29,619 nucleotides of DNA, from IMG/VR virus record IMGVR_UViG_3300042876_000208, positions 64,001 to 93,619 of that record; one strand, given 5' to 3'. The notes below the pieces were generated by a model, which saw only the letters and a list, made by a program, of their open reading frames with translations, was not told where the DNA came from and ran no database searches. The DNA is from a virus. Taxonomy: Duplodnaviria; Heunggongvirae; Uroviricota; Caudoviricetes. Positions 1-29,619 of the stretch are shown here, one piece after another; positions within the stretch are counted from its first letter, which is position 1, and each line of letters begins with the position of its first letter. A program made the translations under genes and the position numbers.

Positions 1-296
1 CTAATTGGAAATCCAAAAAGTCTAATATATTTAGTTGTCATCACAAAAACATATTTGAACAATATTAGAACTTTGTCATATCCATTCTCTACAATAATAA
101 ATCTAGAGCGAAAATTTCCGGTTAGCTCGTTGAATAGTGGATGCAGAAAATATGGATACATGCCATAAGGGCCAAGTGCATGTACTCTTTTAATTAGAAA
201 AAGTTCTACTAAGCCCTTGTCTTTGAAGGTTAGCTTGGTACTTGCTTTATAGAAATCGTCTACTGTTTTTATTTGTTCCAACTCGGATAGTTTCAT
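1..296 (-). CDS. Hypothetical protein, runs off the window edge (MKLSELEQIKTVDDFYKAS...)
   Basis: ATG at 296-294 overlaps the TGA of the upstream gene (ATGA coupling); frame read by hand is open to the window start. Confidence 0.6.
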   Translation of the reverse strand, partial: MKLSELEQIKTVDDFYKASTKLTFKDKGLVELFLIKRVHALGPYGMYPYFLHPLFNELTGNFRSRFIIVENGYDKVLILFKYVFVMTTKYIRLFGFPI

Positions 297-1288
297 AGTT
301 GTGTCAAGACCTTTCTTATAATTGTTTCATTATCATCTGATTTTAAAAGAGTAATCTCTGAAGTTGTCTGTGGTTTATTCCTAAGAAAGTCACAACAATA
401 CTGAACATATTGTTGGTTATCTGGATAAAATCCCAAGTCTCTTAGAATAAGGTATTCTTGAATACACTTATAACAAGTACCACAATGATTGTGCATAAGT
501 TTAATGCCAAACTTCTTAGTGGTTTTTTCCCAAAGCATGTTTTTAAACCTTAAGGGTGTTATACAAGAGGCGACGTGTTTTTCTAGAGATTCTGGTGATA
601 TACCCAGAACTAGCTTGAACACATTATACTTTGTTTCATCTATTTGAGAATAGGAATAATTTTTGATATACATAGAAATTCCTTTTTCAAACAGGTCAAA
701 CATTTCTACCACATTTGACATTCCTTCTTCAAAGTTCTTTGGTGTTGCATGATAATGATGATAGTTACCAGTGCTATAATGACTGATACCATTCTGTATT
801 CCATACTCTAGAGCGTATCCTAGAATGAGTTGGTCTTTAACTGGATTATCAACCCTAGCCTCTTTACCTATTTTTTTGACCTCTAACTCTACCATAGGAA
901 ATCCAAGGTCTTTGCTGAATTCAACTGCCTTTTTGGACTCATCTGGATAAGCACGGTTTATCTTTCGTGCATGAAACAGAGTTACGTCATAGCCTTGCTT
1001 ACGCAGAGCTAGTGCCTTGTATGTACTATCTACACCAGACGAGTAAGCTACTAGAGCCTTTTTGGTTCCTGGCAGTTCTACAGGTTCTTGTAATAGTCTT
1101 TCATTAGATATAAAGATAGGTTCCTGGTTATTAAATTTATACAGATATTCAACCATTTCTTTGAAAGCATCTACACATTTTACCTCTTGATTAAAAACTC
1201 TATCACCAAAAAGATTATAGTAGTAAAGCAGCTTGTCACCAATCCCATACTTATTATGGTCAAACTTGGCTAATTCGATATAATTCAT
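293..1288 (-). CDS. Divergent QueC-like PP-loop ATPase (adenine nucleotide alpha-hydrolase fold) with C-terminal Zn site
   Basis: ALVAYSSGVDST PP-loop-like motif; SCITP...HCGTCYKC cysteine cluster as in QueC-family proteins; ~75 aa N-terminal extension. Confidence 0.7.
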   Translation of the reverse strand: MNYIELAKFDHNKYGIGDKLLYYYNLFGDRVFNQEVKCVDAFKEMVEYLYKFNNQEPIFISNERLLQEPVELPGTKKALVAYSSGVDSTYKALALRKQGYDVTLFHARKINRAYPDESKKAVEFSKDLGFPMVELEVKKIGKEARVDNPVKDQLILGYALEYGIQNGISHYSTGNYHHYHATPKNFEEGMSNVVEMFDLFEKGISMYIKNYSYSQIDETKYNVFKLVLGISPESLEKHVASCITPLRFKNMLWEKTTKKFGIKLMHNHCGTCYKCIQEYLILRDLGFYPDNQQYVQYCCDFLRNKPQTTSEITLLKSDDNETIIRKVLTQL

Positions 1289-2407
1289 TTAAATCTCCTT
1301 TCTAAATAAGAATATTCCCTCTTGTTTAGGAATACTCTTTCCGGTTTCTAAATCATTGTGACCACTACCTCTACGAGTAGTAACTTTCATATTTACTTTA
1401 CCAAGATATTCAAATCCTACTTCCTCAGAAATCTTAAGCCATCTATCTACATACTCGATACGTCTACTACCTAGATTAAAATCCGCGATATTGACCGCGT
1501 AGTTTCTATTAGGCTTTAGAGTATAGTAGATATTCTCAACAGTCTTTTTTACATAGTTCTCAAACCAACTATCCAGCTCTGGAAATCTTATATAGGCTTG
1601 AGTAGGTTCATTGGTATATTTCTCTAAATTAAAATAGGGTGGGCTACTAAAAGCGAAATCCACAGAGTCTTTAGGTGGTCTATAATCCTCACTACCCTTA
1701 CACTTTAGAATGTAACTCTTTTTTCTACCCGTTACATTTTCAATTCTTTGAGCAAGTTCATTAGCCCAATGAATTGTTTCTGTATTGGGGTCTACACCAA
1801 CGTAATAGAAATTCTTTTTGCTAGACAAAGCACCTAGCAATCTACCACCAAACCCTGAAGCATAGTCATAGATAATTCCTTTCTCAGGACAGTAATATTC
1901 ATAGATAGCCTTGGCTTTCATAGGGTGAAAGTTAGTAGCAACGCCACCACCAATTAATTGCATAGCACTTAGTAAACGTCTAGGTCTAGCTACCTCGAAT
2001 CTCAAACAGAAATGAATAGCCTTCTTCAATTTCTTATCATCAAAGAACCTATCCCACATACTATTCTTTTTAGCTGTACCTACGTCCACATGCTCTAGAT
2101 TGCGATACATAAATCTGCATAGGTCGCTTCCTTGTAGATTTCTTTTGGTAAGATTAATACCATCAAATTCCCTAACATCCTTATCAATGCAAGCTTGAAT
2201 TTCGTTTCTTATTCCTTCTTCATTATAGTAGTAGATAGGGTAAATATTTCTACCACGATAAACCTCAAAAAGTTTTTGAACAATTTCATCTTTGCCATCC
2301 TTATCTGCTTTTGCATACATTTCCGGTGTGAAACTGTAAATGTATTTTAGTTCTTTTTCGTAACCAAGAGATACAGGTAGTTCACTAGTATAACTCCAAC
2401 TATACAT
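1289..2407 (-). CDS. SAM-dependent DNA amino-methyltransferase (m6A/m4C type)
   Basis: YDYASGFGGRLLG SAM-binding motif I; FAFSSPPYF catalytic motif IV. Confidence 0.8.
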   Translation of the reverse strand: MYSWSYTSELPVSLGYEKELKYIYSFTPEMYAKADKDGKDEIVQKLFEVYRGRNIYPIYYYNEEGIRNEIQACIDKDVREFDGINLTKRNLQGSDLCRFMYRNLEHVDVGTAKKNSMWDRFFDDKKLKKAIHFCLRFEVARPRRLLSAMQLIGGGVATNFHPMKAKAIYEYYCPEKGIIYDYASGFGGRLLGALSSKKNFYYVGVDPNTETIHWANELAQRIENVTGRKKSYILKCKGSEDYRPPKDSVDFAFSSPPYFNLEKYTNEPTQAYIRFPELDSWFENYVKKTVENIYYTLKPNRNYAVNIADFNLGSRRIEYVDRWLKISEEVGFEYLGKVNMKVTTRRGSGHNDLETGKSIPKQEGIFLFRKEI

Positions 2408-2430
2408 TTGTAATATCCTTTCAATGTATA

Positions 2431-2461
2431 AAAACCCCTACCCGGTTAAGAGTAGGGGTTT
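2431..2461 (-). terminator. Intrinsic terminator, probably bidirectional
   Basis: aaacccctac/gtaggggttt stem flanked by A- and T-runs, just past the stop of ORF 2474-2800. Confidence 0.7.
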
Positions 2462-2473
2462 CTTGTTACTTAC

Positions 2474-2800
2474 TTATCTAACGCCAGCCTTGTATGCAGC
2501 AATTGCTGTCTTTAGAGGCTTAATAGAGAATGTGTAACCAAATAGAGCCGCTACTGCACTTAGTACTGAGACTAGTGTTTGACGTAGTAGTTCACTTGTC
2601 CATAGTGTGAAATCTAGAGCACCACCCAAAGCTAACCAAGAGGCAAATGGCAAAGCGCCAAAGCTTAGTGCGGTTAGAAAAATTGGGTATAGTGCTGGAT
2701 TGATGTTCAAATCAGGCTTAACTTTGTAGGCTAGTTGTTTTAGAATTTCTAGCACCGTGAAAGCAATCATGGCCTGTAGAGCAAATACTGTTAGTTCCAT
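2474..2800 (-). CDS. Small multi-pass membrane protein, holin-like
   Basis: 108 aa with about three hydrophobic segments and a basic C-terminus. Confidence 0.5.
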   Translation of the reverse strand: MELTVFALQAMIAFTVLEILKQLAYKVKPDLNINPALYPIFLTALSFGALPFASWLALGGALDFTLWTSELLRQTLVSVLSAVAALFGYTFSIKPLKTAIAAYKAGVR

Positions 2801-3408
2801 GTAAAGTTATTCTCCTCAATTGTTAATATGGCATCCCAAAGTTTTTTAGATGCTAATTCCAAATCCTCTAGTGAGGATAGATTGAATATGACCGCATCAT
2901 AATCGTGTTTTCCAGGCTCACCTGTAGGCAGAGAAGTTTCTGACTCCTCATCATATTCCGGTGTTCCCTTTAGGATTTCTCTAGAAGGGGCTTCAATGCG
3001 TACCCTTACTAGTAAGTAAAGTGGACAATTACTAATAAACTTTGCCTCATTAGGAAAGCGCCAGTCGTCAACTATTATGACATGATATGGATAGTTAGGG
3101 CTTGACTCTACTAAACCCTCTATTGTAGATTTAACCCAAATGTCTTCATTATAGGCTCTTGCTAATTGTCCTAGTTTTTGGAGTAAAGAACGTCCTTTAG
3201 AATCTTTAACTCCATCCCAACTCAATAGTCGGGCGATTTGTTTTAATCTAGTAGCAAAGGGGAATATACCAACCTTTACACCCTTATATCTATTTACTAG
3301 ATAGTCTTTTAAATAATTTGATAGGGTTGTTTTACCAACCCCGGCCTTACCCGATACCAATATCGCTACTGTTTTCTTTGCTACTAAAGTTTCCTTTTCC
3401 TGTGTCAC
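2791..3408 (-). CDS. Deoxynucleoside monophosphate kinase (P-loop)
   Basis: SGKAGVGKTT Walker A; FATRLK, LLQKLG and DDWRFPNE motifs typical of phage dNMP kinases. Confidence 0.8.
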   Translation of the reverse strand: MTQEKETLVAKKTVAILVSGKAGVGKTTLSNYLKDYLVNRYKGVKVGIFPFATRLKQIARLLSWDGVKDSKGRSLLQKLGQLARAYNEDIWVKSTIEGLVESSPNYPYHVIIVDDWRFPNEAKFISNCPLYLLVRVRIEAPSREILKGTPEYDEESETSLPTGEPGKHDYDAVIFNLSSLEDLELASKKLWDAILTIEENNFTWN

Positions 3409-3619
3409 TATGGTACTCCTCTAAAATTCCTTCCAGTATTTCGTGATTAATCATATTATTCTTAACCAAGAAATGTAGAATTAATGTAAGTTTACTTATA
3501 GGTATAACTATAGAATTTGGTGCGGCTACAAAAAAATCTTGTCCGTCTAATTGCTTTAAGACTAGAATAGAATTATGTAGTTTTGTTATGTTCAATCGGG
3601 CTTGGGAAGTAGTGTCCAT
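3347..3619 (-). CDS. Hypothetical protein
   Basis: ORF track; start moved to ATG at 3619 (MDTTSQ), preceded by aaggagaag. Confidence 0.6.
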   Translation of the reverse strand: MDTTSQARLNITKLHNSILVLKQLDGQDFFVAAPNSIVIPISKLTLILHFLVKNNMINHEILEGILEEYHSDTGKGNFSSKENSSDIGIG

Positions 3620-3866
3620 CTTCCTCCTTTGGAATGGATAGTAAATCACCATTCAATTCTTGGAAACGGGCTTGTAATGATTTATCTACAGTTTCCATAG
3701 CGCGAGTTAAATCTTTGTCAATAGACTTGGCATTAAGTGTTCTTGTTTCTATATGGTCGAAACCTAAGTCATCACCTCCAACCATATCACCAATAACTGT
3801 CCAAAAACCATCGTCACTATAAGTAGCTACAACCTTGTAAATAAAAACCTTAGTATTTAGTATCAT
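3573..3866 (-). CDS. Hypothetical protein
   Basis: 97 aa ORF co-oriented in the operon with an agaaagga RBS. Confidence 0.6.
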   Translation of the reverse strand: MILNTKVFIYKVVATYSDDGFWTVIGDMVGGDDLGFDHIETRTLNAKSIDKDLTRAMETVDKSLQARFQELNGDLLSIPKEEDGHYFPSPIEHNKTT

Positions 3867-3878
3867 TGTAATTCCTTT

Positions 3879-4769
3879 CTATCTTGAAATGCTTGTTGCT
3901 AAAGATTTTCTAACTTCTTTGTCTAAGTCGGTAGTTCTACTTCTTCCATAAGCACCACACTCACATTGGAATGTTTGATACTTTCCGGTAGATGTGTAAT
4001 AGAACTTATCCGTCCAAGTAATGTGAGAGCTACCACAATTTGGACAAACGGGTTCAGTAGACTCAACAAACAATCCCAAATTAGGATGTGCCTTAATCCA
4101 AGGGCGAAGTTTCATATAAACTTCTTCTAGTGTTTCCACATCACCCTTGTTGTACTCTTGCATATAAGCTAGAGCCTTGTCATCACCCGCTACACAATTC
4201 TTCCAAAGTTCAAAATCCGTATCCATTTTAGGTGTTAGACCTAGAACTTTAGCTAGAGCATTTAGGCTATTGTGTGTAAAGCCAAATTGCTTTTTAGCTA
4301 CTAGCATGGTATCAATTGTTTGATATGGGCTAGTGGGTGGTAGTTGGTGTACAATAAATCTAGTATTCATATTTGGAATATCAAATGAGTCGCCGTTATG
4401 AGCAATAACAATATCTGCCTCATTCAATAAATTCCACAATGATTTTACTAGTCTTGAGTCATCCTCGGCAAGTGCTTCCTTTCCGGTAAGTCTTTCGGAC
4501 ATAATCTCTGTATCTAGTAGCCATTTAGCACTCCAAGATAACATAAACCATTCCGAGATAACTTGGTCGGAACTAACATTAGCTTTCCAAACACTCTTTT
4601 GGAAAATAAAAGCTTTCAGTGGCGATGTCTCTATATCGAAACACAGCACCTTTGGTAACTTTATAACTGGTTTGTCTTCTCCGTTTAGATAACGCAAGTA
4701 ACATTTTGGGTGTGAAAGTGCATTATGTCTATGCTTGCATCTAAAAGTGAGAATATTTTCATTAGCCAT
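3879..4769 (-). CDS. RNase H-like (DnaQ/YprB-type) 3'-5' exonuclease with C-terminal Zn ribbon
   Basis: LCFDIETSP, IAHNGDSFDIP and YNKGDVETLE exonuclease motifs; CPNCGS...CECG ribbon; ATG at 4769 overlaps the upstream stop. Confidence 0.8.
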   Translation of the reverse strand: MANENILTFRCKHRHNALSHPKCYLRYLNGEDKPVIKLPKVLCFDIETSPLKAFIFQKSVWKANVSSDQVISEWFMLSWSAKWLLDTEIMSERLTGKEALAEDDSRLVKSLWNLLNEADIVIAHNGDSFDIPNMNTRFIVHQLPPTSPYQTIDTMLVAKKQFGFTHNSLNALAKVLGLTPKMDTDFELWKNCVAGDDKALAYMQEYNKGDVETLEEVYMKLRPWIKAHPNLGLFVESTEPVCPNCGSSHITWTDKFYYTSTGKYQTFQCECGAYGRSRTTDLDKEVRKSLATSISR

Positions 4770-5175
4770 TCGTTGGTCTCCTAAGTAATTTTTTACTGTT
4801 TTTTCCATTCATATAATCTCTCAAACTTTTCAATTGGGTATCGGTTAATTTATACTTCTCTTGCATATAGTTTAAGTAACCGTCATCGGTAAATATATCA
4901 CCTAGAAAATAGGCTATCAATTCGCAAACCTTTTTAATTTCTTTGGTGATGGTATTCCTATTAGAATTTAAAGCACTAGAAATATCACTAAGAGATGCAC
5001 TTTCACTAAGCATATCCAATAGTTTAATTTCTCTAACCGTGAGCAATTTCTTTTCTTTTAATTCTTTTACTTTAGACTCCAATATCAGTAGATTATTAAA
5101 ATCATCTGATTCAATATCTGCCTCACTTTTAAGCATGAGGCTATTTCTTATTAAGTGCTGAACTATCCATGACAC
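4762..5175 (-). CDS. Helix-turn-helix DNA-binding protein (LuxR/sigma region 4-like)
   Basis: LTVREIKLLDML...SLSDISSALNSNRNTITKEIK pattern; gaggagg RBS before GTG. Confidence 0.55.
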   Translation of the reverse strand: MSWIVQHLIRNSLMLKSEADIESDDFNNLLILESKVKELKEKKLLTVREIKLLDMLSESASLSDISSALNSNRNTITKEIKKVCELIAYFLGDIFTDDGYLNYMQEKYKLTDTQLKSLRDYMNGKNSKKLLRRPTNG

Positions 5176-5659
5176 TGGACACCTCCTCTATTATATTTCT
5201 AGTAAGGAATCCATTTGCTTCTGCAGCATTATTATAAGCAATAGCTGCTTCTTTTTCTGTTGCAAAATGTCCTAGATATAAAATCTTTCCATTTATTGTT
5301 ATTGAAGCTACCCAAGGTTTCTTTCTAGTTGTTACTTTTAATTTGCTTACACCAAAGTATTTTGAAGTTGCATTTAATTTCTTTCTATGTAGATTTAAAT
5401 GATTTCCTAAACTTGAAACAATTCTTAGATTACATCTTCTATCATCTAGAGTATTTCCATTAATATGGTCTACATATAGACTTTTATCATCAACTCCTAA
5501 AAGAAATCTATGCAAAGACTGTGTAGTATTTTCATTGCCACATTCAATATAACCACTTGGATTATAGTGTCAACACCTAGAGTTATATAATGGTTCATCA
5601 CTATCGTCTATTTCAACATAAATCAAATTTTTATATATTCCTGATACTGTCTTGAACAT
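5141..5659 (-). pseudogene. HNH-AP2 homing endonuclease with an in-frame TGA at codon 30
   Basis: VDHINGNTLDDRRCNLR HNH motif; SKYFGV...WVASITINGKILYLGHFATEKEAAIAYN AP2 domain; frame extends upstream to ATG 5659 through TGA at 5572-5570. Confidence 0.75.
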
Positions 5660-6335
5660 ATCCTAAATCCTTATAGCACAATTCTTTATAGGGACACATA
5701 TGACAATTGTTTGTATATATGCCCTTTGGGTAATATAGTTTTTGTTTGATTGCTTGTGCTATTACGGGTATTATAGCATTAAATAGCGTATTTGTCAAGG
5801 CCGGATTTGATTTCAATTTCAATAGTTTTCCGGTTGTCAATGACGCATAATAAGTTGCGATTGGTTCTTTCTTAAATAAGCGTCGATAAGCCTCACTATA
5901 AACTATAAACTGAATATCCTTTGAAATATCTTTCGGAGTAGAATTCTTTGTTTTCCAATCAAAAATATTTCCGTTAGAAATTCTATCCATTCTACCTACT
6001 AGGAAAACATCTTTCTCTAGTTGTAATTTAAAGGTATATTCTATTTCATCATCTTTACTTAATAATCCTGCAAAGCTTTCAAAGAAAGTATGAATACAAA
6101 GCAGGGCTTTATCAGTCATAGATGGATTAAGTGAAAAGAATTTAGTTTGGTCACCAACTTCTTTTACGGCTAAATCCTTATCATTCCAAAACTTTTCTAT
6201 AGCCGCGTGAACTATAGTTCCAACTAGCATATCATCGCTAGTAATACTTTGTTCCTTTTGAGTAGTTCTATAAGCAAAGCGTTGTGGGCAATCTATGAAA
6301 TCTTGTATGGCGGTTGCGGATAAGAATATTGGCAT
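5631..6335 (-). CDS. PD-(D/E)XK nuclease, RecB/Cas4-like
   Basis: LSATAIQDFIDCPQRF, GTIVHAAIE, GRMDRI...IFDWKT, QFIVY and CHMCPYKELC motifs. Confidence 0.8.
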   Translation of the reverse strand: MPIFLSATAIQDFIDCPQRFAYRTTQKEQSITSDDMLVGTIVHAAIEKFWNDKDLAVKEVGDQTKFFSLNPSMTDKALLCIHTFFESFAGLLSKDDEIEYTFKLQLEKDVFLVGRMDRISNGNIFDWKTKNSTPKDISKDIQFIVYSEAYRRLFKKEPIATYYASLTTGKLLKLKSNPALTNTLFNAIIPVIAQAIKQKLYYPKGIYTNNCHMCPYKELCYKDLGYVQDSIRNI

Positions 6336-6709
6336 TATAGAGCCGCCTTTCTTTCATTCGCGCTAAGAGTTCTCCAAATATCAAGCATCGTCTTGTAAAC
6401 ATCCATCTTAATTTTTAGCTTATCTAGTTGTGATGAAACATCTGCATAAGACTCTCTAAATGGAATAAGTTCACCGTTAATTCCGGTATACTTATAAACG
6501 TCATTAATATAGTTCATAGCGGGTACTTTGCCGTTTTGAAAGAACCTTGTATCGGTAGTTACAAGTTTAACTATTTCAGATTCCTTAGTTTTTATTTGAA
6601 TTTCTAGTTTAGATTTCTCATAAGAAAGTCTTTCAATTTCTGAGGCTAGGTTCATAAAGTCCTCATAGTCGGGTAACTTTCTAATTAGTTCCGTAATGTT
6701 TGTGTTCAT
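6335..6709 (-). CDS. Hypothetical coiled-coil protein, possibly a recombination mediator
   Basis: 124 aa helical ORF ending WRTLSANER; located in the recombination module. Confidence 0.55.
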   Translation of the reverse strand: MNTNITELIRKLPDYEDFMNLASEIERLSYEKSKLEIQIKTKESEIVKLVTTDTRFFQNGKVPAMNYINDVYKYTGINGELIPFRESYADVSSQLDKLKIKMDVYKTMLDIWRTLSANERKAAL

Positions 6710-7095
6710 TTCCAGTATTCCTCCATTTTATCCTCAATTAGTTTATATAGATTAGCTGCAGAGTACATTTGCATAATTGCATTTTTAGTATAGAATGGAT
6801 ACAATAAAAGAATTTCCCTTTCAAAATCTGAATAAACTCCTTGGCAAGATTGGTAGGTCATGTAAGGATTTAAGTCACAATCATCTATCCAACCATCGAA
6901 AAGTAGAAATTCTCTTATGGTACTGGTAACATAATCTAAATCCACATTTGTAAATCTAGAGATATTTTGATTAGAACTTCCAGATGCACATAGTTGTAAA
7001 ATGTCTTTCACTGCAATGTAATCCAAAACATTTCCGGGTATTCCTAATTTGTCCTCTAATAATGTTTTCAGATAGTCCCAGTCTACCATTCTCAT
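6706..7095 (-). CDS. Hypothetical protein
   Basis: 129 aa ORF, translationally coupled to its neighbours. Confidence 0.6.
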   Translation of the reverse strand: MRMVDWDYLKTLLEDKLGIPGNVLDYIAVKDILQLCASGSSNQNISRFTNVDLDYVTSTIREFLLFDGWIDDCDLNPYMTYQSCQGVYSDFEREILLLYPFYTKNAIMQMYSAANLYKLIEDKMEEYWK

Positions 7096-7352
7096 TTGTC
7101 TAATTCCTTAGTTTTTAATATAGTTATATACAAAAGGAGTATACAGTGAGCAACGTCTATACACTCATCCAAAGCGGAACTCCAACGATGTCTGGTCAAT
7201 TCACTAGCCACTTCACCGAGTTCTTCAACTATAAGAATTATGGCGTTATCTGTTGTCATATTGGCATTTAATCCATCATATAGAACTGCTTTTCTCTTAG
7301 TATGTTTATATAGTCTTATAAGAAATTCATTTACAATTAATTCCTTATTCAT
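7092..7352 (-). CDS. MazG-like nucleotide pyrophosphohydrolase (all-alpha NTP-PPase)
   Basis: IVEELGEVASEL and LDECIDVAH acidic motifs. Confidence 0.65.
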   Translation of the reverse strand: MNKELIVNEFLIRLYKHTKRKAVLYDGLNANMTTDNAIILIVEELGEVASELTRHRWSSALDECIDVAHCILLLYITILKTKELDK

Positions 7353-7777
7353 TTGTCTAGTTCCTTTTGTAGTCTAGCTAGCTCATTTATAATGCCAGAA
7401 AAGGTGTCTATGTCTATTACTACAAACTCTTTAACACCTTTTCTAGCTCCTGAAAATTTCCCTATTAGCAATGGGATTGAGAGAGCGTCTCTTGCTTCGG
7501 TCATAATTTTATCAACCCATTCTTTCTTAAGAGTGAATTGCTTAACCTCTTTGTTAGTAGATGTGTTATAACCAACTTTACATTCTACCTTGAAACGCTC
7601 ACTAATTCCATCCACTTTACCGGATACATCTCCGGTTAGTAAGGGTTCGTCCATTGTTGTTCCTATAGCTCCTGAACCAGGAATTCTACGGAAATTCGCA
7701 CCGATTATTTTACTATTAAGTAAATCTACTACGTCTTTTTCAAATGTGTTTCCTTTCTGTTTACTACGAAAAACCAT
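7349..7777 (-). CDS. Hjc-type Holliday junction resolvase
   Basis: SKQKGNTFEKDV, RRIPGSGA, GDV and VECK PD-(D/E)XK motifs. Confidence 0.75.
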   Translation of the reverse strand: MVFRSKQKGNTFEKDVVDLLNSKIIGANFRRIPGSGAIGTTMDEPLLTGDVSGKVDGISERFKVECKVGYNTSTNKEVKQFTLKKEWVDKIMTEARDALSIPLLIGKFSGARKGVKEFVVIDIDTFSGIINELARLQKELDK

Positions 7778-8040
7778 TAGCTTTCTGTGTCCTTGACTAT
7801 TTGAATTCCCAATGTTTTATTTTCATAATCCGGGGTAATGAATACGGAAGAATATTTCACATTATCATATTCCTCCATAGACATGGATATTGTATCTTTT
7901 TCTAGTAAGTGCATTAGGTATGCACATACCGCATATAATTCATTTCTCTCGGCATACATCGCGCTTAGAAAAGATGCCTCGTCTCTTAGTTCGTCTAACT
8001 TTTCTTCAATACGTTTAGTCACATCGTTGGGTGTCATCAT
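7777..8040 (-). CDS. Hypothetical protein
   Basis: 87 aa ORF in the operon with an agaaagga RBS. Confidence 0.6.
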   Translation of the reverse strand: MMTPNDVTKRIEEKLDELRDEASFLSAMYAERNELYAVCAYLMHLLEKDTISMSMEEYDNVKYSSVFITPDYENKTLGIQIVKDTES

Positions 8041-8051
8041 GTTTATCCTTT

Positions 8052-9332
8052 CTAAACTATCTTATTTGTTTCTGATTTGAAATCTAGAGTGATTGTACCG
8101 GCTGGGCCATTTCTATTCTTTAGAATAATAAATTCCATTAATCCGGCAAACTTGGTTTCCTTATTGTAATATTCATCACGATATAGTCCAACTAGAACAT
8201 CGGCATCCTCTTCAAGATAACCGGATTGTTTAATGTCGGACATAATAGGACGCTTGTTATCTCTATGTTCAACTTCACGATTTAATTGTGAAAGAGCAAC
8301 CACGCTAATATTAAGGCTATTGGCTAGGTTCTTTAACATCCTAGAAATTCTACCAAGCGTTTGAGTCATCTTATCATCACGCTCGGCAATTAGTTGCATA
8401 TAGTCTACATAAACTGCCTTAATATTATGAACCGTATAGAACTTGCGTACCATTAGTTCTATATAGTAATCATCTATCATAAAGTTTGTATCAAGATAGA
8501 TTGGTAACTTTTTAATTCTTTGAAATGACTCTTTTAGTCTATCAATAGCATCTTGCTTTAGTAAGCCAAGTCTAATGTCTGTAATTGGAACGCCCGAGTC
8601 AATTGCGGCCAATCTTTCCAACATTGTTAAATAGTTCATTTCCTTTGAGAAAATCAATGTTGGATTTCCGGCATAGCCATCATTCAAAGCGGCGTTGCAC
8701 ATCAATGCGGTTTTACCTGAACCTGGTCTACCCGAGATATACCAAAGTTCACCCGGACTCTTGCCTCCGGTTACCACATCTAGTTTCTTAAATCCCCAAG
8801 GGATACCACGCTTACCCGCGTTCTCACCAGTTCTAGACATGATTTCGTTGAATACATCGTTCATGCCTTCACTAATATGAGTAGCCTCACCACTAGTATT
8901 ATTAGTGGAGATTTGTTCTAGAATTTCACGAATGTTTTGTATCTTAGAGTCAACGTTGCTTAATGAAATATCCGAGGCTTTAATTGATGAAACGGCTGAA
9001 ATCAATCCCCTTGCTCTCGCTGAGGCTGAAATCATATTTACATACTCTAGTAAATTTTCCTTGTTGAATTCTTGAGTATAAATATAATCAAGATACTCTT
9101 TACCACCACATCTCTCTAGTTGAGCATTAGCATCTAGTGATGAAGTTAATAGGCTAATGTCCGGTACTAATCCTTTGTTTAAGATGCTTTCAATTTCCGA
9201 AAATATTGTTTGATTTGCAACTGACGAAAACATTGAAAATCTTAGACCGTTTAAATTGTATGCTAAATCAGGATTATGTACAATAATAGAGATTACGGCA
9301 ATTTCGGCTTCTGCTGAATATAGCTCACCCAT
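8052..9332 (-). CDS. dnaB: Replicative DNA helicase DnaB
   Basis: GRPGSGKTA Walker A; FSKEM, YVDYMQL, LSQLNREVE, IKQSGYLEEDAD and KNRNGP motifs. Confidence 0.95.
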   Translation of the reverse strand: MGELYSAEAEIAVISIIVHNPDLAYNLNGLRFSMFSSVANQTIFSEIESILNKGLVPDISLLTSSLDANAQLERCGGKEYLDYIYTQEFNKENLLEYVNMISASARARGLISAVSSIKASDISLSNVDSKIQNIREILEQISTNNTSGEATHISEGMNDVFNEIMSRTGENAGKRGIPWGFKKLDVVTGGKSPGELWYISGRPGSGKTALMCNAALNDGYAGNPTLIFSKEMNYLTMLERLAAIDSGVPITDIRLGLLKQDAIDRLKESFQRIKKLPIYLDTNFMIDDYYIELMVRKFYTVHNIKAVYVDYMQLIAERDDKMTQTLGRISRMLKNLANSLNISVVALSQLNREVEHRDNKRPIMSDIKQSGYLEEDADVLVGLYRDEYYNKETKFAGLMEFIILKNRNGPAGTITLDFKSETNKIV

Positions 9333-9714
9333 TATCTAACTCCGGTATAATCAATTTTTGTTTCTTTTGTTTCTCAATTTGTTTCTCAAGGCTTAAGGCT
9401 ACCTTGTTTAAATCTTGACTTTCCACCAAAACAATTCCATACTTTTGGTCTAAACGCTTTTTAGCAAAATAGGAAAGTAATGGATATAAGCTATCAAAAT
9501 TTATTTCTGTCATGCTAGACATATCTAAGATTGAAAAGTATACTACAAACCTACCATAAATTTTTAGTAGTCTATTGAATAGAATAACTTCGTTTCTTGT
9601 AATACGTCTATCAAAAACATTTCCAAAAAATTGAGCGAGAACTAGACCGGGATTAGTTGATGACGATAATCTTTCATAATACAAATCTGCAACATTTTCA
9701 CTAAAATCTGTCAT
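9325..9714 (-). CDS. Hypothetical protein, possibly helicase-associated
   Basis: 129 aa ORF overlapping the dnaB start. Confidence 0.6.
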   Translation of the reverse strand: MTDFSENVADLYYERLSSSTNPGLVLAQFFGNVFDRRITRNEVILFNRLLKIYGRFVVYFSILDMSSMTEINFDSLYPLLSYFAKKRLDQKYGIVLVESQDLNKVALSLEKQIEKQKKQKLIIPELDNG

Positions 9715-9731
9715 AACTTTCTCCTAGAAAT

Positions 9732-9761
9732 ACCGGAGGGTAATTTTTCATACCCTCCGGT
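9732..9761 (-). terminator. Stem-loop after the SSB gene, probable terminator
   Basis: 11-bp perfect stem accggagggta/taccctccggt with AT-rich flanks. Confidence 0.6.
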
Positions 9762-9771
9762 TTATTTTAAT

Positions 9772-10578
9772 TTAGTCGTTGTTGAACAACTTTAGAACAT
9801 CATTCGCGGCATCTTCCAAAGACTGTGGTAGAACACCGTTGGGTGTAGTATTAATCTTTGCAGACTTTGGGTCGCTTGAAAGTCTACGAGCGGTGTAGAT
9901 GTCTTTCAAATCTGTACCCTTTAGCAAATCAATGATTTCTGCATCGGTAAGCGTGATAACCGCCTTTTCCAAATCGTACAAATCCTCGGGATTAACCTCT
10001 GGTTTTACACCGGGGTTTCCGGTATAGATAGGTGTAGTAACGGTTTCCTTACCACTACCCTTGACCATTAGAATTAGGTCAAAGTTTGTTAGACCAAGTG
10101 GTGTGCCTTGTGCATCTAGGATTGCATTTTCTAGAGCGGCTAGCTGTTCAAATAATGTAACACCCTTAGATAGCAACTTAACTTTATTTAATGGGCCAAC
10201 TGGAACACTAATCAATGACTCACGGCACTTTGGGCAAGATGCTAAGTTGAGGTGCTTAACTTCCTCACCGCACTTAGGACAAATCTTTACGGGTGTCTTA
10301 TCATAAACATTGATGTAGTATCTAGTACTGCGTGGAATATAACCTTTAATGTCTCTAAAGGTGTCGGGATTTTCTTGGATGATAACACGATTGTTTGCAC
10401 AAACGGGGCAATCATCACCAAGACATTTAATGCTCATACGATTGATATAGTGAGTTTCAACCGCCTTATAATCTGCATCTAGGATACGAATAACATTTGT
10501 ACCCTCGGCTAGATTGATGAATTCGGTCTTCTTAAATTCGGTCTTTGTTGCTTTGTGTTGAATAGGTGAGAATGGCAT
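9772..10578 (-). CDS. Phage single-stranded DNA-binding protein (gp32-like) with Zn-binding insertions
   Basis: THYINR..IKCLGDDCPVC, RYYINVYD and KGSGKETVTT motifs; CPKC pairs; acidic tail; adjacent to recA. Confidence 0.65.
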   Translation of the reverse strand: MPFSPIQHKATKTEFKKTEFINLAEGTNVIRILDADYKAVETHYINRMSIKCLGDDCPVCANNRVIIQENPDTFRDIKGYIPRSTRYYINVYDKTPVKICPKCGEEVKHLNLASCPKCRESLISVPVGPLNKVKLLSKGVTLFEQLAALENAILDAQGTPLGLTNFDLILMVKGSGKETVTTPIYTGNPGVKPEVNPEDLYDLEKAVITLTDAEIIDLLKGTDLKDIYTARRLSSDPKSAKINTTPNGVLPQSLEDAANDVLKLFNND

Positions 10579-10581
10579 GGT

Positions 10582-10881
10582 TTAGTCTCCTGTTAATTGT
10601 TTGGTTCTTGCGAATAGTTGTTCAAACGCCGTAGTTCTTTCGCCTTCAATAAGGTCTAGAACTTTATTTGGCTCTGTAGTTGTGATTTGTTCAATCAAAA
10701 TCAAATACCGTCTATAATCGTATTCTACGTCTAGTAGCATTAAATATTCTAATAGTTTCATTGCCTCCTTGTCTAGAGCAACTTGTTGGGGAATGTTTGT
10801 TAGAGTATGGGAAAATCTCAAGTTAGCAAATTGACCCATATTAAATAATCTTTCAACTGTCAAGGTTCGTTCCATCATCAA
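10582..10881 (-). CDS. Hypothetical protein
   Basis: 99 aa ORF with an aaaggag RBS. Confidence 0.6.
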   Translation of the reverse strand: MMMERTLTVERLFNMGQFANLRFSHTLTNIPQQVALDKEAMKLLEYLMLLDVEYDYRRYLILIEQITTTEPNKVLDLIEGERTTAFEQLFARTKQLTGD

Positions 10882-11875
10882 TCTCCTTTACTAAATCCTT
10901 TGTTGAATTCACTGCATTATAGCATACTTGTCTAATTGTGTCAAGTAATTCGGGATGCTCTTTCAAATAGACTATCGTTTTAGCTACACCGTTACCTAAT
11001 TGTTCCTCACCAAATTTATAGTGACCGCCGGATTTCTTTAATACACCAATACTTTCGGAAAAATTAATGAAATCCTTATAGGTTGCTATACCCTCACCAA
11101 AGATGATAGGAATTTCATAACCTCTAAATGGACTAGATAACTTATTCTTTTTGATTACAAAAGATGTAGTAATTCCTACGGCGACATTATCTTGCTTGAT
11201 TTCCTGTCCTTTAGTTAGTGAAATGATTAGAGAACAAAAATGCTTTAGAGCATGTCCACCGGGAACTGAGAAACTCTTAGAGTAAGAACCTATATTATCT
11301 CTTACTTGGTTAATAAGTAGAACTGCGGTTTTGTTTAGAGTTCTTAAGATATAAGATGAACGTCTAAAGAACTTAGCAAGTAGCTTAGGTGTAGTACCCA
11401 TTTGCAATTCATCAAGTTCTTTTTCCTTTTCAACTCCGGGGGCTAATGCACCAATAGAGTCTAGAACTATTAGACCAAACTCACCAGACTCAATGCCTTT
11501 CTCTATAATAGATAAGGCATCCTCTGCAGTATTTGGTTGTAAAAGAACGAACATATTCATTTCTAGATTTTCACCTAGAATACCATGAACAAGATTTACG
11601 TCCAACATATTTTCTACATCTATGTATAAAACTTTCTTGCCCATTTTGATAGCATTTCTAGCAATAGATAATGCTATTGTGGTTTTACCTGAACCTTCGC
11701 TACCATAGATTTCCGTAAATCTACCAACGGGAATTCCACCTGGGCCGATGGACATATCTAATGATAAACTACCCGTAGGAATGAACTCACCCGCAAGGTC
11801 TCTTCCAAAAACATCCTCGCCGAATTCATCCTCAATTAACTCTAAAAAGCTTTTATTCTCGATTATCTTAGTCAT
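10853..11875 (-). CDS. recA: RecA/UvsX recombinase
   Basis: IPTGSLSLD, GRFTEIYGSEGSGKTT, IVLDSIGAL, INQVRDNIG and PGGHALKHF motifs. Confidence 0.95.
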   Translation of the reverse strand: MTKIIENKSFLELIEDEFGEDVFGRDLAGEFIPTGSLSLDMSIGPGGIPVGRFTEIYGSEGSGKTTIALSIARNAIKMGKKVLYIDVENMLDVNLVHGILGENLEMNMFVLLQPNTAEDALSIIEKGIESGEFGLIVLDSIGALAPGVEKEKELDELQMGTTPKLLAKFFRRSSYILRTLNKTAVLLINQVRDNIGSYSKSFSVPGGHALKHFCSLIISLTKGQEIKQDNVAVGITTSFVIKKNKLSSPFRGYEIPIIFGEGIATYKDFINFSESIGVLKKSGGHYKFGEEQLGNGVAKTIVYLKEHPELLDTIRQVCYNAVNSTKDLVKEIDDGTNLDS

Positions 11876-11884
11876 TATTCTCCT

Positions 11885-13792
11885 TTAATGAACCCAATAG
11901 GTATCCATTGCACCCTCAACTTCGGCGGGTATTCTACCTAAAAATGGTTGTTCTACTTCTTTCATAATGTTTTCCATCCAAATCTTAGCCTCTGCTTTAA
12001 TAGTATCATCTACCTCGGCTACGATTTCATCGTGGACTTGAATTTGTAATTGAAACTTATCCCCAAAGGGATTTTCATAAAACAATTTTACTAGAGCTAA
12101 CTTTGTAATATCTGCTCCACCTCCTTGAATAATCATATTGAAACCTTCTCTTGCGATACTATTTCTGTATTTCATCAACTCTTTAGAGTCGGCAAAATCC
12201 GGTTCATCTCTAAAATATCTACGTCTACCATAAGGTGTAATAGAATATTTCTTTTCTAGAATAATCTTTTCGGCGGCACTCTTAAATGCTTTTAGTACGG
12301 GATACCCTGCATAAAAGTCATCTAGAATTCTCTTGCCTTCATCAACATTAATTTTTAGATTACGAGCTAGTCCATATTCTGAACTACCATAGATAATCGC
12401 AAAATTAACGCTCTTACCAAGACTCCTATCGGCTTTAGTTATCTCATCCTTAGTTTTTCCGGTAACAATCATCGCGGTAGCCGTGTGCATATCTATTCCA
12501 TCAATGTATGCTTGGATGATAACTGGTTCATTACTTACCGCTCCTACAAGTCTATATTCTTGCTGAGAATAGTCTACGGCTAGTAAACTCTTTCCCGGTC
12601 GTGAAATAAAGCAAGAACGATAATCACTACCTTTGGGAATGTTCTGTAGGTTAGGCTTACCCTTACCATTGCTAGAGTCACCGGATGAAAATCTACCCGT
12701 TCTAGCTCCAAGATTTAAGAACTCGGTATGAATTCTACCTGTAACCGGATTAATATGATTTAAGAAAGATAACCCATAAGTAGACTCTTTCTTCTCAAAT
12801 TCTCTAAATTCAAGAATTTTATCTACAAAATCATATTGACTTCTTTTATCTTTCAAAATCTTAGCATTTGTACTAGCAATGTCTACACCCAAAAGATTTA
12901 ACAATCTCTGCATTTGTTGATTAGAACCAAAATTAAATTCTTGTCTAACAAGCGCTTTTATCTCATCTTGAGATGTAATCATTGAAAATGCTAATCTAGC
13001 TTTCTTAGTTTTAACTTTGTCTTTGATTAGTAAATCCTCAAAGGCATTTAGGGCAGACTCGTATTTTGTATAGTCAATAGAACCAAGTAGCAAATTCTCT
13101 AAATCAATCCGGGCTTGGTCTAATTTAATCTTATTAGCATTAGCCATTGCTGTCCATTTAGGAACATCAATTAAGACACCATGATACTCCATCATAGCAA
13201 TTACCGGAACTAAATCGGACTCTAGTTTATAGACTCGCTTTAACTTGCGTTCCTCTATAAGTTTCATTTGACCCTTATAGATTTCAAGTAGATACACCAC
13301 ATCTAAAGCTGAGTATACTAAAAGTTCTTGAGTTAAACCTGTATAATTCTCATAGAAATTATGTCTTTCGGATTTATCAAGTTCTACTCCGGTATACTTT
13401 TTAACTAGACTGGCTAAACTATGAAGTACATCTCCAACTCCTAAATAAATAAGAGTTTCAGTCCACATAGTATCATGAACTTTAGTTAGTAATCTATTGA
13501 CACCTACTTTGATAATCTTTATATCAAATTTGGCATTGTGCATGATTACTAATCTTTTGGATGCAATAATACTATCTATGATTACTATAAGGGCATCTTT
13601 GCCCAAACTTTGGCAGTCAAATAGATAAGTATTACCATCTAGAAATATCTGCAGAAGATACCAGGTTACTGTAAAACAATCCAATCCAGAAGTTTCTGTA
13701 TCTAATCCTATAGGATTACTACTACTCTCCAAGTCAAATTTGAATTTTTCAAATAAACCATCAGTCAGATTGGTTACTAAATTTAATTCCAT
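11885..13792 (-). CDS. polA: Family A DNA polymerase (3'-5' exonuclease + polymerase; no 5'-3' nuclease domain)
   Basis: GLDTETSG exonuclease I; HNAKFD; TGRFSS...PNLQNIP; DYSQQEYR motif A; KSVNFAIIYG motif B; QVHDE motif C. Confidence 0.95.
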   Translation of the reverse strand: MELNLVTNLTDGLFEKFKFDLESSSNPIGLDTETSGLDCFTVTWYLLQIFLDGNTYLFDCQSLGKDALIVIIDSIIASKRLVIMHNAKFDIKIIKVGVNRLLTKVHDTMWTETLIYLGVGDVLHSLASLVKKYTGVELDKSERHNFYENYTGLTQELLVYSALDVVYLLEIYKGQMKLIEERKLKRVYKLESDLVPVIAMMEYHGVLIDVPKWTAMANANKIKLDQARIDLENLLLGSIDYTKYESALNAFEDLLIKDKVKTKKARLAFSMITSQDEIKALVRQEFNFGSNQQMQRLLNLLGVDIASTNAKILKDKRSQYDFVDKILEFREFEKKESTYGLSFLNHINPVTGRIHTEFLNLGARTGRFSSGDSSNGKGKPNLQNIPKGSDYRSCFISRPGKSLLAVDYSQQEYRLVGAVSNEPVIIQAYIDGIDMHTATAMIVTGKTKDEITKADRSLGKSVNFAIIYGSSEYGLARNLKINVDEGKRILDDFYAGYPVLKAFKSAAEKIILEKKYSITPYGRRRYFRDEPDFADSKELMKYRNSIAREGFNMIIQGGGADITKLALVKLFYENPFGDKFQLQIQVHDEIVAEVDDTIKAEAKIWMENIMKEVEQPFLGRIPAEVEGAMDTYWVH

Positions 13793-13861
13793 GCTTACTC
13801 CTTTAAATAGACATAATTATGGCACTGCTTGAGCTACGGAAAACCACCGTAGCTCTAATAA

Positions 13862-13945
13862 TTATACCACCACTATAGGAATTGGAAATGCTATTATTTT
13901 TATTAATAGCAAAACTATTATCAATATGAACAAAAATGTTCTCAT
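13862..13945 (-). CDS. 27-aa hydrophobic peptide (MRTFLFILIIVLLLIKIIAFPIPIVVV)
   Basis: Hand-translated ORF downstream of a consensus promoter; single TM segment. Confidence 0.4.
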   Translation of the reverse strand: MRTFLFILIIVLLLIKIIAFPIPIVVV

Positions 13946-13999
13946 ATGTTTTATTCTCTTCTTAAGTTTCTCTGCGGCACTAAAATGTTAATTTTAGTG

Positions 14000-14028
14000 A
14001 TTTTATCATAGAAAGTCAATCCTGTCAA
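14000..14028 (-). promoter_or_regulatory. Sigma70-type promoter toward polA
   Basis: TTGACA-17 nt-TAAAAT with extended -10 TGn on the minus strand. Confidence 0.75.
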
Positions 14029-14063
14029 GGGCTGAAATAGACATTCTAATAAAATTCTTACAA

Positions 14064-14246
14064 TTAATCAATTACCCTTTTTCCTTTCATAAAGCGTATC
14101 CAATCGGCTAAATAAGCCCAATCTAGCGGGTCGGGGTCATCTGCAATGAATGGAACTGTTTGACCATGTAACCATTCACCAAATCCTTTAAATGCAGAAA
14201 TTCTTACTACTGCCATATCATTCCAAAATTTTAAAGTCTCTTTCAT
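14064..14246 (-). CDS. Hypothetical protein (60 aa)
   Basis: ORF with an aaaggagga RBS. Confidence 0.6.
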   Translation of the reverse strand: MKETLKFWNDMAVVRISAFKGFGEWLHGQTVPFIADDPDPLDWAYLADWIRFMKGKRVID

Positions 14247-14247
14247 A

Positions 14248-14391
14248 TTAAAATCCTCCTTTAAAGTGATTTACATCTTTTGATGGGTTATTCCAATTCT
14301 CTAAAATAAGAATTGGTGACATTGCTATTATAACACACATTACAACTATTATGGAAAGAACCATAAGCGATTTATCTATTATATTCATCAT
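14248..14391 (-). CDS. 47-aa membrane peptide (MMNIIDKSLMVLSIIVVMC...)
   Basis: Hand-translated; gaggtaa RBS; one TM segment. Confidence 0.5.
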   Translation of the reverse strand: MMNIIDKSLMVLSIIVVMCVIIAMSPILILENWNNPSKDVNHFKGGF

Positions 14392-14400
14392 AGTTACCTC

Positions 14401-14429
14401 TTGACTTTCTAGCGATATTGTGCTAAAAT
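14401..14429 (+). promoter_or_regulatory. Sigma70-type promoter, rightward
   Basis: TTGACT-17 nt-TAAAAT with TGn. Confidence 0.75.
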
Positions 14430-14472
14430 TGTGTTCACGCTCAAGGATAAATTAGTCCCTTGAGAGAGTTAC

Positions 14473-14501
14473 ATTATACAACATAATAAAAGGATTGTCA
14501 A
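14473..14501 (-). promoter_or_regulatory. Sigma70-type promoter, leftward
   Basis: TTGACA-17 nt-TATAAT, perfect consensus on the minus strand. Confidence 0.8.
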
Positions 14502-14504
14502 TAG

Positions 14505-14957
14505 ATGAAAATTAAAATCGGCAACTTATGGGACTCAAAAGATGATTTAATCTTTGTGACTACTAATTCATATATAAGGAACGATGGTGCTTTAGTAATG
14601 GGTCGCGGTGCGGCTCTGGAATGTAAAACTAGATACCCCGGAATAGAATATGATTTTGGTAATATGATTTCTAGATTACATAAGGTAGGCCCAATTTCTA
14701 ATCCTAGCGAAAAGTATGGTATACTTGTACATGAAACTTTACCAATAGGTATTTTTCAAGTAAAGTATCATTTTAGAGATGTGGCAGATACAAATCTAAT
14801 TTTGTATTCTACCCAATTACTAAATGAGCTAAGTAAGACAAAAACTATTTCTATAAATTTCCCAGGAATTGGTTTTGGTCAATTAGATGAAATGCAAGTA
14901 TTACCTATAATTTCTCAACTAAGTGATAATGTTACAATCTATAGATTTAGGAGATAA
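14505..14957 (+). CDS. Macro-domain protein (ADP-ribose binding or hydrolysis)
   Basis: KIGNLWD, FVTTN, LVMGRGAA and FPGIGFGQL macro-domain motifs. Confidence 0.75.
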   Translation: MKIKIGNLWDSKDDLIFVTTNSYIRNDGALVMGRGAALECKTRYPGIEYDFGNMISRLHKVGPISNPSEKYGILVHETLPIGIFQVKYHFRDVADTNLILYSTQLLNELSKTKTISINFPGIGFGQLDEMQVLPIISQLSDNVTIYRFRR

Positions 14958-14958
14958 G

Positions 14959-15315
14959 ATGAAAGTAATAGTAGCGGGTTCTCGTTCTATAACAGATATT
15001 AAATATGTTATTAAGGCTATGAAAGATTCTGGATTTGAAATTGACGAACTAGTTTCCGGTGGTGCAATTGGTGTAGATAGCCTAGCAGAATCTGTAGCTA
15101 GATTTAATGGAATCCCGGTTACTCAATTCCTACCGGATTGGGTTAAGTATGGTAAACGCGCCGGATTTGTTCGTAATGCTGAAATGGCAGATTATGCCGA
15201 TGCCCTAATAGCAGTTTGGGATGGTGAATCTCATGGTACAAGCAATATGATAGAACAGGCAATGAAAAATGGATTAAAAATTTATATTTATAAGGTAGAA
15301 CAAAATGGCCAGTAA
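14959..15315 (+). CDS. SLOG-family protein (YspA/DUF2493-like)
   Basis: KVIVAGSR, SGGAIGVD, AGFVRNAEM and LIAVWDGESHGT motifs; start moved to ATG 14959 after aggag. Confidence 0.8.
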   Translation: MKVIVAGSRSITDIKYVIKAMKDSGFEIDELVSGGAIGVDSLAESVARFNGIPVTQFLPDWVKYGKRAGFVRNAEMADYADALIAVWDGESHGTSNMIEQAMKNGLKIYIYKVEQNGQ

Positions 15316-15535
15316 AAATAAGAATGGTGAATGGATTTGCTCTTATTGTGAAAAGGTGTATGTCCACCCACAAGATGCCGATGTTTGTAGGGAGAGCCAC
15401 GATTTAATTTTGGTTCAATTAACAAAAGAGGAATTGAATAGAATAGTACAATTTCTATTTACGAAAGATGACGATTTATTGAGTGAACAATTAGTAAAAC
15501 GATTACAAAAATATTTGAAAAATCGAGCAATTTGA
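15305..15535 (+). CDS. Small Zn-finger-like protein
   Basis: WICSYCEKVY...CRESH. Confidence 0.6.
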   Translation: MASKNKNGEWICSYCEKVYVHPQDADVCRESHDLILVQLTKEELNRIVQFLFTKDDDLLSEQLVKRLQKYLKNRAI

Positions 15536-15539
15536 CCCC

Positions 15540-15568
15540 TTGACAAATAAAAAGAGTTGTGCTAAAAT
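15540..15568 (+). promoter_or_regulatory. Sigma70-type promoter heading the tRNA array
   Basis: TTGACA-17 nt-TAAAAT with TGn. Confidence 0.85.
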
Positions 15569-15629
15569 AGACCCATCGTTAAATTTAAGCACAAAATTGA
15601 AAAATGTGTTAGAATTAATTTAACAAAAT

Positions 15630-15701
15630 GGCCCGTTAGTTCAAAAGTAGAGCGTCTCTCTGTCGAAGAGAAGGTTAGGATAGCATAATTCCTACGGGTC
15701 G
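15630..15701 (+). tRNA. tRNA-Asp(GTC), atypical elbow
   Basis: Acceptor ggcccgt/acgggtc; anticodon arm tctct-ctGTCga-agaga; G73; T-loop AGCATAA. Confidence 0.8.
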
Positions 15702-15774
15702 CCTGTCTTAAAGGTTGCGTTTGTCGTAAAACAAACTAAGCGTGTGACCTTCAACGGGGTGCAATGCCCCAAGC

Positions 15775-15848
15775 GTTCCTATACGATAATCGGACTAGTC
15801 ATCCACACTCTCAATGTGGCAATGCGGGTTCAAGCCCCGCTGGGAACA
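15775..15848 (+). tRNA. tRNA-Glu(CTC)
   Basis: gttccta/tgggaac; ccaca-ctCTCaa-tgtgg; TTCAAGC T-loop. Confidence 0.9.
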
Positions 15849-15854
15849 CTACAT

Positions 15855-15927
15855 GCCCTCATAACACAACGGACAAGTGTAGAAGACTCTTAATCTTTTA
15901 ATCAGGGTTCGATTCCCTGTGAAGGCA
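15855..15927 (+). tRNA. tRNA-Lys(CTT)
   Basis: gccctca/tgaaggc; gaaga-ctCTTaa-tcttt; TTCGATT. Confidence 0.9.
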
Positions 15928-15928
15928 C

Positions 15929-15991
15929 TAGACTACTTACAGCAAATATAAAACAATTGACAGTTAATCAATCAACGTTTTATGTAGTCTA
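15929..15991 (+). ncRNA. ACAGCAA stem motif, copy 1
   Basis: tagactac/gtagtcta stem; ACAGCAA at 15939-15945; inner hairpin. Confidence 0.7.
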
Positions 15992-15995
15992 ATTT

Positions 15996-16067
15996 CGGGA
16001 AGTAGGGTAACGGTAGCCCACTACGTTTGGGACGTAGCCAGTGAAAGTTCAAGTCTTTCTTTCCCGA
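15996..16067 (+). tRNA. tRNA-Pro(TGG)
   Basis: cgggaag/tttcccg; ctacg-ttTGGga-cgtag; TTCAAGT. Confidence 0.9.
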
Positions 16068-16073
16068 CAACAT

Positions 16074-16146
16074 CATGTGGTAGCCCAATTGGTAAAGGCG
16101 TTGCGTTGTGGCCGCAAATATCTAGGTTCGACTCCTAGCCACCTGA
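16074..16146 (+). tRNA. tRNA-His(GTG)
   Basis: catgtgg/ccacctg; ttgcg-ttGTGgc-cgcaa; T at -1 opposite A73. Confidence 0.85.
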
Positions 16147-16152
16147 CTAGCG

Positions 16153-16303
16153 TACTATTTCCCGAAAGGAATAGTATCTATAAAGTCGATAGTTAGCGGA
16201 TATACAGAAAGTCCTATTATAATGGCTCTCTACTGTGCAGAGGAACTAACTACGTGACATATAGAGTTTTAAAACGTACTCGTGTCTTACGTTAAAGACA
16301 CCA
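16153..16303 (+). ncRNA. Unassigned multi-hairpin structured spacer RNA
   Basis: Long interrupted helix 16178-16196/16246-16264 plus flanking hairpins; no ORF support. Confidence 0.5.
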
Positions 16304-16306
16304 TAT

Positions 16307-16377
16307 GCGTGTATAGTGAAAAAGTATCACACCATCCTTCCAAGTTGGAATTGAGATTGCGAAATTCTCTACCCGCA
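16307..16377 (+). tRNA. tRNA-Gly(TCC), atypical elbow
   Basis: gcgtgta/tacccgc; ccatc-ctTCCaa-gttgg; T-loop TGCGAAA. Confidence 0.8.
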
Positions 16378-16382
16378 CCTAT

Positions 16383-16473
16383 GGATGTTAGCCGGATATT
16401 GGTTGAGCCGGAGCGGTCTGTAAAATCGTATGGCCTGGAAGAAGGCATATTAGTTCAATTCTAATAACATCCA
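16383..16473 (+). tRNA. tRNA-Tyr(GTA)
   Basis: ggatgtt/aacatcc; gcggt-ctGTAaa-atcgt; long variable arm. Confidence 0.9.
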
Positions 16474-16481
16474 CAAAACTT

Positions 16482-16552
16482 GGGGTACGTAATGTAACGG
16501 GAACATATCTTCCTTGCAAGAAGAACTAGGGGTTCGACTCCCACGCGCTCCA
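16482..16552 (+). tRNA. tRNA-Ala(TGC), irregular acceptor/T stem
   Basis: G3.U70 present; tcttc-ctTGCaa-gaaga; best fit is an 8-bp acceptor with a 3-4 bp T stem. Confidence 0.75.
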
Positions 16553-16603
16553 CTAGTAATACAACATATTCGGGTTCTATCTAGGAGAAAGGAAAGGTTT
16601 AAA

Positions 16604-16834
16604 GTGAAACTGTTTACGGATAAGGAATTTGGTTTGATTTTGGAAGCACTCGGCACTACTAAGGATAAGGCTACCGAAAGGGTAACTGCGGCAAAGAGTG
16701 ACCTTGAAACTTAGGTTACATCACTTACCGACAATATTAAAGAGGTCAGTGCAAGACTAACCGAACTTAGTAAGGAACAGAAAGAAAAGAGCAAGACTCT
16801 TAAGTTACTTGGTGGTGTACTAGCTAGACTATAA
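16604..16834 (+). pseudogene. 76-aa coiled-coil ORF interrupted by an in-frame TAG (16712-16714)
   Basis: Strong RBS then GTG; heptad-like sequence continues 39 codons past the TAG to TAA. Confidence 0.6.
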
Positions 16835-16845
16835 AAATTAAATAA

Positions 16846-16903
16846 AAAGATTACCTACAGCAACTATAAAAAATCAATTGGATGATAATTAAAGGTAATC
16901 TTT
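16846..16903 (+). ncRNA. ACAGCAA stem motif, copy 2
   Basis: aaagattacct/aggtaatcttt 11-bp stem; ACAGCAA at 16857-16863. Confidence 0.7.
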
Positions 16904-16905
16904 AT

Positions 16906-16980
16906 GTCCTTGTGGCGAAATGGCTCACGCACTACGCTTAGGACGTAGACAACCTGGAGGTTCGACTCCTCTCAAGGACA
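16906..16980 (+). tRNA. tRNA-Leu(TAG), short variable loop
   Basis: gtccttg/caaggac; ctacg-ctTAGga-cgtag; TTCGACT. Confidence 0.85.
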
Positions 16981-16984
16981 CTAA

Positions 16985-17046
16985 GCCAGCATCTAGAATG
17001 GTTCGATTCCATTCCCCTAGGGATGATGTAATGGAAACATACTGGC
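16985..17046 (+). ncRNA. Circularly permuted tRNA-like RNA (YrlA-like core)
   Basis: Order: gccag, T arm (aatgg-TTCGATT-ccatt), short hairpin, TG, D arm (atgt-aatGGaa-acat), A, ctggc. Confidence 0.7.
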
Positions 17047-17049
17047 AAT

Positions 17050-17120
17050 GACAACTTAACCAAGCGGCTAGGTAACTGTCTGCAAAACAGTTTAAGCGAG
17101 TCCGATTCTCGCAGTTGTCT
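17050..17120 (+). tRNA. tRNA-Cys(GCA)
   Basis: gacaact/agttgtc; actgt-ctGCAaa-acagt; U73. Confidence 0.9.
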
Positions 17121-17126
17121 CAATAC

Positions 17127-17164
17127 ACGCTCATCTCCTAGTGGTAAAGGAACTAATTTATGGA
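17127..17164 (+). pseudogene. 5' tRNA half remnant fused to the HNH start
   Basis: D-arm-like tcct-agtggtaa-agga, then ctaat-ttATGga; no 3' half. Confidence 0.45.
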
Positions 17165-17678
17165 AGAAATTTGGAAAGATGTTATCGGCTACGAAACATA
17201 TTATAAAGTGAGTACACGAGGAAGAGTGTTTAGCTATCGGTCTAATAGAATAGTTAAGCCCTCAAAAATAGGCTCAGGCTACTTATGTATATCTACTAGA
17301 TTAAATGGAAGAGCATCCCCCTGCCTAGCCTTAAGAATTCATCGTTTAGTAGCTATCGCTTTTTTGGACAATCCAGATAATTTACCAGAAGTAAATCATA
17401 TAGATGGTATAAAAACAAATAATGATATTACTAATCTAGAATGGTGTACACATCAAGAAAATGTTATACATGCCAGTAAGTTAGGGCTACTTCATATTAC
17501 ACGCGGCGTTGATTCTCCAGTGGCTAAACTCTTTAAAGAAGAAGTTGAACAGATAAGAGATTTGTATGCTACAAAAGCGTTTACACAATTAGAATTAAGT
17601 TTAATGTATGATGTATCAAGACCAACAATTTCAAGAGTAATAAATAATAAAGTATACTCCTTTAGCTCAGAAGTGTAG
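17160..17678 (+). CDS. NUMOD4-HNH homing endonuclease with C-terminal HTH
   Basis: EIWKDVIGYETYYKVSTRGRV; HRLVAIAF...VNHIDGIKTNN...NLEWCT; HTH-like tail. Confidence 0.9.
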   Translation: MEEIWKDVIGYETYYKVSTRGRVFSYRSNRIVKPSKIGSGYLCISTRLNGRASPCLALRIHRLVAIAFLDNPDNLPEVNHIDGIKTNNDITNLEWCTHQENVIHASKLGLLHITRGVDSPVAKLFKEEVEQIRDLYATKAFTQLELSLMYDVSRPTISRVINNKVYSFSSEV

Positions 17679-17729
17679 AGCGTTCGGTTTACATCCGAAA
17701 GGTCGGGATTGCAAAATTCTCAAGGAGTA
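17656..17729 (+). tRNA. tRNA-Val(TAC), atypical elbow
   Basis: actcctt/aaggagt; ttcgg-ttTACat-ccgaa; T-loop TGCAAAA; overlaps the HNH 3' end. Confidence 0.8.
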
Positions 17730-17733
17730 CTTT

Positions 17734-17807
17734 GTACCTTTCGTGATTACGGTTTAACACGCCATGCTGAAGACATGGAAAACTCAGTTCGACACTGAGA
17801 GGGTACA
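17734..17807 (+). tRNA. tRNA-Phe(GAA)
   Basis: gtacctt/agggtac; ccatg-ctGAAga-catgg; TTCGACA. Confidence 0.9.
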
Positions 17808-17873
17808 CTGTCTCGTTGTTCCCGAAGACACGCAAGCTATGGGATACTAAACTCTTTTTAGTAATCGGGACAT

Positions 17874-17900
17874 GCAGAAGTAGCTCAACTGGTCAGAGCT
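17874..17900 (+). pseudogene. 5' tRNA half (acceptor strand + D arm) truncated by an antisense HNH gene
   Basis: gcagaag-ta-gctc-aactggtca-gagc, then unrelated sequence. Confidence 0.7.
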
Positions 17901-18348
17901 TTATTAATCCGGCATGAATTTCTCTGTGACAGTTTGAACAAACTAAGATACATTTATCCAGTTCTATTTTTACTTTATTCCACGCTTTGTTAGTATTAGT
18001 TGAAATACTAAAATCTTTTGTATTTGGGTTCTTATGATGAAATTCAAGAGCCTCAACACACTTGGAATAACCACAAACACAACACTTACCGCCACAATAT
18101 TCTACTGCTTTTTGTTTTGTTCTTTTTCTAAATGATTTTATTCTAGGGTAGTCTTTTATTGGTGTATCTCTACAAGAATCACATAGTTTTCTGTATCGTT
18201 CTACTGGTTTTCCACAAATATGACAACCTCTTTCAACATCTATCTTTGCAACATGTCTAATATACAACTTGTTGTTTAAAATTGCAGAACAACTTCTAGA
18301 GCAAAACTTTGGGTTTTTTGTTTCTTTGCCACAATTTAAACACTTCAT
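17893..18348 (-). CDS. HNH endonuclease with N-terminal Zn fingers, antisense to the array
   Basis: MKCLNCGK...FCSRSC; CCVCGY...LEFHH...LDKCILVCSNCHREIH; start moved to ATG 18348 after aaaggag. Confidence 0.85.
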   Translation of the reverse strand: MKCLNCGKETKNPKFCSRSCSAILNNKLYIRHVAKIDVERGCHICGKPVERYRKLCDSCRDTPIKDYPRIKSFRKRTKQKAVEYCGGKCCVCGYSKCVEALEFHHKNPNTKDFSISTNTNKAWNKVKIELDKCILVCSNCHREIHAGLIKL

Positions 18349-18361
18349 TATTATCTCCTTT

Positions 18362-18437
18362 GGGTAGGTACTATCAATTGGTTCAGATGAGAATCCTGAT
18401 AAGGTTCTGTGTGCAGGTTCGATTCCTGCTCTACCCA
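18362..18437 (+). tRNA. tRNA-Ile(GAT)
   Basis: gggtagg/tctaccc; gaatc-ctGATaa-ggttc; TTCGATT. Confidence 0.85.
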
Positions 18438-18466
18438 CTCTATATACAGTAATTATATCATAAATT

Positions 18467-18528
18467 GCAGAAATATGTATCAAATGGTGATACACGAAAG
18501 GTTGGGAGTCCGAGTCTCTCTTTCCGCA
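18467..18528 (+). ncRNA. Anticodon-less tRNA-like RNA
   Basis: gcagaaa/tttccgc acceptor; 6-bp D hairpin with GG loop; cgaaag in place of the anticodon arm; T arm gggag-TCCGAGT-ctctc. Confidence 0.65.
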
Positions 18529-18627
18529 CAAGGTTACAAGCCTTACTACACTTAAGCCATTGTGTAGCCCCTAATAAGACAGCCGGTGCATCGTTAACGG
18601 TAGAAGGGCATCTAATCCATCGGCCAA

Positions 18628-18704
18628 GCTTGTGTGATGCAAATATGGCAGACATGTCTTGCTCAAAACGAGATTTTTTGAAGGTTCGAGTCCTTTCACA
18701 AGCA
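18628..18704 (+). tRNA. tRNA-Leu(CAA), short variable loop
   Basis: gcttgtg/cacaagc; tcttg-ctCAAaa-cgaga; TTCGAGT. Confidence 0.85.
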
Positions 18705-18717
18705 CTAGGAGAACATT

Positions 18718-19461
18718 ATGTTAATTAGTATTAGTGCAAGAGTTACCGTACCCGCTCTTAGAATAAGAGCTTATGCTGGTATTGAGAATGAAATTACTGG
18801 AATGTTATTCTATTCAAACCCCGTAGAAATACGTGAGGTTATCCCCGTAGGAACTGAGTTTTGGGGTAGAGTAGAAAGAGGTTGGATTTGTTTAAAGCAA
18901 GGTATCTTTACTTATACAAATCTAAGAAACTTTTCTTGGTATGTTGGTTCTACAAATTTATATAGAGTTGCCGCAGAAAGATGGCCAGAACTACACGGAC
19001 AGACTAGACCCCCGAACGGTGGCCCATTAGTCCAGGTAGCAAGTGATTCCATCAAAGGTGGCAAGTATATTTACCCACTAGATAAAGTGGCACAGGATTA
19101 TATTAGAATGTGGAACAACGCTCGTGGTTATGCTAAGATTGTAGCACCCGACGTCGGCCCCTCGCAAGGGATAGACCCATTAACCGGAAGACTTAAATGG
19201 AATTACTTAGTCTGGCCTTCCGTAACTAATAATCCTAATACTCTAAAGGTTGTGGAAACATTAGGTGATTGGTGTAGATTTGAAACCATTCCTTACGTGT
19301 TTCCCGTAGCAAAGGATATTAATCCTACAGCTACACCCTGGTTATTTCATAAGATGTGTGATAATATGGGTAATCCATTTATAGTAGATGGTGCTTATAT
19401 AATTCTACCTATATTTGGAAAGGCATGTTGGGTTCCAAGTAGAGCTTTAATAAAGTTATGA
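18718..19461 (+). CDS. Protein with an N-terminal SH3b-like (cell-wall-binding) domain
   Basis: VTVPALRIRAYAG...FWGRVERGWICL resembles bacterial SH3; remainder unrecognised. Confidence 0.55.
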   Translation: MLISISARVTVPALRIRAYAGIENEITGMLFYSNPVEIREVIPVGTEFWGRVERGWICLKQGIFTYTNLRNFSWYVGSTNLYRVAAERWPELHGQTRPPNGGPLVQVASDSIKGGKYIYPLDKVAQDYIRMWNNARGYAKIVAPDVGPSQGIDPLTGRLKWNYLVWPSVTNNPNTLKVVETLGDWCRFETIPYVFPVAKDINPTATPWLFHKMCDNMGNPFIVDGAYIILPIFGKACWVPSRALIKL

Positions 19462-19545
19462 GAGGTAGCCTGAGAGGTCAGAATTGGTCTTGAAAACCAT
19501 GCCATCCAGTGCCCCTGGGTGAGGGTTCGACTCCTTTACCTCCCG
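19460..19545 (+). tRNA. tRNA-Ser(TGA), weak D arm
   Basis: ttggt-ctTGAaa-accat; long variable arm; TTCGACT; G73. Confidence 0.7.
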
Positions 19546-19549
19546 CTAT

Positions 19550-19636
19550 TGAGAATTGACAGAGTGGCAATGTGTACGTTTGCTAAACGTAAGCCATCCT
19601 TGAGTGGATGCACAGGTTCAATCCCTGTATTCTCAG
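19550..19636 (+). tRNA. tRNA-Ser(GCT)
   Basis: tgagaat/attctca; tacgt-ttGCTaa-acgta; long variable arm; G73. Confidence 0.85.
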
Positions 19637-19641
19637 CTTAT

Positions 19642-19714
19642 TGACGAGTCGTTTAAATGGATAGACATCGCACTCTGGATGCGAGAAGTGTAGGTTCGAC
19701 TCCTACCTCGTCAG
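19642..19714 (+). tRNA. tRNA-Gln(CTG)
   Basis: tgacgag/ctcgtca; tcgca-ctCTGga-tgcga; TTCGACT. Confidence 0.9.
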
Positions 19715-19735
19715 CTAGTAAGAAAGGAGATAATT

Positions 19736-19918
19736 ATGGGAAGTATAGATATATTTCTGATTGTTTCTATAATTGCCATAATCATAGCGATTATTGCTAC
19801 AATAATTATGGCTATAGCATTGATACGGTTCATTAAAAGAATGAACGAACTAGACAAACAATTTGAGCAAACGATTAACACCCTTTTAGAGTATAAAAGG
19901 GGTCTTGACAAAAAATAA
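19736..19918 (+). CDS. Small membrane protein (60 aa)
   Basis: agaaaggag RBS; one long TM segment then a charged tail. Confidence 0.7.
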   Translation: MGSIDIFLIVSIIAIIIAIIATIIMAIALIRFIKRMNELDKQFEQTINTLLEYKRGLDKK

Positions 19919-19933
19919 GACCTATGCTATAAT
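19905..19933 (+). promoter_or_regulatory. Perfect sigma70-type promoter upstream of the tRNA-like RNA and DUF2828 gene
   Basis: TTGACA-17 nt-TATAAT with TGn; ggtctt/aagacc inverted repeat overlaps the -35 box. Confidence 0.9.
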
Positions 19934-19937
19934 ACAC

Positions 19938-20065
19938 GAGTGGTTAAGCAACGCCGAGGTCGCAAGGTGCGTATAAAATAAAACTAATCTTGGGATTAGA
20001 CACAGCCACTCATATAAAACTTCTTCTGACTAAGAAAATTGTGGGTTCAATTCCCTCCCTCGGCT
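19938..20065 (+). ncRNA. tRNA-like RNA with the D arm replaced by ~60 nt and crossing helices
   Basis: gccgagg/cctcggc acceptor; T arm with TTCAATT; anticodon-like arm; gagtggt/gccactc crossing helix. Confidence 0.6.
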
Positions 20066-20071
20066 CTAAAC

Positions 20072-20127
20072 TAGATTGCATACAGCAACTATAATTCTTA
20101 CTGCAAATAGAGAGAAAATGCAATCTA
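20072..20127 (+). ncRNA. ACAGCAA stem motif, copy 3 (upstream of DUF2828)
   Basis: tagattgcat/atgcaatcta 10-bp stem; ACAGCAA at 20082-20088. Confidence 0.7.
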
Positions 20128-20170
20128 TGTTATTTCATTCAAATCAAGGATTAAGAAAAGGAGTATTGAA

Positions 20171-21589
20171 ATGACAAGGCTATTTAAGGCTCTAACAACA
20201 AATGACACAGTAACAACAAACGGAATGGTAACTAATTCCACATCCTCAAACTACCTATTGGATATGTTTTTCAGGATGGGTGGTTCAAGACAGATGGACG
20301 AGTCATCAATCCAGACCATGTTCCTAAACGCTTATCATGAGAACCCAGAATATGCTCTAAAGGCATTGTTCTACAATCGTGATATTCGTGGTGGGCAGGG
20401 TGAAAGACGCTCGTTTAGATTGATGTTTCAGGCTCTATGTATTGTAGACCCATCAACTGCAATTAGATTGATTAACTATGTTCCTGAGTATGGTAGATGG
20501 GATGACCTATTCGTAGCATTTGGAACAGATGTTTGGGAGTCTGTAACTGATTTAATCTTAAGCTCTCTAAAGCGTGGTGACAAGCTTTGTGCAAAGTGGA
20601 TGCCTAGACCTAACAAGGCAAAGGCTTACATTGCGAAGGATTTGGCAAAGGCTTGGGGTCTTTCACTAGATGACTATAGAGACTTAATTGTAAAGCATAC
20701 CGATGTAGTAGAAACTCTCATGTGCAAGAGAGAGTGGACTGCAATCAATTACAATCATGTTCCATCAAAGGCTAGCCATCAGTATAGAGGTGCATACCTA
20801 AAGCATGACGAGGATAGATACCGCGAGTGGCTGGGTAATCTAACTAAGGTTGATGAAAAGGGTAAGCCACTAGCTAAGGTAAATGCGGGTGCAATTTTCC
20901 CACATGATGTAATCAAGCCTTACTTTGGTTATGGCAACACAGATACTGATACATTGATTGAGGCCCAGTGGAAGGCACTTCCTGAGTATGCACCAAAGGG
21001 TAATAAGGTAATTTCTGTTTGTGACGTATCCGGTTCTATGAATGGTCTACCTTTGCTAGTATGTTTAGCATTGGGTATCTACACCGCAGAGAGAAACAAT
21101 GGTATCTTTAAGAATGGTTTCATTACATTCTCAGAGAGACCAGCTCTACAGATTCTTAAGGGTAAGACCTTGAGAGACAAGGTAAATGAACTACATAGAG
21201 CGCATTGGGATATGAACACAAATCTAGAGGCAGTATTTGAACTACTACTTACTTCCGCTAAGAGAGATAATCTATCCGAAGAGGATATGCCAGATACCAT
21301 CCTAATCCTATCCGATATGCAGTTTGATGCTTGTGTAAGAAATAAGAGCAACAGTGCTATTGATATGATTAAGAGAATGTATTCAGAAGCAGGATACAAT
21401 GTTCCTAATGTAATCTTTTGGAACTTGAATACAGGTAGTGGTATTCCAGTAAAGTATGATACTAGCGGCACAGCCGTTGTATCCGGGTTTAGTCCATCTA
21501 TTCTAAAGAGCATTATAAGTGGTAATATTAACCCAATTGCTCAGATGATGGAAGTTCTAAACTCAGAACGCTACTCAAAGATTAACTAA
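20171..21589 (+). CDS. DUF2828-family protein, Ro60/TROVE-like N-terminus + vWA domain
   Basis: RDIRGGQGER, VPEYGRWDDL, LCAKWMPR, VNAGAIFPHDV, VCDVSGSM (MIDAS DxSxS), NTNLEAVF, ILSDMQFD, IFWNL and SGFSP motifs. Confidence 0.9.
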   Translation: MTRLFKALTTNDTVTTNGMVTNSTSSNYLLDMFFRMGGSRQMDESSIQTMFLNAYHENPEYALKALFYNRDIRGGQGERRSFRLMFQALCIVDPSTAIRLINYVPEYGRWDDLFVAFGTDVWESVTDLILSSLKRGDKLCAKWMPRPNKAKAYIAKDLAKAWGLSLDDYRDLIVKHTDVVETLMCKREWTAINYNHVPSKASHQYRGAYLKHDEDRYREWLGNLTKVDEKGKPLAKVNAGAIFPHDVIKPYFGYGNTDTDTLIEAQWKALPEYAPKGNKVISVCDVSGSMNGLPLLVCLALGIYTAERNNGIFKNGFITFSERPALQILKGKTLRDKVNELHRAHWDMNTNLEAVFELLLTSAKRDNLSEEDMPDTILILSDMQFDACVRNKSNSAIDMIKRMYSEAGYNVPNVIFWNLNTGSGIPVKYDTSGTAVVSGFSPSILKSIISGNINPIAQMMEVLNSERYSKIN

Positions 21590-21590
21590 A

Positions 21591-21658
21591 AGAATGGTGT
21601 GGTCAGGGAAAGACCTTAAATCGTTGTTCAAGTGAGCCCCAAGATAACAGCCATTTCT
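21591..21658 (+). ncRNA. Structured element directly downstream of DUF2828
   Basis: agaatgg(t)/(g)ccatttct outer helix; ggtc-agggaaa-gacc hairpin. Confidence 0.45.
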
Positions 21659-21662
21659 AACT

Positions 21663-21878
21663 ATGAATAATTATTTGCAGTGGCAATGTTCAGCATCCGG
21701 TATAGAGTTTAATCCTAACGGATACATCACCGCAACCGGAATTTCAAATTTATATGAACCACAAGAGTATATACAAACTAGAGCTACCGTTGTTTTACAT
21801 AAGGTTAAATGTCCTTATTGCGGAAGCTATGGTGAAAGATTTAGTAATTGTACTCATTGTGGTGGTGCAATAGATTAA
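21663..21878 (+). CDS. Small protein with C-terminal double CxxC Zn ribbon
   Basis: KCPYCGS...NCTHCGG. Confidence 0.65.
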   Translation: MNNYLQWQCSASGIEFNPNGYITATGISNLYEPQEYIQTRATVVLHKVKCPYCGSYGERFSNCTHCGGAID

Positions 21879-21881
21879 CAC

Positions 21882-21933
21882 AGACTACATACAGCAAACA
21901 TACTTTGGGTAGCCACCCGCTTGGCAGTAGTCT
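21882..21933 (+). ncRNA. ACAGCAA stem motif, copy 4
   Basis: agactac/gtagtct stem; ACAGCAA at 21891-21897; inner gggt-agcc-accc hairpin. Confidence 0.7.
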
Positions 21934-21939
21934 TTATAT

Positions 21940-22010
21940 AGGTTGTTAGTATAGTGGTATTATAAACGTCTCCAAAACGTAGGACAGGAGTTCGATTCTT
22001 CTACGACCTG
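21940..22010 (+). tRNA. tRNA-Trp(CCA)
   Basis: aggttgt/acgacct; aacgt-ctCCAaa-acgta; G73. Confidence 0.9.
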
Positions 22011-22027
22011 CTAAAAAGGAATTAATT

Positions 22028-22156
22028 ATGTCTGAACTTCTACCATATGTAGCCGTAGCAATTATAGCTTTAATAATCACTGCCTATTTTGGATATAGTG
22101 TAACTATCGGATTAATTATAGCTATGATATTACAAAGTTTAGGCATAACGTTTTAA
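22028..22156 (+). CDS. 42-aa membrane peptide (MSELLPYVAVAIIALIITAYFG...)
   Basis: Hand-translated; aaaagga RBS; hydrophobic throughout. Confidence 0.55.
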   Translation: MSELLPYVAVAIIALIITAYFGYSVTIGLIIAMILQSLGITF

Positions 22157-22161
22157 ATCAA

Positions 22162-22235
22162 TGCGCGGTGGACTGGAGCGGTTCCAGCACGTCCCCATAA
22201 GTCGTATCACGAGAGTCCGAATCTCTCCCGCGCAA
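22162..22235 (+). tRNA. tRNA-Met(CAT), atypical (C33, extended D stem)
   Basis: tgcgcgg/ccgcgca; loop ccCATaa; TCCGAAT T-loop; lacks the three G-C pairs of initiator tRNA. Confidence 0.7.
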
Positions 22236-22299
22236 CTAATAGCTAAGTATATATAACGATTGGCTAACTACCACAACAACGTATACTTAGCTGTGCTAT

Positions 22300-22370
22300 T
22301 CCCGAATCGTACAATGGCAGTACGCGAAGCTGTTAACTTCGTTATCGTGGTTCGAGTCCATGTTTGGGAG
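22300..22370 (+). tRNA. tRNA-Asn(GTT)
   Basis: tcccgaa/tttggga; cgaag-ctGTTaa-cttcg; G73. Confidence 0.9.
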
Positions 22371-22374
22371 CTAT

Positions 22375-22450
22375 GCGACTTTAAACCCTCACGCTTCTAA
22401 CGTGCTGGAAGGTTAACGGATACATGCAGGTTCAAATCCTGTAAGTCGCG
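22375..22450 (+). ncRNA. Topologically rearranged tRNA-Arg(TCT)-like RNA
   Basis: Perfect acceptor gcgactt/aagtcgc and T arm; anticodon hairpin cacg-ctTCTaa-cgtg nested inside an aacc/ggtt stem; D-loop-like AACGGATA lies 3' of it. Confidence 0.65.
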
Positions 22451-22470
22451 CCTAGTAGAGAGGATACAAA

Positions 22471-22686
22471 ATGAACCACAAAAGAGAAGTAACATCTTAT
22501 ACCGAACGTTATTACACCATTGTAAAGTGGAATAATGAACTAGTAGGATATGAAGAAATAGAAATATTGGATAGTGAATTAAGTGAGGTTTCCGCAGTTC
22601 ATTATATGTATTCAAAATATGGCTTTGGAAAAGAATATAAAGTACGTCAAGTATTTATAACTAAGCTATATTATGATATAGAATAA
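22471..22686 (+). CDS. Hypothetical protein (71 aa)
   Basis: ORF with a gagagga RBS. Confidence 0.65.
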   Translation: MNHKREVTSYTERYYTIVKWNNELVGYEEIEILDSELSEVSAVHYMYSKYGFGKEYKVRQVFITKLYYDIE

Positions 22687-22691
22687 ATCAT

Positions 22692-22763
22692 GCCTTGTAA
22701 ACATATATAGTGATGTACCTGTCCTGTAAACAGGATAACTGGACGCAAGTTCCAGACGAGGCT
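22692..22763 (+). tRNA. tRNA-Thr(TGT), atypical elbow, C33
   Basis: gccttgt/acgaggc; cctgt-ccTGTaa-acagg; T-loop CGCAAGT. Confidence 0.7.
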
Positions 22764-22768
22764 CTAAA

Positions 22769-22863
22769 AGACTTGTAACAGAAAACTCAAATTAACCACA
22801 CAACACAAGAGTCTATAACTACGTTGTAGGTTCTTAGTTGTGTGATGACACAATATCAAGTCT
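22769..22863 (+). ncRNA. ACAGAAA variant of the stem motif, copy 5, long inner hairpin
   Basis: agacttg/caagtct stem; ACAGAAA at 22778-22784; inner cacacaac/gttgtgtg and ctataac/gttgtag helices. Confidence 0.6.
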
Positions 22864-22868
22864 AATTC

Positions 22869-22941
22869 GCACTCGTAGCTCAATGGTCAGAGCAACTGTC
22901 CTATTAACAGCAAGTTGGGGGTTCGACTCCCTCGGAGTGCA
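22869..22941 (+). tRNA. tRNA with TAT anticodon (Ile AUA reader or pseudo-tRNA), Thr-like acceptor
   Basis: gcactc/gagtgc; canonical D and T arms; loop ccTATta lacks U33 and purine 37. Confidence 0.6.
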
Positions 22942-22945
22942 CAAG

Positions 22946-22996
22946 GTTAAAGCCCCATAGAGTTTTTTCGCCTCCTTTCTACTATGGGGCTTTAAC
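22946..22996 (+). ncRNA. 15-bp hairpin with an anti-Shine-Dalgarno loop
   Basis: gttaaagccccatag/ctatggggctttaac; loop contains CCTCCTTTCTA. Confidence 0.65.
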
Positions 22997-22999
22997 TAC

Positions 23000-23028
23000 T
23001 TGACTTTTTGAACAAAAGGATTTATAAT
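23000..23028 (+). promoter_or_regulatory. Sigma70-type promoter after the array
   Basis: TTGACT-17 nt-TATAAT. Confidence 0.8.
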
Positions 23029-23239
23029 GTATAAAATAAAATGTCCCTTTTGCCTAGGTTGCATGGATTTGGTTTACACCCCACAAATGGAACAAGTATG
23101 GCATTGTTGGTTGTGTAAAACTTGGTACGTAAATGAGTTGGAAAATGGTTTGAGAAAAGTTGAAAATCCATTACTGGAGAATATAGATAACAAGCCAAAT
23201 TCCTAAAGGTAAGAATAAAAAAGAAAGGTACAAAAAATC

Positions 23240-23620
23240 ATGGAGACATTTCTGAAGAACATTGGGTTCTTTAGATTGGCAATAGAGCAATCAAAGAAGT
23301 CTACACATAAGGTAAAGGTTGGGGCAGTTCTAGCTAACAAGCGCCCTGTGGCAAGAGGTTATAACAAGATTAAATCTCATCCGATTTGGGCTAATCCATC
23401 TAAGCATGTAAAGATTTCCATTCATGCTGAAATAGATTGTCTTATGGATAGCTCAGCTAGTGAGGGTGATACAATGTATGTCTATCGTGAAGATAGTCTA
23501 GGTTGGCCAGCTCTAGCAAGACCTTGTGTTGATTGTATGAAAGTATTGAAAGAACGCGGGATTAGAAAGGTCATCTACAGTATAGCACATCCTCCATACT
23601 ATAAAGAGGAGTTCATATAA
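23240..23620 (+). CDS. Zn-dependent cytidine/dCMP deaminase-superfamily protein
   Basis: KVGAVL, ARGYN, HAEID and ARPCVDC motifs. Confidence 0.85.
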   Translation: METFLKNIGFFRLAIEQSKKSTHKVKVGAVLANKRPVARGYNKIKSHPIWANPSKHVKISIHAEIDCLMDSSASEGDTMYVYREDSLGWPALARPCVDCMKVLKERGIRKVIYSIAHPPYYKEEFI

Positions 23621-23630
23621 GGAGAAAGAA

Positions 23631-23891
23631 ATGGAAAAGATAACTATTGATGTCGCGTTTGAAATTAATGAAAAAGTAAAAGTAGGAAATGCTATAGGTA
23701 CAGTATACGGATACTATGTTAATAACGATTTTATTGAATATCATGTATCTATATGGGATGGCTCTCGAAGAGAAACCTTCTACTTTAGGGAAAGTGAACT
23801 TGAGAAATTTCATGAACCTAAACCTATAGCATTTGCCAAAGAAACACCAGTCCAGGAGATTAAAAATGACACTAAAGAAAGTAGGAAATAA
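23631..23891 (+). CDS. Hypothetical protein
   Basis: 86 aa ORF with an aaggag RBS. Confidence 0.6.
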   Translation: MEKITIDVAFEINEKVKVGNAIGTVYGYYVNNDFIEYHVSIWDGSRRETFYFRESELEKFHEPKPIAFAKETPVQEIKNDTKESRK

Positions 23892-24048
23892 ATATAAGGT
23901 TGTTAGCAAAACAACTGGTAAAGATTTGTCAAAGCCTATGAGTAAAGAGATGGCTTTGCACCGTGAAAAACAAATTCAAATGTTCAAAAATTTAGATAAG
24001 TATAAGAAAGACCATAACGGCAAAACCTTTCTTAAAAAGAGAAAGTAG
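23866..24048 (+). CDS. Small basic protein (60 aa)
   Basis: Start moved to ATG 23866 (MTLKKVGNKYKVV) after aggag. Confidence 0.6.
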   Translation: MTLKKVGNKYKVVSKTTGKDLSKPMSKEMALHREKQIQMFKNLDKYKKDHNGKTFLKKRK

Positions 24049-24051
24049 TTT

Positions 24052-24594
24052 ATGGAAACACCCCAGCAGAAATACGCAAGAGTTCATAAAGATGAATTAA
24101 AACTATATAGAAAGCAGTGGAGAGACTCTCATAAGGAATCTACAAAAGAATATTTGAAGAGCTACTATATAGAGAATAAAGAAAAGATACTTAAACGTGT
24201 GTCGGATAGATACTATGAGCATCATATAAATGAAGTTCCATCTTGTGAATTTAATCTTGAATTCGTATTAAATGAGCAAAGAAACTTGAGAAAAGTAAAA
24301 CAAGCTTATAAACGGGCTGGCGGTGGTGATTTTTCATTAAAAGATTGGTATTCTTTACTAGAGGAATTTGATTACAAGTGTGCATATTGTAAGGAAAGAA
24401 CTAATCATTTGTCTCCTGACCACGTTATTCCACTTTCTCGTGGTGGAGAAAATACATTAAATAATATTCTTCCCGCTTGCACAACATGTAATACATCAAA
24501 AAATAAAAAGTTGCTGGAAGAATGGATTCCTAATCTGAATGATAAGATGAACGAATATTTTGATGCACATCCTATTATTTGTGAGGAAACATGA
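24052..24594 (+). CDS. HNH endonuclease (McrA-like)
   Basis: CAYC...DHVIPLSRGGENTLNNILPACTTCNTSK. Confidence 0.85.
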   Translation: METPQQKYARVHKDELKLYRKQWRDSHKESTKEYLKSYYIENKEKILKRVSDRYYEHHINEVPSCEFNLEFVLNEQRNLRKVKQAYKRAGGGDFSLKDWYSLLEEFDYKCAYCKERTNHLSPDHVIPLSRGGENTLNNILPACTTCNTSKNKKLLEEWIPNLNDKMNEYFDAHPIICEET

Positions 24595-24770
24595 AGATTG
24601 AAAAAGCACTTAAGCGTGATAACAAGCGACTAAGACGAAAGTATGGTCATGTTGTAGACGGTAGAAGTGTAAAATTGCTACATGATATTCAACGAAAAAA
24701 ATCAATTGAAATAAAGAAAGAACGAGAAGAACATATGAAAATTATGGAGACTCTTTCAAATGCAAGCTGA
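24591..24770 (+). CDS. Small basic protein (59 aa, MKIEKALKRDNKRLRRKYGH...)
   Basis: Hand-translated; ATGA overlap with the HNH stop. Confidence 0.55.
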   Translation: MKIEKALKRDNKRLRRKYGHVVDGRSVKLLHDIQRKKSIEIKKEREEHMKIMETLSNAS

Positions 24771-24981
24771 TTATAGATGCAGTGTTTGTGATACAATGTT
24801 TTCACATAACGAGGCATATGAGATTTCATCCGATGAAATCCTTCGTTATGAATGTCCTAAATGTGGTAGTAAGTTAACAGCCCCAATATTAGAGAAAGGA
24901 GTAATTGAGAATGTACCTGGAACTATTGGAAAGTCTAATAGAACAGGACTTCGGGTATACACACACAGGAAATTGGGGTAA
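24760..24981 (+). CDS. Zn-ribbon protein (73 aa)
   Basis: YRCSVCD...YECPKCGS. Confidence 0.6.
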   Translation: MQADYRCSVCDTMFSHNEAYEISSDEILRYECPKCGSKLTAPILEKGVIENVPGTIGKSNRTGLRVYTHRKLG

Positions 24982-25780
24982 ATCACAAGAGCATAGCTCA
25001 TTAGTAGTAGATAGACAAAAGGAACTCTGGTTCTGGAATTCGAGAGACATGAGAGGTAATGTAAAAGATTATCTCTTGCTCATAAGAGGTTACTCGGAGG
25101 CTAAGGCAACAGAGTTCCTAAAGTCTAAATCAAATACTAGAATACTTGAGCTACCGGAAAGTGATGAGGCGTCAGTTCCTTATGAGAAACTAGTCGAATT
25201 TCTGTGGCTTAATGGAAAGAACAATCGAGACTATTGGTATAGACGTGGATTGAATGACAATGTAATTGATAGATTTAAACTTGGATTTTCAGGTGAATTC
25301 TTCACAATCCCCATCTATGTTAATGGTGAATTTAAAAACTTTCAATGTAGAAAAGATATACCGGAAAAGAAAATCAGACCTTGGTATAGACACTCAGGCC
25401 CACTCATGTTTAACTCGGATATATTACAATTTGTGAACAAGGTATTTATAACCGAGGGGCCAGTAGATGCAATACTATTAACACAACTAGGCTACACCGC
25501 AGTTAGTCACACGGCGGGAGCTACCGGATGGAACAATGAGTGGTTTAAATATTTCTTTAAACAAAAAGAGATTATTTACATTGCAGATAATGACCAAGCC
25601 GGAATAGCCGGAGCCAAGCGAGTAGCCAAGTGTCTAGGTGAAACTAGAGTAAGAATACTAAGATTTGCAGATAAAGCTGAAAAGTATGATACCGTTGATT
25701 TCTTTAGGGACGGTGGTACTAAACAAGAATTTGAGCAAAGACTTAGTTCAGATTTAAAGTACTCTTTCGAGGGCATATAG
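24911..25780 (+). CDS. DnaG-like DNA primase (Toprim)
   Basis: RRGL...IDRFKLG; VFITEGPVDA; YIADNDQAGIAGA Toprim motifs; ATG 24911 after gaaaggag. Confidence 0.85.
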   Translation: MYLELLESLIEQDFGYTHTGNWGKSQEHSSLVVDRQKELWFWNSRDMRGNVKDYLLLIRGYSEAKATEFLKSKSNTRILELPESDEASVPYEKLVEFLWLNGKNNRDYWYRRGLNDNVIDRFKLGFSGEFFTIPIYVNGEFKNFQCRKDIPEKKIRPWYRHSGPLMFNSDILQFVNKVFITEGPVDAILLTQLGYTAVSHTAGATGWNNEWFKYFFKQKEIIYIADNDQAGIAGAKRVAKCLGETRVRILRFADKAEKYDTVDFFRDGGTKQEFEQRLSSDLKYSFEGI

Positions 25781-25781
25781 C

Positions 25782-25973
25782 ATGGATATAAGAGATGTTG
25801 TACTAAAAAGAGACAAGTTAGAGGCAGAGATTTTAAGATTAATCTCAGACTTTGAACAAGAAACCGATACAAGAGTGGATAATATAGGTATTACCTATAC
25901 CGAGTTTAGACAACTTGGTGATGATAAACCACAAAGATTGCTTACGGGTGTTATCTGTAGGTTACAATTATGA
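25782..25973 (+). CDS. Hypothetical protein (63 aa)
   Basis: ORF co-oriented in the operon. Confidence 0.6.
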   Translation: MDIRDVVLKRDKLEAEILRLISDFEQETDTRVDNIGITYTEFRQLGDDKPQRLLTGVICRLQL

Positions 25974-26071
25974 GTGTTGAAGGACAAGCTGTTTTATTAG
26001 CAATAGAGCTAATAGGCTCTGGTTTTCTATTTGTATTCGTGGTAGTAGTAGCGTTTATTCTGTTTGGATAG
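25970..26071 (+). CDS. 33-aa membrane peptide
   Basis: Hand-translated (MSVEGQAVLLAIELIGSGFLFVFVVVVAFILFG); ATGA overlap. Confidence 0.5.
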   Translation: MSVEGQAVLLAIELIGSGFLFVFVVVVAFILFG

Positions 26072-26076
26072 AAAGG

Positions 26077-26613
26077 ATGCGTATGAAAGAGAAACTAGGA
26101 ATGGATTTGGATGGAGTTATCTACCCCTTTGTAAAAGCCGTTGAAACCTATTGTAGAATAACTTATGGATATGCAGGAACTACCGATGAATTTGAGCGTA
26201 ACATTGATAAATATTGGAAACTTTATAATCTAGATTGGATTGTAGAGTCCCCAAATATTTATCAGAAATTTATTCCTGAGAAAAAAATGATGGCCCTTAT
26301 ACAGGATTTGTCATCTAAGTACCAAATCTTTTATGTAACGTCTAGACCGGAAAGTCTTTTAAGGATTACTGAAAAGTATCTAAGAGATTATGACTTCCCC
26401 CAAAGAAACAATCTAGTCTTTACACAGGATAAAGATGTATTTGCTCGACTTGTTGGACTAACTTATTTCGTAGAAGATAATGTTGAGAACGCTTGTAAGC
26501 TTGCTAAGGCCTGCATGTCGTTTCTAGTCAAGACACCTTATAACGATGGTGCTACAGGTAATTTCAAAGTATTAGAGTCAGTATATGACCTAAGAGGTTT
26601 ACTACTTTCATAA
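26077..26613 (+). CDS. HAD-superfamily 5'(3')-deoxyribonucleotidase-like protein
   Basis: GMDLDGVI motif I; YVTSRP motif II; FVED motif IV. Confidence 0.8.
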   Translation: MRMKEKLGMDLDGVIYPFVKAVETYCRITYGYAGTTDEFERNIDKYWKLYNLDWIVESPNIYQKFIPEKKMMALIQDLSSKYQIFYVTSRPESLLRITEKYLRDYDFPQRNNLVFTQDKDVFARLVGLTYFVEDNVENACKLAKACMSFLVKTPYNDGATGNFKVLESVYDLRGLLLS

Positions 26614-26627
26614 AAAGGAGATGTTAA

Positions 26628-26852
26628 ATGAATACAGAAGCAGTAATGGATTTGAATAAGGATTTAGTAGCTAGAGCCTTTTATCTGTGGGGTTTAACTT
26701 ATACACAAAATCCTGAATCCTTTGATAAGGATATTGATGTAATAGAAAATGAAGAAAATTCCGATGAAAAAATATCAGTGTATTTGGCCGGTCTATTCAC
26801 AAGATTTTATACCGAGGCTTGCAATGAAGCTGAAAGACAGGATGTACCATGA
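26628..26852 (+). CDS. Hypothetical acidic protein
   Basis: 74 aa ORF with an aaggag RBS. Confidence 0.6.
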   Translation: MNTEAVMDLNKDLVARAFYLWGLTYTQNPESFDKDIDVIENEENSDEKISVYLAGLFTRFYTEACNEAERQDVP

Positions 26853-27232
26853 ACTTTCAAGAATATCAAAAAGGTGCATTTAGAACTTTAGCTGTACTTA
26901 AAAATAAATTTACGGATGATTTACACATGGTTCTAGGTATAGTGACAGAGGCGGGTGAACTTGCAGATGCCTATAAGAAATACCTTGCCTATGGAAAGGA
27001 ACTAGATTATGTAAACGTTCAGGAAGAACTCGGGGACTTGATGTGGTATATCGCTAATTTCTGTACACTTAACAATTTCGATTTTGAAAAGATTTTGGAA
27101 ATAAACCAGAAGAAACTTAAAGCCCGTTACCCGGAAAAATTCACTCAGGAGAATGCAGAGAATAGAAACTTAATAAGAGAGCGTCAAATTCTTGACGAAC
27201 TTTATGCAGAACACAAAAATCCCGCTGAATAA
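26849..27232 (+). CDS. MazG-like nucleotide pyrophosphohydrolase
   Basis: MNFQEYQ, LGIVTEAGELADAYKK, EELGDLMWY and NQKKLKARYP motifs. Confidence 0.85.
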   Translation: MNFQEYQKGAFRTLAVLKNKFTDDLHMVLGIVTEAGELADAYKKYLAYGKELDYVNVQEELGDLMWYIANFCTLNNFDFEKILEINQKKLKARYPEKFTQENAENRNLIRERQILDELYAEHKNPAE

Positions 27233-27265
27233 GCGGGATTATTTTACCTTATTGGGAGATTATTT

Positions 27266-28885
27266 ATGTTTGATGAAGTAACTAAAATTAGCCCCGTAGC
27301 TCTGAACATTCTACGGAAACGATATTTTCACGAAGGAGAGACTACTTGGGAGGAAGTTGTAGATAGAGTTATTAAGCATGTTGTACCCAATGATACTGAT
27401 ATAGAGGAACTTACTTATATTAGGGAAATGATTTTAAATAGATACTTCATTCCTAACTCCCCTTGCTTGGTAAATTCCGGTAGAGAATATGCAGGACTAG
27501 CCGCGTGTTTCGTTGTAGATTTCCCCGACACAATTGAAGGCATTTACAAAACTAAATTAGACTTTGCTCTTATAGCCAGAAAGGGTGGTGGATGTGGTAC
27601 TACACTATCCAAACTTAGACCAAAGGGTTCTAGAGTATCTGGTTCTACACATGGCTACGCGGGTGGCCCTGTTGCGTTCTTTGATACTATTTGTAAGGAC
27701 ATGGAAGTAGTTTCACAAGGCGGGTTCAGACAAATGGCAATGATGGGAGCCATGTCCTGTTATCATCCAGATATTCTAGAGTTTATTACCGCTAAAGAAA
27801 CCGAAGGAAAGATGACCACTACTAATATTTCTGTATTAGTAGATAATGCTTTTATGCAGGGCGTTGTAGATGATTTGGAATACACTACCTTCTTTACTTA
27901 TGCCGATGGTTTTGTTGAGTATGGTAACACCTACAAGTGCAGAGACATTTTCAATCTAATTATTGAAGGCGCTTGGCGTAATGGTGAACCAGGTATGCTA
28001 TTCTATGATAGCATGAATAACAATTCCCCCTATAGATATTCTGGCCAAGAACTTGTCACCGTAAATCCCTGCGGCGAACAAGGGTTGCCATTTAACGGCG
28101 TCTGCAATCTAGGTTCTCTAGACGTATCCAAATTCCTCTTACCCGACAAGACAATTGATACAGTTAAGCTAGGTGCAGCTACAAGACTTGGTGTTAGATT
28201 TCTGAACTATGTTATAGAACGCTCCAATTATCCTACAAAGGAAATTGAAGAGTGGGTAGAGAAAAATAAGCCAATTGGTCTTGGCATAATGGGATTGGCT
28301 GATTATTACTTGCAACGTGGTATAGCCTATGGTTCTGAACAAGCCCTTGAAGAATTAGGTTTCATAATGGAATTTATGAAAAATATCGCTGAGGATGAGT
28401 CAATTGAAATTGGTAGGGAAAAGGGTATTCCAGAGGCTTGTAAGGATTTACCTTACCCAAGACGTAATGTTACTTTACTATCTATAGCTCCCACCGGAAC
28501 TATTAGTTTAATCGCAGGATGTTCTAGTGGTATTGAACCAATCTTTTCTGAGATAGTTATTCGTAATGACAAGACGGGTTCTTATCAGTTTGATAATGAT
28601 TTAGCTAGCAAGGATTTCTTTAGATGTGCAGTAGCCGCTAATGGGGCTATAGAGGTAACTTGGGAAGAGCATGTTAAAACTCAGGCAATCGCACAGCAAT
28701 TTGTAGACTCTGGTGTGAGTAAGACAATTAACTTTCCTAACCATACTCACAGAGAAACTATTGCAAAGGCATTTATGCTAGCTTGGGAGTTAGGTTGTAA
28801 AGGTATTACAGCTTATAGAAATGGTAGCAGAAAAGTAGAGGTGTTAAAAACACAAACAAAGGCAGCTAGAAATGATAGTGAGTGA
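27266..28885 (+). CDS. nrdJ: Ribonucleotide reductase catalytic subunit, probably class II (B12-dependent)
   Basis: FIPNSP, LAACFV, GGGCG, HPDILEFI, NGEPG, NPCGEQ, CNLGS and APTGTIS motifs; no nrdB in the window. Confidence 0.8.
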   Translation: MFDEVTKISPVALNILRKRYFHEGETTWEEVVDRVIKHVVPNDTDIEELTYIREMILNRYFIPNSPCLVNSGREYAGLAACFVVDFPDTIEGIYKTKLDFALIARKGGGCGTTLSKLRPKGSRVSGSTHGYAGGPVAFFDTICKDMEVVSQGGFRQMAMMGAMSCYHPDILEFITAKETEGKMTTTNISVLVDNAFMQGVVDDLEYTTFFTYADGFVEYGNTYKCRDIFNLIIEGAWRNGEPGMLFYDSMNNNSPYRYSGQELVTVNPCGEQGLPFNGVCNLGSLDVSKFLLPDKTIDTVKLGAATRLGVRFLNYVIERSNYPTKEIEEWVEKNKPIGLGIMGLADYYLQRGIAYGSEQALEELGFIMEFMKNIAEDESIEIGREKGIPEACKDLPYPRRNVTLLSIAPTGTISLIAGCSSGIEPIFSEIVIRNDKTGSYQFDNDLASKDFFRCAVAANGAIEVTWEEHVKTQAIAQQFVDSGVSKTINFPNHTHRETIAKAFMLAWELGCKGITAYRNGSRKVEVLKTQTKAARNDSE

Positions 28886-29465
28886 CGAGATTGTAATTCA
28901 TAAGCACTATAGATGTAGACAAGTAACCTGTACATCATGCGGAAAGCAAGTGTTTAGACAAATACAAGCAGTAAATAGAATGATTAAGGAAAATAAAGAA
29001 TATGTATGTAAGTCTTGTATGATGATAAAAAGAAATAAGTCTGCCACAACAATAAATTGTCCCAATTGTGGAGTAAAATTAACTTCAGAAAATGAAGTTA
29101 GGTATGGAAAAAGAGGAAATAGAAATTCAAGTTTATGTAAACCATGTTACAAGTTAAACTGGAAAAAAGAATATCAAGAAATCAAGAGGAAGGTTATGGA
29201 GCATTACGGCGGCAAATGCGCTTGTTGTGGAGAGCATAGACTGGAGTTCCTAACAATAGACCATGTCAATAACGATGGTGGGAAACACAGAAGGGAACAA
29301 GCCCACTCTTTGGGAACAGGATTATATAAATTACTTTTGAGAAAGAATTTTGACTTAGGTTATGAGTTACAGGTATTGTGCTGGAACTGTAATGAAGCAA
29401 AAAACTATTATGGTATATGTCCACATGAGGTAGAAAGAAACAGTAATCTCCTAAATAGGCAGTAA
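28872..29465 (+). CDS. HNH endonuclease-like protein with N-terminal Zn fingers
   Basis: CACCGE...FLTIDHVNNDG...LQVLCWNCNEAK. Confidence 0.8.
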   Translation: MIVSDEIVIHKHYRCRQVTCTSCGKQVFRQIQAVNRMIKENKEYVCKSCMMIKRNKSATTINCPNCGVKLTSENEVRYGKRGNRNSSLCKPCYKLNWKKEYQEIKRKVMEHYGGKCACCGEHRLEFLTIDHVNNDGGKHRREQAHSLGTGLYKLLLRKNFDLGYELQVLCWNCNEAKNYYGICPHEVERNSNLLNRQ

Positions 29466-29476
29466 ATAGACAACAA

Positions 29477-29503
29477 AAAACCCCACTTTTCGAGTGGGGT
29501 TTT
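29477..29503. terminator. Bidirectional intrinsic terminator
   Basis: aaaa-ccccact-tttcg-agtgggg-tttt between convergent genes. Confidence 0.85.
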
Positions 29504-29529
29504 ATATTACTGAAATACTTCTAAATTAT

Positions 29530-29619
29530 TTATTCAGAATCGTCTAGACCATCATCACTATCATCATAAACTTCATAGGACTCAAGAATGTCAGCGAACT
29601 CATTAAAAGTAAAATCATC
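29530..29619 (-). CDS. Acidic C-terminus of a convergent gene (partial)
   Basis: ...FNEFADILESYEVYDDSDDGLDDSE* read by hand. Confidence 0.5.
   Translation of the reverse strand, partial: DDFTFNEFADILESYEVYDDSDDGLDDSE

What the first reader, a model, noticed from the sequence alone, without database searches (positions are those of the whole stretch)
15929..22863. Candidate phage Ro60-like ribonucleoprotein system: DUF2828 gene embedded among Y-like and tRNA-mimic RNAs
Seen: a DUF2828/vWA gene (20171-21589) lies inside a tRNA operon. A perfect promoter (19905) precedes, in order, a ~128-nt tRNA-like RNA, an ACAGCAA stem and the gene. The array holds four more ACAG(C/A)AA stems and at least three other broken-topology tRNA mimics. 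Known: Ro60/Rsr (TROVE + vWA) binds Y RNAs; bacterial and phage YrlA RNAs are permuted tRNA mimics encoded near rsr; Rsr is linked to RNA decay and repair. DUF2828 shares the architecture, but I know of no defined RNA partner for it. Inference: DUF2828 is the protein subunit, and these RNAs, released by tRNA processing, are its scaffolds or decoys. Possible roles are tRNA quality control or defence against host tRNA-targeting immunity.
Basis: partly seen in the sequence, partly recalled or inferred. Interest (0 to 1): 0.9.

Follow-up and report, generated by a model that had tools for sequence, protein, structure and literature searches.

The report
Phage Ro60-like protein with partner RNAs
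A soil phage encodes, inside its tRNA operon, a protein shaped like the RNA-surveillance protein Ro60 together with small structured RNAs that share one conserved "handle"; the same pairing recurs in phages of very different bacteria and in bacterial genomes, so it is probably a widespread, so far undescribed relative of Ro/Y-RNA particles.

Summary

Four hairpins in the window share one "handle": a 7-10 bp closing stem with unpaired ACAGCAA beside its 5' strand. A fifth (ACAGAAA) is marginal and a sixth is not supported.

The new result is co-occurrence.
- ACAGCAA is about ten times enriched, on the gene strand only, next to DUF2828 genes in 76 viral loci and 80 bacterial-genome loci.
- The stem covaries.
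- A covariance model finds handles beside the gene in cultured Staphylococcus, Listeria, Salmonella, Campylobacter and Bacillus phages.
- Handles found by DNA pattern alone lead back to the gene.
- Some relatives' handles enclose permuted tRNA domains that Rfam's YrlA model detects below threshold. Simple handles are detected below threshold by the Dictyostelium Class I RNA model.

Binding and expression are untested. The idea was partly anticipated by the Bas63 gp130 preprint and by "Ro-like" annotations. I found no published description of the RNA family. This scan reached the same reading on other genomes.

The parts
15540..15568 (+). Sigma-70-type promoter at the head of the tRNA array (TTGACA-17-TAAAAT, 11/12, TG-extended)
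15630..22942 (+). tRNA array: 21 canonical tRNAs on one strand, interrupted by HNH genes, small ORFs and the elements below
15929..15991 (+). Handle RNA H1. Stem TAGACTAC/GTAGTCTA with unpaired TT-ACAGCAA beside the 5' strand. It starts directly after tRNA-Lys and ends 4 nt before tRNA-Pro.
   Evidence: z -3.45; 44.6 bits; training member
16846..16903 (+). Handle RNA H2. 10-bp stem AAAGATTACC/GGTAATCTTT plus ACAGCAA. It ends 2 nt before tRNA-Leu.
   Evidence: z -4.31; 53.4 bits; training member
16985..17046 (+). Permuted tRNA-like element between tRNA-Leu and tRNA-Cys: closing stem GCCAG/CTGGC, T arm, short acceptor-like hairpin, D arm. It has no ACAGCAA motif.
   Evidence: Sequence inspection; the fold shows the closing stem; relatives have the same topology inside ACAGCAA handles
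19905..19933 (+). Consensus sigma-70 promoter (12/12, TG-extended) of the transcription unit: tRNA-like RNA, handle, DUF2828 gene
19953..20065 (+). Long tRNA-like RNA: 7-bp acceptor stem, T arm, degenerate D hairpin. An internal hairpin followed by ACAGCCA and an A-rich tract sits where the D/anticodon region should be.
   Evidence: 7 homologues; acceptor and T arms covary; each has a hairpin plus AC(A/C/U)GC(A/C)A inside
20072..20127 (+). Handle RNA H3. Stem TAGATTGCA/TGCAATCTA plus ACAGCAA. It starts 6 nt after the tRNA-like RNA and ends 43 nt before the start codon.
   Evidence: z -2.06; 51.9 bits; training member
20171..21589 (+). Ro60-like protein (DUF2828 helical domain plus DUF7788 vWA domain with intact MIDAS residues D285, S287, S289, T350, D382)
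21882..21933 (+). Handle RNA H4. Stem AGACTAC/GTAGTCT plus ACAGCAA. It starts 3 nt after a 71-aa ORF and ends 6 nt before tRNA-Trp.
   Evidence: (33.2 bits; training member)
22375..22450 (+). tRNA-Arg(UCU)-like RNA with acceptor and T arms but no D arm
   Evidence: (tRNA-Sec model 22.4 bits, E 0.78)
22769..22863 (+). Possible fifth handle. Stem AGACTTG/CAAGTCT, variant motif ACAGAAA, long inner hairpin. It ends 5 nt before tRNA-Ile(UAU).
   Evidence: searches (z -3.75; 14.6 bits, E 0.29): marginal

Best explanation
The locus encodes a Ro60-type ribonucleoprotein system built from a divergent protein clade and a distinct RNA family.

The protein (DUF2828 helical ring plus a MIDAS-bearing vWA domain) probably binds a conserved RNA 'handle'. 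The handle is a 7-9 bp helix that joins the RNA's 5' and 3' ends (consensus UAGRWUNN...NNAWYCUG), with unpaired ACAGCAA immediately 3' of the 5' strand.

In this phage the handles are transcribed within the tRNA operon, from promoters at 15540 and 19905. They abut tRNAs with gaps of 0-6 nt. The tRNA-processing nucleases (RNase P at tRNA 5' ends, 3'-end nucleases at tRNA 3' ends) should therefore release them as RNAs of about 55-65 nt.

The variable part enclosed by the handle differs from RNA to RNA. Here it is a plain loop. In relatives it can be a permuted tRNA-like domain, as in YrlA. In the 112-nt RNA the arrangement is reversed, and a tRNA body carries a handle-like module. This variable part would act as a tether or decoy for tRNA-binding or RNA-decay factors.

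The gene-proximal handle may also let the protein regulate its own mRNA.

Shown: the fold, the anatomy, the covariation and the two-way co-occurrence. Inferred: binding, processing, tethering or decoy action, and any role in RNA surveillance or counter-defence.
For: Fold:
- Ro60 chains fill the top 13 Foldseek ranks (E 1.2e-10 to 3.7e-06, TM 0.47-0.63).
- The MIDAS residues and many Arg/Lys/aromatic residues of the helical domain are invariant in 53 homologues.

RNA in the window:
- All 4 TACAGCAA sites of the 93.6 kb genome are hairpins inside the array.

Family level:
- In 76 non-redundant viral loci, ACAGCAA occurs 84 times on the gene strand in the 600 nt upstream of the gene. That is 0.27-0.49 per 200 nt, against about 0.03 elsewhere and almost none on the other strand.
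- 122 of 206 motif sites have a perfect 7-bp closing stem at a fixed offset, against 40 of 206 controls.
- In 54 aligned handles, 8 of 9 stem pairs show changes on both sides. 89.7% of cells are paired, against 30-43% when the partner columns are slid.
- Model R1 hits 9 sites at E < 0.01 in five of nine cultured phages that were not used for training (Staphylococcus, Listeria P100, FelixO1, Campylobacter, Bacillus). All are on the gene strand and within about 600 nt of the gene, either upstream or downstream.
- All 43 R1 hits in 34 further loci are on the gene strand.
- In bacterial-genome loci, 44 of 68 have the motif within 1 kb upstream.

Reverse test:
- Of 65 viral loci found by the handle DNA pattern alone and having a closing stem, 33 hold a DUF2828 gene in the fetched stretch, always on the same strand. 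Of 10 others tested, 6 have the gene elsewhere on the contig.

Curated Rfam models:
- YrlA hits handle-closed permuted-tRNA RNAs in relatives (39.8 bits, E 2.8e-05).
- Dicty_Class_I_RNA hits 8 simple handles (best 37.4 bits).
- FelixO1 has a handle enclosing a T arm, an acceptor hairpin and a D arm.

Precedent:
- Ro60 orthologues are encoded next to their Y RNAs on the same strand (PMC4201824).
- Thermus phage phiLo Ro60 binds two RNAs encoded upstream of its gene (PMC12135203).
Against: - No binding data, and no RNA-seq run holds this phage, so neither discrete transcripts nor processing are shown.
- There is no sequence-level match to TROVE or to any solved Ro60.
- The handle differs from the known Ro-binding sites: the bulged helix of animal Y RNAs and the GNCGAA motif of YrlA.
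- The window's own handles end in UCUA/UCUU instead of the family's CUG.
- The window's permuted tRNA-like element lacks the motif.
- The covariation set was chosen for having a stem, so the percentage paired is partly circular. The slid-partner and swapped-downstream controls are the fair comparison.
- In 16 of 42 loci with an upstream handle, the gene-proximal handle ends 25 nt or less before the start codon. That fits a purely cis-acting operator.
- About 10 of 76 loci, and Vibrio phage VH7D, show no handle.
Confidence: 0.7

Rival explanations
1. The handles are only cis-acting leader elements. The protein, or a host factor, binds the hairpin in front of the ribosome-binding site to control translation or stability of the DUF2828 mRNA and of neighbouring precursors. 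No free RNA-protein particle forms.
For: In 16 of 42 loci with an upstream handle, its 3' strand ends 25 nt or less before the start codon, often directly beside the Shine-Dalgarno sequence. In the window, H3 would become the 5' end of the mRNA once the tRNA-like RNA has been cut off.
Against: - Handles lie downstream of the gene in Staphylococcus phage S-CoN_Ph8, FelixO1 and Fezzik.
- They occur in 2-9 copies per locus, some kilobases from the gene and between tRNAs.
- In this window three of four are flanked by tRNAs, not by the gene.
- Many enclose tRNA-like domains, which an operator does not need.
Confidence: 0.12
2. The hairpins are processing or stability signals of phage tRNA operons, read by host RNases. 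They sit near DUF2828 only because both live in tRNA arrays.
For: In the window every handle abuts a tRNA or the tRNA-like RNA with a gap of 0-6 nt. Most DUF2828 loci lie in tRNA arrays.
Against: - Handles adjoin the gene where no tRNA was found within several kb. L012 has none; L013 has only a tmRNA; in Staphylococcus phage S-CoN_Ph8 the nearest tRNA is 2 kb away; the Dysosmobacter locus has one tRNA.
- Enrichment peaks at the gene, not across the arrays.
- The unpaired motif is the same in phages of Gram-negative hosts, Gram-positive hosts and cyanobacteria, whose RNases differ. That points to a recognition factor inherited together with the RNA.
Confidence: 0.08
3. The repeats act at the DNA level, as promoters, protein-binding sites or miniature mobile repeats.
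For: An A/T-rich TAAA/TATAAT-like tract follows the motif. The repeats are dispersed and lie near homing endonuclease genes.
Against: - Strand bias relative to the gene is strict: all 43 hits are on the gene strand, and the minus strand is close to zero.
- Compensatory changes keep the helix while its sequence drifts.
- The same motif occurs in phages whose hosts use different promoters.
- Loops of 35-200 nt are unlikely to extrude from duplex DNA.
Confidence: 0.04

Closest known systems
Bacterial and phage Ro60 (Rsr) with Y RNAs: Yrn1 of Deinococcus; YrlA/YrlB of Salmonella, many bacteria and mycobacteriophages (Chen et al. 2014, PMC4201824; Rfam RF02553)
   Same: - A ring-shaped helical domain plus a MIDAS vWA domain.
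- Partner RNAs encoded within a few kb on the same strand.
- RNAs closed by a stem that joins the 5' and 3' ends.
- One class carries a permuted tRNA-like domain (T arm, acceptor hairpin, D arm).
- Rfam's YrlA model hits such RNAs in relatives below threshold.
   Different: - The protein has no TROVE match by sequence.
- The conserved RNA motif is unpaired ACAGCAA beside the stem, not GNCGAA or a bulged helix.
- The RNAs sit inside tRNA operons.
- No Rfam YrlA hit in this window at E <= 5.
Thermus phage phiLo Ro60 with Yrl1/Yrl2 (NAR 2025, PMC12135203; PDB 9KOP, 9L5Y)
   Different: The phiLo RNAs use a CGAA motif. Binding and PNPase recruitment were shown for phiLo; nothing has been shown here. 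A profile of the DUF2828 clade does not find the phiLo protein by sequence.
Bas63 (FelixO1-type coliphage) gp130, reported by PhageMaP (bioRxiv 10.1101/2024.10.10.617714)
   Different: - The preprint reports a phenotype (counters the Ppl defence system) but defines no RNA partner.
- That gp130 is the DUF2828 orthologue is my inference from its position and from the gene's presence in 251 FelixO1-like records.
- The present phage is only about 33% identical to FelixO1's protein.
Class I RNAs of dictyostelid amoebae (Rfam RF01414; Kjellin et al. 2021, PMC7919456)
   Same: - RNAs of about 60 nt with a short stem joining the 5' and 3' ends.
- A conserved unpaired 11-nt motif beside the 5' strand. 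Its invariant positions (T3, C6, C9, A10, A11) fit ..T..C..CAA, as in TTACAGCAA.
- Start AAG and end CUGU resemble the phage UAG...CUG(U).
- The Rfam model hits 8 phage handles along its full length (25-37 bits) and two in FelixO1.
   Different: - All hits are below the gathering score of 41.5, and there are none in this window at E <= 5.
- Class I RNAs have their own Pol promoters (DUSE).
- They are reported to be restricted to Dictyostelia and to bind an RRM protein (Rnp1A).
- Homology is not shown.
Stable RNAs C and D (species 1 and 2) of the phage T4 tRNA gene cluster (recalled from memory, not checked here)
   Same: Small stable non-tRNA RNAs of unknown function, co-transcribed and co-processed with phage tRNAs.
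   Different: I did not compare sequences. T4 itself was not tested here for a DUF2828 gene.

Membership tests
DUF2828/DUF7788 proteins (Pfam PF11443 + PF25043; PHROG 850 'RNA-binding protein') | Pfam and PHROG profile matches above the cut-off | tested here: met
   PF25043 175.8 bits and PF11443 93.5 bits; phrog_850 E 2.6e-130
Ro60/Rsr (TROVE + vWA) | Overall fold: helical-repeat ring closed by a vWA domain | tested here: met
Ro60/Rsr (TROVE + vWA) | Sequence match to the TROVE domain (PF05731) or to solved Ro60 chains | tested here: not met
   No TROVE hit at E <= 0.01. A profile of 53 homologues finds no Ro60 chain at E <= 1. One ESM Atlas cluster of DUF2828 proteins has TROVE on 16% of its members, which is only a hint of a bridge.
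Ro60/Rsr (TROVE + vWA) | MIDAS motif in the vWA domain | tested here: met
   D285, S287, S289, T350 and D382 are invariant in 53 homologues
Ro60/Rsr (TROVE + vWA) | Candidate partner RNAs encoded nearby on the same strand | tested here: met
Ro60/Rsr (TROVE + vWA) | Direct binding of Y RNA; association with exoribonucleases | not testable with these tools
   Needs RIP-seq, EMSA or a structure
YrlA RNA (Rfam RF02553) | Score at or above the Rfam gathering threshold (69 bits) | tested here: not met
   No hit in window 15400-23200 at E <= 5. Relatives reach 39.8, 28.2 and 26.4 bits.
YrlA RNA (Rfam RF02553) | Conserved GNCGAA(N)G motif at the protein-binding stem | tested here: not met
   In 54 aligned handles the invariant block is ACAGCAA, and no GNCGAA column is conserved
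YrlA RNA (Rfam RF02553) | Closing stem enclosing a permuted tRNA-like domain (T arm, acceptor-like hairpin, D arm) | tested here: inconclusive
   In the window, 16985-17046 has this order by inspection but lacks the motif, and the energy-minimum fold shows only the closing stem. The topology is clear in FelixO1 and in about 10 relatives.
Dictyostelium Class I RNA (Rfam RF01414) | Score at or above the gathering threshold (41.5 bits) | tested here: not met
   Best phage handle 37.4 bits, E 0.0019; seven more at 25-30 bits; none in this window at E <= 5
Dictyostelium Class I RNA (Rfam RF01414) | Short 5'/3' stem with a conserved unpaired motif beside its 5' strand; length about 60 nt | tested here: met
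   features of the family taken from PMC7919456
Canonical tRNA (for the RNA at 19953-20065) | Cloverleaf with D arm and a conserved 7-nt anticodon loop; Rfam or ARAGORN detection | tested here: not met
   Not called by ARAGORN or Rfam. The D arm is degenerate. The anticodon-like hairpin is not conserved in homologues: L087 has a tetraloop, and L083 has a 5-bp stem around the insert. The acceptor and T arms are present and covary.

The most novel reading that the evidence does not exclude
The phage and bacterial handle RNAs and the Class I RNAs of dictyostelid amoebae would be one ancient RNA family: stem, then (UU)ACAGCAA, then stem-CUGU. DUF2828-type Ro paralogues, which also occur in eukaryotes and giant viruses, would be their shared protein partner. 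That would give the unexplained Class I RNAs a Y-RNA-like identity. It would also define a second Ro/Y ribonucleoprotein lineage spanning phages, bacteria and eukaryotes.
Probability: 0.12. Interest if true: 0.9.

Novelty: new variant of a known kind. Interest (0 to 1): 0.75.

Why it matters
Ro60/Y-RNA particles are a classic but still poorly understood RNA-surveillance system, and their bacterial and phage biology rests on a handful of cases. Four points follow if the reading holds.

- **Scale.** DUF2828 proteins occur in at least 711 deposited phage genomes, in thousands of metagenomic proteins and in bacterial genomes. A defined RNA signature for them would turn a "domain of unknown function" into a second, much larger branch of Ro/Y particles.
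- **Unexplained hairpins.** It would account for the unexplained non-tRNA hairpins seen here in the tRNA arrays of DUF2828-bearing phages.
- **Testability.** It would give testable RNA ligands in tractable phages such as FelixO1, Bas63 and Listeria P100.
- **Phenotype.** It would link to the one reported phenotype, in which Bas63 gp130 counters the Ppl defence system.

It also shows that a tRNA-like module can be displayed in either connectivity. In relatives the permuted tRNA domain sits inside a handle, whereas in the 112-nt RNA the handle-like module sits inside a tRNA body.

Tried and rejected
- Megablast of the locus against deposited phages: no match. The phage is known only from metagenomes.
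- Sequence-profile search of the PDB: no Ro60 chain, only a weak vWA hit.
- Rfam on the window at gathering threshold and at E <= 5: nothing but tRNAs and noise.
- Public sequencing runs: only two rhizosphere DNA runs hold the stretch and no RNA holder is listed. I therefore did not lay reads, and nothing can be said about expression.
- A conserved second protein: the small ORFs directly downstream of the gene in this phage, Chewbecca, EFDG1, P100, B23, L084 and L087 do not align. Rejected.
- The idea that the 112-nt RNA is the missing tRNA-Val(GAC): rejected. A tRNA-Val(UAC) exists at 17656-17729, and the anticodon-like loop is not conserved in homologues.
- AlphaFold DB cluster search and ESM Atlas, used to ask whether Dictyostelium has a DUF2828 protein: organism names were withheld or too coarse. 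Left untested.
- Guessing the Bas63 accession: MZ501108 is Bas27. The spread list of FelixO1-like records did not show Bas63. The equivalence gp130 = DUF2828 orthologue stays an inference.
- Two encoding-contig look-ups returned gene tables but no DNA.
- Complex prediction was not used, because it does not take RNA.
- The literature search for 'ACAGCAA' returned only unrelated primer and sequence matches.

Full report
**Setting.** The window is the last 29.6 kb of a 93.6 kb IMG/VR phage record with direct terminal repeats. The only public runs that hold it are two rhizosphere DNA metagenomes. No deposited phage is close at the DNA level.

Positions 15540-22942 form a one-strand tRNA operon.
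- ARAGORN tRNAs.
- Rfam and relaxed ARAGORN add Asp(GUC) at 15630, Gly(UCC) at 16307, Val(UAC) at 17656 and Met(CAU) at 22162.
- The array is interrupted by HNH endonuclease genes and small ORFs.

**The protein.** ORF 20171-21589 matches Pfam DUF7788 (E 1e-51) and DUF2828 (E 1.7e-26), and PHROG 850 'RNA-binding protein'. Sequence methods do not connect it to Ro60: there is no TROVE hit, and a profile of 53 homologues finds no Ro60 chain in the PDB.

Structure does connect it.
- An AlphaFold2 model built on that alignment has pLDDT 82.9 and pTM 0.78.
- Ro60 chains fill Foldseek's first 13 ranks. They include Xenopus (1yvr, E 1.2e-10, TM 0.61), human, Deinococcus Rsr and Thermus phage phiLo.
- The MIDAS residues D285, S287, S289, T350 and D382 are invariant, as are many Arg, Lys and aromatic residues of the helical domain.

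So the protein works like, and is very probably a distant relative of, Ro60. It fails the sequence definition of TROVE. Annotators already reflect this: homologues in 711 deposited phages are labelled 'Ro-like RNA binding protein', 'RNA-binding protein' or 'vWFA'.

**The transcription unit.** A 12/12 sigma-70 promoter with an extended -10 lies at 19905-19933. It is followed by:
- a leader of about 13 nt;
- a 112-nt RNA (19953-20064) with a perfect 7-bp acceptor stem and a T arm, but a degenerate D hairpin and about 45 extra nucleotides;
- 6 nt later, a hairpin (20072-20127) with unpaired ACAGCAA;
- 43 nt later, the start codon.

**The hairpins.** TACAGCAA occurs four times on the + strand of the whole genome. 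All four copies lie in the array, and each sits directly 3' of the 5' strand of a 7-10 bp stem that closes a 35-45 nt loop. The four are 15929-15991, 16846-16903, 20072-20127 and 21882-21933. They abut tRNAs with gaps of 0-6 nt, so tRNA processing should release them.

A fifth element with ACAGAAA (22769-22863) folds well but scores only 14.6 bits with my model. The ACAGAAA site at 16204 is not supported (z +0.25, no model hit).

**Is the motif tied to the gene?** I fetched 80 viral loci through the protein and four closer relatives.
- Most of the genes sit in same-strand tRNA arrays.
- In 76 non-redundant loci, ACAGCAA occurs 84 times on the gene strand in the 600 nt upstream of the gene. That is 0.27-0.49 per locus per 200 nt, against about 0.03 elsewhere and almost none on the opposite strand.
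- The extended consensus is tUAGRWUnn-nn-ACAGCAA-mnUAAA ... nnAWYCUGuu.
- A perfect 7-bp closing stem at a fixed 2-nt offset is present at 122 of 206 motif sites, against 40 of 206 when the downstream sequence is swapped.
- In an alignment of 54 short handles (A3), 8 of 9 pairs show changes on both sides. 89.7% of cells pair, against 30-43% with slid partners. RNAalifold finds the same helix on its own. Because the set was picked for having stems, the slid and swapped controls are the meaningful numbers.

**Independent tests.** A covariance model built from A3 (R1) finds nothing else in the phage's 93.6 kb.

I then searched nine cultured phages that were not used for training.
- Five give hits at E < 0.01, nine sites in all: Staphylococcus S-CoN_Ph8 (8e-06), Listeria P100 (1e-05), FelixO1 (2.5e-04), Campylobacter NCTC12673 (2.7e-04) and Bacillus Chewbecca (2.6e-03).
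- Synechococcus B23, mycobacteriophage Fezzik and Enterococcus EFDG1 give weaker hits.
- Vibrio VH7D gives none.
- Every gene-adjacent hit is on the gene strand and within about 600 nt of the gene, either upstream or downstream.

In 34 viral loci that lacked an exact motif beside the gene, all 43 hits are on the gene strand, and 24 loci have one, mostly adjacent.

In 80 loci from bacterial and archaeal genome assemblies, the motif is again concentrated in the 1 kb upstream. There are 87 hits there, against 1-4 per bin elsewhere, and 44 of 68 loci have one.

The reverse test also holds. A 14-base handle pattern fetched 80 viral loci without reference to the protein.
- Of the 65 with a closing stem, 33 contain a DUF2828 gene in the fetched stretch, always on the motif's strand and usually within 800 nt.
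- Of 10 others tested, 6 carry the gene elsewhere on the contig.
- The four without it are incomplete records (3-71% complete).

**What the RNAs look like.** Handles enclose variable cargo. Many are plain loops of about 55-65 nt.

About ten of 46 long ones enclose a hairpin, a T arm, an acceptor-like hairpin and a D arm. That is a permuted tRNA, the architecture of YrlA. FelixO1 has a clear example among its tRNAs (L089 5463-5585).

Curated Rfam models agree, although below threshold.
- YrlA hits two such RNAs (39.8 bits, E 2.8e-05; and 26.4 bits).
- The Dictyostelium Class I RNA model hits eight simple handles along its full length (25-37 bits; gathering score 41.5), and two in FelixO1.
- Class I RNAs are defined by a short 5'/3' stem, an unpaired 11-nt motif beside the 5' strand, an AAG start and a CUGU end (PMC7919456). 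This closely resembles the phage handle.

The window's 112-nt RNA belongs to a third class. It has a normally connected tRNA body whose acceptor and T arms covary in seven homologues, one of which is annotated 'tRNA-Undet' in cyanophage B23. An internal hairpin followed by AC(A/C/U)GC(A/C)A replaces the anticodon region. It is not a decoding tRNA, because the anticodon-like loop is not conserved and tRNA-Val(UAC) exists elsewhere in the array.

The window also has a minimal permuted tRNA-like element without the motif (16985-17046) and a tRNA-Arg-like RNA without a D arm (22375-22450).

**Mechanism.** The best reading is that the protein recognises the junction of the closing helix with single-stranded ACAGCAA. 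Ro60 is known to bind helices on its surface and single strands in its hole (PMC12135203, introduction). The cargo would then tether or decoy tRNA-binding or RNA-decay factors.

Gene-proximal handles that end at the Shine-Dalgarno sequence (16 of 42 loci) suggest added autoregulation. None of this is shown.

The rivals are less likely, because of:
- handles downstream of the gene and in loci where no tRNA was found nearby;
- the peak of enrichment at the gene itself;
- the strict strand bias;
- compensatory changes in the stem;
- the spread of hosts.

**Known or new.**
- Ro60 with Y RNAs in bacteria and phages is established (PMC4201824; PMC12135203).
- The PhageMaP preprint reports that Ro60-like gp130 of Bas63 lies upstream of the tRNAs and counters the Ppl defence system, and it speculates that some tRNA genes are Y RNAs.
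- Chen et al. searched only TROVE-annotated genomes.
- Full-text searches for DUF2828, YrlA with phage, Ro-like, Ro60 with phage, and Ro60-like found no description of this RNA family.
- Earlier notes of this scan reached the same reading on other genomes. I re-derived the evidence here.

I class the finding as a new variant of a known kind.

Noticed in passing
window 17160-17678 (+), 17893-18348 (-), 24052-24594 (+): There are three HNH homing-endonuclease genes in and beside the tRNA array (NUMOD4+HNH_3; phrog_2255; HNH_5). The first overlaps the 5' end of tRNA-Val (17656-17729). The second lies on the opposite strand, right next to tRNA-Ile (18362).
   Followed up: partly
window 17874-17899: A tRNA 5' half (acceptor strand plus complete D arm, GCAGAAG-TA-GCTC...GAGC) has no matching 3' half. 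It abuts the minus-strand HNH gene. It may be the remnant of a tRNA gene broken by insertion of the endonuclease.
   Followed up: no
window 19736-19918 and 22028-22156: Two small, very hydrophobic ORFs (60 and 42 aa, each with one predicted membrane helix judged by eye) sit between tRNAs. The first ends inside the promoter at 19905.
   Followed up: no
window 18718-19461: A 247-aa ORF inside the tRNA array has only a weak SH3_3 hint (E 0.003) and no PHROG match.
   Followed up: partly
window 22949-22993 and 23000-23028: A 12-bp hairpin with a 21-nt loop follows the last tRNA. An 11/12 sigma-70 promoter comes directly after it. This is probably the end of the tRNA/Ro operon and the start of the next unit, which includes dCMP deaminase at 23240-23620.
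   Followed up: no
L003 8234-8305, L026 12658-12735, L032 11585-11659: Related phages carry a tRNA with anticodon CUA (ARAGORN calls it 'Pyl') in the same arrays. These are possible amber-suppressor tRNAs.
   Followed up: no
L013 2510-2874, L015 3431-3798: tmRNA genes lie close to the DUF2828 gene in two related phage loci. In L013 two handles sit between the gene and the tmRNA.
   Followed up: no
L125 (Dysosmobacter segnis, 388 kb contig) 2000-9100: This is a chromosomal-looking bacterial locus. Six ACAGCAA sites lie in an ORF-free stretch of about 2 kb upstream of a DUF2828 gene. Downstream come a class-V aminotransferase and an ORF with a weak RNA-ligase match (E 1.3e-04).
   Followed up: partly
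L102 (Synechococcus phage B23) 5336-5444: The feature annotated 'tRNA-Undet' in this cultured cyanophage is a member of the long tRNA-like class that carries a handle-like module. It lies 400 nt downstream of the phage's DUF2828 gene.
   Followed up: partly

What the first reader, a model, noticed from the sequence alone, without database searches (positions are those of the whole stretch)
15929..22863. Five copies of a covarying stem with a fixed ACAG(C/A)AA bulge, punctuated by tRNAs
Copies lie at 15929-15991, 16846-16903, 20072-20127, 21882-21933 and 22769-22863. Each outer helix opens AGA(C/T)T and closes A(G/A)TCT, with compensatory C-G/T-A changes (agactac, agattac, agattgc, agactac, agacttg). 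In all five, ACAG(C/A)AA starts exactly 9 nt after the A of AGA and is unpaired. The inner hairpin is unrelated in length and sequence. Four copies end 2-6 nt before a tRNA 5' end and three begin just after a tRNA or tRNA-like 3' end, so tRNA maturation would release them as ~50-95 nt RNAs. A conserved bulged helix with a variable apical domain is the Y RNA design logic. Alternatives: nuclease-processing or antitermination signal. Two apical loops look anticodon-like (ctGCAaa in copy 3, caGTTaa in copy 1).
Basis: partly seen in the sequence, partly recalled or inferred. Interest (0 to 1): 0.85.

Follow-up and report, generated by a model that had tools for sequence, protein, structure and literature searches.

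The report
Phage Ro60-like protein's partner RNAs
Five small folded RNA modules in a soil phage's tRNA gene cluster share one "handle" (a 7-base-pair stem followed by unpaired CAGCAA). The same handle sits beside the gene for a Ro60-shaped ring protein in many unrelated phages, so they are most likely that protein's partner RNAs, a viral counterpart of Y RNAs that also resembles the "Class I" RNAs of social amoebae.

Summary
AGAYTNNNNACAGMAA occurs five times in the window and in the whole 93.6 kb phage genome (0.04 expected in the window), always on the + strand. Each copy is closed by a compensated 7-bp helix.

The neighbouring gene (20171-21589, Pfam DUF2828+DUF7788) folds as a Ro60 ring with a vWA/MIDAS domain; the 13 best PDB matches are all Ro60/TROVE.

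A covariance model of the handle was run on 88 distant IMG/VR loci, three cultured phages and the window:
- 110 hits, 109 of them on the gene's strand.
- 88 of the 99 IMG/VR hits lie within 500 nt of the gene.
- All seven helix pairs covary.

The elements also occur in Felix O1-like, Listeria P100 and mycobacterial phages. Some carry tRNA-like tops, one of which matches Rfam YrlA.

No Rfam family reaches its threshold. The amoebal Class I RNA model (RF01414) picks these elements as its best sub-threshold hits.

Best reading (0.6): processed Y-RNA-like partner RNAs of the Ro60-like protein, with a new recognition motif (CAGCAA, not CGAA). Binding and expression are untested.

This scan has noted the same family on other DNA (324 notes, at least 242 genomes). 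I found no description of it in phages in the searchable literature.

The parts
15929..15991 (+). Copy 1: helix (T)AGACTAC/GTAGTCT(A), then TTA, CAGCAA, an inner helix ATAAAAC/GTTTTAT and a small hairpin. It lies between tRNA-Lys and tRNA-Pro.
   Evidence: CM R1 gives 31.8 bits, E 4e-5, and this copy was not in the training set.
16846..16903 (+). Copy 2: helix AAAGATTACC/GGTAATCTTT, then TA, CAGCAA. The apical hairpin ATCA-ATTGGA-TGAT is D-loop-like. The copy ends 2-4 nt before tRNA-Leu.
   Evidence: CM 46.1 bits. It is the best RF01414 hit in the genome, at 18.6 bits.
20072..20127 (+). Copy 3: helix TAGATTGCAT/ATGCAATCTA, then CAGCAA. It lies in the 5' leader, 44 nt before the start codon of the Ro60-like gene and after a tRNA-like module.
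   Evidence: CM 46.4 bits. RF01414 gives 15.9 bits over the full model length.
20171..21589 (+). Gene for a 472-aa Ro60-like ring protein (Pfam DUF2828 + DUF7788, PHROG 850 'RNA-binding protein') with a complete MIDAS motif (D285-x-S287-x-S289, T350, D382). It is the proposed protein partner.
21881..21934 (+). Copy 4: helix AGACTAC/GTAGTCT, then ATA, CAGCAA. The apical hairpin is GGGT-AGCC-ACCC. It lies after a small zinc-ribbon ORF and ends 6 nt before tRNA-Trp.
   Evidence: CM 21.2 bits, E 0.01, and this copy was not in the training set.
22768..22864 (+). Copy 5 (divergent): helix AGACTTG/CAAGTCT, then TAA, CAGAAA, a 26-nt G-free run and a long 8+13 bp hairpin. It ends 5 nt before tRNA-Ile(TAT).
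   Evidence: It has the same register and the same AGAYT opening as the other four, but CM R1 does not find it.
15540..15568 (+). Sigma-70-type promoter (TTGACA-17-TAAAAT, TG) ahead of the tRNA array that holds copies 1 and 2.
   Evidence: 11 of 12 matches. A consensus match only.
19905..19933 (+). Perfect sigma-70-type promoter (TTGACA-17-TATAAT, TG). It heads the unit: tRNA-like module, copy 3, Ro60-like gene, copy 4, tRNAs, copy 5.
   Evidence: 12 of 12 matches. A consensus match only.
19938..20065 (+). tRNA-like module (acceptor GCCGAGG/CCTCGGC, T-arm-like GGGTTCAATTCCC) immediately upstream of copy 3.
Evidence: Read from the sequence. A weak tmRNA T-loop hit lies at 20043-20055.

Best explanation
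The five elements are genes for small non-coding RNAs of one family, here called 'CAGCAA-handle' RNAs. They are most likely the partner RNAs of the Ro60-like ring protein encoded at 20171-21589, and so functional analogues of Y RNAs.

Shown here:
- Each element is a 7-bp terminal helix in a fixed register, then 3 nt, then unpaired CAGCAA and a G-free stretch, then a freely variable apical module.
- The family travels with the DUF2828/DUF7788 gene, on its strand.

Inferred:
- The elements are transcribed within two polycistronic units, from the promoters at 15540 and 19905. They are cut out as RNAs of about 52-95 nt. In this phage the cutting would largely be done by RNase P and tRNA 3'-end processing of the flanking tRNAs.
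- The ring protein binds the helix plus CAGCAA handle.
- The variable tops, which in relatives mimic D, anticodon or T arms or a whole permuted tRNA, act as adaptors. They would bring the ring to tRNA-directed enzymes or exonucleases, as Y RNAs tether Ro60 to PNPase. This would serve quality control or protection of phage and host tRNA during infection, or counter-defence.
For: (1) Non-random, strand-specific repeat. There are 5 matches against 0.04 expected, and 5:0 by strand in the genome.

(2) The protein has the Ro60 fold. The AF2 model has pLDDT 91 and pTM 0.90. The Foldseek PDB top 13 are all Ro60/TROVE (2i91_B E 3.8e-9, TM 0.66), and include D. radiodurans Rsr and Thermus phage phiLo Ro60. 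The Swiss-Prot top 6 are Ro60, telomerase p80 and other TROVE proteins. The MIDAS residues are invariant.

(3) Linkage to the gene. CM R1 was run on 685 kb, both strands: 88 IMG/VR loci chosen only for the protein at 36-54% identity, three cultured phages and the window. It gives 110 hits at E<=1, with 109 on the gene's strand. The 99 IMG/VR hits lie in 55 of the 88 loci, 88 of them within 500 nt of the gene's ends and none inside the gene. An independent descriptor gives 136 hits on the gene strand, 37 on the opposite strand and about 19 in shuffles.

(4) Structure. 98% of cells are paired. There are 246 double-change cells against 69 in shuffles, and all 7 pairs covary.

(5) Features that were not imposed by the search. 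The helix opens W-G-R. G follows the closing strand in 80 of 106 elements. Positions +16 to +21 are G-free. The 3' side is A-rich.

(6) The same handle carries tRNA-like tops in relatives.
- L009 5758-5836 has D and anticodon arms.
- L011 5843-5933 was called tRNA-Thr by ARAGORN.
- Mycobacteriophage L095 4028-4149 has a top that matches Rfam YrlA at 39.8 bits, E 1e-7.
- 14 of 100 elements have anticodon-loop-like hairpins, against 0.1 in shuffles.

(7) Precedent.
- Phage phiLo Ro60 binds two Y-like RNAs encoded upstream of its gene and forms a complex with host PNPase (PMC12135203).
- In Salmonella the Y RNAs are encoded within the rsr-yrlBA-rtcBA operon (established knowledge; the bacterial Y RNAs are described in PMC4201824).
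- Listeria phage P100plus has three elements, then the gene, then RtcB.
- Bas63 gp130, a Ro60-like protein of a Felix O1-like phage, counters the Ppl defence, and its authors guessed that neighbouring 'tRNA genes' might be Y RNAs (PMC11482910). I did not check that gp130 belongs to this protein family. That rests on Felixounavirus phages carrying it.

(8) Class I RNAs of Dictyostelium have the same architecture and are abundant, stable 42-65 nt RNAs (PMC7919456). This shows that the design can define a discrete small RNA.
Against: - There is no expression, end-mapping or binding data for this phage or any relative. The partnership rests on gene neighbourhood alone.
- The canonical Ro60 recognition motif (GGUCCGA, GNCGAA or CGAA) is absent. 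Neither Rfam Y_RNA nor YrlA matches the window's elements.
- The protein has no Pfam TROVE match, and its profile hits Ro60 sequences only at E 0.17.
- The terminal helix is only 7 bp and AT-rich, much shorter than Y RNA stems.
- None of the five copies has a promoter or terminator of its own, so release depends on unproven processing. In relatives most elements do not abut tRNAs, so the cutting enzyme is unknown.
- About a third of loci with the gene show no element within 3 kb.
- In Dictyostelium the one proven direct binder of a Class I RNA is an RRM protein (Rnp1A), not a Ro60-like protein (PMC7919456).
Confidence: 0.6

Rival explanations
1. The elements act in cis and are never released. 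They would be binding sites for the Ro60-like protein, or for a host factor, on the polycistronic tRNA/mRNA transcripts. They could autoregulate translation of the gene from its leader, or block exonucleases and guide endonucleolytic cuts.
For: Copy 3 lies in the leader, 44 nt before the start codon. 53 of the 110 elements counted lie within 500 nt upstream of the gene. None of the five copies has a promoter or terminator of its own.
Against: 41 of the 110 elements counted lie within 500 nt downstream of the gene, nearly as many as the 53 upstream. Tandem arrays of 2-5 copies are common. Copies 1 and 2 lie more than 3 kb upstream of the gene in another transcription unit, and copy 5 lies 1.2 kb downstream. 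Apical modules that mimic tRNA parts have no obvious use in a simple operator. The look-alike Class I RNAs are free, stable RNAs (PMC7919456).
Confidence: 0.2
2. The elements are punctuation of the tRNA array. They would be spacer hairpins that guide RNase P, Z, E or III processing or antitermination of the long tRNA precursor, independently of the DUF2828 protein.
For: In this window four of five copies end 2-6 nt before a tRNA, and one starts directly after a tRNA. Felix O1-like phage CL1 shows the same interleaving.
Against: Across relatives only 10-11 of 110 elements lie within 15 nt of a tRNA, and 30 of 59 loci with elements have no tRNA within 3 kb. The constant neighbour is the Ro60-like gene. 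Most tRNA junctions in this array have no such element.
Confidence: 0.08
3. The elements act at the DNA level, as inverted repeats serving as recombination sites (attC-like), miniature transposon ends, or protein-binding palindromes.
For: The conserved outer inverted repeats with a variable centre of variable length resemble the attC design.
Against: The orientation is strictly that of the gene's coding strand, 109:1. The arm sequences differ from copy to copy and stay complementary, which is not how transposon ends behave. The conserved CAGCAA is on one arm side only. I saw no integrase or transposase gene near the elements in the window's ORFs that I scanned.
Confidence: 0.03

Closest known systems
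Bacterial and phage Y RNAs bound by Ro60/Rsr: YrlA and YrlB (Rfam RF02553; Chen et al. 2014, PMC4201824) and Yrl1/Yrl2 of Thermus phage phiLo (PMC12135203)
   Same: - They are encoded next to a Ro60-fold ring protein gene, on the same strand, often in several copies.
- The 5' and 3' ends pair in a terminal stem that flanks an unpaired conserved motif on the 5' side.
- The apical region is variable, and in some members it is a tRNA-like domain. One mycobacteriophage member has a top that matches the YrlA model at 39.8 bits.
- RtcB ligase lies nearby in Listeria phage P100plus. The Salmonella rsr-yrlBA-rtcBA operon has the same arrangement (established knowledge).
   Different: - The motif is CAGCAA, not GNCGAA or CGAA.
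- The stem is 7 bp in a fixed register, not a long bulged helix.
- The protein belongs to Pfam DUF2828+DUF7788, not TROVE.
- The window's five copies have no tRNA-like domain, and they match neither YrlA nor Y_RNA even at E<=5.
- Here they are interleaved with real tRNA genes.
Class I RNAs of dictyostelid social amoebae (Rfam RF01414, Dicty_Class_I_RNA; Kjellin et al. 2021, PMC7919456)
   Same: The architecture is almost point for point the same.
- The length is about 60 nt.
- A short compensated stem joins the ends, with a near-invariant G at its 5' start.
- An unpaired motif follows directly after the 5' strand. The RF01414 consensus is CCUUACAGCAA, and copy 1 has ACUUACAGCAA.
- The middle is variable and A/U-rich, with an A-rich run before the 3' strand.
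- The RF01414 consensus ends in UG after its closing strand. In the phage family's register this corresponds to the outermost closing base W followed by G.

The amoebal model picks the phage elements as its best hits in 4 of 5 phage genomes tested and in this genome.
   Different: - The scores (15.9-24.4 bits) are far below the gathering score of 41.5.
- There is no DUSE promoter, and the elements are not independent genes.
- In the window the base after the helix is A or T, not G.
- The proven direct binder in Dictyostelium is the RRM protein Rnp1A. I found no reported link to a Ro60-like protein.
- Class I RNAs were reported as unique to Dictyostelia.
Metazoan Y RNAs (Rfam RF00019)
   Same: The design logic is the same: a terminal stem that binds the ring protein, and a variable loop region that recruits other factors.
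   Different: There is no sequence or model similarity. Metazoan Y RNAs are Pol III transcripts with a La-binding U tail and a long stem with a bulged C.

Membership tests
Y RNA / YrlA (Ro60-associated RNAs) | Encoded beside a Ro60-family gene, on the same strand | tested here: met
   109 of 110 CM hits lie on the gene's strand. 88 of the 99 IMG/VR hits lie within 500 nt of the gene. In the window, copies 3 and 4 flank the gene.
Y RNA / YrlA (Ro60-associated RNAs) | Conserved Ro60-binding motif (GGUCCGA, GNCGAAN0-1G or CGAA) in the 5' strand of the terminal stem | tested here: not met
   No CGAA occurs in any of the five copies. The conserved motif is CAGCAA.
Y RNA / YrlA (Ro60-associated RNAs) | Match to the Rfam covariance models (RF00019, RF02553) | tested here: not met
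   No hit on the elements at the gathering score or at E<=5. Only a mycobacteriophage relative's tRNA-like top hits YrlA, at 39.8 bits against a gathering score of 69.
Y RNA / YrlA (Ro60-associated RNAs) | tRNA-like domain (defines the YrlA subclass) | tested here: not met
   The window's copies have only small hairpins. A tRNA-like domain is present in some relatives.
Y RNA / YrlA (Ro60-associated RNAs) | Physical binding to the Ro60 protein | not testable with these tools
   Needs EMSA, RIP or a structure.
Dictyostelium Class I RNA (RF01414) | [quoted passage not shown] | tested here: met
   The helix is 7 bp and all pairs covary. Four copies are 52-63 nt and copy 5 is 95 nt.
Dictyostelium Class I RNA (RF01414) | 11-nt motif next to the 5' stem strand, with T3, C6, C9, A10 and A11 near-invariant | tested here: inconclusive
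   C6, C9, A10 and A11 are present in copies 1-4. T3 is present only in copies 1 and 5. Copy 5 has A at position 9 (motif positions from PMC7919456).
Dictyostelium Class I RNA (RF01414) | Score at or above the Rfam gathering threshold (41.5 bits) | tested here: not met
   The scores are 18.6 and 15.9 bits in this genome and 19-24 bits in relatives. These are nevertheless the best hits in each genome.
Dictyostelium Class I RNA (RF01414) | DUSE promoter about 60 nt upstream, with an independent gene | tested here: not met
   The elements lie inside bacterial-type polycistronic units.
Ro60/TROVE protein family (for the neighbouring gene) | HEAT-repeat ring plus C-terminal vWA domain with MIDAS | tested here: met
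   AF2 model with pLDDT 91. Full-length Foldseek matches to Ro60 with TM 0.59-0.66. D285-x-S-x-S, T350 and D382 are invariant.
Ro60/TROVE protein family (for the neighbouring gene) | Sequence match to Pfam TROVE (PF05731) or to Ro60 sequences | tested here: not met
   Pfam gives only DUF2828 and DUF7788. The profile matches PDB Ro60 sequences at E 0.17. One Atlas cluster of DUF2828 proteins has TROVE on 16% of its members.

The most novel reading that the evidence does not exclude
The CAGCAA-handle RNAs and the DUF2828 ring form an ancient, mobile ribonucleoprotein that is distinct from the classical Ro60/Y RNA pair. It would be shared by tailed phages of very different hosts and by giant viruses, and in a eukaryotic branch would appear as the Class I RNAs of social amoebae. 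The handle would dock on the ring. The swappable tops, which copy single tRNA arms or a whole permuted tRNA, would program the particle to intercept tRNA-directed enzymes such as defence nucleases, repair ligases or exonucleases. A phage could then tune the particle simply by adding RNA cassettes to its tRNA array.
Probability: 0.25. Interest if true: 0.9.

Novelty: new variant of a known kind. Interest (0 to 1): 0.78.

Why it matters
- **A function for a large protein family.** DUF2828/DUF7788 has 6,665 cluster representatives and occurs in 711 cultured-phage records, and its function is unknown. A defined RNA partner would turn it into a testable RNP. One Ro60-like protein of a Felix O1-like phage, Bas63 gp130, is already known to counter a bacterial defence system (PMC11482910).
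- **Hidden RNA genes.** Phage tRNA arrays would hold a second class of RNA genes that current annotation misses. This includes model phages such as the Felix O1-like phages, Listeria P100 and mycobacteriophages.
- **Ro60 recognition.** The Ro60/Y-RNA principle would extend to a second recognition code, CAGCAA instead of CGAA.
- **Class I RNAs.** The close likeness to Dictyostelium Class I RNAs bears on two points. Their molecular role has been open since 2004, and they were reported as unique to social amoebae. The likeness suggests a candidate partner protein family and a possible viral connection.

Tried and rejected
- **Rfam.** At gathering score only tRNAs were found. At E<=5 on 15500-23100 nothing fell on the elements.
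- **Sequencing runs.** Kind 'any' listed only DNA holders from rhizosphere metagenomes, which may be the source sample. Kind 'rna' listed no RNA holder. No reads were laid.
- **Close relatives.** blastn against cultured phages found only homing-endonuclease fragments.
- **Alignment.** A MAFFT alignment of all 29 first-found elements did not bring the 3' arms into register. I therefore built the CM from 23 size-matched elements. Copy 4 had to be left out of that alignment because it misaligned.
- **Descriptors.** The first, loose Python descriptor (any helix of at least 7 bp, G-U allowed, CAGAAA allowed) was too permissive, giving 77 hits in the genome. I replaced it with a fixed-register one, which still gives about 9 chance hits per genome when CAGAAA is allowed. 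Copy 5 therefore rests on its register and its shared AGAYT opening, not on the model.
- **Promoter reading.** I considered reading ACAGCAAC-N-(C/T)ATAAAA as a promoter. The A-rich part is not conserved across relatives, and consensus sigma-70 promoters lie elsewhere.
- **Terminator reading.** There is no T run after the helices.
- **Protein by sequence.** The profile of the protein family against PDB sequences gives Ro60 only at E 0.17.
- **Papers not held.** The supplements of Chen 2014 and the paper by Avesson 2011, which names the four Class I RNA-associated proteins, are not held. I could not learn whether a DUF2828 protein is among them.
- **Organism names.** The AFDB-clusters search confirmed eukaryote-sized DUF7788 relatives but gave no organism names. 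The presence of the protein in Dictyostelium was not established.
- **Literature.** Full-text searches for DUF2828, 'Ro-like' and Y RNA-like in phages found no description of these RNAs.

Full report
**Setting**

The window is the last 29.6 kb of a complete 93,619-base virus record with direct terminal repeats. The DNA is held only by rhizosphere metagenome runs.

Up to about 14.2 kb the - strand carries replication genes: DNA polymerase A, DnaB, a RecA/UvsX-like recombinase and an exonuclease. From 14.5 kb the + strand carries about 20 tRNA genes, homing endonucleases, and a 472-aa gene at 20171-21589. That gene matches Pfam DUF2828 and DUF7788 and PHROG 850 'RNA-binding protein'.

Consensus sigma-70-type promoters lie at 15540-15568 and 19905-19933 on the + strand. 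Copies 1-2 and copies 3-5 therefore lie inside two polycistronic units. None has a promoter or terminator of its own.

**The observation**

AGAYTNNNNACAGMAA matches five times, all on the + strand, against 0.04 expected. It matches five times forward and never in reverse in the whole genome.

Each copy is closed by a helix whose variable positions are compensated. RNAfold recovers this helix in all five copies. The apical parts are unrelated. Four copies end 2-6 nt before a tRNA, and one starts right after a tRNA. Only the 'anticodon-like' reading of two loops is not supported.

**The neighbouring protein**

The family is very large: 6,665 cluster representatives at E<=1e-3 and 711 cultured-phage records.

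An AlphaFold2 model built from 66 sequences has pLDDT 91 and pTM 0.90. Its 13 best PDB matches are all Ro60/TROVE structures over the full length. They include Xenopus Ro60 (E 3.8e-9, TM 0.66), D. radiodurans Rsr and the Ro60 of Thermus phage phiLo. In Swiss-Prot models the best six are Ro60 proteins and telomerase p80.

The vWA half keeps an invariant MIDAS motif: D285-x-S-x-S, T350 and D382. By sequence the link is not significant. There is no Pfam TROVE match, and the profile matches Ro60 at E 0.17. I therefore call it a Ro60-fold protein of a distinct sequence family.

**Relatives**

Loci were fetched from IMG/VR through the protein alone, at 28-54% identity.

Reading the intergenic DNA showed the same design in tandem just upstream of the gene in L006, L008, L009, L010 and L011. 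The helices are entirely different in sequence, but CAGCAA keeps the same position.

In 106 distinct elements the register is fixed:
- Helix positions 0-6 read W-G-R-N-T-N-S.
- Three nucleotides follow (W-T-W), then CAGCAA.
- About six G-free positions come next.
- An A-rich run precedes the 3' strand.
- G follows the closing strand in 80 of 106 elements.

The last three features, and the W-G-R opening, were not imposed by the search.

A fixed-register descriptor gives 136 hits on the gene's strand, 37 on the other strand and about 19 in shuffles.

A covariance model built from 23 size-matched elements with the 7 pairs was run on 685 kb, both strands. This set comprised the 88 IMG/VR loci, three cultured phages and the window.
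- It finds 110 matches at E<=1, of which 109 are on the gene's strand.
- The 99 IMG/VR matches lie in 55 of the 88 loci.
- 88 of those 99 lie within 500 nt of the gene's ends, and none lies inside the gene.
- On the model-derived alignment 98% of cells pair, all seven pairs covary, and double changes number 246 against 69 in shuffles. That alignment is fitted to the structure.

In the window the model finds copies 3 and 2, which were in the training set, at 46 bits. It finds copies 1 and 4, which were not, at 31.8 and 21.2 bits. Everything else is at or below 11.5 bits, and copy 5 is not found.

**Cultured phages**

The same elements are present in three cultured phages.
- Felix O1-like Escherichia phage CL1 has four, interleaved with tRNAs downstream of the gene, as in this window.
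- Listeria phage P100plus has three, between a promoter and the gene. An RtcB RNA ligase lies 1.3 kb downstream and a ROOL-like RNA lies upstream.
- Mycobacteriophage AvadaKedavra has three, between the 'Ro-like RNA binding protein' gene and a terminator.

**tRNA mimicry**

In the mycobacteriophage the middle element's top is a permuted tRNA-like domain. It matches Rfam YrlA at 39.8 bits (E 1e-7, gathering score 69). The outer helices of the YrlA model, which hold its CGAA motif, do not match.

Elsewhere the handle encloses D plus anticodon arms (L009) or a near-complete tRNA (L011).

Among 100 distinct elements, the counts of tRNA-arm-like hairpins are:

| Hairpin type | Elements | Mean in shuffles |
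|---|---|---|
| Anticodon-loop-like | 14 | 0.1 |
| D-loop-like | 8 | 0.5 |
| T-loop-like | 4 | 0 |

Of the window's five copies only copy 2 shows such a hairpin (ATTGGA loop).

**Comparison with the known**

Bacterial Y RNAs carry GNCGAAN0-1G, and YrlA carries a tRNA-like domain. That survey was limited to genomes annotated with a TROVE protein and found 22 phages (PMC4201824).

Phage phiLo Ro60 binds two Y-like RNAs encoded upstream of its gene. Each is described as a 5'-3' stem flanking a bulge with CGAA, and the RNP engages host PNPase (PMC12135203).

The present family has the same layout but a different motif and a different protein sequence family. It fails the Rfam models.

- The published description is RNAs of 42-65 nt with a short compensated stem joining the ends, an 11-nt motif next to the 5' strand, an invariant 5' G and a variable remainder (PMC7919456). 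This fits.
- The Rfam consensus reads GaUcuC-CUUACAGCAA-...-AAAAAc-GagAuC-UG.
- RF01414 aligns full-length to copy 3 (15.9 bits) and copy 2 (18.6 bits) as its two best hits in this genome.
- It also aligns to the elements of L006, L058, CL1 and P100plus at 19-24 bits, as the best hits of those records.
- All of these are far below the gathering score of 41.5.

The resemblance is real, but membership is not shown.

**Mechanism**

Shown: a conserved, covarying, strand-specific RNA-type module that is genetically coupled to a Ro60-fold protein across very distant phages.

Inferred:
- The module is the protein's binding handle.
- The elements are excised from the polycistronic transcripts. In this phage the flanking tRNAs make RNase P and tRNA 3'-end processing the obvious cutters. 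In most relatives they cannot be, because only about 10% of elements abut a tRNA.
- The variable tops act as adaptors, as Y RNA loops do for PNPase.

A role in tRNA-centred quality control, repair or counter-defence is suggested by three things: the tRNA-array context, the neighbouring RtcB in P100plus, and the report that Bas63 gp130, a Ro60-like protein of a Felix O1-like phage, counters the Ppl defence (PMC11482910). I did not check that gp130 belongs to this protein family. Nothing here tests that role.

The main rival is a purely cis-acting role on the transcripts. Punctuation of the tRNA array and DNA-level readings fit the comparative data poorly.

**Status**

This scan has noted the same family repeatedly on other DNA: 324 notes in at least 242 genomes. 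Several follow-ups reached the same reading, but those are not independent evidence. In the papers I could search, and in Rfam 15, the phage family is not described. I rate it a new variant of a known kind, the Ro60/Y RNA particle.

Noticed in passing
window 16604-16836: A small + strand ORF has an in-frame TAG at 16713 and then continues in frame to a TAA at about 16836. It could be two short ORFs, a pseudogene or a read-through. I saw no CTA-anticodon tRNA in this window, although relatives L006 and L010 carry one.
   Followed up: no
window 17125-18440: Two homing-endonuclease-type ORFs sit inside the tRNA array next to tRNA fragments: NUMOD4+HNH_3 at 17160-17678 (+), and a zinc-ribbon/HNH-like ORF at 17893-18351 (-). 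For example, 17868-17910 looks like a tRNA 5' half and tRNA-Ile follows at 18362-18438. These may be tRNA genes split by introns or endonucleases.
   Followed up: partly
window 16985-17046, 19938-20065, 22690-22766: Three non-canonical tRNA-like modules were not called by ARAGORN. The last has acceptor GCCTTGT/ACGAGGC and a CCTGTAA loop and lies directly upstream of copy 5. The second lies directly upstream of copy 3. They may be further partner RNAs without the CAGCAA handle, or odd tRNAs.
   Followed up: partly
L096 920-1471 (Listeria phage P100plus): A ROOL-RNA-like element (RF03087, 86 bits, E 2e-16, below the gathering score of 99.1) lies about 600 nt upstream of the three CAGCAA elements. 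An RtcB RNA ligase gene lies 1.3 kb downstream of the Ro60-like gene. Together they form an RNA-centred island.
   Followed up: no
window 14923-15315: A YspA/cpYpsA-related SLOG-family protein (Pfam YAcAr, E 2e-11) is encoded just upstream of the tRNA array.
   Followed up: no
window 14473-14501 (-) and 19905-19933 (+): Perfect TTGACA-17-TATAAT promoters occur on both strands at the divergence point and ahead of the Ro60-like gene. The unknown host therefore probably uses canonical sigma-70 boxes, which are not Bacteroidota-type promoters.
   Followed up: no
L006 8234-8305 and L010 11437-11514: Relatives carry a tRNA with anticodon CTA, a TAG suppressor that ARAGORN calls 'Pyl', inside the same tRNA arrays.
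   Followed up: no

What the first reader, a model, noticed from the sequence alone, without database searches (positions are those of the whole stretch)
16985..17046. Circularly permuted tRNA core (YrlA-like topology) between tRNA-Leu and tRNA-Cys
Reading 5' to 3': gccag; 7-nt linker; T arm aatgg-TTCGATT-ccatt; a 3-4 bp hairpin closed by a CTA(G) loop in the acceptor position; T8-G9; D arm atgt-aatGGaa-acat; A26; ctggc, which pairs with the opening gccag. All elbow determinants (U8, A14, G18G19, TTC, A58) are intact, but the chain is opened at the anticodon and closed at the acceptor. This is the known geometry of the YrlA Y RNA tRNA-like domain. The long Ro-binding stem is missing (only 5 bp), so it looks like a free ~62-nt effector module that cannot be aminoacylated or decode.
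Basis: partly seen in the sequence, partly recalled or inferred. Interest (0 to 1): 0.8.

Follow-up and report, generated by a model that had tools for sequence, protein, structure and literature searches.

The report
Stand-alone permuted tRNA mimic in phage
Between two ordinary tRNA genes of a soil phage lies a 62-base stretch that can fold like a tRNA with its ends rewired (sealed acceptor end, no anticodon); it looks like the tRNA-shaped head of the Y RNAs that partner Ro60 proteins, but lacks their docking stem, and because this copy has no relatives to compare I cannot tell whether it works or is a leftover.

Summary
At 16985-17046 (+) the sequence reads: 5-bp closing helix, 7-nt linker, T arm, 3-bp hairpin with a CTA loop, A-T-G, D arm, A, closing strand. 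All 17 pairs are Watson-Crick, and the T-loop and D-loop elbow bases are intact. It fills the 68-nt spacer between tRNA-Leu and tRNA-Cys. Chance is unlikely (0.003 hits per shuffled strand).

Context supports the YrlA comparison. The DUF2828 gene 3.1 kb downstream is predicted to have a Ro60 fold. Many DUF2828 phages carry Y-like RNAs (stem plus CAGCAA "handle") that enclose the same T / closed-acceptor / D order, and Rfam YrlA matches two of them below threshold. This phage has only handle-only elements, plus this one handle-less head. A second, unrelated phage (L057) shows the same layout.

Membership is not shown. Rfam YrlA gives no hit. My two models score the element no better than tRNA-tRNA junctions. 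Its acceptor-like hairpin (3 bp) is the shortest seen, the 15-48 Levitt pair is missing, and no orthologue exists because the phage has no close relatives.

Best reading (about 0.4): a stand-alone tRNA-elbow mimic released by tRNA processing. A decaying remnant is nearly as likely. Earlier notes from this scan report handle-less heads in other soil phages.

The parts
16981..17049 (+). Whole spacer between tRNA-Leu and tRNA-Cys. This is the 69-nt RNA expected if the 3' end of tRNA-Leu is cut after the discriminator and RNase P cuts at G17050.
   Evidence: tRNA borders. Release is inferred from standard tRNA processing and is not observed.
16985..16989 (+). Closing helix, 5' strand GCCAG (equivalent to the anticodon stem)
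   Evidence: Pairs 5/5 Watson-Crick with 17042-17046
16990..16996 (+). 7-nt linker CATCTAG (equivalent to the variable loop)
   Evidence: The related family has 4-9 nt here, mostly 5.
16997..17013 (+). T arm AATGG-TTCGATT-CCATT
   Evidence: an orphan T arm, not part of any called tRNA
17014..17022 (+). Acceptor-position hairpin CCC-CTA-GGG. It overlaps the 8-nt palindrome CCCTAGGG (17015-17022).
   Evidence: It is the shortest of 37 such hairpins surveyed; all others have 5-9 bp.
17023..17025 (+). Junction A-T-G (T and G at positions 8 and 9)
   Evidence: The family has 2 nt here (TA or TG).
17026..17040 (+). D arm ATGT-AATGGAA-ACAT
17041..17046 (+). A26 equivalent plus closing helix 3' strand CTGGC
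16906..16980 (+). tRNA-Leu(tag), upstream neighbour
   Evidence: (54.2 bits)
17050..17121 (+). tRNA-Cys(gca), downstream neighbour
   Evidence: (53.5 bits)
15540..15568 (+). Promoter-like site (TTGACA-17-TAAAAT with TG) at the head of the tRNA/ncRNA array. No + strand terminator-like site lies between it and 19905.
16847..16902 (+). Handle-only Y-like element (stem plus ACAGCAA, no tRNA-like insert), 3 nt upstream of tRNA-Leu
   Evidence: Model R1, 26.4 bits, E=0.0022
15929..15991 (+). Handle-only Y-like element
   Evidence: R1, 26.8 bits, E=0.0018
20072..20127 (+). Handle-only Y-like element just upstream of the Ro60-like gene
   Evidence: R1, 30.3 bits, E=0.00038
20171..21589 (+). DUF2828/DUF7788 protein with a predicted Ro60 fold (HEAT-repeat ring plus vWA domain)
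   Evidence: Pfam hits. AF2 model, pLDDT 77.5. Foldseek PDB top hits are phage phiLo Ro60 9kop/9l5y, Xenopus Ro 2i91/1yvr and Rsr 2nvo, E 1e-8 to 1e-6, TM about 0.4-0.56.

Best explanation
The element is a handle-less, minimal version of the tRNA-like head of YrlA-type Y RNAs. It is encoded as a spacer in the phage's tRNA operon. Proposed steps: (1) It is transcribed from the promoter at 15540 as part of the polycistronic tRNA/ncRNA precursor (promoter and absence of terminators predicted, not shown). (2) 3' maturation of tRNA-Leu and RNase P cleavage at tRNA-Cys release a 69-nt RNA, 16981-17049 (inferred). (3) It folds into a 5-bp terminal helix, a T arm stacked on a 3-bp capped hairpin, and a D arm, with the D and T loops locking into a tRNA elbow (inferred from conserved bases; not favoured by nearest-neighbour energy). 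(4) With no acceptor end and no anticodon, it cannot be charged or decode. It would present only the elbow and the T and D stems, the surface that Wang et al. 2018 propose binds the unknown YrlA effector. It would act either alongside the phage's Ro60-like protein and its handle-only Y-like RNAs, or as a decoy for a host factor that binds the tRNA elbow (speculative).
For: The architecture is exact and unlikely by chance. All 17 pairs are Watson-Crick and the elbow bases are intact, which is not what a long-decayed copy would show. The element fills a tRNA-tRNA spacer. Other long spacers of this array also hold structured RNAs, while plain spacers are about 5 nt. A Ro60-fold gene lies 3.1 kb downstream in the same array. 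In 170 DUF2828-anchored loci the same T / closed hairpin / D order recurs inside a covarying Y-like family: 24 predicted pairs, 17 with compensatory changes. Rfam YrlA matches two members below threshold (39.4 bits with E=2.3e-5; 31.3 bits with E=0.005). These RNAs lie up to about 7 kb from the gene. The Rfam YrlA consensus has a 4-bp inner helix, a 4-nt linker, a T arm, a G/C-rich hairpin with a 'cua' loop, UA and a D arm, which is the layout seen here. This window has handle-only elements but no handle with a head. An unrelated phage, L057 (DUF2828 39% identical), has the same layout. It carries four handle-only elements plus one handle-less T / 7-bp hairpin / D module at 6262-6339, closed by 5 bp, in the spacer between tRNA-Glu and tRNA-Pro.
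Against: No orthologue exists, so there is no covariation or conservation for this copy. Rfam YrlA gives no hit at E<=10. Family models score the element at 21.0 bits (R1, partial) and 13.7 bits (R2, full length). That is within or below the range of tRNA-tRNA junctions in the same window, 15.6-19.7 bits. The acceptor hairpin is the shortest of 37. Position 15 is A and position 48 is G, whereas the family covaries A15-U48 / G15-C48. There is an extra junction nucleotide. The tRNA-like fold is 2.9 kcal/mol above the MFE and holds 0.07% of the ensemble. Handle-less modules are rare (2 in about 250 loci), and the L057 module is absent from L057's own relatives at 75-90% protein identity. That pattern suits short-lived by-products. 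No expression data exist.
Confidence: 0.42

Rival explanations
1. A decaying remnant with no function of its own. Either it is a former Y-like RNA that lost its handle and most of its acceptor hairpin by deletions, or it is what is left of a tandem tRNA duplication after deletions in a fast-rearranging tRNA array rich in homing endonucleases.
For: The element is an outlier on every variable feature: 3-bp hairpin, 7-nt linker, 3-nt junction, no Levitt pair. Its model scores are no better than tRNA junctions. It is a singleton. tRNA arrays of related phages are reshuffled even at 90% protein identity, and the L057 free module is not kept in L057's relatives. An HNH endonuclease gene lies 40 nt past tRNA-Cys. 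Other truncated tRNA look-alikes and orphan T arms occur in this and related arrays.
Against: All 17 pairs and all elbow bases are intact. The borders fall exactly at the ends of the closing helix. Either route needs two or three separate deletions that each spare the folded core. There is no clear recent paralogy to any tRNA of the genome: the best D-half match is to tRNA-Ala, at the 99th percentile of unrelated tRNAs, but among 23 tested.
Confidence: 0.32
2. A cis-acting structured spacer. The fold, tRNA-like or hairpin, serves only the processing or stability of the neighbouring tRNAs, for example by spacing or guiding RNase P and 3' maturation, and the released piece is discarded.
For: It sits exactly between two tRNAs with 3-4 nt gaps. 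RNase P recognises the T-loop/D-loop elbow (established knowledge).
Against: Most neighbouring tRNAs in this and related arrays manage with spacers of about 5 nt. Nothing ties Leu or Cys tRNAs to such an element elsewhere; L057's module lies between Glu and Pro.
Confidence: 0.1
3. The RNA folds as the irregular long hairpin or three-way junction favoured by energy models, and the tRNA likeness is incidental.
For: The MFE fold is -15.6 kcal/mol against -12.7 for the tRNA-like fold. There is 7-nt complementarity between the D loop and the T arm. The CATC/GATG plus TAG/CTA alternative scores -12.2.
Against: The MFE hairpin is full of 1-nt bulges, and the z-score of the spacer is only -1.25. Two clear members of the class also have their tRNA-like fold 4.5-7.7 kcal/mol above the MFE. 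The coincidence of canonical T-loop, D-loop, U8 and A26 at the right spacing is improbable.
Confidence: 0.08
4. A true circularly permuted tRNA gene. The released spacer is ligated end to end, giving a 5-bp stem with the 7-nt loop AAUCUAA (anticodon UCU, Arg), and is then opened at the acceptor.
For: ARAGORN calls the rotated sequence tRNA-Arg(tct). The flanks of 4 + 3 nt add up to a 7-nt loop.
Against: The two acceptor strands would overlap by CTAG, so one molecule cannot form a 7-bp acceptor stem. The phage has no RNA ligase, RtcB or CCA-adding enzyme (the control for PF09511 did not ring anywhere). L057's flanks would give a 16-nt loop.
Confidence: 0.02

Closest known systems
YrlA (Y RNA-like A; Rfam RF02553) of bacteria and mycobacteriophages, bound by Ro60/Rsr (Chen et al. 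2014, PMC4201824; Wang et al. 2018, bioRxiv 10.1101/312249, PDB 6cu1)
   Same: The order is inner helix - linker - T arm - closed acceptor-like hairpin - two or three nt - D arm - inner helix. The elbow bases are conserved. There is no CCA end and no anticodon loop. It is encoded near a Ro60-fold gene and next to tRNAs. The Rfam consensus hairpin is G/C-rich with a 'cua' loop.
   Different: There is no long Ro-binding stem and no GNCGAA-type motif. The acceptor hairpin has 3 bp, against 6 in Salmonella. There is no Rfam hit at E<=10. The partner gene belongs to the DUF2828 branch and is not a Pfam TROVE protein.
Y-like RNAs with a stem plus CAGCAA 'handle' in DUF2828 phages
   Same: The same tRNA-like head architecture, including a 5-bp inner helix and A26. 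The same genomic setting: a tRNA array within a few kb of the DUF2828 gene. The window holds four handle-only members.
   Different: The element has no handle (TAGGAT.. / ..ATCCTG stem and CAGCAA). Its head is reduced (3-bp against 5-9-bp hairpin) and lacks the covarying 15-48 pair. It is not separable from tRNA junctions by model score.
Handle-less module of viral contig L057 (IMGVR_UViG_3300032240_000688), 6262-6339
   Same: It lies in the spacer between two tRNAs. It is closed by only 5 bp and has no CAGCAA handle. It sits 3.7 kb upstream of a DUF2828 gene, in a phage whose other Y-like elements are handle-only.
   Different: L057 has a full 7-bp acceptor-like stem with a 15-nt loop, a 3-nt linker and an A15-U48 pair. 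It scores 41.4 bits with R2, against 13.7 here. There is no sequence similarity beyond the loops.
Circularly permuted tRNA genes of the red alga Cyanidioschyzon merolae (Soma et al. 2007; cited from memory, not checked here)
   Same: The 3' half (T arm) is encoded upstream of the 5' half (D arm).
   Different: Those genes yield normal tRNAs after circularisation and RNase P/Z processing. Here a full acceptor stem cannot form and no canonical anticodon loop is encoded.

Membership tests
YrlA (Rfam RF02553) | tRNA-like domain in the order linker - T arm - closed acceptor hairpin - D arm, closed by a helix in place of the anticodon arm | tested here: met
   Sequence, descriptor; order confirmed against Chen 2014 and the Rfam consensus
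YrlA (Rfam RF02553) | Conserved tertiary-interaction bases (T54-A58, G18/G19 with 55/56, U8-A14, Levitt pair 15-48) | tested here: inconclusive
   All are present except the Levitt pair: A15 faces G at the end of the linker
YrlA (Rfam RF02553) | Long Ro-binding stem with a conserved 5'-strand motif (GNCGAAN0-1G) | tested here: not met
   Only a 5-bp helix, flanked directly by tRNAs
YrlA (Rfam RF02553) | Covariance-model score at or above gathering (69 bits) | tested here: not met
   No YrlA match at E<=10 on 16960-17070, nor at E<=5 on 15300-23300
YrlA (Rfam RF02553) | Encoded next to a Ro60 orthologue | tested here: met
   A Ro60-fold DUF2828 gene lies 3.1 kb downstream in the same array. This is looser than 'adjacent'.
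YrlA (Rfam RF02553) | Bound by Ro60; modified by TruB and DusA | not testable with these tools
   Needs biochemistry
DUF2828-phage Y-like RNAs with CAGCAA handle (model R1) | Terminal stem (consensus TAGGAT.. / ..ATCCTG) plus CAGCAA motif | tested here: not met
   R1 aligns only model positions 46-113, the head
DUF2828-phage Y-like RNAs with CAGCAA handle (model R1) | Head recognised by a model of the head alone (R2, 10 sequences, 20 pairs) above the tRNA-junction background | tested here: inconclusive
   13.7 bits, E=0.025, rank 6 in the window behind tRNA junctions. But junctions elsewhere reach about 55 bits, so the model does not discriminate well in general.
DUF2828-phage Y-like RNAs with CAGCAA handle (model R1) | Acceptor-like hairpin of 5-9 bp | tested here: not met
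   3 bp, against 5-9 bp in the 36 others
Canonical tRNA (RF00005) | Cloverleaf with free acceptor ends and an anticodon arm | tested here: not met
   Not called by ARAGORN or Rfam on either strand
Circularly permuted tRNA gene | Halves that can rebuild a 7-bp acceptor stem and a canonical anticodon loop after circularisation | tested here: not met
   The acceptor strands overlap by CTAG. The would-be loop AAUCUAA has A33. No ligase gene was found.

The most novel reading that the evidence does not exclude
This phage, like L057, has unbundled the Y RNA. The Ro60-binding handles and the tRNA-shaped head are made as separate small RNAs cut out of the tRNA operon. The free head acts on its own as a tRNA-elbow decoy or adaptor for a host tRNA-binding factor, possibly as a dimer through its 8-nt palindrome.
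Probability: 0.18. Interest if true: 0.7.

Novelty: new variant of a known kind. Interest (0 to 1): 0.45.

Why it matters
The partner of the tRNA-like head of YrlA-type Y RNAs, and the job of that head, are still unknown (Wang 2018). A head that occurs naturally without the Ro-docking stem would show that the head can act, or at least persist, alone. It would also give a minimal 62-69-nt bait for pulling down the elbow-binding factor. The finding adds to the picture that phage tRNA operons serve as expression platforms for small structured RNAs linked to a Ro60-like protein. If the element is only a remnant, it records how such RNAs are built and lost in fast-changing tRNA arrays.

Tried and rejected
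1. Orthologue searches all failed. An exact 23-mer and a loop-anchored degenerate pattern in viral contigs found only unrelated tRNA contexts. DUF2828-anchored loci from viral contigs, metagenome contigs and genome contigs reach 54% aa identity at most and hold no similar spacer. DNA-polymerase-anchored loci reach 30% at most. GenBank phages gave no DNA match to the region.
2. Sequencing runs: only two rhizosphere metagenome runs hold the stretch, and they may be its source. They are contigs and show no variants. A third run covers only tRNA-Tyr. No RNA holder is listed.
3. Model R2 as a membership test does not separate heads from tRNA-tRNA junctions.
4. Trans pairing between the element and the handle-only RNAs is no better than for shuffles, here and in L057.
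5. Recent copy of one of the phage's own tRNAs: no convincing paralogue.
6. Circularisation into a tRNA-Arg-like RNA was rejected on structure and on the absence of ligase genes.
7. CTA in the hairpin loop as a family signature: only 6 of 37 loops contain it.
8. Coding: the 43-aa and 61-aa frames across the element run through tRNA genes and are not credible.

Full report
**What is there.** The window is the last 29.6 kb of a 93.6-kb phage genome with direct terminal repeats, taken from IMG/VR. It comes from rhizosphere metagenomes. From about 15.6 to 23 kb the + strand carries an array of about 22 tRNA genes. The array follows a near-consensus promoter at 15540-15568, and no + strand terminator-like site appears before 19905.

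The finding lies in the 68-nt spacer between tRNA-Leu(tag), 16906-16980, and tRNA-Cys, 17050-17121.
- GCCAG, the closing helix 5' strand
- CATCTAG, a 7-nt linker
- AATGG-TTCGATT-CCATT, the T arm
- CCC-CTA-GGG, the hairpin in the acceptor position
- A-T-G, the junction
- ATGT-AATGGAA-ACAT, the D arm
- A, then CTGGC, the closing helix 3' strand

All 17 pairs are Watson-Crick, and the canonical T-loop and D-loop bases, U8 and A26 are present.

**Is it more than chance?** A generic descriptor finds the element once in the window. It gives 0.003 hits per dinucleotide-shuffled strand, and 1.5e-4 when the T arm is kept and its flanks are shuffled. The descriptor was written after seeing the element, so these figures are generous, but chance is not a serious explanation. 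Only 12 nt separate the T arm from the D arm. This rules out the usual false positive, the T arm of one tRNA followed by the D arm of the next, which needs at least 17-18 nt.

Thermodynamics neither helps nor refutes. The tRNA-like fold is 2.9 kcal/mol above an irregular hairpin, and the spacer's z-score is -1.25. Among ten comparable heads from other phages the tRNA-like fold is the MFE, or close to it, in six, and 4.5-7.7 kcal/mol above it in two.

**The surroundings.** The gene at 20171-21589 carries Pfam DUF2828 plus DUF7788. Its AlphaFold model (pLDDT 77.5) matches full-length Ro60 structures: Thermus phage phiLo Ro60, Xenopus Ro and Deinococcus Rsr, at E 1e-8 to 1e-6 and TM about 0.4-0.56. 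Sequence similarity to Ro60 is only marginal. Homologues occur in 711 GenBank phages, and in metagenomic phage contigs they sit inside tRNA arrays.

I scanned 170 such loci (2.28 Mb, 1424 ARAGORN tRNAs) with the descriptor. Dozens of non-tRNA modules turned up with the same order: T arm, capped hairpin, TA or TG, D arm. Nearly all sit inside a conserved 'handle'. The handle is a terminal stem (consensus TAGGATAC / GTATCCTG, with many compensatory variants), a CAGCAA motif on the 5' side and an A-rich 3' strand.

An alignment of 17 of these RNAs gives 24 consensus pairs, 17 of them with double compensatory changes. A model built from it (R1) finds at least 38 hits at E<1e-4 in 87 loci. Rfam's YrlA model matches two members over its full length but below gathering: L075 at 39.4 bits with E=2.3e-5, and L063 at 31.3 bits with E=0.005. 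DUF2828 phages therefore carry a divergent YrlA-like RNA family. Earlier notes from this scan say the same for many other genomes. Phage Ro60 with Y-like RNAs is published for mycobacteriophages and for Thermus phage phiLo (PMC4201824; PMC12135203).

**What is special here.** In this window R1 finds only handle-only elements: 20072-20127, 15929-15991, 16847-16902, and more weakly 21881-21983. In each, a short loop replaces the tRNA-like head. The only head in the window is the finding, and it has no handle. Its 5-bp helix abuts the two tRNAs directly.

One other locus, L057, has the same layout. Its DUF2828 protein is 39% identical, and the phage is otherwise unrelated. It carries four handle-only elements plus one handle-less head at 6262-6339. 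That head lies in the 92-nt spacer between tRNA-Glu and tRNA-Pro and is closed by GTTGT/ACAAC. These were the only two handle-less heads among about 250 loci.

**Why membership is not shown.**
- Rfam YrlA gives no hit on the element, even at E<=10 over 111 nt.
- R1 aligns only its head positions, at 21.0 bits. A tRNA-Ser/tRNA-Gln junction in the same window scores 19.7.
- A head-only model built from ten clean members (R2) gives 13.7 bits, E=0.025, ranking sixth in the window behind tRNA junctions.
- R2 gives L057's head 41.4 bits. However, tRNA junctions elsewhere reach about 55 bits, so this kind of model does not discriminate well in general. Chen et al. had warned of this.
- Structurally the element is an outlier. 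Its acceptor hairpin has 3 bp against 5-9 in the 36 others. The linker is 7 nt, against mostly 5. The junction is 3 nt, against 2.
- The family's clear 15-48 covariation (A15 with U48, G15 with C48) is broken: the element has A15 with G.

**Conservation cannot be tested.** The nearest DUF2828 relatives are at most 54% identical and have different array orders. The DNA polymerase has no relative above 30%. Nothing similar to the spacer exists in any collection searched. The runs that hold the phage are probably its source, and as contigs they show no variants and no RNA.

L057 does have many relatives at 75-99% protein identity. Its handle-less head is absent from those whose flanks I could read, and their arrays are heavily reshuffled. 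That points to short evolutionary lifetimes for such modules.

**Weighing.** For function:
- The intact pairing and elbow bases.
- The tidy borders at the ends of the closing helix.
- Long spacers in this array generally hold structured RNAs.
- The same split layout arose independently in L057.
- Reaching this form from either a handle-bearing Y-like RNA or a tRNA duplication needs several deletions that each spare the fold.

For a remnant:
- The outlier features and the low model scores.
- Singleton status and the rarity of the class.
- The lack of persistence in L057's clade.

I put a stand-alone elbow mimic at about 0.42 and a remnant at about 0.32. A cis-acting spacer gets 0.10, the alternative fold 0.08, and a true permuted tRNA gene 0.02.

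ARAGORN does call the rotated sequence tRNA-Arg(tct). However, the acceptor strands would overlap by CTAG, position 33 would be A, and the phage has no ligase gene.

**Mechanism, with its status.**
- Transcription within the tRNA operon is predicted.
- Release by tRNA 3' maturation and RNase P is inferred from textbook processing.
- Folding into an elbow is inferred from conserved bases.
- Action on an elbow-binding factor, or together with the Ro60-like particle, is speculative. I found no base-pairing with the handle-only RNAs.

**Novelty.** Permuted tRNA-like heads of Y RNAs are known, and phage Ro60/Y-like systems are known. A handle-less, minimal head encoded as a tRNA-operon spacer is a new variant. 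Earlier notes from this scan report handle-less heads in other soil phages. I could not check those, but L057 is an independent example.

Noticed in passing
window 15929-15991, 16847-16902, 20072-20127, 21881-21935: Four handle-only Y-like elements: a terminal stem plus ACAGCAA, with a short loop where other phages carry a tRNA-like head. They were detected by a model built only from other phages' RNAs (26-30 bits for the first three; 18.8 bits for a longer hit at 21881-21983).
   Followed up: partly
window 19938-20065; L012 9534-9778; L002 about 9675-9760: A promoter-proximal tRNA-like RNA of about 128 nt, just upstream of the Ro60-like gene. It has the acceptor stem GCCGAGG/CCTCGGC and a T arm. 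L012 shows the same design: a 5' tRNA half with a D arm, then a CAGCAA handle inserted, then a T arm and the matching acceptor 3' strand. This looks like a conserved second RNA type.
   Followed up: partly
window 18467-18528: A non-permuted tRNA look-alike with an acceptor stem (7 of 8 pairs), a 6-bp D-like hairpin and a T arm (loop TCCGAGT) but no anticodon arm. It lies between tRNA-Ile and tRNA-Leu(caa).
   Followed up: no
L057 6262-6339: A handle-less permuted tRNA-like module with a full 7-bp acceptor-like stem, between tRNA-Glu and tRNA-Pro. The phage's other Y-like elements are handle-only. The module is absent from L057's relatives at 75-90% protein identity.
   Followed up: yes
L005 11409-11545: A Y-like RNA just after the DUF2828 gene. 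Its 7-bp acceptor-like stem is followed by an encoded ACCA and a 15-nt loop. This recalls M. smegmatis YrlA, which RNase P cleaves and which receives CCA.
   Followed up: no
L057 6038-6092 and 7236-7290: The handle-only elements get sub-threshold Rfam hits to Dictyostelium Class I RNA (25.4 bits with E=0.096; 21.6 bits with E=0.86).
   Followed up: no
window 17015-17022: CCCTAGGG is an 8-nt palindrome at the tip of the acceptor-like hairpin. Two copies of the RNA could pair through it into a two-headed dimer. This is untested.
   Followed up: no
window 17007-17013 and 17030-17036: The D loop AATGGAA is fully complementary to TTCCATT of the T arm. This drives the alternative MFE hairpin. The feature is absent from the other heads examined.
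   Followed up: partly
window 15630-15701, 16307-16377, 17656-17729, 22162-22235: tRNAs found by Rfam but missed by ARAGORN. The one at 17656-17729 overlaps the 3' end of the HNH endonuclease ORF (17160-17678).
   Followed up: no
L010 2049-2065: In an unrelated phage contig, an orphan T arm with the same 17-mer (AATGGTTCGATTCCATT) lies 4 nt upstream of a complete tRNA-Gln. This shows that stray T arms occur in phage tRNA arrays.
   Followed up: partly

What the first reader, a model, noticed from the sequence alone, without database searches (positions are those of the whole stretch)
19938..20065. Promoter-proximal ~128-nt tRNA-like RNA with crossing helices, first in the DUF2828 transcription unit
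It begins at the expected +1 of the consensus promoter at 19905-19933. The acceptor gccgagg (19953-59)/cctcggc (20058-64) is perfect, with a T arm, an anticodon-like arm (ctGACta) and the same NCTA 3' end as many tRNAs here. The D arm is replaced by ~60 nt containing a ctaatc-ttgg-gattag hairpin. The leader gagtggt (19938-44) pairs with gccactc (20005-11), which crosses the acceptor helix, giving a pseudoknot or a two-state switch. Size and position next to a Ro60-like gene match where Y RNAs are found. A cis-regulatory switch for DUF2828 is the alternative.
Basis: partly seen in the sequence, partly recalled or inferred. Interest (0 to 1): 0.7.

Follow-up and report, generated by a model that had tools for sequence, protein, structure and literature searches.

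The report
tRNA-shaped Y-like RNA beside phage Ro60
This is a real gene for a tRNA-shaped small RNA with no anticodon arm; in its place it carries the short "handle" that marks the likely partner RNAs of the phage's Ro60-like protein, though this copy is a worn variant and the proposed switch is unsupported.

Summary
A 12/12 promoter (19905-19933) precedes a 7-bp acceptor stem, a T arm with one U-U mismatch, a capped hairpin and an N-CTA tail.

Two details are wrong. A small D arm survives (CGCA-AGG-TGCG), and the anticodon arm is what has been replaced. The "anticodon-like" hairpin has a 6-nt loop and is homologous to the interior of a neighbouring small RNA of a related phage.

The hairpin plus ACA-CAGCCA is the "helix + 2-3 nt + CAGCAA" handle. 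That handle marks four stem-loop RNAs in this tRNA array and about 150 more flanking DUF2828 genes on the gene's strand. My model of the DUF2828 protein folds like Ro60.

I found seven other tRNA-framed handle RNAs near DUF2828 genes, with compensatory changes in every helix. The element is therefore a tRNA-bodied, Y-RNA-like gene with a topology opposite to YrlA.

This copy is the most degenerate. Its motif variant CAGCCA is not used by canonical handles, and tRNA models do not detect it.

The leader helix is near chance (p about 0.05) and is not conserved, so a switch or pseudoknot is unsupported.

Earlier notes of this scan describe the same family and the same tRNA-bodied type on other DNA. 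I found no paper describing either.

The parts
19905..19933 (+). Sigma-70-type promoter, TTGACA-17 nt-TATAAT with an extended -10 TG
   Evidence: 12 of 12 matches, the best site in 15400-23300. The expected +1 is about 19939-19941 (inference from spacing).
19939..19952 (+).
   Evidence: One search gives the sequence; the 8-bp complementarity to 20004-11 arises in 4-6% of controls; it is not conserved in the seven other members.
19953..19959 (+). Acceptor stem, 5' strand GCCGAGG
   Evidence: 7/7 Watson-Crick pairs with 20058-64. All 7 pairs covary across the 8 family members, and 56/56 cells are paired.
19961..19971 (+). Reduced D arm, CGCA-AGG-TGCG. U8 lies at 19960 and GG is in the loop.
   Evidence: All 8 members have a hairpin with GG in its loop at this position. 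L010 and L131a have full D arms.
19984..19999 (+). Capped handle helix, CTAATC-TTGG-GATTAG
   Evidence: The equivalent hairpin lies 2-3 nt before the motif in all 8 members. All are fully paired, with compensatory changes.
20000..20008 (+). Spacer ACA plus handle motif CAGCCA, a variant of the family's CAGCAA
   Evidence: CAGCAA shows the handle architecture at 159 sites against 26 at control offsets. CAGCCA shows it at 8 against 9, so it is not used in canonical handles.
20021..20036 (+).
   Evidence: Window 20001-20040 aligns to the interior of the canonical handle RNA at L002 1347-1384. None of 2000 shuffles reaches that score.
20041..20057 (+). T arm, GTGGG-TTCAATT-CCCTC, with T54-T55-C56 and A58 present and one U-U mismatch
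   Evidence: 39 of 40 T-stem cells are paired in the family, and the one mismatch is in this copy.
20058..20068 (+). Acceptor 3' strand CCTCGGC, discriminator T20065 and CTA trailer
   Evidence: the tail is TCTA in 5 of 8 members; the same N-CTA context follows 10 of the 20 tRNAs in the window.
20073..20126 (+). Neighbouring canonical handle RNA, AGATTGC-ATA-CAGCAAC...GCAATCT
   Evidence: Rfam's best, though weak, hit is Dicty_Class_I_RNA. Covariation is counted.
20171..21589 (+). DUF2828/DUF7788 gene of 472 aa, Ro60-like fold (HEAT ring plus vWA)
   Evidence: Pfam. phrog_850 'RNA-binding protein'. AlphaFold model with pLDDT 82.6. Foldseek matches to 9kop, 9l5y and 1yvr at E 6e-8 to 6e-7 and TM 0.56-0.58.

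Best explanation
The element is a gene for a tRNA-framed member of the 'handle' RNA family that accompanies DUF2828, the Ro60-like protein of phages.

Expression and processing (inferred). It is transcribed from the strong promoter at 19905 together with a canonical handle RNA (20073-20126) and the DUF2828 mRNA. The precursor is probably cut by RNase P at G19953. It is probably trimmed after U20065 and CCA-tailed like the neighbouring tRNAs. The product would be about 113-116 nt.

Fold. The RNA has a tRNA body: an acceptor stem stacked on the T arm and a small D arm whose GG can meet the T loop. The anticodon arm is replaced by a capped helix (19984-99), the single-stranded ACA-CAGCCA, and one more hairpin.

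The handle. In the ordinary family members the same 'helix strand, 2-3 nt, CAGCAA' unit is formed by the paired 5' and 3' ends. Here the ends lie at the acceptor stem and the handle helix is closed by a tetraloop. This is the reverse of the YrlA arrangement.

Function (inferred from gene linkage only). The handle docks DUF2828. The RNA would then act like a Y RNA that presents a tRNA-shaped body to enzymes that recognise tRNA.

Shown: the helices, their covariation in relatives, the shared module, the gene linkage and the Ro60-like fold. Inferred: processing, binding and function.
For: STRUCTURE AND FAMILY
- I found seven other distinct RNAs with the same order of parts: acceptor, D hairpin with GG, capped helix, 2-3 nt, CAGCAA (CCGCAA in L118), T arm, acceptor, usually a TCTA tail. 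They are L131 1573-1697, L010 2597-2712, L002 1107-1202, L131 1699-1795, L100 1023-1115, L103 935-1028 and L118 4467-4560.
- In my structural table the acceptor is paired in 56/56 cells and all 7 pairs covary. The T stem is paired in 39/40 cells. The handle helix is fully paired in all eight.
- On the five short forms aligned by Infernal, 99.1% of cells pair and 15 of 22 pairs show compensatory changes. None of 500 shuffles reaches this, and slid controls give about 45% paired.
- L010's copy scores 53 bits on Rfam tRNA, with a 52-nt insert inside the anticodon stem.

THE HANDLE
- Of 276 CAGCAA sites on the gene strand, 96 have a 7-nt segment ending exactly 3 nt upstream that finds a downstream partner. 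Other offsets give 3-55 (38 and 55 at the neighbouring offsets 2 and 4, at most 26 elsewhere), and the opposite strand 14 of 196.
- Strict handles number 157 on the gene strand against 14 opposite. 55 end within 300 nt upstream of DUF2828 and 35 start within 300 nt downstream.
- In this 93.6-kb genome, all four TACAGCAA sites on the + strand are handle RNAs inside the tRNA array.
- In Felix O1 and Listeria A511, the best hits of handle model R2 in the whole genomes lie within 500 nt of the DUF2828 gene, on its strand. T5 and Bxz1 lack DUF2828 and have no hit. T4 also lacks it and has only one marginal hit (E 0.05).

LINKS TO THIS COPY
- Window 20001-20040 is homologous to the interior of a canonical handle RNA of the closest relative.
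- DUF2828 folds like Ro60.
Against: - No binding or expression data exist. The phage is known only from a metagenome.
- This copy deviates from the family at the most conserved point. CAGCCA is not enriched among canonical handles.
- It has the only T-stem mismatch and the smallest D arm of the family.
- It scores no better than ordinary tRNAs with the family model R1 (24.5 bits, E 0.12). Rfam tRNA does not detect it at all.
- No relative is closer than 55% protein identity, so this copy has no orthologue to test its own conservation.
- The structural alignment of the eight members is mine. The Infernal alignment is fitted to the model, which favours the structure.
Confidence: 0.6

Rival explanations
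1. It is a decaying or non-functional copy of a tRNA-framed handle RNA. The architecture is inherited, but the handle no longer binds its protein.
For: - The CAGCCA variant is not enriched in canonical handles (8 sites against 9 at control offsets, compared with 159 against 26 for CAGCAA).
- It has the only T-stem mismatch in the family.
- Its D arm is shrunk to 4 bp with a 3-nt loop.
- tRNA-model scores fall from L010 (53 bits) to L002 (25 bits) to no hit for the window copy.
Against: - It sits directly behind the best promoter of the region.
- The acceptor stem and the handle helix are both perfect.
- U8, GG, TTC and A58 are all kept.
- The tail matches the tRNA processing context.
Confidence: 0.2
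2. It serves only as tRNA-like punctuation. It would be an RNase P / 3'-processing site that frees the downstream handle RNA and gives the DUF2828 mRNA a defined 5' end, with no role for the excised RNA.
For: - It is the first element of the transcription unit.
- Its acceptor/T-arm minihelix and N-CTA tail match those of the neighbouring tRNAs.
Against: - A plain tRNA or hairpin would be enough for that job.
- The conserved capped helix plus CAGCAA module, with compensatory changes in eight members, is not explained.
- In relatives the element is often far from the gene.
Confidence: 0.1
3. It is a cis-acting two-state switch or pseudoknot. The leader (19938-45) pairs with 20004-11 and so masks the handle motif or competes with the tRNA fold, which would control DUF2828 expression or gate particle assembly until the leader is removed.
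For: - The 8-bp complementarity exists, and its forced fold is only about 1-3 kcal/mol weaker than the tRNA-like fold.
- The A-to-C deviation of the motif (CAGCAA to CAGCCA) is what extends this helix from 4 to 8 bp (read from the sequence).
Against: - Such a helix occurs in 4-6% of shuffled or random leaders.
- 1-2 bp probably lie upstream of +1.
- The other seven members show no comparable leader helix at this site, and most directly follow another tRNA.
- The ribosome-binding site is more than 150 nt away, with another RNA gene in between.
Confidence: 0.07
4. It is a decoding tRNA with an intron or a large insertion.
For: - It has an acceptor stem, a T arm, a D-like hairpin and a tRNA-type tail.
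- L010's copy passes the Rfam tRNA threshold.
Against: - No 7-nt anticodon loop exists in any member.
- ARAGORN and Rfam reject the window copy.
- The insert is far too small for a group I intron. That such introns are about 200 nt or longer rests on general knowledge.
- The insert is a conserved module shared with non-tRNA hairpin RNAs.
Confidence: 0.03

Closest known systems
YrlA, the tRNA-like Y RNA bound by bacterial and mycobacteriophage Ro60/Rsr (Rfam RF02553; Chen et al. 2014, PMC4201824)
   Same: - It is a small RNA encoded beside a Ro60-fold protein gene on the same strand.
- It combines a protein-docking module (a short purine-rich motif next to a helix strand) with a tRNA-like body that has D- and T-arm signatures.
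- It is a likely substrate of tRNA-processing enzymes.
   Different: - Topology is reversed. YrlA has its ends in the Ro-binding stem and a capped acceptor stem. Here the ends are at the acceptor stem and the docking helix is capped.
- The motif is CAGC(A/C)A, not GNCGAA(N)G.
- The partner is DUF2828, which has no sequence match to TROVE or to solved Ro60 chains.
- Rfam gives no YrlA hit.
Canonical 'helix + NNN + CAGCAA' handle RNAs flanking DUF2828 genes. No paper was found, and earlier notes of this scan flag the family in many genomes. Examples here are window 15930-15990, 16848-16901, 20073-20126 and 21882-21933.
   Same: - The same module: a helix strand with GATTR-like sequence, a 2-3-nt spacer and the motif.
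- The same strand and neighbourhood.
- The stretch after the motif is homologous to the interior of L002's canonical copy.
   Different: - The handle helix is a capped hairpin whose partner strand lies upstream, instead of being formed by the RNA's two ends.
- It is embedded in a tRNA frame.
- This copy has CAGCCA.
Class I RNAs of dictyostelid amoebae (Rfam RF01414; Kjellin et al. 2021, PMC7919456)
   Same: - The neighbouring canonical handle RNAs share the design: a short terminal stem, then (C)UUACAGCAA next to the 5' strand, and a length of about 55-60 nt.
- RF01414 is their best Rfam family. L011 4428-4490 scores 36.1 bits (E 0.0026) and L010 2536-2591 scores 26.8 bits.
   Different: - The tRNA-framed element itself gives no RF01414 hit.
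- All phage hits lie below the gathering score of 41.5.
- The known direct binder of Class I RNA is an RRM protein, and homology is unproven.
Engineered 'tRNA scaffold' RNAs, in which the anticodon arm of a tRNA is replaced by a cargo RNA. This comparison rests on my own knowledge and was not checked in a paper here.
   Same: An intact acceptor/T/D body carries a foreign structured module in place of the anticodon stem-loop. The expected benefits are precise end processing and stability.
   Different: This one is natural and conserved, and its cargo is a protein-docking handle.

Membership tests
tRNA (Rfam RF00005 / ARAGORN) | Score at or above the Rfam gathering threshold (29 bits), or a call by a tRNA finder | tested here: not met
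   There is no RF00005 hit even at E up to 10 in 19850-20200 and no ARAGORN call. The homologues score 53.1 bits (L010) and 25.1 bits (L002).
tRNA (Rfam RF00005 / ARAGORN) | Anticodon stem with a 7-nt loop | tested here: not met
   The only candidate hairpin (20021-36) has a 6-nt loop. In L010 the anticodon loop is replaced by a 52-nt insert.
tRNA (Rfam RF00005 / ARAGORN) | 7-bp acceptor stem stacked on a T arm with a TTCRA loop, plus U8 and D-loop GG | tested here: met
   There is one U-U mismatch in the T stem.
YrlA-type Y RNA (RF02553) | Covariance-model match | tested here: not met
   No hit at E up to 10.
YrlA-type Y RNA (RF02553) | GNCGAA(N)G motif near the 5' end, in a stem formed by the two RNA ends, with a capped acceptor-like stem (Chen et al. 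2014, PMC4201824, read) | tested here: not met
   No such motif is present in 19938-20068. The ends lie at the acceptor stem.
YrlA-type Y RNA (RF02553) | Encoded within a few kb of a Ro60-fold protein gene, on the same strand | tested here: met
   It lies 105 nt upstream of DUF2828 on the same strand. The Ro60-like fold is shown.
YrlA-type Y RNA (RF02553) | Bound by the Ro60-type protein | not testable with these tools
   This needs an EMSA or a pull-down.
CAGCAA-handle RNAs of DUF2828 loci (working definition) | A base-paired strand ending 2-3 nt before the motif | tested here: met
   GATTAG (19994-99) is paired with CTAATC, followed by ACA and then the motif.
CAGCAA-handle RNAs of DUF2828 loci (working definition) | The motif CAGCAA | tested here: inconclusive
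   This copy has CAGCCA. That variant is not enriched among canonical handles. Six of the seven other tRNA-framed members have CAGCAA and one has CCGCAA.
CAGCAA-handle RNAs of DUF2828 loci (working definition) | Same strand as a DUF2828 gene and close to it | tested here: met
CAGCAA-handle RNAs of DUF2828 loci (working definition) | [quoted passage not shown] | tested here: not met
   The helix is capped by TTGG. This defines the tRNA-framed subtype.

The most novel reading that the evidence does not exclude
The element is a working tRNA-bodied Y-like RNA. After tRNA-type processing it docks the Ro60-like DUF2828 protein through its internal handle. It then presents an anticodon-less tRNA body to tRNA-recognising factors, such as processing or repair enzymes or host tRNA-cleaving defence nucleases. 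The phage-encoded particle would thus be tied to tRNA surveillance or counter-defence. In the boldest form, the leader masks the variant handle until RNase P removes it, so that particle assembly is gated by processing.
Probability: 0.3. Interest if true: 0.8.

Novelty: new variant of a known kind. Interest (0 to 1): 0.6.

Why it matters
Phage proteins of the DUF2828 family (phrog_850) occur in at least 711 phage records of many hosts. One of them, Bas63 gp130, was reported to counter the Ppl defence system. Its RNA partners are unknown, and the authors only guessed that some neighbouring 'tRNA genes' might be Y RNAs (PMC11482910).

The tRNA-framed handle RNAs give concrete candidates for those partners. 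They show a second way to join a Ro60-type docking site to a tRNA body, opposite to YrlA. They also supply direct tests: mutants of the helix and the motif, and processing assays.

They show as well that tRNA finders miss such genes or, as in L010, could annotate them as tRNAs.

The neighbouring canonical handle RNAs resemble the unexplained Class I RNAs of social amoebae. This offers a possible route to that open problem, but it is only a lead.

Tried and rejected
- blastn of the region against 50,697 phage records found no match.
- Rfam at E up to 10 gave only noise for the element.
- A profile of DUF2828 against PDB sequences gave nothing, so the Ro60 link needed a fold search.
- MAFFT alignments of the tRNA-framed RNAs mis-set the long forms. 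I segmented them by script instead.
- Model R1, built from the short forms, finds L103 (62.8 bits) and L118 (48.8 bits). It scores the window copy (24.5), L010 (22.7) and L131a (24.2) no higher than ordinary tRNAs, so it cannot by itself assign the long forms.
- In Felix O1 and A511, R1 hits only ordinary tRNAs.
- L011 2059-2193 is a promoter-proximal 135-nt tRNA-like RNA. It has no handle motif, so I did not count it as a member.
- No relative above 55% protein identity turned up in the viral or metagenome collections. The conservation of the leader in true orthologues therefore could not be tested.
- Avesson et al. 2011 is not held in the library. I could not establish the identity of the Class I RNA pull-down protein DDB_G0281243.
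- Literature searches for DUF2828, ACAGCAA + phage, and Ro60-like + phage + tRNA gave nothing relevant.

Full report
WHAT IS IN THE SEQUENCE

The window is the last 29.6 kb of a 93.6-kb phage record with terminal repeats. It holds a + strand array of 17 to 20 tRNA genes. A 472-aa gene lies inside the array at 20171-21589 and matches Pfam DUF2828 and DUF7788 and phrog_850.

The promoter at 19905-19933 is a 12/12 match with an extended -10. It is the best site in the 8 kb scanned. The expected start is near 19939-41.

From 19953 the sequence reads as follows:
- acceptor GCCGAGG, then U8
- a small hairpin CGCA-AGG-TGCG
- an A-rich linker
- the hairpin CTAATC-TTGG-GATTAG
- ACA-CAGCCA
- an A-rich stretch
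- the hairpin TTCTT-CTGACT-AAGAA
- AATT
- the T arm GTGGG-TTCAATT-CCCTC
- acceptor CCTCGGC, then T and CTA

Two details are not:
- The anticodon-like loop has six bases.
- A reduced D arm is present.

ARAGORN and Rfam do not call the element, whether as tRNA, YrlA or any other family up to E = 10. Thermodynamics alone do not mark it out: z is -0.37 with the leader and -1.7 without it.

THE SURROUNDINGS EXPLAIN IT

Just downstream, at 20073-20126, lies a stem-loop AGATTGC-ATA-CAGCAAC...GCAATCT. I saw the same design upstream of DUF2828 homologues in the first related loci that I read. The design is a 7-bp closing stem, three bases and then CAGCAA.

Across 89 loci, 96 of 276 CAGCAA sites on the gene strand have a 7-mer ending exactly 3 nt upstream that finds a downstream complement. 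Other offsets give 3-55 (38 and 55 at the neighbouring offsets 2 and 4, at most 26 elsewhere). The opposite strand gives 14 of 196.

Strict copies number 157 on the gene strand against 14 on the other. 55 of them end within 300 nt upstream of the DUF2828 start and 35 begin within 300 nt of its end.

In this genome, all four TACAGCAA sites on the + strand are such RNAs, and all lie in the tRNA array. Thirteen copies show 6 of 7 stem pairs with compensatory changes. These copies were picked for pairing, so only the compensatory changes count as evidence.

A covariance model of these RNAs (R2) places its best hits in the whole genomes of Salmonella phage Felix O1 and Listeria phage A511 within 500 nt of their DUF2828 genes, on the gene strand. 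T5 and Bxz1 lack DUF2828 and have no hit. T4 also lacks it and has only one marginal hit at E 0.05.

THE PROTEIN

A model built from a 31-sequence alignment has mean pLDDT 82.6. It matches Ro60 structures over its full length at TM 0.56-0.58 and E 6e-8 to 6e-7. The matches are Thermus phage phiLo Ro60 (9kop, 9l5y) and Xenopus Ro60 (1yvr, 2i91). vWA domains follow further down the list. Sequence profiles do not see this relationship.

THE ELEMENT BELONGS TO A RECURRING SUBTYPE

In the element, GATTAG-ACA-CAGCCA has the same layout as the canonical AGATTRC-NTA-CAGCAA. The difference is that the partner strand CTAATC lies upstream, so the helix is capped.

I searched 136 loci for tRNA frames, meaning a T arm abutting a 7-bp acceptor stem, that enclose the motif. 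This gave seven other distinct RNAs:
- Long forms: L131 1573-1697 and L010 2597-2712.
- Short forms: L002 1107-1202 (identical in L092-94), L131 1699-1795, L100 1023-1115, L103 935-1028 and L118 4467-4560.

All have the same order of parts:
- acceptor
- D hairpin with GG in the loop
- capped helix of 6-8 bp
- 2-3 nt
- CAGCAA (CCGCAA in L118)
- T arm and acceptor
- usually a TCTA tail

Pairing across the eight members:
- The acceptor is paired in 56/56 cells, and every pair covaries.
- The T stem is paired in 39/40 cells. The exception is this window's U-U.
- The capped helix is always paired, as in TAATCA/TGATTA, TAATCC/GGATTG, TAACCA/TGGTTA, TAAGTA/TACTTA and CTAATC/GATTAG.

On the five short forms aligned by Infernal, 99.1% of cells pair and 15 of 22 pairs have compensatory changes. 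None of 500 shuffles reaches this, and slid controls give about 45%. That alignment is fitted to the model.

Rfam's tRNA model aligns L010's copy at 53 bits, with acceptor, D, variable and T regions intact and 52 nt inserted inside the anticodon stem. The module therefore replaces the anticodon arm.

Window 20001-20040 covers the motif and the 'anticodon-like' hairpin. It aligns to the interior of the DUF2828-proximal canonical RNA of L002, and none of 2000 shuffles reaches that score. That hairpin therefore comes from a handle RNA, not from a tRNA.

HOW IT PROBABLY WORKS

Known Y RNAs dock Ro60 through a short motif on the 5' strand of a helix. YrlA adds a tRNA-like body (Chen et al. 2014, PMC4201824). 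Thermus phage Ro60 binds phage RNAs that carry a CGAA motif (PMC12135203).

By analogy, and from the tight gene linkage, the helix plus CAGCAA is the likely docking site of DUF2828. The element would then be a Y-like RNA with a conventional tRNA topology. It would be cut by RNase P, trimmed and CCA-tailed like its neighbours. Ten of the 20 tRNAs share its N-CTA context. Binding, processing and function are all inferred.

WHAT WEAKENS THIS COPY

- CAGCCA is not a variant used by canonical handles (8 sites against 9 at control offsets, compared with 159 against 26 for CAGCAA).
- It has the only T-stem mismatch and the smallest D arm.
- Models cannot tell it from ordinary tRNAs.
- A decayed copy is therefore a serious rival.

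THE SWITCH OR PSEUDOKNOT

- The leader helix (19938-45 with 20004-11) appears in 4-6% of shuffled or random leaders.
- It partly precedes the likely +1.
- Its forced fold is slightly weaker than the tRNA-like fold.
- It has no counterpart in the other seven members.
- One point stays open: the C that departs from CAGCAA is exactly what extends this helix from 4 to 8 bp. With no close orthologue available, I cannot settle whether that is chance.

NOVELTY

I found no paper on RNA partners of DUF2828 or on this motif. A preprint only speculates that some tRNA genes near Bas63 gp130 are Y RNAs.

Earlier notes of this scan describe the handle family in many other genomes, and tRNA bodies carrying it in at least three. 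My analysis reached the same reading on independent loci.

The neighbouring canonical RNAs also hit Rfam's Dictyostelium Class I RNA model, at up to 36.1 bits and E 0.0026, below the gathering score. I record that as a lead, not a finding.

Noticed in passing
window 15930-15990, 16848-16901, 20073-20126, 21882-21933: These are four canonical handle RNAs (7-bp closing stem, NTA, CAGCAA, 52-61 nt) interleaved with the tRNAs. They account for every TACAGCAA on the + strand of the 93.6-kb genome.
   Followed up: partly
L011 4428-4490; L010 2536-2591; L002 1340-1397; window 20074-20127: The best Rfam family for the canonical handle RNAs is Dicty_Class_I_RNA (RF01414), at 36.1, 26.8, 23.5 and 15.9 bits against a gathering score of 41.5. 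The best E is 0.0026 over 44 kb. One Class I RNA pull-down protein, DDB_G0281243, has no known function. Whether it is DUF2828-like was not checked.
   Followed up: partly
L012 2943-2995; L010 2917-2993: The 3' strand of the last handle RNA before DUF2828 overlaps the gene's start codon in L012 (GATTCAT...ATGAGTC). In L010 it overlaps the ribosome-binding site (AGGAATC). This hints that the protein may repress its own translation.
   Followed up: no
L011 1988-2193: A second consensus promoter is followed by a 135-nt tRNA-like RNA (acceptor TGTACTG/CAGTACA, T arm TCAGG-TTCAAAT-CCTGA). It has no CAGCAA motif and its nature is unknown.
   Followed up: partly
L024 6250-6393; L026 6006-6134 and 6739-6858: These are tRNA-frame RNAs (AGTCCTG...CAGGACT, a class II-like D region and a perfect T arm) with 50-70 extra bases and no handle motif. 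They were not examined.
   Followed up: no
NC_005282 (Felix O1) 23872-23938 and 24039-24096; NC_009811 (A511) 25408-25463 and 25497-25552: Cultivable phages carry handle-RNA candidates right beside their DUF2828 genes (22118-23524 + and 23748-25211 -). They are usable for experiments.
   Followed up: partly
window 19736-19918; L010 2229-2385: A small single-pass membrane ORF (60 aa here, about 52 aa in L010) lies just upstream of the RNA cluster in both phages. It has no family match.
   Followed up: no
window 17160-17678 and 24052-24594: There are HNH homing-endonuclease-type ORFs. One (NUMOD4 + HNH_3) lies inside the tRNA array.
   Followed up: no
window 21663-21878: A 71-aa ORF with two CxxC pairs (zinc-ribbon-like) lies directly after DUF2828 and before a handle RNA. 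It has no family match.
   Followed up: no
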